Shown here: piece after piece, positions 1 to 33,276 of the stretch
How positions within the stretch are numbered: the stretch's first letter is position 1
How the letters are laid out: the number at the start of each line of letters is the position of its first letter
Assembly (NCBI GenBank): GCA_003990765.1
Contig: RBNJ01000317.1
Location: 1-33,276, forward strand
Length of the DNA stretch: 33,276 nucleotides
Direction of reading: 5' to 3'
DNA from: Jimgerdemannia flammicorona
Taxonomy: Eukaryota
Notes under the pieces: generated by a model
Seen by the model: only the letters and a program-made list of their open reading frames with translations
What the model was told of the DNA's origin: nothing
The model's database searches: none
Program-made: the position numbers and the translations under genes

Positions 1-1347
1 AAAAAAAAAAAAAAAAAAATATATTATGAGTTTTATATAACTTAAATAGTAGTAGAGAGAGTTGTGTCTTATTTATTTATGTATCTATATGAACTTGTTA
101 TTTATCTTGTTACCTATATATATTTAAGCTATTTATATATAAATATATAAAAAATAATATTATATAACCAGAATATTTTTCTATAAATAAAATAACTACT
201 AATTTAATAATAAAGTATCTTTTAAAGATAAGTTTTAAATAATATTTTTAATTAATATATTTCTTATATTTTCTACATGTTATCTCATTGAGCAGAATGT
301 TGGCTTATTGAAATAAATAAATAAATAAAAAGAATGTTGCCTTATTTGTGGCTTATGTACAACGTCATCAATTACGTCTTTAATGTCTACGTCACTGGAA
401 ATCAGTTACGCGTAAAAGCGTGTTGTTTCCAATATCAATAAGTATTGCTCTTTGCAATTACGTTCTACAAATATATTACAATACCCGGCTCGTTCACGGT
501 CCTGTATAACTAGTGAGCCTACGTTCCCATGAACATTACTCCGTCTTCCCGTCACAGCTCGCTTTGACTCACTCAGGTTTCCCTATCCCAAGTAAAGAAC
601 ATCTGCGAAAAGCTTCCGTGCAATGATAATGTAATCAGCCCAATTAACATACGCAACGGCGGCATTACCCGCACTGAAAGCCTGTTGAGGGAAACAAAGG
701 TCAACATTGTGCAACATTTCAATGGTTAGAATATCCCCCATAATTTTGAGATAACGTCCGAAATGGCGGGTGTAAGTGTTAAGGTCGGGTTTTTGCGGAG
801 GCCTGCTATAATGATTGCTTTTGTGTCTCCATGAATAGATGGGTCATTTCCTTATACGGGGTGCGTGCGAAATTCACGTTCTGTTGTAATGGGTGCCAAA
901 CAATAGATTTTTCTTTATACCTGACGCAACTCCCGCGAAAATATTTAAGCTATGAGCCCATGCGAAATCAGTTCATATCTCGTCGTGGGTCTATACATAC
1001 CGAACTTCACATAATATCTTATTGACACGAACGACTGTGGATAGTCAGATGCCTTATGACTATGCTTACCGATATGTTGAGATACCATGAGCGCCTCGAT
1101 CCTGAGGAAGTAAACATTATACCCATGTGCATGTAACAAAGCAACGCCACTACGCCCACTCACTCAAATTGGGAAACACTTACTGCGGTCAAAATATGAC
1201 GTCTTGCGTAAACTTTGGCAAATATTGCGCAGCACAGGAGAGCAGCAAATTAATGGCAACCCACCAGGCTATAAATTATTATAGTATGAAATTGAAATAT
1301 CTATCACCCCAAACTTTCCCAAAGATCATTAACCGACCAATCTCATC

Positions 1348-2316
1348 ATGGCTAGCTACAACCAATTCATGGCCAGTTACGACGACCAATTGCAACAGAA
1401 ATGGACAGCCTTTATGACAACACTTAGGGCTCAACCAACCAAACCAACTCAAGCAACCCTGCTTGTAGAAATCGGCCGTTTTCTCGACGAGCACCTGGGG
1501 ATCGATCAGGCCATTTTCCTGCGCCGCCTGAACATTGTGACCGAGGTTCTTGCGAGTTCGCGCAAAATGGATCCCGCCATCGAATTGTACAGAAATAATG
1601 GCGCTCATTGCCTTGATTCCGAAGGACTTGCCTCATCCGCCGGGTTCGGAGGGAAGAAAAAAGGACGTGTAGATAACGCCACAATCAACACACCAGGAAC
1701 AATATTATCATTATTCCTCGGCATTCCCGACACAAGTTTCCTCTGGCAGTTTTTGTTTCGGAAATTCGACGAAGAGGACTATCTGCTTGCAACGCTTGAT
1801 TGTTGTATCGTCTTCCAAGGGATCTCTTACAGCCAGAAATGCGACCCCCAAGTATTCCGCAAGCATAGAATCCTCGCCGAGAGTTGGACAAAAGAATTCA
1901 TGAAGAACGACAAAAAACTCTTTGAGGAGCTAAACGAGAAAAAGAAATCATTTCAAGCGAAAAACGGGAATAAGCCGACCGGGTACAAGGACACGCCCAA
2001 TCATTTCCTCTGGCTCTTTCACGACAGATACAAAGTTCGTGATGACAACAGCCCACTCTCCCTCAGCTCACTCGCCTCATTGAAACCGGATCAGTGGCAG
2101 CAGTTGCTGAGTCCTCCGTTGAGTAGGATGAAAATTATGCTCGGGAATCCAGCATATAACGGCATCCATCACCTTTGGGATCAGGGTTTCCAGCAAGATG
2201 TGATGAGCAAATACGGGGCGGGAGAACCGGAAAAAATAATCTTCCAGGCTTTTATGTCGGATTTAGGTAGCACCACTAACACAATGCGCGAATTTTCAAC
2301 GTCCGCAACTCAATAG
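1348..2316 (+). CDS. Hypothetical protein, 322 aa, apparently single exon, no recognised domain
   Basis: Uninterrupted ATG-to-TAG ORF with protein-like composition in CpG-retaining sequence; TATAAAT at ~1270 upstream. Confidence 0.65.
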   Translation: MASYNQFMASYDDQLQQKWTAFMTTLRAQPTKPTQATLLVEIGRFLDEHLGIDQAIFLRRLNIVTEVLASSRKMDPAIELYRNNGAHCLDSEGLASSAGFGGKKKGRVDNATINTPGTILSLFLGIPDTSFLWQFLFRKFDEEDYLLATLDCCIVFQGISYSQKCDPQVFRKHRILAESWTKEFMKNDKKLFEELNEKKKSFQAKNGNKPTGYKDTPNHFLWLFHDRYKVRDDNSPLSLSSLASLKPDQWQQLLSPPLSRMKIMLGNPAYNGIHHLWDQGFQQDVMSKYGAGEPEKIIFQAFMSDLGSTTNTMREFSTSATQ

Positions 2317-3820
2317 TGCATAAGGCAACCTTTGTGTAATAGTGATATCAGAGTACGAAATTGTCCATTGGGCAAGGCCACATCACATATGTATAAATAT
2401 TTTAGGAGGGGATGCAATATAAGAGCAAAGTATTGAAATCAAATCCGGCTTCAATGATGACAGGAAATCAGCTGTTGTAAACAGAAACGCAAAGGTCGGT
2501 GTGAGGCGTCTGTTACTTCGCACTTCTGTGGTGTTCCACCAAAATTTTGTCGCTGGCCGAAAGTGTCGGATTTAATGCCGGCGAACTCCTCAAGTAAGGC
2601 GTCTTAGAGACACCGGTGGAGCCAGAAATGTGACCTGTGGATATGCGGATTCTTTTACCTCTATCTTTGCAAATGCACGTGCGTTCCAATTACCAAAAAC
2701 TGCGCAAATTGCCAACAACGAATACATACTATTTATGCAGGTTATTATCTGATTAGTGCTATAGCCTATGTAAGGATACGCATAAATCATTCGGCTTGCG
2801 TAGAGTGATTTCTAAGGACCCTTGTGCCATCATTCAATGTGGATTTCGCAATTTGATTAGGACACGTCGATTTTAAAACACTTTCCCTTAGAGCTTCGTG
2901 CAGAGCGTTGTGCATCATGATGTCATTATATTGTGATGTGTATTATGCTCTGTGCATTACCTTATGTCTTTCTTCGTTGTCATCTACAGATGTCAGATTT
3001 ATTATATATATATTACATAAATACTTTTGCTTTCGCTTTTACGTGACAATCTCTGCCCAACTTGTGCGATTGTATTGTCTACCCGCGAACGTAGGACCGA
3101 CTCCATTGCCGGAACGGATATTGCTCATTTAAGAACGGGTATGTATCAGCTGAGAGTCGCTGGAATTACCGTAAATGCAGCTAAATGGCCCTGTATGGCA
3201 TCCCTTCTCTTACCGTATCGTTTCCTGTTCTTGATTTCCAATCTCGAAATCTCTCTCGAGCTCGATGACGACTTGGACTTCATGGATCCTTCCTTCTCGC
3301 CACGACGATCTCCCTCCCCGACCACCTCTTCGTCTCCACCTCCTTCTACACACCCCGAACCCTGCTGATTCAACCACGGATGGTGCCATGTTTGCAAGTC
3401 TAGACCGCTTCCTCGAAGACAAGGACGCCGAGGCCTCAACCCCTCCCCTAGGCTCGCCGCTGGACATACTTGCTCCCACCACGGTTTTCCGTTCGAGTCC
3501 TGCCACAAACGGCACAACCGTTCCAGTCCCGCATCAAGATACATCATCGCACACACCTATCCGCATCCTCAACTTTCGAAAAGACAACCACAAACAAAAT
3601 GGCTACTGACATTGAGCCATTTCACGAACGAGGGCAGGTGCGCGGGAAGGTAAGAGGTGAGGGATCATGGGATAACCACAGAAGGAGGGAAGGCAGGATG
3701 GAAGAAAGAGCTGTGTTGTCATTAAGATTATATTTATATGGTTGATATTACTAGGATGAGGGATGGTGCAACCAACATGGGATCAGGGATGTTGTCAGCT
3801 GTTTTTGGTATATCTCTTCT

Positions 3821-3848
3821 TTTTCATTTTCATTTTCATTTTCATTTT
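3821..3848. repeat. (TTTTCA)n microsatellite
   Basis: ttttcattttcattttcattttcatttt seen directly. Confidence 0.8.
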
Positions 3849-6580
3849 ATTTGTTATTTGTTAGTTATTTTGTTGATGAATATAGGTGATGCTTTATTTC
3901 TCAGCACCATTAATAAAGGTTTTGCAGGAAACTACGTTTGGCTTCCTAGCTCCCTTATACCCATTACAAATAAAGCTTGTGTCTCATGTTGCTTTCCAGT
4001 GCAGTATTGCTATTGGCACCTTAGGTGGGTGACTTGGCTAGAATCGGTTGTATCCTTGATCTTGCTCAAACGGAGGTATAAGAGACCCTGACACTTCTTC
4101 TTCCGCTTTCAACACCATGAGCATGCTACTCCAGGTGCCATTCTCTTGCCGATGAATTTGGTGGTATGTTTGCTCCACTTATGCCTCATATGACAACTAT
4201 CACATCCCTCTTTTGCTGATGTCGGTAGTGGTTGGGGCACACCATTGGGCACAAGCAGAAGAGGCATTCGCATTCGATGAATAGTCTTACAGATAGTTGG
4301 TTGATAGGGCTGTCTTCAGCCGCTTTCTCCAATGTGTGCTTCAAAATTTGTGACCTGGACATTGTCGAAAAACTCATGGCTGCCAGAAAGCCTCATGCGT
4401 TTTACTGGTAGGTCGTCTTCTGGTACATATGTCGGTTACTCGAATTTGCTCGTGTGGGTAGGGGGTTGGATGAATTTCTGCGCTCAAGTTCTGCTCATCA
4501 GAATTTTTGTTAGCATTTGTCGGGTGGTGGCGCGGCCATCGTTTAAACGAATTTCCTTTTCGGGCCGATGCATGTTGGGTGGGGCTTCTTCAGGTCGGTG
4601 GTAGTCGCAGGCTGCTTGGTCCTTGTAAGGTATGGTTTCCTTGAGGTACTCTTTCCGTTAAGGTCTTCAGGTGCTTCCTGTTTCCCGAGTTTGACATCGG
4701 GTTTCCTTTTGACGATGTCAGGTCGCGCTTTCGTCTAGAATTGATATTGTCAACTTCCATTTATTCCTCCTTCTACAGTGGGGTGGGGTGGTTTGGTCTT
4801 CTTCTACCACGGTCGCTGGAATTTCCACCATGTAGGGGCTTTCCAACTGGTTTGATGTTGGCGTCTTCGTCACTGGTTCCTCCAGGGCTAACCCATTTGG
4901 TGACGCTTTCGACATTTATTACGTCGATACTTCCTGCGACTGTTCGTTGGTTGGGACAGGGGTGTCGTCCGTTCTTGTGGTCGCGCCGTTGGTGCGTGCA
5001 GCTCCTTCCTTTGCATGGCGAGCTTTTTGAGATGTTGGTCAGTCTTTTTGCCCTTCCTCGAAATACGGTGTTCTTCAAGTAGGTATGTTTGTTTATGACA
5101 TTCCTGGTCATGCGGGTAGTTCTTCACGTCTGTGCTTCCGAGCTCTGAAGAGCAATTTTACGTGAACTCGGCGACCCAAAATGGTTGTTGAAATGGAGAA
5201 GTACAGCGTCATCACCGTCATCGACTACGAACCAACGTTGAAACACAGCAATTGTGAGGCAAACCAGAACAGGAAAATAAGGCAACCACATATAATAAGA
5301 ACTGTTAGTGGCAAAGAACTACTCAAGCAACGGCAACGTGCCCAACGACAAGCACAAAAAAAAAAAAAAAATAAATAAAAAAGTTCGAGGACTATTACGG
5401 AACATTCTTCAGCGCCATCCTACGTGCTGCAAGCACTCCCCTTCAGCCTGATGTCGTAAAGGGACTTTGCGACGAACTCCAGTGGTACTTTGACTGGGAG
5501 CTTTAGAACCCAGCCGCTCAATGGGTGATCCGAAAAGAAACTAAGAATGAGATCCGATGGATCGTACGCCAAATGCGTGACGCACAAGCAAAGGCCAGCA
5601 ACCCTACCCCGGAGCCTGTACACCATTCAGGCAGAACCCCGAGACCGGAACGGCATGATATAGACAAAATTGAGCACCCCGACGGAAAACGCGTGAAGAG
5701 GGGGCGGTGCAACCAAGAATGGAACCTCAAACAAGACTATGGCTACCCTGTCGAACAGGTACAACTGTGATAATCAGAAAACCAGGACATCATTATCTGG
5801 AAATGGAGAATGCGATAACCTAGAGCGGAGCTCGATGTATGACCAAGGATCCCGCAGAAAGTAGGCAAAGCAACCAATAATGGGAACATGACGATCGGAA
5901 AAGTAATTACAATAGACCTGATTTGATGGATACCAACAGGATGATTAAGGCGACTACGAGCCGGAAGTGGAAGAATGAAGGATCCAGGTTGCCAAGGAGG
6001 AGCATCTCGCCGAAAACGACACTGCATTAAAGCTGCCCTTACAGAAACCGCACCTAATAAAAGAATCCAAAAGAAAGAAAAACATTGCCACGTCAAGACC
6101 GTGGCTAACAGGAGGCTGAAGAAAATACCGCCCCTAAGTTGCAAGCCAAGGCACTGCAGGCACTAATGAAAAGCACGAAGGAGATCCCTACCAATTGCAA
6201 GGCCGCCTGAGCAGAATTACAAAGTCATTGAAGAAACAGATTTGCCGGTTGTTCGGTATCGAGATTGGCGAAAAGTCCGGGGTGGGACACTGTTCGTGTT
6301 TGGAATGCAGTTACGGGTGGTGTGGGTGCGTTAATCATACGTTCTCCAGGTGCTCGTTGCTGGAGAGTGTTCTTTTGCAGTTTGGTCTTGATGGGTCGGC
6401 GCGTCTTTTACAGCGGTCTACGTTGATCTGAGATTCCCGTAGAATCCAACTCTAACTCGGTTCAAGGTTCTGCAGGCCACGTAGGAAGTGATTCGTCGAT
6501 CCTTTCCTCCTTGAGATGGTGGTCGGAAATTGTTCTTGTGTTAGTCAGGTGCACGAGTTCACTAATATGGCGGCCATCAG

Positions 6581-6896
6581 GGTCAAACCTATCAAATCGT
6601 TAAATTTGATATATATAAAAAATGGATCGACGACAAAAATTGAACCGAAACTTTACATCTATTTATGATGAACACATGCAATAAGCGGCTTTGCCAGTTT
6701 GCCGAAGTTTGAACTCTGTTCATAAATATATAGTGTCTATCCAATCTTCTCGATCCACGATTTAAATTTTTCGTCGATCCAATTTTTTTGATCAAAGTTT
6801 GTCGATCCAATTTTTTTGGTCCAATTTTTGACGTCGATCCATTTTTTTTTTTTTTGATCAAATTTCTTGTCGAACCACGATTTGATAGTTTTGAGC
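6581..6896. mobile_element. MITE-like non-autonomous element with 20-bp terminal inverted repeats
   Basis: ggtcaaacctatcaaatcgt (6581-6600) matches the reverse complement of 6877-6896 (gctcaaaactatcaaatcgt) at 18/20; internal repeats of gtcgatccaattttt, with one inverted copy near the left end. No clean TSD. Confidence 0.6.
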
Positions 6897-7058
6897 GCCA
6901 TACACAAAATCTTGTGAAACGTGTGGCAAAATGTCGTGCTTAACGGGATATTGATGCGGACCCCATAAAGGCGAATACTGTCACTTAAGCTATGTTCCGA
7001 ATAAGTATACTGATTAACTGCTAATGGGGAGGTTCGGCGGATTACATTTCTCTCAGTA

Positions 7059-7233
7059 TTTCCGTTTCTTTGTCCGTTGATTCCGTTTCTCTGTCCGTTG
7101 ATTCCGTTTCTCTATCCGTTGATTCCGTTTCTCTGTCCGTTGATTCCGTTTCTCTATCTGTTGATTCCGTTTCTCTGTCCGTTGATTCCGTTTCTCTATC
7201 CGTTGATTCGTTTCTCTGTTCGTCGATTCCGTT
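7059..7233. repeat. 21-bp minisatellite, ~8 copies (ttgattccgtttctctRtccg)
   Basis: Direct tandem repeat; produces the ESTDRET and LIPFLCP repeat ORFs in the track. Confidence 0.95.
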
Positions 7234-7732
7234 TGTCAGATAAGTGTGGCGTGGGTAGCCACAGTATTGACAACTTGTTTTGAAGTTATACAAAACACCT
7301 GACGGATCTCTCATGGATCTCTCAAGAATCTGCACGAATTCATGGTACTTCTAAAGCCTTCAGCTATTTTTATTATTAAATTTTTCACTGCTGTATTTAC
7401 CACGGCCAAGGTGGGTGCAATTCGACATACCAGAACGACGCAACACGCGACAGGATTTGCAAAATTTCTGTTATCCATAAAATTCTACGCTCCACCTTTG
7501 TCCTCCTTCGCATTAGCGCATACTTACGAGCATGCACCCTGTCTTCTGCAGATATTGTGGCATGTGCGACGCCAATAATGGTTTATTTGTTTAATCGTTA
7601 TTATTATTATGTCATCCACGTTTGGCGCAGTCGAGTCAAACTCAAATCTTTCAACACTGAAATCCTCAGGTCCAACGAAAGATTAATCTCTCTCCAATTC
7701 TTCCCCATTTGATTGAGAAAAGGCCACAATCG

Positions 7733-10700
7733 ATGCGTGCCGTTGCCCTCGTTACGGTCATAGCTGCCCTGAGCCTGATGGGCTTGTCCTTCGCCAAGGC
7801 GCAGACGACAACTCCTCGCCCTATCGACAACGTCGGTAATAACCCCGCCGACGTCTACGCCGGTAGTCCTAACCAGCAGCTCTTGCGCCTGGACGTCCCG
7901 AGCACCTACTTCGCCGACGCTTCGGGTGCCCTCTTCCCTGGCTCGCTTCCCCCTGCAACCGTTGGTACCGATAACACGACCTATCCCGCCTTTCAATGCA
8001 TCGGCCTATCGCAGGTGCCTCCCGCGCAGCCATACCCGCGTTGCGTGAGCGACCTTGTCAACGGGTACACAAACGCGCCCTTGGCACTGCAAATAATTGA
8101 CCCTGGGGTGTTGTCGGTGCGAAAAGTATCGCATTTCGAGAGCTTCTGGGCTCAATTATTGTCATATGACCTATTGGACGTCGCGGCGAATGCTGAGCAG
8201 GTCAACATCGGGATCCCCATAGACGATGTAGCGATCAACACGGGGCCGAGTGGTGTGTCAGCCGCAGTAATAACCAATTCGAACCATAGCATCGAGTTCC
8301 ACAGAGCGTCGTACGTTGTCGATCCAGCCACTCAGCAACCGAATCGTACTGGGATCAATTCCGCAACGGGTTTCTTGGACGCTTCGTTTATTTATGGTTC
8401 GTCGTCCCGTATTTATCAATGTGAGGTTGTTTTATCTTATGCATGTTTTTTTTAAGACTCAATTCTTATTCACGCTTCCTTTGCCAATTGGTTACTCCTT
8501 GTTTGCTCCGCACAGGTTCCACTGACGCAGTCCTCCAGACCCTCCACGATGGCCCAGGAACTCATGGCAAGATGAAGCTCGTAGCTCAGAGCATTCCGTT
8601 TGGTAGCACTGGCGAGCCAGGTCCTCTCCCGCCACTCAGTACGGATGGCCGCTTTCTTTTGGGCAACAATCCGCTGCGCTCCGCAAACATCTACTCAGAT
8701 GCAATGACTATTATCTTTCTGCGCGAGCACAACCGGCAGTGTGACCGTCTATACCTGCTTCATGGGACCACCTGGACGGACGATCAGTACTTCCAAGAGG
8801 CGCGCAAGTGGGTCATCGCGTTCGTTCAAAAGATTACAGCCACGGAATATCTTGGTGTTCTCCTTGGGCGACCATTGCCGCCGTACACAGGGTATAAGCA
8901 GGACGTCAAACCTGGTATTGACACCTTTTTCGCCATGGCATCATTCCGGTACGGACACTCAGTGTTGTCGAGCGAATACCGTATTGTCGACTCGGACGCG
9001 CAGCTCATAGAGTCGTTCAGCTTGAAAGGCATTTTGAACTCGTCATACCTGATTCGCAACAAGTACGACATCGTCACAATCCTGCGGTCGCTTAGTTTGC
9101 AAATCCAGGAGGAGGTGGACGTATATTACGCTGACATGGTGCGTAACTATGCCAGCGCGCTCAATATCACCTACGATACCGCCAGCTTCGACCATCTCCG
9201 CGCGCGCGATCAAGGTCTTCCACTCTACAATGACGCTCGTCAGGCGTTCGGACTCCCGCGCAAGAATTTGTTTGCCGACATTACCAGAGACACCAAGGTT
9301 CAGAACCGCCTGGCGCAAATATATCAGAGTGTAGACCAGGTGGAGTCGCTGGTGGGTGGTCTGGCGGAGGACCACGTGGCTGGGGCAAACGTCGGCGAAC
9401 TCTTTAACGCCAGCCTCTGGAAGCAATTCACTCGACTCCGTGATTCTGACCGGTTCTGGTACCAGAACACCGGCATGTTCACCGCGGCGGAGATGGACAT
9501 AATCCAGCACACCTCCCTCCACGATATCATTATCCGCAACCTCGCTGACCCTGCTACGGGCAATCTACAAGCCGTTTCGGCCATTCAAACCTACACTGCT
9601 AGTCTGAACGACACGTCCCAACCGAACCCGCTCTCCGCTCTCCTCCCGGGCAACCTCTGGTTCGTTTTCGCACAATCTCTCAAGAATCTCGGCAACGCGC
9701 CCTCCAGCTCCTTAGTGGACCCGAGGGCCTACCCCAACTATTACCAATTCACCTCGCAATATATGATACAATGGAACACCGACCAGTCCGCAAACCGAGT
9801 CGACATTGCTCTCACCCTCCAATCTCCTCAAGGGTGGTTCGGCATCGGGCTTAACCCTCTTGGTGCTCTCTCAATGGAAGGCGCAGATTTCATCATTGCT
9901 TCCGCGTCGCCGAAGAACGGAGTCAGGCTGAACCTGTATCGATCGCAAGGGAACGCGCAGGCGCCGGTGAACGACACGGGCGCGTACGCTCTGAGCAATG
10001 TGAACGCCACAATTGTGGGAGGAACGGCCGTTGTCATAACGTTCACGCGGGCGATGGACACGGGTGTAGCTGGAAAGGCGGTGTTTGGTAATTCAAAAAT
10101 GAACGTGATCTGGGCGTACAATCCTGAGGACTCGAACCCAACGTATCACGGCGGGAATCGTGGGGGAATACAGATCAATTTCTTATCGGGGATGATTGCA
10201 GATATAAATAATGAGTCGCAACGGATGATGCAGTTGGTGCATGGCGTGTTTATGTTTGCTGTTTGGGCGGTTTTGTTTCCAGTATCGATATACATTATGA
10301 GGTCGGTAGGACGATTAAAATATTTGCTTGTCCCATATGTATTATGTATGCTTTTTTTTTTTTTTTTTTTTGCAGACCATTTTTTCTCACACACATCATT
10401 CACACCGCGACTTCAAAACAGATTTTCTAAACACTGGGAGATGTATCTTACAATCCACCGCGTTCTCCAGCTCATCGGCGGTGTTTCCGTTACTGCTGTT
10501 GGCGCCGCAGCCTTCGCGGCCGTCAACCCATCTGACCACACCGTACATGCGATCATTGGTGTGATCCTGTATAGCCTCATTTTTGTGCAAATCAACATCG
10601 GCCTGATTTCGAACTACAGCATGCAGCGGGTCGAATCCGTAAACACCGGCCTTATCCTCGTCATCAAGAAGACCCACAAATATTTTGGTGTCACATTGCT

Positions 10701-12918
10701 AATCGTCTCCCTCGTCAACATCTATTTCGGTATCATCACCTACGACCCCACTACAATTTGGGCGAATGTTTACTTGTGTTGGCTGGGAATACTCGTGGCC
10801 ATCTTCGTGATCAAGCAAATTTCGTACTCATGGCAAGCTATGCGGAACTCGAATAAGGGACTGGAAGCCAAGGCAGACGAAGACAAGCTAGGCATGAGCC
10901 AATTCATTAATGGTGATGTGATGGAGAAGCTCGCGCTCATCACCTGGAAAGATTTCAACGAACGCATAGCAAGCGGCGCCGTTCTCGTCATGGTGGATGA
11001 CTTTGTCTTTGACATTATGGGCTGGGTTGCCTCTCACCCTGGAGGGTCGATGATTCTGAAGCGTGCCAATGGGACAGATATCACCAACGATCTTTTGGGA
11101 CTTCGCCGCGACACTGGCAGCGTATTGAAGAAATCCCCGCCACTACGCCGCCAGGGCTCAGAACCCGGTCCACTAGACAGGAAAGAAAAGGGAGAGTTCG
11201 GCGTTTCCTCGGAGCTGGAAATACACTTGGACAAGGAAAAATTGAAGCGAGCCAGCACCCAAGTTGCCGGTGTAACTTCCAAAATAGGCAGCCAGAGTTT
11301 CTTCATCAGCATACTCCCCGGTGGCTCGATTGCCTCTACGATGGATTACATCAACTCGAATTTCTTCCAGCCAGGCGAGATGGCATGCCACGTACATTCC
11401 GACTACGCCAAACGCAAACTCGCCTCTTTGGTCATCGCTCGTATTGACAACTCGGACGACGGCGGCGCGATGGGCCTCCCAAGCCCCAACCTATCAGGCC
11501 AACGCAACGGACCGGCATCGCCCCCAGGGTCACCCACGGGCATGGTTATGTCCTCTAGTCCGGCGCCAGGCGTGGTATTCCCAAAGTCGACCGTGCCGTT
11601 CCTGCTCCAGGCCCCTTCAACGCGCCGTCAGTTTCGTCGATACGTCCTTATCGAAAAGGTAAACATCGGGCTCGGCGAGCAACCGGTGGTGGCGTTCACG
11701 TTCTCGCCGGTACATGCGGTCAGGGAGGATTTCAGTTTACCTACACTACCGGGGCAGTATGTGGAGCTCATGTCAGAGGTTCGGAAGGAGATGGTTAAGC
11801 GGCCATACAATGTTGTGCGCGGCTCGTTGAGCACGGATTTCACAATCTACGTCAAAAATTATGCGAACGGTAAAATGTCGAGCCACCTCAATCTGGAGCG
11901 CCAGGTTAAAATGGAAATCAGCGTTCGCGGTCCTTTCGATATAACGCACCGCATCGAAGCCGCGGACATTATCTATCGACGACCCAGGGACGTTGATCCT
12001 AACCTTGCTCCTCGACAAGACTCCATCATGTTGAACCCAGAACGTGCCGATGGACGGTGGCGACATGTGTATTCTATCGTTGGAGGAACGGGAATCACGC
12101 CGATTCTCCAACTGATTAAATACTACCAGTACATTCTGCAGGAGGAAGAGCACCACCGGCACGCCAAATCAGCGAATTCTGCACCTGACTCCCCACAAGA
12201 CACGCCAATCGTCACGTGGATCCACATCCTTTTCGCCAACACCACCGTCCTGGACGTTTTCGAAAGCGGGAGGCTCGAATCCCTTGCGACAGACACGGGG
12301 AACCGGTATCTGCGGATTACGATCATCTACATTTTCTCTGAACCGCCAGAGAAGTGGGAAGGTCTGAGTGGGTTCTTGGATCTGGAGAAGGTGGAGGATT
12401 GGGTGCGAAGTCGCCAAGAAAAAATGATGCCATCGACGAACGAATATCGGAACAACAGCGAACCCGTACAAGGAGGGTTACTGTTCGTTCGGGAATCGAA
12501 AAACCGTGGCGCTATCCGCAAGAGCCACTCGATCGGCGATATCACGCAAAGCTCCTCAGCCGGATTGTCACCGCGTGACACGAGTCAGCGCAATTTACGC
12601 CCACAACTGCAGTGGCAAGAATCGGCTGTGCAAGAGCTCGAGGTACCAACAATTACTGTAACTTTGGCAGAAAAGGAGGTAGGGTACAATAGTAATGGGC
12701 ATCCGGATACGACAGAAGAAATCTCGATCCTGCCACTGTCGAGGTCGCTAACGGCTGTTGGAATCGACGCGATTACTAAAATCTCCACGGACGAGAGTCG
12801 GCAGAATGTGGTGATCGTCTGCGGCCCGGAAAAGATGATAGAGCACGTTAAAACCATCTTGACGCAAATAGAGGTGGAGGAGGTTACGGAGAAGAGCTGG
12901 ATTCTTACATTGTATTGA
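7733..12918 (+). CDS. Multidomain membrane redox protein: signal peptide + animal-type heme peroxidase + DOMON + cytochrome b561 + cytochrome b5-like + FAD/NAD(P)H reductase (b5R/FNR family); 1648 aa; exons 7733-8396, 8516-10301, 10422-12918
   Basis: Signal peptide MRAVALVTVIAALSLMGLSFAKA. Peroxidase motifs RPIDNVGNN, FLDASFIYGS (rebuilt across intron 1), FLREHNRQC, FRYGHS, RARDQGLPLYN, QFTRLRDSDRFWY. DOMON motifs GWFGIG, SMEGADF, YHGGNRG. Four b561 His in hydrophobic helices (VHG, IHR, VHA, THK). b5 motifs VFDI..W..SHPGG..GTDIT and HS..A. Reductase motifs RPY, GKMSSHL, RGPF, GGTGITP, LFAN, CGP. Both GT-AG introns keep the frame. Confidence 0.93.
8397..8515 (+). other. Spliceosomal intron 1 (119 nt, phase 1)
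   Basis: gttcgt...cacag; removal joins ORF 7709-8455 to ORF 8443-12918 and restores IYGSTD. Confidence 0.9.
10302..10421 (+). other. Spliceosomal intron 2 (120 nt, phase 2, in frame, no stop codon)
   Basis: gtcggt...aaacag with a long poly-T tract; removal gives the b561-like IYIMRFSKHW..IHRVLQ. Confidence 0.8.
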
Positions 12919-13234
12919 AAGAATGGCGTTTGTTATAGTCATGTAATACTTCTCCTAAATCTCAACAACCGCTTGTATCATGCAGTTGACATTATCTGTA
13001 CTACCCTAGTAATAACACAATAACTATTAAAAAAATCTGCCGACTGCATTAATGCTGAAGAAAGCATCGTGTTGTAAAGCCAGAATGAGAAGTGCCAATT
13101 GCCTTCCATGCAAAGTCATTTCTGGGTTCAAACAAAACCGAGGCTTCCTATTCGGACACTCTAACGCAGGAGTCATTGGCGACAAACGCGTGAGCTGAGT
13201 CCAACAAAGCAATATCGTCTGCCTTGCCTCAGTC

Positions 13235-13358
13235 TCAAATGGCATCGCACCCCCCTCTCCTGTACATACACGCCATCGTGGTAGGTTGAGTCCTTCCAGA
13301 TCGAGGTGATGTCGCCCTCGAGATTAAGACCACTGTCGGATTGCTCGACCAAGTTCAT
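13235..13358 (-). pseudogene. Truncated BTB-gene exon-1 fragment
   Basis: Translates MNLVEQSDSGLNLEGDITSIWKDSTYHD, homologous to the N-terminus of the intact BTB-SPRY genes, then degenerates; its upstream region (13360-13640) matches 17615-17900. Confidence 0.8.
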
Positions 13359-14111
13359 AAAAGCGAATGAAAAAAGGAGTTTTGTTTGGAACTCGTGAGA
13401 TTTGGTTTCGACTCGCATGTTTTATATCGAAATCGTGGCGCAGCGTTGATTAGGTTGATCAAATCGGTGGTAACATACGAGACACATGGAGCAACGGGAG
13501 ATACCTACTTGAAAATCGAGCGCATTGCGGAGCGTCCAACTCAACTCATCGCATTGCGATTCGACGTCTTTGCCATAATACCTGATGTGCACCTTTTACA
13601 TATGGCTCAAACTATAAAATTCAAGCGTGTCGATTCTGAAGGTCAGTCGGATGAAAAATAGTTATAATATTCCCTTTCTTTTCTTGTAATTATCTAGTTG
13701 GCCTCTAGGTGGCATAAATTAAACAACAATTACAAAGGAATGTGTAGGGGACATGCTGCGAAGAACATGTGTATATGTGCTGAATCTCTGAACGGAGGTT
13801 CTAGCGCTCATAATTATCGACCGTTCGAGTGTTGCTTGTCTTGGTTAAGCATTCAGTGATGGTGGGTCAGGGATGTTTGTGCTGCATGAAATACGATGAA
13901 TTTGAATTGGGATACTCCTCGAATACAGATATTTATTTCAGAAGCTAAAAAATTTATTGTTAACATTCAATCGCTATTTGTCCCCAGTGCTACTTATAGA
14001 TGGCACCATTTAAACTATTTATAGCTCATTGTGATGGTGATGTGATACAAATCCGTTTTGATACAAAACGATAACTATTGTGAAGCGAAGAGCAAATGGA
14101 CTATTAATCAT

Positions 14112-15595
14112 TCATTGACGATCCTTTATCCGATACTTGCATCCTTCATATACACAAACCGCAGGGTACACCATGTCGGGAACATTTGCCCAGGTCGCCC
14201 CATAATTGATTCCATTGATTGAAATGGTCCAGGTATGTTGAGTTTGGTTTAAATGCAAAGATATAATATCACCATTTTGAATACCTTTGCCGTAATTTGC
14301 ATTGAGACACGATGTTCCGCCATAAATATATCCTCTGTTGTATTGAGTGTAGAAACTCCATGCACCTTGTCGGCTTAACATGCTTCCATCAAACAGTGTG
14401 AATTCCTCCTCAACGAGCCCAATCATACAGGTGACTTGGTTGGCAGACGATCCAATGGATTCAACGATAATGTCCCATTGGCATAGACCGTCGTGAATCA
14501 CCGTTCCGGGGACAGAAAGGCGTGCTGTCTGCGGCAAAGTCCCGGATGGAATCTCCACAACCTTCCCGTCTTTGGAAACCACCAATCCAGACCCGATTTT
14601 CGATCGATCCCACTGGAGATTGCGACTTGCGGACGGGTGACCTGTAGGGCATACGGTGTTCTTGCAGGCGTGGTGGCAAAACGCCATATAGAGTGGAGAC
14701 GTCTCCGCAAAGGCGTCAATTGCCTCCGCGACGGTCTTGAGTCGATGCGGGCAAATGAGCGTGAGGTCAAATTGGCTCATCATTTTGAGCAGCAAGGCAC
14801 GCGACGCGCCATCACCTAACCGGACCGTGCCAGCGCAGCCAGGAACCATGTTGTAGATGTTACGCAGAATAGCGTGGCGCTCCGAAGCCGAAGGCGCCTT
14901 CTCGTTGCGTCGCCAGGCCCAGTCGACGATGCACAGTAACAGATTGTCTACGGGCGTGGAAAGGGTCGCTACCTCGACGAGGAGCAGCTTGAGGGCTTCT
15001 TCGGAGAGATCGGTGAGCTCTCCGATGGCGAACTTGCGTGTGCGGAAGGGGTGGAGGAGGACGTCATAGAGGTCCTTGTTGGCTTTGCTCCAAGGTATGG
15101 CGGCGACGGCCTCATTGAGCAGGGATAAGGCCACTCCAAAATCGGCGAGGTTGTACGCGCGTTCCAGCACCATCTTCATGAGCTTCGGGAGGAGGAGAAA
15201 GCTTGATGCACGGTATATTGCTACTGCGATGGAATTGTTGAAGGCGATGTCGATGGATTCGGTGTAAATAAAGCCGAGGATGGTGTTGAGCACCGCGGAG
15301 GTGATGTCGTTGAGCACAACACGATTAGAGGAACCTTTTTGCATGGTTCCATACAGCATTGTCTTGAAGACTGGACATCTTTCAAGAGAAGATGGAATTT
15401 AATGTAATGAAAAACTACTAACACAACTGCATAAGAGAACCGAAATCAGACAAACCTTGAAGCCAGTATGGCACGGCATGCGCCTAGCTCGACACCGTCA
15501 GCACAGACGATTGTCACATCGTCGTAGGTTGGGTCTTTCCATATGCAGGCGATATCGTCCTTGAGACTAAAACCACTGTCGCATTGGTCGGCCAT
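14112..15595 (-). CDS. BTB/POZ + SPRY(B30.2)-like domain protein, copy 1; 468 aa; exons 15595-15456 and 15378-14112
   Basis: BTB motifs DVTIVCADG..LGACRAILASRCPVFKTMLYG and ILGFIYT. SPRY-like C-terminus WDIIVE..MIGLV..YG..IQNGDIISLHLN..ING..YG..VYPAVCV. 77-nt GT-AG intron 15379-15455 keeps the frame. Confidence 0.9.
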
Positions 15596-15754
15596 GTTTA
15601 CAAAAGCGAGAGAAAGGAAGAGTTCTCTTTGTCGATGGGTGAATTGTGGTGTCGGCTGTAGAAGAATTCGTTCGTATATTTATATCTAAATCGTGGAAAT
15701 CTTTTTTGAATCCTGGACAGTCCTGATTTTTTTTTTTTTTAGTATTAGTTTTGG

Positions 15755-16145
15755 CAGCCCTGGTATTTTTAATCTCATTTTTATCCGCAGTCCTGTTATT
15801 TTTAACTTTATTTTTATCCGCAGTCCTCCGCAGTCCGGGTATTTCCGACTGCAGTCCTCCGAAGTTCCACAGTCTCCCGATCGTGTGACGGGAAAACAAA
15901 CCTACAGGCGCAGCGTGCGCAGCGTGAGCATATGGTCTTGAAAGAAGCTTCTCTGCAGTCCTGGTATTTTCGTCTGCAGTCCTGACTCTCGTCATTTTAG
16001 TTCCGCAGTCATAGAATTTTCGGTATTTTCTTCAGGAGCCGAGCTATTTTAGTCTGCAGTCCTGACATTTTCGTTCCACAGTCCTGGTATTTTAGTCTTT
16101 TAGTCTGTAGTCCTCCGCAGTTCTGGCATTTTTGTCCACGGTCCT
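15755..16145. repeat. Degenerate repeats of ggtattttYgtctgcagtcct, upstream of BTB-SPRY copy 1
   Basis: Many copies of (c/t)gcagtcct with attttt spacers; a homologous tract lies at 19795-20005. Confidence 0.8.
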
Positions 16146-16457
16146 TCTTAAGATTATCTATAATATATTGAGAAGATTCTTAAATATCTTAAATATATAT
16201 ATATATATATATATTAAATTTAAAAAGTATAAATTTAAAGAAATAAAGATTGTATATCTTAAATTTAATTTAAATACTTAATTTAAAATAATATATTAAT
16301 CTTATATTACTAGTATTTAATTATTGTTAAAAAGATATATATATTGAAATTTATACTTAACTAATATAATTAATATTATATAAAAATATAACTCTATTTA
16401 TATTATAATAATAAGTTAATACTTAGCTATAGTATATATATAGCTATAGTAGATAAC

Positions 16458-16558
16458 TAGTGCTCTCAAATAAATCAAATCAATTCAAATTAAATTGAAT
16501 TGAGAGTTATTCAATTTGAATCAAATTGGACCTTTGATTCAATTTATTAAGAGCATTA
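16458..16558. mobile_element. ~100-bp MITE-like relic with decayed terminal inverted repeats
   Basis: Left end tagtgctctcaaataaatcaaatcaa versus reverse complement of right end taatgctcttaataaattgaatcaa; internal aattcaa/ttgaat repeats; no TSD found. Confidence 0.5.
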
Positions 16559-16844
16559 TAATTTTTTTAAAAAAATAAAATAAAAAAAAAATAAAAATTA
16601 ACAGATATAGATATTATTAAATTTAAAATATATATAATATTTTATTGTATTATTTACAATAATTGTGATTTATATAGAAATGAACTTTAGCTTTAAAGTA
16701 ATTAGAGTAATATATAGCTTAAATATTAAAAATTATATTTTTATAGGCTTTTATTAGTTTTTTATTATTATTAAAGATAGTATTTTAGATAACACATTAA
16801 TATAATATATATAATACTTAGTTTTAAATATAATAATATAAAAA

Positions 16845-17160
16845 CAAGTAAGCTAACAAGTCAGCTAATAAGTAAGCTAAAGGTTTAAATATAATGGTAA
16901 TACTAACTAATAAGTAAGCTGAAAGCTTTAAATATAACAGTGATACTAGTTAATAAGTGAGCTAAAATATATCAGTTATTTAGTAAGCTAAGAGCTTAAT
17001 ATATATATAGATAGCAGTGATACCAGCTAACAAACAAGAGCTTTGAATATAATAGTAATGCCAGCTGACAAGTGAGCTAAGAGCTTTGAATGTAGTGGTG
17101 ATGCAATAAAAAAGCTTTAAATATGACAGTGACGCAAGTAGTGTGATTAAGAGCTTCACA
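16845..17160. repeat. Degenerate ~43-bp tandem repeat in an AT-rich block
   Basis: Recurring aagtRagcta-agctttRaatat-cagtgatac units. Confidence 0.65.
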
Positions 17161-17164
17161 TATT

Positions 17165-17604
17165 CATAGGATGGCGACACCAAAATCAGCGAGGTTGTGC
17201 ATGTCTTCCAGCATGAGTTTTGGGAGGAGGAAAAAGCTTGCTGCATGTTATATTCCTACCGTGATGGCAATATCGACAGTGTTATTGATGGTCTCCGTGT
17301 AAATGAACCCGTGGACAATGTTGAGCACTGTAGAGGTGATGTCGTTGCGGATGACGCGAAGAGAAGAACTCTCTCGCTTGCTGCCGTAAAGCATCGCCTA
17401 GAAGATCAGGCTTCTTTTAAGAAATTACATGAAATAAAATATAAGGAAGGTGTCATGGACAGCGACAAACGGTGTATGAGAATGGAGTACGGCACGGCAT
17501 GCGCCTAGCTCGACACCATCAGCGCAGACGAAGGTCACATCGTGCTTCCAGATGGAGGTGGTGTCCCACTTGAGACTAAGACCACTGTCCGATTGCTTGA
17601 TCAT
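17165..17604 (-). pseudogene. BTB-gene pseudogene (exon 1, intron and 5' part of exon 2)
   Basis: MIKQSDSGLSLKWDTTSIWKHDVTFVCADGVELGACRAVL, then LIF*AMLYGSKRESSLRVIRNDITSTVLNIVHGFIYTE..GI*HAASFFLLPKLM..NLADFGVAIL*; in-frame stops; truncated at the AT-rich repeat block. Confidence 0.88.
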
Positions 17605-18190
17605 GTTCACGAAAGGGAGTGAAAAAAAAAGAGGTTTGTTTGGAACCCGCGAGGTTTGGTTTCGACTGCAATATTATTATATAGATACCGTGGCGCAGGG
17701 TTGATATGGTTGATCAAAAGAAATTATTTCGGTGGTAATATATGCCAAGATCGCCGACCCAGCGCTTGAAAATCGAGCGCATTGCGGAGTGTCCTACTCA
17801 ACGCATCGTATTGCGATTCCATGTTTTTGCCATCACATCTCATTTACCTGTTTGTGTAGGTAGCTCAAAAATATAAATACAAGCGCGTCTCTTGATTCCG
17901 AAGATCATAGCGCTCATAATTGTGGAGTTTATGTAGTATAAGTTTCCACCATTCGAATGTTCATTAGAGGTGCTTATGTTGGTCAAGAATTTATCACACC
18001 TTCGAATACTGATGTATATTTCTTTTTATTGTTAACATCCAACCATTGTTTCTCCACAATGCCACTTAAAGCAAATATAAAATACAGATATAAATGGTAC
18101 CATTTAAAATATTGATATCCGTGATACAAATCGTTTTTGATACAAAACGATAAATATTGCGAAGCTAAGAGAAAATGGACTACTAATCAC

Positions 18191-19676
18191 TCATCGACGA
18201 TCCCTTATCCGAAACTTGCATCCCCGATATACACAAACAGCAGGGTACACCTTGTCGGGGAGATTGCCCCAGGCCAACCCATAATTGATTCCATTGATTG
18301 ATATGGCCCAGTTATGGTCGGTTTTGTTTAAATGCAAAGTTATAATATCGCCATTTTGAATGCCTTTGCCGTAATTTGAATTGAGACACGTTGATTTGCC
18401 ATACGTATATCCTATGTTGTTATGGATGTAGAAAGTCCATGAACTTTGGTGGCATAACATGCTTCCATCAAATTGTGTGAATTCCTCTCCAACGAGTCCA
18501 ATCATACAAGTGACTCGGTTGCTAGACGATCCAATGGATTCAACAATAATGTCCCATTCGCATAGACCGTCGTGAATCACCGTCCCAGGGACAGAAAGAC
18601 GTGCTGTCTGTGGCAAAGTCCCCGATGTAATCTCTACAACCTTCCCATCCTTGGATACCACCAATTCAGAACCGATTTTCGATCGATCCCACTGAAGATT
18701 GAGACTTGTGGACGGGTGACCTGTAGGGCATACGGTGTTCTTGCAGGCGTGATGGCGAAACGCCGTATAGAGTGGAGAGGTCTCCGCAAAGATGTCAATT
18801 GCCTCCGTGAGGGTCTTTAGTCGATGTGGGCAAATGAGCGTGAGGTCAAATTGGCTCATCATTTTGTGCAGCAAGGCGCGCGACGCGCCATCTCCTAACC
18901 GGACCGTGCCAGCGCAGCCAGGAACCATGTCGTAGATGTTAAGCAGAATAGCGTGGCGCTCCGAAGCCGACGGCGCCTTCTCGTTGCGTCGCCAGGCCCA
19001 GTCGATGATGCACAGCAACAGATCGTGTACGGGAGTGGAAAGGGTCGCTATCTCGACGAGGAGCAGCTTGAGGGCTTCTTCGGAGAGAATGGTGAGCTCT
19101 CCGATGGCAAACTTGCGTGTGCGGAAGGGGTGAAGGAGGACGTCATAGAAGTCCTTGTTGGCTTTGTTCCACGGTATGGCTGCGACGGCCTCATTGAGCA
19201 GGGATGAGGCCACACCAAAATCTGCGAGGTTGTACGCGTGTTCCAGCACCATCTTCATGAGCTTCGGGAGCAGGAGAAAGCTTGATGCGCGGTATATTTC
19301 TACCGCGATGGAATTGTAGAAGGCAATGTCGTTGGATTCGGTGTAAATAAAACTGAGGATGGTGTTGAGCACCGGGGAGGTGATGTCGTTGAGCACAACA
19401 CGATGAGAGGAACCCTCTCGCTTGTTTCCGTACAGCATTGCCTTGAAGACTGGACATCTTTCAAGAGACCAGATGGAATTTAATGTAATGAAAACCGACG
19501 AATACCACTACATAAGAGAATCGAAATCGGACAGACCTTGAAGCCAGAATGGCACGGCATGCACCTAGCTCGACACCGTCAGCACAGACGATGGCCACAT
19601 CGTAGTAGATCGGGTCTTTCCATATACAGGCGATATCGTCCTTGAGACTAAAACCACTGTCGTATTGATCGGCCAT
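18191..19676 (-). CDS. BTB/POZ + SPRY(B30.2)-like domain protein, copy 2; 468 aa; exons 19676-19537 and 19457-18191
   Basis: Colinear paralog of copy 1 with the same exon lengths (140 + 1267 nt); 79-nt GT-AG intron 19458-19536. Confidence 0.9.
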
Positions 19677-19794
19677 GTTTACGAAAGGATCTCTTTGTCG
19701 ATGGTTGAAGTGTGGTGTAGGCTATAGAAAGAATTCGTTCGTAGATTTATATCTAAATCGTGGAAATCTTTTTGGACAGCCTGATTTTTTTTTA

Positions 19795-20005
19795 TAGTCC
19801 CGGTGCTGGTATTTTTAACTTCATTTTTATCCGCAGTCCTTATGGTATTTTAGTCTGCAGTCGGGTATTTTCGTCTGCAGTCCTGTGCAGTCCTGGAATT
19901 TTCGACTGCAGTCTTCCACGGTCCTCCGCAGCTCTGCTATTTTAGTCTGCAGACTAAAATACCTCTAACTAAAATGCCAGTCCTTCCGAACTAAAATGCC
20001 AGGCC
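19795..20005. repeat. ctgcagtcct repeat tract with an internal inversion and a 24-bp perfect palindrome
   Basis: tattttagtctgcagactaaaata at 19938-19961; units downstream are inverted (aactaaaatgccag). Confidence 0.8.
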
Positions 20006-20096
20006 TGCCACCAGCGCAGACGATGGTCACATCGTCCTTCCAGATGGAGGCGATATCTTCCTTGAGACTAAGACCGCTATCGGATTGCTCTACCAT
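20006..20096 (-). pseudogene. Truncated BTB-gene exon-1 fragment
   Basis: MVEQSDSGLSLKEDIASIWKDDVTIVCAGG, broken off at the ctgcagtcc repeat tract; upstream gtttacaaaagcgagagaaa matches the copy-1 5' region. Confidence 0.85.
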
Positions 20097-20928
20097 GTTT
20101 ACAAAAGCGAGAGAAATGAAGAGGTCTGTTTAAATGGTTGAGGTGTGGCTTCGACTACGGAAAAAAATTATTTTTGCCACAGCTTTGACATAGATGGTCG
20201 CTGTCAAGGTTATGAAAACTAAGTGTGAACAGGTGCATCATCGATCCAGCACCAAAAAAAAAGGGAGTGCATTGTGGATGGTCCAATGCAGGTTGACGTA
20301 CATTGCTTATGTCGGCAGTTCATATAAAATCACAGATGTCAACGTAAGGCCAAAAAAATTCGCCACTTTGGTTATATTGTCTGTTATTGAAGCATTTGGA
20401 AGATCTGTCACTCGAAAATGTTTTTTTTTTTTTCATTAAAGTTCTCTTGTAACCAATAGTTAAATGTTGACAAATTCATTTGTTCAAATTTATGCTTAAT
20501 TATCAACTCTATCCAATAGAATATACGTACTAAAACAGAATTTCGACCATTCCAACGTTCGTTAGGTCTAGATCGCTCTTTTACCTCTCAAGTCTCAATC
20601 ATCACCCCATTCTCACCACCCCATTCTTGTTACCCCATTCTCACTACCTCATTCTTGCCACTCTGTTCTTACTATCTTGTTCTTACCAACAATTGTATCT
20701 TGCTATCCACATTGGTATACTATCTGAACACACCATCTCACTACCCTTTTCTCCATTCCTAGATATGCCTCAATACTTGTTCCAGGTGTATTACATTTAT
20801 TCAGTATTGCATGCTTGCTTCCCACCATAGTAGTGACTTAGCTACAGTGGTGGCTTATCTGTAGAAGTGGGGGTAGGGGTGACTTGGAGGCCAGTTATTG
20901 GAGTATCCCATGATCTATGCCTATGATA

Positions 20929-21200
20929 TACTCTCTTGCTTAAGGAGGACCTCTCATGGCTGATCTCTGGCATCTTGTCCCAGATAGCATCAGCTTCAGT
21001 AGAGGCTGGTCAGGGGGATGTCCTCTAATCTGCACTAATGAAGTACTCTCTCTCTCAAGAAGAACCTCTTGCAGCCAGTCTCCATTATTCTATCCCAGAT
21101 AGTATCAGCTCTAGAGGAGAATGGTCAGGGGGATATCTCCCAATCTGTACTGATAAAGTACTTTCTCTCCCAAGGAGGACCTCTTGCAGTTAGTCTCTGG
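20929..21200. repeat. ~115-bp degenerate tandem repeat, ~2.4 copies
   Basis: tactYtct..aaggaggacctct..cccagatag..tggtcagggggat units starting near 20929, 21044 and 21159. Confidence 0.8.
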
Positions 21201-21263
21201 TATCCCATTCTGAGTGTTTTCTTTATTTTTTTTTTTTCATAATTGACCACACCCCTGTCTCAC

Positions 21264-21450
21264 CAGTTTCTTATCTATCAGTTTCTCACCTGTCAGTTTC
21301 TCACATGCTGGTTTCTCACCTGCTGGTTTCTTACCTACCAGTTTCTTATCTACTGGTTTCTTGTCTGCCAGTTTTTTGCCTGCTGGTTTCTTGCTCACTA
21401 GTTTCTTGCCTACCAGTTTCTTGCCTATCAGTTACTTACTTATCAGTTTC
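21264..21450. repeat. 15-bp minisatellite, ~12 copies (YRgtttctYRcctRc)
   Basis: cagtttc/tggtttc units at 15-bp period; variants fit decay of ancestral CG to CA or TG. Confidence 0.9.
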
Positions 21451-22884
21451 CTGGAATGGAAGACAATTTTGTCTCTATTGACTTTAATCTGAGTGAATTC
21501 CTGACTGCTTTAAGGCTAGAGTTAGAGGCTGTCCTATCAACAACCACTACTCTTTCACCTGATGGGGCTACTTCTGGGCTAGATTTTGGAAAACTGCTAG
21601 AACACAATATCTTGGAAAAGTTTTTAGACTCCTTGGCTTATGTTGTCAATATAAAGTGTATGATTGATGTGCTCCAGAAGATATTCTAGAGTTCTTATTG
21701 TGAGGGGTTGTCTGAGCTATAGTATTTCTGCTTTCCTGGAAGTCTCTCCTTAATGAGTCTGAAGATATATAACTGAATTTTTCAGTATCTTCCAACTGTT
21801 AAAGTGAGATTGGATAATTCTCAGATATGATTTCAGAGAGAGCCATGCATGTTTATTAATTGCAGATTGTTGATAAGGTTATTCTATTTTTATTTAATTT
21901 TCAGAAAGCTAAGAAAGATCAGTATAAAGTATAATTAGTGGATTTTTTGAATCAACAGTAGCAATACTGATAAAATCAACAGGATCTTAAAGCTAAATTT
22001 ATTCAAACCTGGTTCTGAATTCTAAGTTTAACAGATTTTGAAATATTGAGAATTCCAAGGCTCAATATTGTAGTGAGACAAACTACTATACTCTATATGC
22101 AAGATTCTGAGAAAGTTAGATATTAATATCCCATCAGGTCCTCAGAAAAAGAGTATTAAAATTAATTTTAAACTATGATATTTTTGAAGTACTCTAATTT
22201 GCCAGCTAGTATTCTGGATTTAAATCACAATTATATTATTCTAGATACTGATACCAAGAAAGTTGTTTTGGTAGTTTGGAGGAAGATATTAAAAGATTAG
22301 GCAAGTCAGGTCTTGATGAATATTTATAATGAGGTATTTAAAGTTCAATAAGCTGAATTATACAGCAAGGCTCAAGCTAGAACTGGGTCTTATATATATA
22401 TCAGCTGGCTATACATTGACTTATGCTGGTGGAATGTATTACTACATAATACCTCAATAATTTCAAACCAAAAATTGGACAAGATAAATGGGAGAAATAT
22501 GAAATAGTAGTTATAGAGCTTGCTTTATTACCTCCTGCTGAATGTGGTGTTGAATTTCTCAACTTTATATAATTTATGATCAGTTTAATACCTCTTACTA
22601 TCTGTCTCCAGATACTATTTCTGAGAGTATAGTGATATTCTCATTCTTGACTTTGGTATCCTCAAATTTAGTATTCTTGACTTTGATATCCTCAACCTCA
22701 GTATTCTCTGCCAACATAACATTCTTTACCAACACAATATTCTCTGCCAATATGATGTCTCCTACCAATATGATATCCCCAACTAATACTCTGAAATTGC
22801 CTAGAATAGATAGAGGTCAAATGAATTAAGATCAATCTAGGGTGTATTTTCAACTTGTGGAATTCCAGTTTGAGCAGAATGTGA

Positions 22885-23170
22885 TCAGAGTTATGAATGT
22901 AGTTCAAACTGTGGCAAAGTCTCTGAGGTGGAAGGAGTCTAGAACAGTCTGTTTCAGTATATGTAGTATAGTTTCAGCCAGGGCTTTAGTCCATTTCAGT
23001 TTACTCCAACCATAGTATACTTAGTTAGTATAATTTAGGAGTACCTTTATTCACTGCAGAGCAGTATGCCCCACCTCTCATTATCTAGCCAAACAATAGA
23101 CTGAACAATAGTTTAGTATCAGTACTTTGCATTAGTCTCTAGTAGTAGCTCTCAAGCTGTTTTCATACAC
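22885..23170 (+). repeat. Ngaro split direct repeat A1
   Basis: tcagagttatgaatgtagttcaaactgtggcaaagtctctgagg...caagctgtttt..acac, repeated at 27261-27550. Confidence 0.92.
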
Positions 23171-24375
23171 ATGCCCTCTACATGCCATTCTCAAGGCATT
23201 CAGCTGATGCCTACACTGGCTCCACCTTATGGACACTCATCAATCCCAAATACAGCTGGCTTATATATATCATGGAAGGAGCATCTCATTGTACTCTACT
23301 GTGAATATGAGTTACCTGCTGATGGTACTAAAAACATGTTGATTACACAGCTTGAAGACTCTTATCCATTATTTGTTCTGGTGCCTCAGGTCAGTTTACC
23401 TATAGATGACATGTTAATTGAGCACCTTCTCCCTGCTATCATGGTACACCTTGCAGGCAACCCTCCCTCAGTCCCAACACCCACACCTCTGGCCTTCTCC
23501 CCCATGGTACCATTCAGCCTAGCTCTAGATAGTCTAAACTCTATTATCTTGCTTCCAGCCCTTTCTCTTGACCCACAGGCCCCTGCCATGCTGGTGCCAT
23601 ATGGTGAGTCTCAGTTATCCTTTGTTTCTGACATGGTTTTACAATGTGACTGGGTACCAGCAGATCTCCTGGCCTCTCTCAATGCAGGAGATTATCAAAT
23701 CCTAGCTGAATAGAAAGGCTCTGCACTGCTCTCATGGGTCAACACCAAGTGGAAAATAGATAACTTCCTGCTCAATTACCACCTTGACTTCCCCTTCTGG
23801 CTCAAGGCTCTCTTTAATATTTGCAGTATGCTGCTAGCCCTTGGGGTCATGAAGTCTGTAACCCACATAACATATATAGCCCAGCTCTTAGCTCACATCA
23901 TCTTTGTCATTAAAGCCATCAATGACTGCTATGCCTGGGCTACACTACAGCATTTTGACCACCAGATCTGTACCTTGAAGACTTCCTTCCCAGAGCTAGA
24001 CATTGGTAATCCAGAGGCAGTATAGTGTACCTTTGAGATAGTCATTGACCAACCAGCATCTGCCCCAGTAGCATATCAATCAAACTGCCACATTAATTCT
24101 GCTACTTCACCCACTAGCTCCAAAAACTCATCTATGTGATCTCTTCTGTACTTTCAGTGTGGGGTGCAGGGACATTTGTCTACTTTCTGCACCTAAGCAC
24201 CTCTCCAATACCCAGCATTTCCTATCAAACTAGATGATCTCTTGTCCCATAACAGTATCCCCAGCTCCATCTGCCAGAACTTCAATAGCTATGGCTGTCA
24301 CAGTAACTATGGCAGATCCCACATTTGCATTTTCTGCTATAAGCCCCATATAGCCATGACATGCCCTGCTTGCTG
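23171..24375 (+). pseudogene. Decayed gag-like ORF of the Ngaro element
   Basis: Knuckle relic YFQCGVQGHLSTFC (~24150-24190) and Cys/His motif CQNFNSYGC...HICIFCYKPHIAMTC (~24272-24365); several stops. Confidence 0.7.
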
Positions 24376-25950
24376 TGACTAATTTGGCTACCCCTCTGCT
24401 GGCTTCTAACCCTTACATTCCTTATCACTTTGAGGCTTGGCATGATGCCTTATGCACTCATCCAGACCAATCACTAGTTCAGTATCATCTAGCTGGCCTT
24501 CAACATGGCTACTTCTATAGCAACCATTCACACCCAGAACTCTGCATCGACCTTCTATCTGACAACCTCCTTTTGGCCTTTATCAATCAGACAGTTCTTT
24601 CTCACAACATTTTGACCAAACTGGCCACCAAGTGATACCTCAGCCCCTTTACATTGCTCTCTACTCTTCCCTCCAAATTCTATCTCTTTCGCAATATTCC
24701 CCTGGGCATCATCCTTAAAAAAAACTCTGCCAAATTCTGTATGATTCAACACTTATCATTCCCCAAGGGCACTACTATCAATGATAGTATTGACCCTGAG
24801 GAGTTCTCTATTCAGTATCAATCTATATAAGAAATCATCCAGCTTCTTATTTCCATCAGCTCCATCACTCTCTTCTGGAAGGCAGACATTGCTGATGTGT
24901 TTTGAACCATCTCAGTTAATTAAGTCAATTGGGCCATATAGGGCATCTGCTGGCTTGGTCTGTTTTTCCTTGATATATACCTCCTGTTCAGCTTATACTC
25001 TGCCCCCTTCATTTTCACCTCACTCATGGACCTCTTTATATGGATATATCACCAGTTGTATGACCTTCCCAATTTAGGACATTTTGTTGACAATTTCATC
25101 TATATGTCACAGACAGCACATGCTCATGCAATATATGCCCACTTCTATATAGTCACCAACTAGTTCAGCCTCCTGCTTAAGCTGCTCAAGGATATTTCTC
25201 CCTCTCTGATTATTGAATATATAGGTTTCCTACTAGATACTCCCAACATGACCATCAGCCTTCCTGCAGACAAATGTGAGTACATTCTCACTGTCCTTGC
25301 AGACTGACTCATTCTCTCAGATAAGTCTCACTGCCCTCGCCCACAGTTGTACTATGAGACTCAGTTATTGCAGGACTATTTAATGTATATTATCTAGGTC
25401 TTATCTGATGGGAAAGTATTCTGTGACTCTATCATTTGCTTCATAGCAGTGTGGAAGCCCCCATATGCTGGGCACTACCACCTGTCTAATTGCCTTGTCA
25501 CCAACTTACTTTGGTGGCAGGACATACTATGCTCATGGACAGGCTATCACCTACTTTTCTACTCTGACTGGCTCGACTATGACTTTTTTACAGATGCATT
25601 GGGCTCACTCAATGCCAGTACTTGGTTTGGCCAGCACTGGTGGAGCACTCATTGGGCCCCATTGTTCTCTGGCCTAGGTGGATATGATATCTTCTGAAAG
25701 GAAATATTCACCATTTGAGTCTCACTCATGCTTTGGAGCCTATCATTCTGCTCTTATCAGATCATCCTATAGTACAATAGCCAACCTTGTATCAAATCTT
25801 TGACCAGTGGCCATGCTCCTCACCATCCTCTTGTCAATGATCTCTTTCATCAGATCATCATCCTTTATCTTGAATTCAGCTTTGACATCTAAGCCAGGTA
25901 CATCCCTTCAGAGTCTAACCCCACCGATTTCCTGTCTCATTTTGTGCACC
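24376..25950 (+). pseudogene. Decayed reverse transcriptase / RNase H of the Ngaro element
   Basis: KFCMIQHLSFPKGTTINDSI, WKADIADVF*, LLFSLYSAPFIF (LPFGLRSAP relic), HFVDNF (YxDD relic), IEYIGFLLDT, FFTDALGS (TDAS relic). Confidence 0.85.
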
Positions 25951-26099
25951 TCCCAACCCATCCACAGGACCTACTCCCACCTCAGGTATCATCCCTCTTT
26001 GGCTTTGTAATCAATTTGAAGTATGCTTATATCAATACACTTATACCTGCACTGGCAGTCTCTGTCCAGGGATCAACTCTCTCCTCTGGTTTCTTGACT

Positions 26100-26915
26100 C
26101 CTGTCACATCTCTGAGTAGGCAGCCTTTCCTTTGACTGATGATCTCCTCAGTTACTGGGTACTGTGGGTAGTCAATGACAAGAAGTCCCATATAATGATA
26201 AAGAACTACTTCTATGATCTAGCTGCTTACCAGGTAGCTCATTGGTGGGGCCTTACCCTATAATGTGCTAATCTACCTCTGTTCAATGTGGTCCTAAAGA
26301 ACATTACCACCAATCCCCTCCTTGATATCCCATCACTCAAATACCTTTCTACTATCTGCCAATACCTTGGGTGCATCCATCTTTACTTATGCCTCAATAC
26401 TCTACCTAGTATCATAGTCTGAGCTACCATGTGTATAGTCTTTTATGACCTCATAAGAATAGATGAATTAATGACCTGAGATAGTTAGGTTTTTAATCCA
26501 TCCTGATAAGTTTGCCATCATCATCTTCAATACAGCTGGGATCTCACCCTTGCCCACCCATTTTAGTCAATTCACCTATCTCGTACAAAGGTGGGCTCTG
26601 CTGGTGAGGTGTTTCTGGGGTTTTCCAGAGCTTTTGATTACCCTTACTTGGTGATTGATAATATGGTTTAGGTTATTTCAGCTCAGCCAAATGAATCTGC
26701 CTTTTGTCTCAGGCCCATGCAGCTATTGTTTTGTACAAGCTTTATTGATACCATTTAATCCACTTTATCTGGCTTAGCTCTCACATCAGAGATCCATGAC
26801 CATTCCTTCCATATTGGTAGTACCACTCTGCTGGCTTCTACTGGTTACCCTGACCATATTATCCAATTGGCCAGCTGCTGGAAGTTCTTTATCTTTTTGC
26901 ACTACATTCAGTAAC
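26100..26915 (+). pseudogene. Decayed tyrosine recombinase of the Ngaro element
   Basis: VFYDLIRIDEL (box I relic, ~26440) and DHSFHIGSTTLLASTGYPDHIIQLASCWK (GHSFRIG..GRWKS relic, ~26798-26883). Confidence 0.85.
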
Positions 26916-27070
26916 TTGATTATATTATCTCTTGTACAATAGTTATACTTACAGTGCTGCCCTTTCCAGTGCTTCTGCAGGCCATCAGTTTGGCTGGTAG
27001 TGGTCAGGTATCATCCATAAGCAGTTAGTGGTACCTTGCAAAGCCTCAACTACCCCTTAGGCCTGCAATA

Positions 27071-27260
27071 GTTGGTCTTCTTTGTCATAGGTAAGGGCAG
27101 GCCTGGGAAGCACATGCTTTATCCAGCCAAACTCAACATTTACTTGGTTACTTGTTTTGATGTCCTCTTCTCTTTCTCTTCTATTTCATTCTCCTTACTC
27201 AATTAGTGCAATCTTCTCTTTTTTGGACAGTACCCAATTTTGGTGTACCTGGAGACATTG
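27071..27260 (+). repeat. Ngaro split direct repeat B1
   Basis: gttggYcttcttt...ggacagtacccaattttggt..gaYattg, repeated at 27586-27775. Confidence 0.92.
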
Positions 27261-27550
27261 TCAGAGTTATGAATGTAGTTCAAACTGTGGCAAAGTCTCT
27301 GAGGTGGGAGGAGCCTAGAACAGTCTGTTTTAGTATATATAGTATAGTTTCAGCTGGGGCTTTAGTCTATTTCAGTTTACCCAACTATAGTATACTTAGT
27401 TAGTACAATTTGGGGGTGCCTTTATTCACTGCAGGGCAGTACACCCCACTCCTCATTGTCTAGCTGAACAATAGGCTGAACAATAGTTTAGCATCAGTAC
27501 TTTATATAGCATTAGTCTCTAGTAGTAGCTTACAAGCTGTTTTTACACAC
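27261..27550 (+). repeat. Ngaro split direct repeat A2
   Basis: Direct copy of 22885-23170 abutting B1. Confidence 0.92.
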
Positions 27551-27585
27551 CCCTCTCTCTCATCCCTAGTGAAATATGAATAAAG

Positions 27586-27775
27586 GTTGGCCTTCTTTAC
27601 CATAAGTGAGGGCAGACCTGGGAAGTGTATGCTATATCCAGCCAAACCCAATGTTCACTTGGTTGCTCATTTTGATGTCTCCTTCTTCTTCCCTTCTATT
27701 TCATTCCCCTCACTTGATCAGTGCAATCTTTTCTTTTTTGGACAGTACCCAATTTTGGTATACCCAGAGATATTG
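27586..27775 (+). repeat. Ngaro split direct repeat B2
   Basis: Direct copy of 27071-27260. Confidence 0.92.
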
Positions 27776-30473
27776 TTAAATAATTAAGATAAAGTATACT
27801 ACTAAAGAAAAAAGAGTATACTATACTTGTGACAAGAAGAGTTATCTCTCCTATAACTACTTAGAAAAGAAGAAAAAGGGACTATTCAATAGCTTAAGTA
27901 TATAATATTGAAACTATTATTATAATTAGAGAAAAATTAGAAGTAAAGACTACTGATAATATCATTAAGATCTAGAAAATATACTATATACTATTATTTT
28001 AATCAAAGCTTACTCTACTGATATAGACTATAATCTCTATAGTAGTCAAGATCTCACTATTCTACCAGACTCCAATACTGAGATTGAAATAAAAGCCCTT
28101 AAAGGAATCTATATCTGTCTAACTGAAAGAAGTAATCTAATTAAAGACTTCAATATTAGACTAGTAGGAGGAGTAATATATTAAGACTTTACTATAAAGT
28201 TTGAGTTATTTTATACAATTTTGATAACATATCCTTTGATGTCAAAGCTGATTAAGAAATTGCTCAAACAATTATTGAAGAGACCCAAGATAATGTAGAG
28301 ATTAAAAGTTCAATCTTTATCTTTAAGTTTAAGTTCTCTATATTAGTTTAGCACTTTACTCACCTCTAGTCTATAAACAACTGACTCTGAAACAGTTTGA
28401 AATAAAGCAATACATAGTTCTGAATTGACAAGGTATCATAGATACTAAAGTCTATTCCAGACTTTGTGAAAATTGTAGAGGACTATAAAGAGTTGGTTTT
28501 CTGCCCTTTGTCTATTCTTAAACAACTCTACCTCTTTCTTTCTTTAAAGGGTTTTTAGTTTTTTCTATCTTGTTTTTTGCTTCTGAGATACCTTCATCAC
28601 CTCTTTTCTTTCTCTCCTTCATTTTCTCTGACTCATGTACCAAGCTTCCTAAACTAGAGGACTCCATAAGAGTTGAGAGGTTCTTTTATTGGGACTACTG
28701 TCTTACTATAACTCAATTACATAATCTATAGAACATGCTATTTCACACATAAGAAATTTCTAAGACACTTCAAATAAAGCATGCCATTGTGTATGATATA
28801 GCAAACCAACTCTTCACAGTCTTCCACAATGCTCGCAAAGTCTGGGAAAGACTTTGGTGTCTACGGCACCTTGTCCGTCTGGGAATTCAAAATTCTACAT
28901 CTAACTTTATTTTATTGACAGTGCACTCCTAACCACCTGTGAAGGCCTACTTACAACAAAGAGCTACACATACTGTGCACAGGCTTCTCTAAGTGACCAG
29001 GCCGAGTGCATGGCTGGTGCGAAATGTAGTCCCGCCACATTATATAACTCTAGTAAAGGACGTGTTTATCAGTCACATATGCCTGAATTTGGTCTTTTCG
29101 TGAAGTGCTAGGTAAGCACGCCATAAGTAAATAAAACGATACCCACCGCCAATGTTTCTCCTTAATGCTGAACTTCGCCAACGTTTTCCAAAGCGTGAAC
29201 TTTACCAATCGTTCCACGACCTTCCCGATTTCGACATGGCAATCATAAAAGAGTGTGTCAGTCGGTTATTAATTTTTCGCCTCCATGTCAGCTCGGTGTT
29301 AAATTACAACATGCATCTTAGGAACAAACTTTTGAATCACGAACAACGTGTGCGTGAAACTTGGAATGCTCGAGGAAGAAAACTCCACGTTGCTTGGGCT
29401 GTTTCGCAGCAAATATACGGATATGTGACTTTCTAAACCGTAACCGTTCTCCCCAGTATGAAGATGGCCTGACTTGTGGAACAGCGCTATCATTTTTATG
29501 TTGACATTTCCGCATTGATGCCAATTTCTAGTGTTTTTTTGGATTGTTTTTTTGGTGAAATAACAGGATGATTTTTAAGCCATACGTTGATATCTCCGAG
29601 TGTTCGTGTGACTTAAAAATCATACAGGTATATATATATATATACGTTAATAAAAAGGACTGGAGGCGATTCAAGTTCGCAATAATCAATCGAGATATGA
29701 CGTATACTCGTTCTAAATTTGAAATCTGTATTGAGACCAGGTCATTTCTTGGCGACACGTCGTCGTCAGATATTGCATGTTAGAACGGCATAGACAAGGC
29801 GGTTCAAGTTCTCAAAAATCCGCAATATTTCGTCGGAGATGCCTACAAGTAAATTCGTAAAATATTTCAGCGGCACTTGAGATAAAATTTAAGAGAAGTT
29901 TTCCGTGCTAATTTTCTTCAGATAGAGTTGTGTAGTCGAAGGAAGGCACGGTGCTTCAAGATTTCAGATGGCCTAAGCATTGAGAAACGTAATTGATTAA
30001 AGCTTCAAGTGCGTTCGTGAATGCAAAAAAAAAAAAAAAAAAAAAAAAAAAGAATAAAAGAAAGAAATAAATAAAAAAAGCGGGTGAATTCGTTCGCGCG
30101 ATTATATATCTAGTAGAGAATTATAAACCACTTTAATTATATACTGATTTTTTTTATGTTTTAATTCTGAATCGTAATTTTACGGACGATAATACTGCCA
30201 GCCGATTCCAGCCAGTCGAGCTCATCTGCGCACTAAATACGTACGACACCGCTGATTCCACATGTTTAGTTTTCATTGCATTTATTACCGAAATTTACAA
30301 ACACGAGTGGCTTTTGCCTCCCGAAAAGAAAAAAGAAAACATCGTAGGTGCGATGTCGTTATCGATACAATATACATGTCGCAATGAAAAATCGCGCTAA
30401 CTAAGCCATTGAAAACCTCGCCAACACGCCACAACATCGACCATGGCACCTTGACGACTGTTTGTTGGGTTGA

Positions 30474-30923
30474 TCAATGGTCATCGTCGTCGTCGCAAGG
30501 GTCGTCGCAAGGGTCGTCGCAAGGTTTATGGTGGTCGTCGCAATCATCGTCGTCGTCGCAATCATCGTCGCAATCATCGTCGCAAGGGTCGTCGCAAGGG
30601 TCGTCGCAAGGGTCGTCGCAAGGGTCGTCGCAAGGGTCGTCGCAAGGGTCGTCGCAAGGGTCGTCGCAAGGGTCGTCGCAATGGTGGTGGCAATGGTGGT
30701 CGCAATGGTGGTCGCAATGGTGGTCGCAGTCGCAATCCTTTGACGGAGGAGACTTCTTCCCCCTCTTTTCAACGCCTTTATGAACGGCAGGCGTAGGATC
30801 TCCTCTGCGTGCGATGGCGGCACCAGCCTTGTGGCTGTGGCGGATGGGGATCGGGGTGGACACGACAACAGTGGCGAGCATCGCCAGAAGGACGAAGAAG
30901 ACGAAGGTGTTGGAAAGCCTCAT
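30474..30923 (-). CDS. Small secreted Cys/Asp/His-rich repeat protein, 149 aa (putative metal-binding pre-pro-peptide)
   Basis: Signal peptide MRLSNTFVFFVLLAMLATVVVS, basic pro-region with RR and KR, then (CDHH)3, CHHH, (CDDP)8, CDDD...; TATA box upstream. Confidence 0.82.
   Translation of the reverse strand: MRLSNTFVFFVLLAMLATVVVSTPIPIRHSHKAGAAIARRGDPTPAVHKGVEKRGKKSPPSKDCDCDHHCDHHCDHHCHHHCDDPCDDPCDDPCDDPCDDPCDDPCDDPCDDPCDDDCDDDCDDDDDCDDHHKPCDDPCDDPCDDDDDH
30480..30736. repeat. 12-bp coding minisatellite (gtcgtcgcaagg and variants)
   Basis: Direct tandem repeat that leaves several reading frames open. Confidence 0.95.
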
Positions 30924-31008
30924 GACGATGGAGATGAGAGGGGATGAGGGTATGAGATTGCGAGTTGGGCTGATGAGGCTGTCGGTCAATGAGTGCTGAG
31001 GATGTGTG

Positions 31009-31016
31009 CTTTTATA
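31009..31016 (-). promoter_or_regulatory. Putative TATA box (TATAAAAG) of the secreted repeat-peptide gene
   Basis: Consensus TATAAAAG ~86 nt upstream of the ATG at 30923, followed by a pyrimidine-rich leader. Confidence 0.6.
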
Positions 31017-32399
31017 CACGGAATTTGGGCGGATGGCGGTTGCTCGACATTTTTTTGTGTATGTCCACAAGAGTCCGTAACGGTCTGATTTTTTTTTTTT
31101 AAAAGCGTATTGTTATTTTTGGGTGCTTTGATCAGGCGCTTCGGCAGCAAGATTTAATTTTACCGCAACTCATAATTTTATCGCAAACAATAAACACGTT
31201 CCACCTCACATTCACTTGTTAATAGTCCGATCTTATTTTAGATCATACAGGTCGACTGTCCAGGTTGTTTACTGCGCGACAAGCAACCCATGTACTATGG
31301 GACATAATTCAAATAGACGTATGATACTTATAAATAGATTACAAAAAGAAAAATAAGTCACTAGATACTAAATATGTAACAATGCACGCGACATAATACA
31401 TGCGAAAATGTCCAAAATAAAGCAACCATATTCATTTGGTGGGGATCCTTCTCCAACACTTTGTATGCCACGCCGACTTCAACATTTATTAGATGTAGGT
31501 GGTTATTGTTCAAGATACAATTATATCGTCTCCATAACAATATATAACAATTTAGGAATATATTAGCAATTTATAATAACCTCATATTTAATTATAGTTA
31601 AACGCCCAAATTGACCGTCTTTCGTGACCAGTTCGAATGCATGGGTAACACTCTATTTATAGATGCAAATCCTCTTGGACGGCCGTCAACAAAGCTCCAA
31701 GACCAGTCCAGTTGGCATGTGGTGCGTACTGATATTTCGACTTGGCAAAAAAAAAAAAAAAAAAGGATTTAACAGGCGACGCCTAAAACAGACCGGTTGA
31801 GAAATGTTCCGCTGACTTATGTCTACCAATAAATCAATTACTGACAGTTGAGGGATTGGCTTGATCTAAATTTAGGATAAACGTGACATAGAAAATACCT
31901 CTGATGAAAAGAGTGATAAAGAGGCTAACGGTCAGAGCAACCTAACCCAACCCATGTACGCAATGGAGCCGACCCAGAAATTTAAGAACCCCAACCCTGA
32001 GGCACTTTAAACCCGTCTTTGAACCAAACCAGCGACTCATCCCGTCGATTTTATTCCATTTCGAAATTTAGAAGTTCTTTTACTTGACGACAATATGTCC
32101 AAATTGAATTTACATTAGCTTGTTGTATTCACCTTATTTAGATGAATCCAGTATATATAATAATGGTAATCAAATTTTCATATATTTTCAAAAAATAACA
32201 GAATTTCAAAATTTGATATAAATTTTTAAATAGAATCAAATGAATCGGTTAAGTCACTGTTCAGGTTCAAAGAAGGATCAGATACGAATTTGGTCAGTCA
32301 TTTCTTGGATTCGAAGTACTACAGGGTTGGCTATTTTTTAGATCAAATATGCTGCATGCTTGCTCATTTTTTAGTTTTTAGTTTTGGGTCCTTAAGTTG

Positions 32400-33240
32400 A
32401 GTTTGAAATACTATACTTAAAATAGTAACCATTAATGTATATATATAACTTCTGTAATATATTGAAAAATTACTTGATATATTAAGTAATAATATATTTT
32501 TTTAATAATGATCTGAGGAGTAAATTTTAAAAAATCAAAATAATACTATTGAATAAATATAAGACAGACTATATTACTTTATTTAAACTTTATAAATACT
32601 TATACATATTATAATATATAGTGTAATATAGTGGACATGGATCTTGATAAGTTGGTAGAATTCTGGATTTCATATGAAAAAGAAAGAAAGGATATATAAA
32701 GAAGACTTTTTTGACTGAACTGAACTAACTCTGATTTATTCACTCTAAAATACTGGATTATTTATATAGATTTGTATACTAATTTTGCTACTAAATATAA
32801 GGCTAAGTAATAAGTTATTTTATATAAAATTTCAAGTAGAATTTCATCTATATGTATCTCAGGTAGAATCTTATATGAAATCCTATCTGATATTTGTAAA
32901 AGTAATAACAGTTTCACTGATAATATTTTAGCTATATATAATATCTACAGTAAAGATAATTTCTATACTATAATAAATAAGGAAATTGGATTCAGATACT
33001 ACAATTAAATATCTATTTCTTAATTTTATTTTATACCATATACATATCATAATAGATAATATTTTAATATATATTAAAGAATTTTTCAAAATATGTAAAG
33101 ATAATATTGAAATATATAACTTTAGTAATAAGTAATTTTTTTTTTAATAATAGAAATATATTATTTATAATAATATTATTAATTTTTATTAAATTATTAT
33201 TTATATATTAAAAAGTACTAGCTTAATAGAGATAAATTAC
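32400..33240. other. Very AT-rich, CpG-depleted block, probably decayed transposon sequence
   Basis: Composition only; no family motif recognised. Similar blocks at 1-280 and 16150-16840. Confidence 0.4.
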
Positions 33241-33276
33241 AAGCGTAGTCCGAATGTTTGTTCGATCAAGAAAAAA

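Follow-up and report, generated by a model that had tools for sequence, protein, structure and literature searches.

A fungal gene encoding a peroxidase-fold, DOMON, cytochrome b561, cytochrome b5 and b5-reductase chain that looks like a built-in transmembrane electron wire

Several described systems resemble parts of the protein considered here. The CYBDOM proteins (plant HYP1/CRR, animal FRRS1/SDR2) have an extracellular DOMON domain N-terminal to a two-haem cytochrome b561 core; passages of one report describe them as trans-plasma-membrane ferric and cupric reductases with cytosolic ascorbate as the donor and an apoplastic DOMON domain (PMC10784544), and the family's role in reducing ferric and cupric ions across the membrane is proven (PMC10784544, PMC10784552). 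DUOX is a single chain in which a peroxidase-homology ectodomain with a degenerate active site is joined to a membrane domain with two haems and, in the cytosol, to an FNR-type flavoprotein. NADH-cytochrome b5 reductase/b5 fusions, such as NCB5OR and the C-terminal half of nitrate reductase, combine an HPGG-bearing b5 with FAD_binding_6 and NAD_binding_1 domains that have RxY, GxGxxP and CGP motifs. Cellobiose dehydrogenase (CDH), a soluble, secreted enzyme for extracellular sugar oxidation, has a fused flavoprotein that feeds a DOMON-like Met/His b-haem domain, and this domain passes single electrons to extracellular acceptors. Finally, the short bacterial and protist peroxidases of the peroxidase-cyclooxygenase superfamily, represented by the LPO-like 8s6c and by Dictyostelium peroxinectin A (6erc), gave the best sequence matches to the ectodomain described below.

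The gene lies in a window of 33,276 nucleotides, the whole stretch of Jimgerdemannia flammicorona DNA that was analysed, and has the following features.

7733..8396, + strand: exon 1, starting at the first ATG of the frame 7661..8455; signal peptide and N-terminal part of the peroxidase fold
7733-7798, + strand: signal peptide (hydrophobic residues 1-24, ending AKA before Q)
8117..9549, + strand: animal-haem-peroxidase fold, spanning intron 1 (Pfam PF03098, 8e-76 and 1.6e-7)
8147-8170, + strand: distal motif WAQLLSYD, with Tyr145 at the catalytic His position
8397..8515, + strand: intron 1, 119 nt, GT..AG
8516..10301, + strand: exon 2; remaining peroxidase fold, DOMON, b561 helix 1
8944-8961, + strand: proximal motif FRYGHS
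9754..10149, + strand: DOMON domain (Pfam PF03351, 1.3e-12; 48.5 bits against a cut-off of 32.7)
9874-9876 and 10147-10149, + strand: candidate DOMON haem ligands Met675 and His766
10222..10833, + strand: cytochrome b561 core, five transmembrane (TM) helices, spanning intron 2
10302..10421, + strand: intron 2, 120 nt, GT..AG, in frame, T-rich
10422..12918, + strand: exon 3; b561 helices 2-5, b5 and reductase; stop codon at 12916-12918
10942..11451, + strand: cytochrome b5 (Pfam PF00173, 3e-7; 30.8 bits against 23.7; profile positions 1-53 only)
11035-11046 and 11395-11397, + strand: b5 haem ligand motifs, HPGG and the second His (His1142)
11734..12915, + strand: b5-reductase/FNR-type flavoprotein domain, with a long insert before CGP
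11734-11937, + strand: FAD-binding part (PF00970, 1.3e-8; FAD_binding_6, 35.5 bits against 21.1), with RPY at 11800-11808
from 12076, + strand: NAD-binding part (PF00175, 1.8e-9; NAD_binding_1, 38.6 bits against 22), with GGTGITP at 12082-12102 and CGP at 12820-12828

On the + strand the gene is borne by two long frames of the ORF list, 7661..8455 and 8425..12918, and intron 1 was placed where the frame shifts between them. Joining 7733..8396, 8516..10301 and 10422..12918 gives a product of exactly 1648 residues with a single, terminal stop, as expected from the sequence-only reading of this DNA, which had proposed one spliced gene of that length. Three donors of intron 1 are compatible with the frame (8397, 8409 and 8421); 8397 was picked because the product then has the length of its Jimgerdemannia homologues, which read IYGS(T/N/S)DAVL at the junction. 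The 40 codons of intron 2 are matched in none of 26 homologues (alignment A1) and their flanks align gap-free; a structure model of the read-through form had low pLDDT across the intron. A 1466-codon open frame that carries six ordered Pfam domains and is kept across phyla is far beyond chance.

A search with the window's own translation found six Pfam families above their curated cut-offs, and the order in the protein is signal peptide, animal-type haem peroxidase fold, DOMON, b561, cytochrome b5 and b5-reductase/FNR. Both this order and the motifs SMEGADF, YHGG, HPGG (starting at 11035), RPY, GGTGITP, LFAN and CGP are those reported before. The claim that the chain is built of non-NOX parts also held, in that ferric-reductase/NOX domains (the six-helix ferric-reductase domain, FRD, and FAD_binding_8/NAD_binding_6) and EF-hands gave no match at Pfam E<=0.01 in the window protein; among 27 relatives, 16 match NAD_binding_6 secondarily. 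A Kyte-Doolittle scan (19-residue window) showed a signal-like segment at residues 1-24 and five membrane segments within 791-954, and the sole other peak was the b5 beta-core. The loops after TM1, TM3 and TM5 are rich in K/R, and those after TM2 and TM4 are short and acidic or neutral. Given the signal-like N-terminus, the five TM segments and this positive-inside pattern, the predicted topology is N-out, C-in, with the peroxidase and DOMON domains outside and b5 and the reductase inside, in agreement with the orientation suggested earlier.

The ectodomain clearly belongs to the animal peroxidase fold (PF03098, 256.1 bits against a cut-off of 25; the exon-1 part, residues 129-224, scored 30.7 bits), and its matches in the PDB included 8s6c (1.2e-49), 6erc (3.2e-46) and DUOX1 (7d3e, 1e-29). 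For a residue-level comparison, an 84%-identical orthologue, P0001, was aligned to 8s6c with HMMER. In this alignment S-Y lies under the D-H of the Q-x-x-D-H-D motif, so that the distal His is replaced by Tyr and the Asp by Ser; Ser lies under the haem-linking Glu (Ser/Asn at the equivalent position); and GNNPLRSAN aligns with GDxRxNE with Pro opposite the canonical Arg and an Arg two positions further on. In a 31-row alignment, one of the 26 non-gap rows has His in the distal His column, the others having Met (9), Tyr (7), Phe (7), Leu (1) and Gln (1), and in a wider set His stands there in 5/18 rows; across the window gene and its Mucoromycota relatives, the distal His is changed to Tyr, Phe or Met and the Asp and Glu haem links are lost. 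The canonical GDxRxNE motif was present in just two of the 18 rows, Powellomyces P0029 and Sorochytrium P0150, both of which retain the His plus GDxRANE, and the canonical peroxidase site is kept only in some zoosporic fungi. The other side of the site is preserved: in the 31-row alignment His369 is found in 24/25, Asn460 in 29/30 and Asp146 in 25/26 non-gap rows, residues which we take, from the MPO/LPO literature, to be the proximal His, its Asn partner and the Ca-site Asp. Without the distal His, the residues for both haem links and an Arg at its canonical place, classical peroxidase chemistry by this ectodomain is doubtful, and the peroxide-reducing activity that had been suggested is a weak reading for this lineage. 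The ectodomain probably still binds haem, since the proximal His-Asn pair is kept.

The haem ligands of the next two modules (Met/His and four His) are conserved throughout the family, as are the two-His ligands of b5 and the FAD/NAD motifs. In the DOMON domain, Met675 and His766 occur in 30/30 and 31/31 non-gap rows of the 31-row alignment, and the pair in at least 90% of the 32 rows of a wider alignment of both architecture classes (with and without the peroxidase fold); by analogy they would be the axial haem ligands. The DOMON model, a beta-sandwich (pLDDT 80-93), matched the DOMON domain of DBH (4zel, Z 15.7) and the cytochrome domains of CDH and PDH (Z 12.5-13.7; 1d7c, Z 12.7, for CDH); 6jt6 scored Z 13.7. 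The b561 assignment is marginal at the level of Pfam (Cytochrom_B561, PF03188, 24.2 and 27.6 bits, the cut-off being 23), and the family profile had no significant match to solved b561 chains (4o6y, E 0.94). The model of the TM bundle matched Dcytb (5zlg) with Z 12.2, rmsd 3.0 and 165 aligned residues, and 4o6y with Z 11.4; these two were its best natural helical matches, but some designed helical bundles score about as high (Z 10-11.4). His797, His829, His859 and His902 stand at the starts of TM1-4, at alternating outer and inner ends; from hydropathy, His797 and His859 would lie close to the outer surface of the membrane, His829 and His902 close to the cytosolic one. All four are present in every non-gap row of the 31-row alignment (28/28, 25/25, 25/25 and 25/25), and three are invariant in the 32-row alignment. 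Hydropathy and the structure model both give five helices, about the number noted before, against the six expected of b561. The bundle aligns to Dcytb residues 42-224, leaving the first ~41 residues unmatched; if these hold the first Dcytb helix, the alignment agrees with a core of five helices and an external DOMON domain.

In the b5 domain, a low-complexity insert of ~95 residues separates the two His, which are found in 27/27 and 28/29 non-gap rows of the 31-row alignment; HPGG and the second His are invariant in the 32 rows of both classes (alignment A2), and Powellomyces P0029 has a compact b5 with the insert absent. The reductase RxY and the Gly of GxGxxP are each present in 28/28 rows. 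The FAD motif here is RPYN, with Asn at the fourth position in 4/28 rows and Thr, as in the consensus RxYT, in 24/28. This substitution and the b5 insert could affect function. The closest solved relatives of the reductase are NADH-cytochrome b5 reductases (b5R3; 7w3o, 6.8e-5), which suggests that the electron donor is probably NADH rather than NADPH.

The domain order is common to 26 further proteins (alignment A1). At E<=0.01, the 27 sequences matched DOMON in 27 cases, An_peroxidase and Cyt-b5 in 26 each, FAD_binding_6 in 25, NAD_binding_1 in 22 and Cytochrom_B561 in 15. The full chain, whose taxonomic range the earlier proposal had left to be mapped, occurs in Glomeromycotina, Mortierellomycotina, Endogonales, chytrids and Blastocladiomycota and in one xanthophyte, where a Tribonema transcriptome contig (P0125) carries the peroxidase through the reductase on a single transcript. 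A peroxidase-less form, DOMON-b561-b5-FAD-NAD, is found in chytrids and a bicosoecid, which argues that the donor-plus-CYBDOM unit is the conserved core. As to novelty, our literature search found no characterisation of this architecture; the architecture itself is already in public databases, in dozens of fungal entries with automatic names such as 'heme peroxidase' and 'Peroxidase mlt-7'.

How does the protein compare with the described systems? Like CYBDOM proteins, it has DOMON before a b561 core and conserves the Met/His and four-His ligands. Whereas the known members need soluble cytosolic ascorbate, here b5 and b5-reductase are fused at the cytosolic end; in addition a peroxidase fold caps the outer end, and solved b561 chains show no significant sequence similarity to the core. 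It shares the overall plan of DUOX, including the degenerate ectodomain, but the membrane core is b561 and not ferric-reductase/NOX, DOMON and b5 are extra haem modules, and EF-hands are lacking; moreover, the proximal His is kept here and is absent in DUOX according to passages of a review (PMC4420034). The protein may therefore work like DUOX, yet is not a DUOX/NOX member. Unlike the order in the b5R/b5 fusions, b5 here precedes the reductase, the unit is tethered to a membrane cytochrome, and b5 and the NAD domain have long inserts. The fold match to CDH extends to 4qi3 (3.1e-5); in contrast to CDH, the flavin would sit in the cytosol and transfer would have to occur through the membrane. 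With respect to 8s6c and 6erc, the retained proximal His, Asn and Ca-site Asp are set against the altered distal residues and the displaced Arg.

We favor, with somewhat better than even confidence, the view that this one gene encodes an NADH:extracellular-acceptor oxidoreductase of the CYBDOM type that is self-sufficient and has converged on the DUOX design. The exon structure, the identity of the domains, the conservation of the ligands and the spread of the chain across phyla are shown here, and the topology is predicted; the direction in which electrons run, the continuity of their path, their donor and their acceptor are what we infer. Two electrons from NAD(P)H, with NADH the probable source, would enter at the cytosolic b5-reductase-type flavodomain and pass singly to the fused b5, which would reduce the cytosolic-side haem of the five-helix b561; the electron would then move through the membrane onto the outer b561 haem, and from there to the extracellular DOMON haem. 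Ascorbate, the usual soluble donor, would be swapped for a covalently attached NADH-driven module, and on such a path the core would be a CYBDOM-type metalloreductase. Ascorbate-type donors are conceivable as well. The peroxidase-fold cap could be the last haem station or, as in DUOX, an accessory or regulatory cap. The output is likely one-electron reduction of an extracellular acceptor, either Fe3+ or Cu2+ chelates or O2.

An unlikely alternative is a DUOX-like generator of reactive oxygen species, in which O2 would be reduced to superoxide or H2O2 outside the cell at the DOMON, outer b561 or peroxidase-fold haem, and the ectodomain would use, channel or regulate the oxidant. The shared design logic, the DUOX1 match of the ectodomain, and an active-site decay parallel to that in DUOX, as passages of the review have it (Zamocky 2015, PMC4420034), are consistent with this, and the canonical peroxidase of some zoosporic relatives could consume the product. 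However, the window protein is without EF-hands and FRD/NOX domains, and the b561 and DOMON haems, in passages of the CYBDOM report, are known to reduce metals and ascorbyl radical, not O2 (PMC10784544).

We consider it improbable that the protein is a transmembrane NADH peroxidase, in which the ectodomain's Compounds I and II would be re-reduced by the DOMON haem and cytosolic NADH would thereby detoxify extracellular H2O2, for example that of a plant oxidative burst. The thermodynamics would be favorable, reduction of both compounds being strongly downhill, and formation of the ferrous peroxidase haem from the DOMON haem uphill; many holders of the architecture are plant-associated fungi, and P0029 and P0150 retain the catalytic motifs. 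Nevertheless, with the distal His missing in the window gene and in 25/26 aligned rows, and the Glu and Asp equivalents gone, Compound I formation should be crippled. Quite improbable, too, is a discontinuous chain, in which b5/b5R would act on some substrate in the cytosol or membrane while erythroascorbate or another soluble donor supplies the CYBDOM part, and the fusion only co-localises the two. The large b5 insert would fit such an arrangement, but the b561-b5-reductase order and the short linker after TM5 are kept in both classes and across phyla, and a b5 domain fused to a partner normally feeds it, as is established for nitrate reductase and fused desaturases. That the locus is two separate genes, one for a haem peroxidase (532 aa, 'LOW QUALITY') and one for an FAD-binding protein (622 aa), as a near-identical public locus is annotated (P0040 and P0041; a second pair is P0038 and P0042), is highly improbable, since these models do not cover b561 helices 2-5 or the half of b5 that contains HPGG, P0041 (the 3' 622 codons, read without an intron) starts at an internal Met right after HPGGS, P0040 omits most of the peroxidase C-half through spurious splicing, an open frame runs from 8425 through to 12918, and more than 20 other species generally have single-gene models.

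The earlier observation of the gene and its domains is therefore confirmed, and its interpretation is partly supported. In the self-sufficient oxidoreductase that we favor, the cytosolic NADH-type reductase, the five haem-binding modules and the cytochrome that spans the membrane together look like a built-in wire that would carry electrons out of the cell.

The gene at 7733..12918 on the forward strand spans two long open frames, 7661..8455 and 8425..12918; 7733 is the first ATG of the former, and a hydrophobic, signal-like sequence begins there. Reading of the junctions, together with homologue comparison, divided the gene into three exons:

7733..8396, forward strand, exon 1
8516..10301, forward strand, exon 2
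10422..12918, forward strand, exon 3

Joined, the exons encode 1648 aa with a sole, terminal stop, as the sequence-only reading had proposed for one spliced ORF. Three GT donors of intron 1 are compatible with the frame (8397, 8409 and 8421), and the choice among them alters at most eight residues; 8397 was preferred because its product (...IYGSTDAVL...) equals the Jimgerdemannia proteins in length. Intron 2 is hidden from ORF inspection alone because it is in frame. Opposite its 40 codons, none of the 26 homologues in alignment A1 has residues, and the flanks are gap-free on both sides. An acceptor at 10375, following a T-run, was rejected for want of a plausible frame-keeping donor, and the homologues match an intron at 10302..10421 exactly. 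Contigs of two sequencing runs, X1 and X2, covered the gene piecewise and bridged neither intron.

A 21-nt tandem repeat (7060-7234; 8.4 copies, 91% matches) sits some 500 nt ahead of the start codon, a position that may be promoter-proximal, and a shorter 14-nt array is found further upstream (6776-6829). Downstream of the gene, two similar ORFs on the reverse strand (14115-15398 and 18194-19507), each with BTB/POZ at its N-terminus and SPRY at its C-terminus, are likely tandem paralogues. The stretches 16001-17000 (GC 0.19) and 32001-33000 (GC 0.25) are very AT-rich against a window background of about 0.45. The long ORFs at 1333-2313 (+), 23117-23710 (+) and 30404-31112 (-) had no Pfam match at E<=0.001.

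Public annotation presents the locus differently. A 98-100% identical locus of Jimgerdemannia flammicorona carries two gene models: P0040, a protein of 532 aa labelled 'LOW QUALITY PROTEIN', stops after the first membrane helix (TM1), and P0041, of 622 aa, begins at an internal Met directly after HPGGS, leaving b561 helices 2-5 and half of b5 unannotated. The same split is seen in a second J. flammicorona pair, P0038 and P0042. Two paralogue models at 56% identity, P0002 and P0004, likewise skip b561. We regard the two-gene split as an annotation error, since the frame is uninterrupted and single-gene models exist elsewhere. Comparative surveys that rely on public annotation of the nearest named relative, where the gene is divided or cut short, would fail to find it.

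Pfam was run on the window's own translation, each family being judged against its curated cut-off.

Pfam families in the predicted protein, with score and curated cut-off in bits
An_peroxidase: 256.1, plus 30.7 for exon 1; cut-off 25
DOMON: 48.5; cut-off 32.7
Cytochrom_B561: 24.2, or 27.6 on a shorter segment; cut-off 23
Cyt-b5: 30.8; cut-off 23.7
FAD_binding_6: 35.5; cut-off 21.1
NAD_binding_1: 38.6; cut-off 22

All six families exceeded their cut-offs, in agreement with the proposed peroxidase-DOMON-b561-b5-reductase chain, and the motifs on which that proposal drew (SMEGADF, YHGG, HPGG, RPY, GGTGITP, LFAN and CGP) were all found, HPGG from 11035. Among solved structures, the ectodomain matched an LPO-like peroxidase (8s6c, 1.2e-49), Dictyostelium peroxinectin A (6erc, 3.2e-46) and also DUOX1 (7d3e, 1e-29), and the C-terminus matched NADH-cytochrome b5 reductases (7w3o, 6.8e-5). 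Searched by sequence against the PDB, neither the DOMON+TM1 segment nor exon 1 alone gave a meaningful match, and a b561 profile of nine rows reached 4o6y only at E 0.94. For the DOMON-b561 segment, modelled with AlphaFold2 from a read-through of intron 2 (mean pLDDT 73.9, pTM 0.57), the prediction contained a confident beta-sandwich and five long helices; the intron-2-coded stretch had pLDDT <50. The modelled sandwich resembled the DBH DOMON (Z 15.7) and the haem-binding cytochrome domains of pyranose dehydrogenase (Z 13.7) and cellobiose dehydrogenase (Z 12.7), with a Foldseek match to 4qi3 (3.1e-5). The modelled helices matched human Dcytb 5zlg (Z 12.2, rmsd 3.0, 165 aligned, chain 42-224) and Arabidopsis b561 4o6y (Z 11.4). 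The modelled bundle is thus consistent with the b561 fold, but this match is not decisive because designed helical bundles score similarly. A complex prediction for the Powellomyces b561 segment, b5 domain and three haems, run without alignment and without controls, returned no verdict (score 0.00).

Besides the N-terminal hydrophobic segment, the Kyte-Doolittle profile gave membrane segments at residues 791-819, 831-852, 856-882, 903-925 and 926-954; a sixth helix at a weak hydrophobic peak (999-1021) was rejected, that peak being the b5 beta-core. K/R-rich loops follow TM1, TM3 and TM5, and short acidic or neutral loops follow TM2 and TM4. Given a cleaved signal peptide, this pattern predicts that peroxidase and DOMON lie outside and b5 and reductase inside, so that the topology claimed earlier is upheld by hydropathy and loop charge. 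The ectodomain contains ten N-glycosylation sequons within residues 23-790. Each of the four b561 His stands at the start of one of the helices TM1-4, which would put the pair His797/His859 towards the outer face and the pair His829/His902 towards the inner one; this predicted placement is the b561 pattern.

Conservation of ligands and motifs (non-gap rows of the 31-row alignment)
DOMON Met: 30/30
DOMON His: 31/31
b561 His, four sites: 28/28, 25/25, 25/25, 25/25
b5 His1 and His2: 27/27, 28/29
RxY: 28/28
GxGxxP Gly: 28/28

Three b561 His, HPGG and the second b5 His were invariant in a 32-row alignment of proteins with and without the peroxidase. A contig of run X1, about 90% alike, is without window 11112-11228, a stretch of 117 nt or 39 codons within the b5 insert. 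As an intron this stretch was rejected, its ends (CA..TT) being non-intron dinucleotides; we read it instead as an in-frame length variant. Comparison of the two sequences suggests that the X1 contig comes from a paralogue or relative whose loop is shorter, and that the length of the b5 insert varies.

The peroxidase active site is a different matter. The window's distal motif is WAQLLSYD, as against (W/F)GQ(F/L)(L/I)DHD in peroxidases. In a HMMER alignment of P0001, the 84%-identical orthologue, to 8s6c, D-H stands opposite S-Y, Pro occupies the canonical distal Arg position with an Arg two residues on, and Ser replaces the haem-linking Glu. Classical peroxidase activity, as first supposed, is therefore doubtful for this gene, in which Tyr stands in place of the distal His and both the Arg at its canonical position and the haem-linking Glu are gone. 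Across the family, the distal-His column of the 31-row alignment holds nine Met, seven Tyr, seven Phe and one each of Leu, Gln and His. In the wider set, 5 of 18 rows keep the distal His (Powellomyces, Blastocladiella, Sorochytrium P0150 and two metagenomic proteins) and 2 of 18 the full GDxRANE motif. Retained are the proximal His (24/25), its Asn (29/30) and the Ca-site Asp (25/26). We read the ectodomain as a putative haem-binding peroxidase fold, ancestrally catalytic, whose acid-base catalysis would have been lost in Mucoromycota. This decay would parallel DUOX, whose ectodomain is described in PMC4420034 as likewise mutated and inactive, its function being obscure. Across the family, the ectodomains offer a natural series in which the peroxidase site ranges from canonical to degenerate.

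According to PMC10784544, CYBDOM proteins have their DOMON in the apoplast, draw electrons from ascorbate in the cytosol and deliver them through the plasma membrane to ferric and cupric acceptors. In the window protein, ascorbate would be replaced by the fused donor module: electrons would pass from cytosolic NAD(P)H to FAD and the fused b5, from b5 to the inner and then the outer b561 haem, and from there through the DOMON haem to an acceptor, for which Fe3+, Cu2+ and O2 are candidates. Cytochrome b5 reductase and b5 pass NADH electrons singly. Midpoint potentials are about 0 mV for b5, roughly +20 to +170 mV for b561 haems and about +130 mV for DOMON/CDH haems, which would make every step as far as DOMON downhill. 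Reduction of a ferric peroxidase haem would be uphill, and that of Compounds I and II very favourable; on these potentials the canonical ectodomain of Powellomyces and Sorochytrium could act as an NADH-fed peroxidase. The ectodomain of the window protein is more likely accessory, or a terminal haem. The proposed DUOX-like design holds in that the protein may work similarly to DUOX, but it is not a DUOX family member.

A word-indexed search returned 37 proteins, 30 of them fungal with a common peroxidase-DOMON core, the best matches being J. flammicorona proteins (80-84% identity). The six-domain chain is complete in Rhizophagus, Diversispora, Funneliformis, Acaulospora, Paraglomus, Entrophospora, Dentiscutata, Mortierella, Podila, Powellomyces and Geranomyces. 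An exhaustive HMMER search seeded with the product of exon 3 recovered 428 proteins at E<=1e-3, of which 143 reached E<=1e-10. Among the 43 of the best 150 matches covered by a Pfam scan, peroxidase was present in 18 and absent from 25, some of the latter probably being truncated models. The peroxidase class further holds Gigaspora, Hyaloraphidium, Blastocladiella, Sorochytrium, Lobulomyces/Clydaea, Quaeritorhiza and a transcriptome contig of Tribonema gayanum; the peroxidase-less class holds Spizellomyces, Globomyces, Gorgonomyces, Thoreauomyces, Boothiomyces and one bicosoecid. In 12 of the 25 peroxidase-less relatives an SH3 is inserted in the NAD-binding domain. The SH3-bearing chytrid relatives are P0076, P0077, P0078, P0101, P0103, P0113, P0114, P0120, P0131, P0135, P0143, P0145 and P0030; their insertion point lies just after the GxGxxP strand, where the window protein has an insert of about 25 residues. 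The presence of SH3 within the cytosolic reductase hints that proline-rich partners regulate it, which would recall the organiser logic of NOX2.

P0125, from the xanthophyte alga Tribonema gayanum, has the peroxidase-to-reductase chain on one assembled transcriptome contig, so the family is not confined to fungi; ancient origin, horizontal transfer or contamination may account for this chain. A quick ML tree, rooted at the midpoint and supported by SH-aLRT only, covered the shared region from DOMON to the C-terminus (33 rows, 789 columns). In it the window protein fell within an 11-row Mucoromycota clade (support 99), and the chytrid SH3-bearing peroxidase-less group was nested inside the peroxidase-bearing Blastocladiella, Sorochytrium and Geranomyces. 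Peroxidase presence and absence require at least 2-3 changes on the tree. This fits an old fusion with later loss of the peroxidase, on a tree rooted by midpoint rather than by inference and with several long branches.

The literature available as full text, a scope outside which subscription papers such as Iyer et al. 2007 on DOMON architectures fall, gave no account of a peroxidase-DOMON-b561-b5-reductase protein, and within the same scope no paper describing DOMON-b561-b5-reductase proteins. FRD-DOMON fusions are noted in PMC3591440; their membrane core differs from b561. The architecture is already in public databases under automatic names such as 'heme peroxidase', 'Peroxidase mlt-7' and 'DOMON domain-containing protein frrs1L'. 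Because of these entries we class the protein as a variant of the CYBDOM kind, a putatively self-sufficient CYBDOM reductase with a peroxidase-fold cap added. Overall, the observation made in the sequence-only reading was confirmed and its interpretation partly supported.

To our knowledge, b561 and CYBDOM proteins all require a soluble cytosolic donor, and the self-contained transmembrane NAD(P)H oxidoreductases (NOX, DUOX and FRE) are all built on the ferric-reductase domain. A b561-based chain that brings its own flavin and b5 donor would have solved the same problem independently. If every haem module holds haem, a single polypeptide would carry one FAD and five haems, among the longest single-chain cofactor relays. 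The chain is conserved in arbuscular-mycorrhizal, Endogonales and Mortierella lineages, in which little is understood of how iron, copper and ROS react outside the cell where fungus and plant meet. We propose, tentatively and as a reading that may well prove wrong, that fungi and at least one stramenopile evolved a second, NOX-independent 'dual oxidase', a single chain based on b561, with seven redox centres leading from NADH to the cell surface; ancestrally it would have been coupled to a true peroxidase, whose site would have decayed in the plant-symbiotic Mucoromycota as in vertebrate DUOX, and at the mycorrhizal interface it could serve as an unrecognised extracellular source or sink of ROS or as a reductase of ferric or cupric ions.
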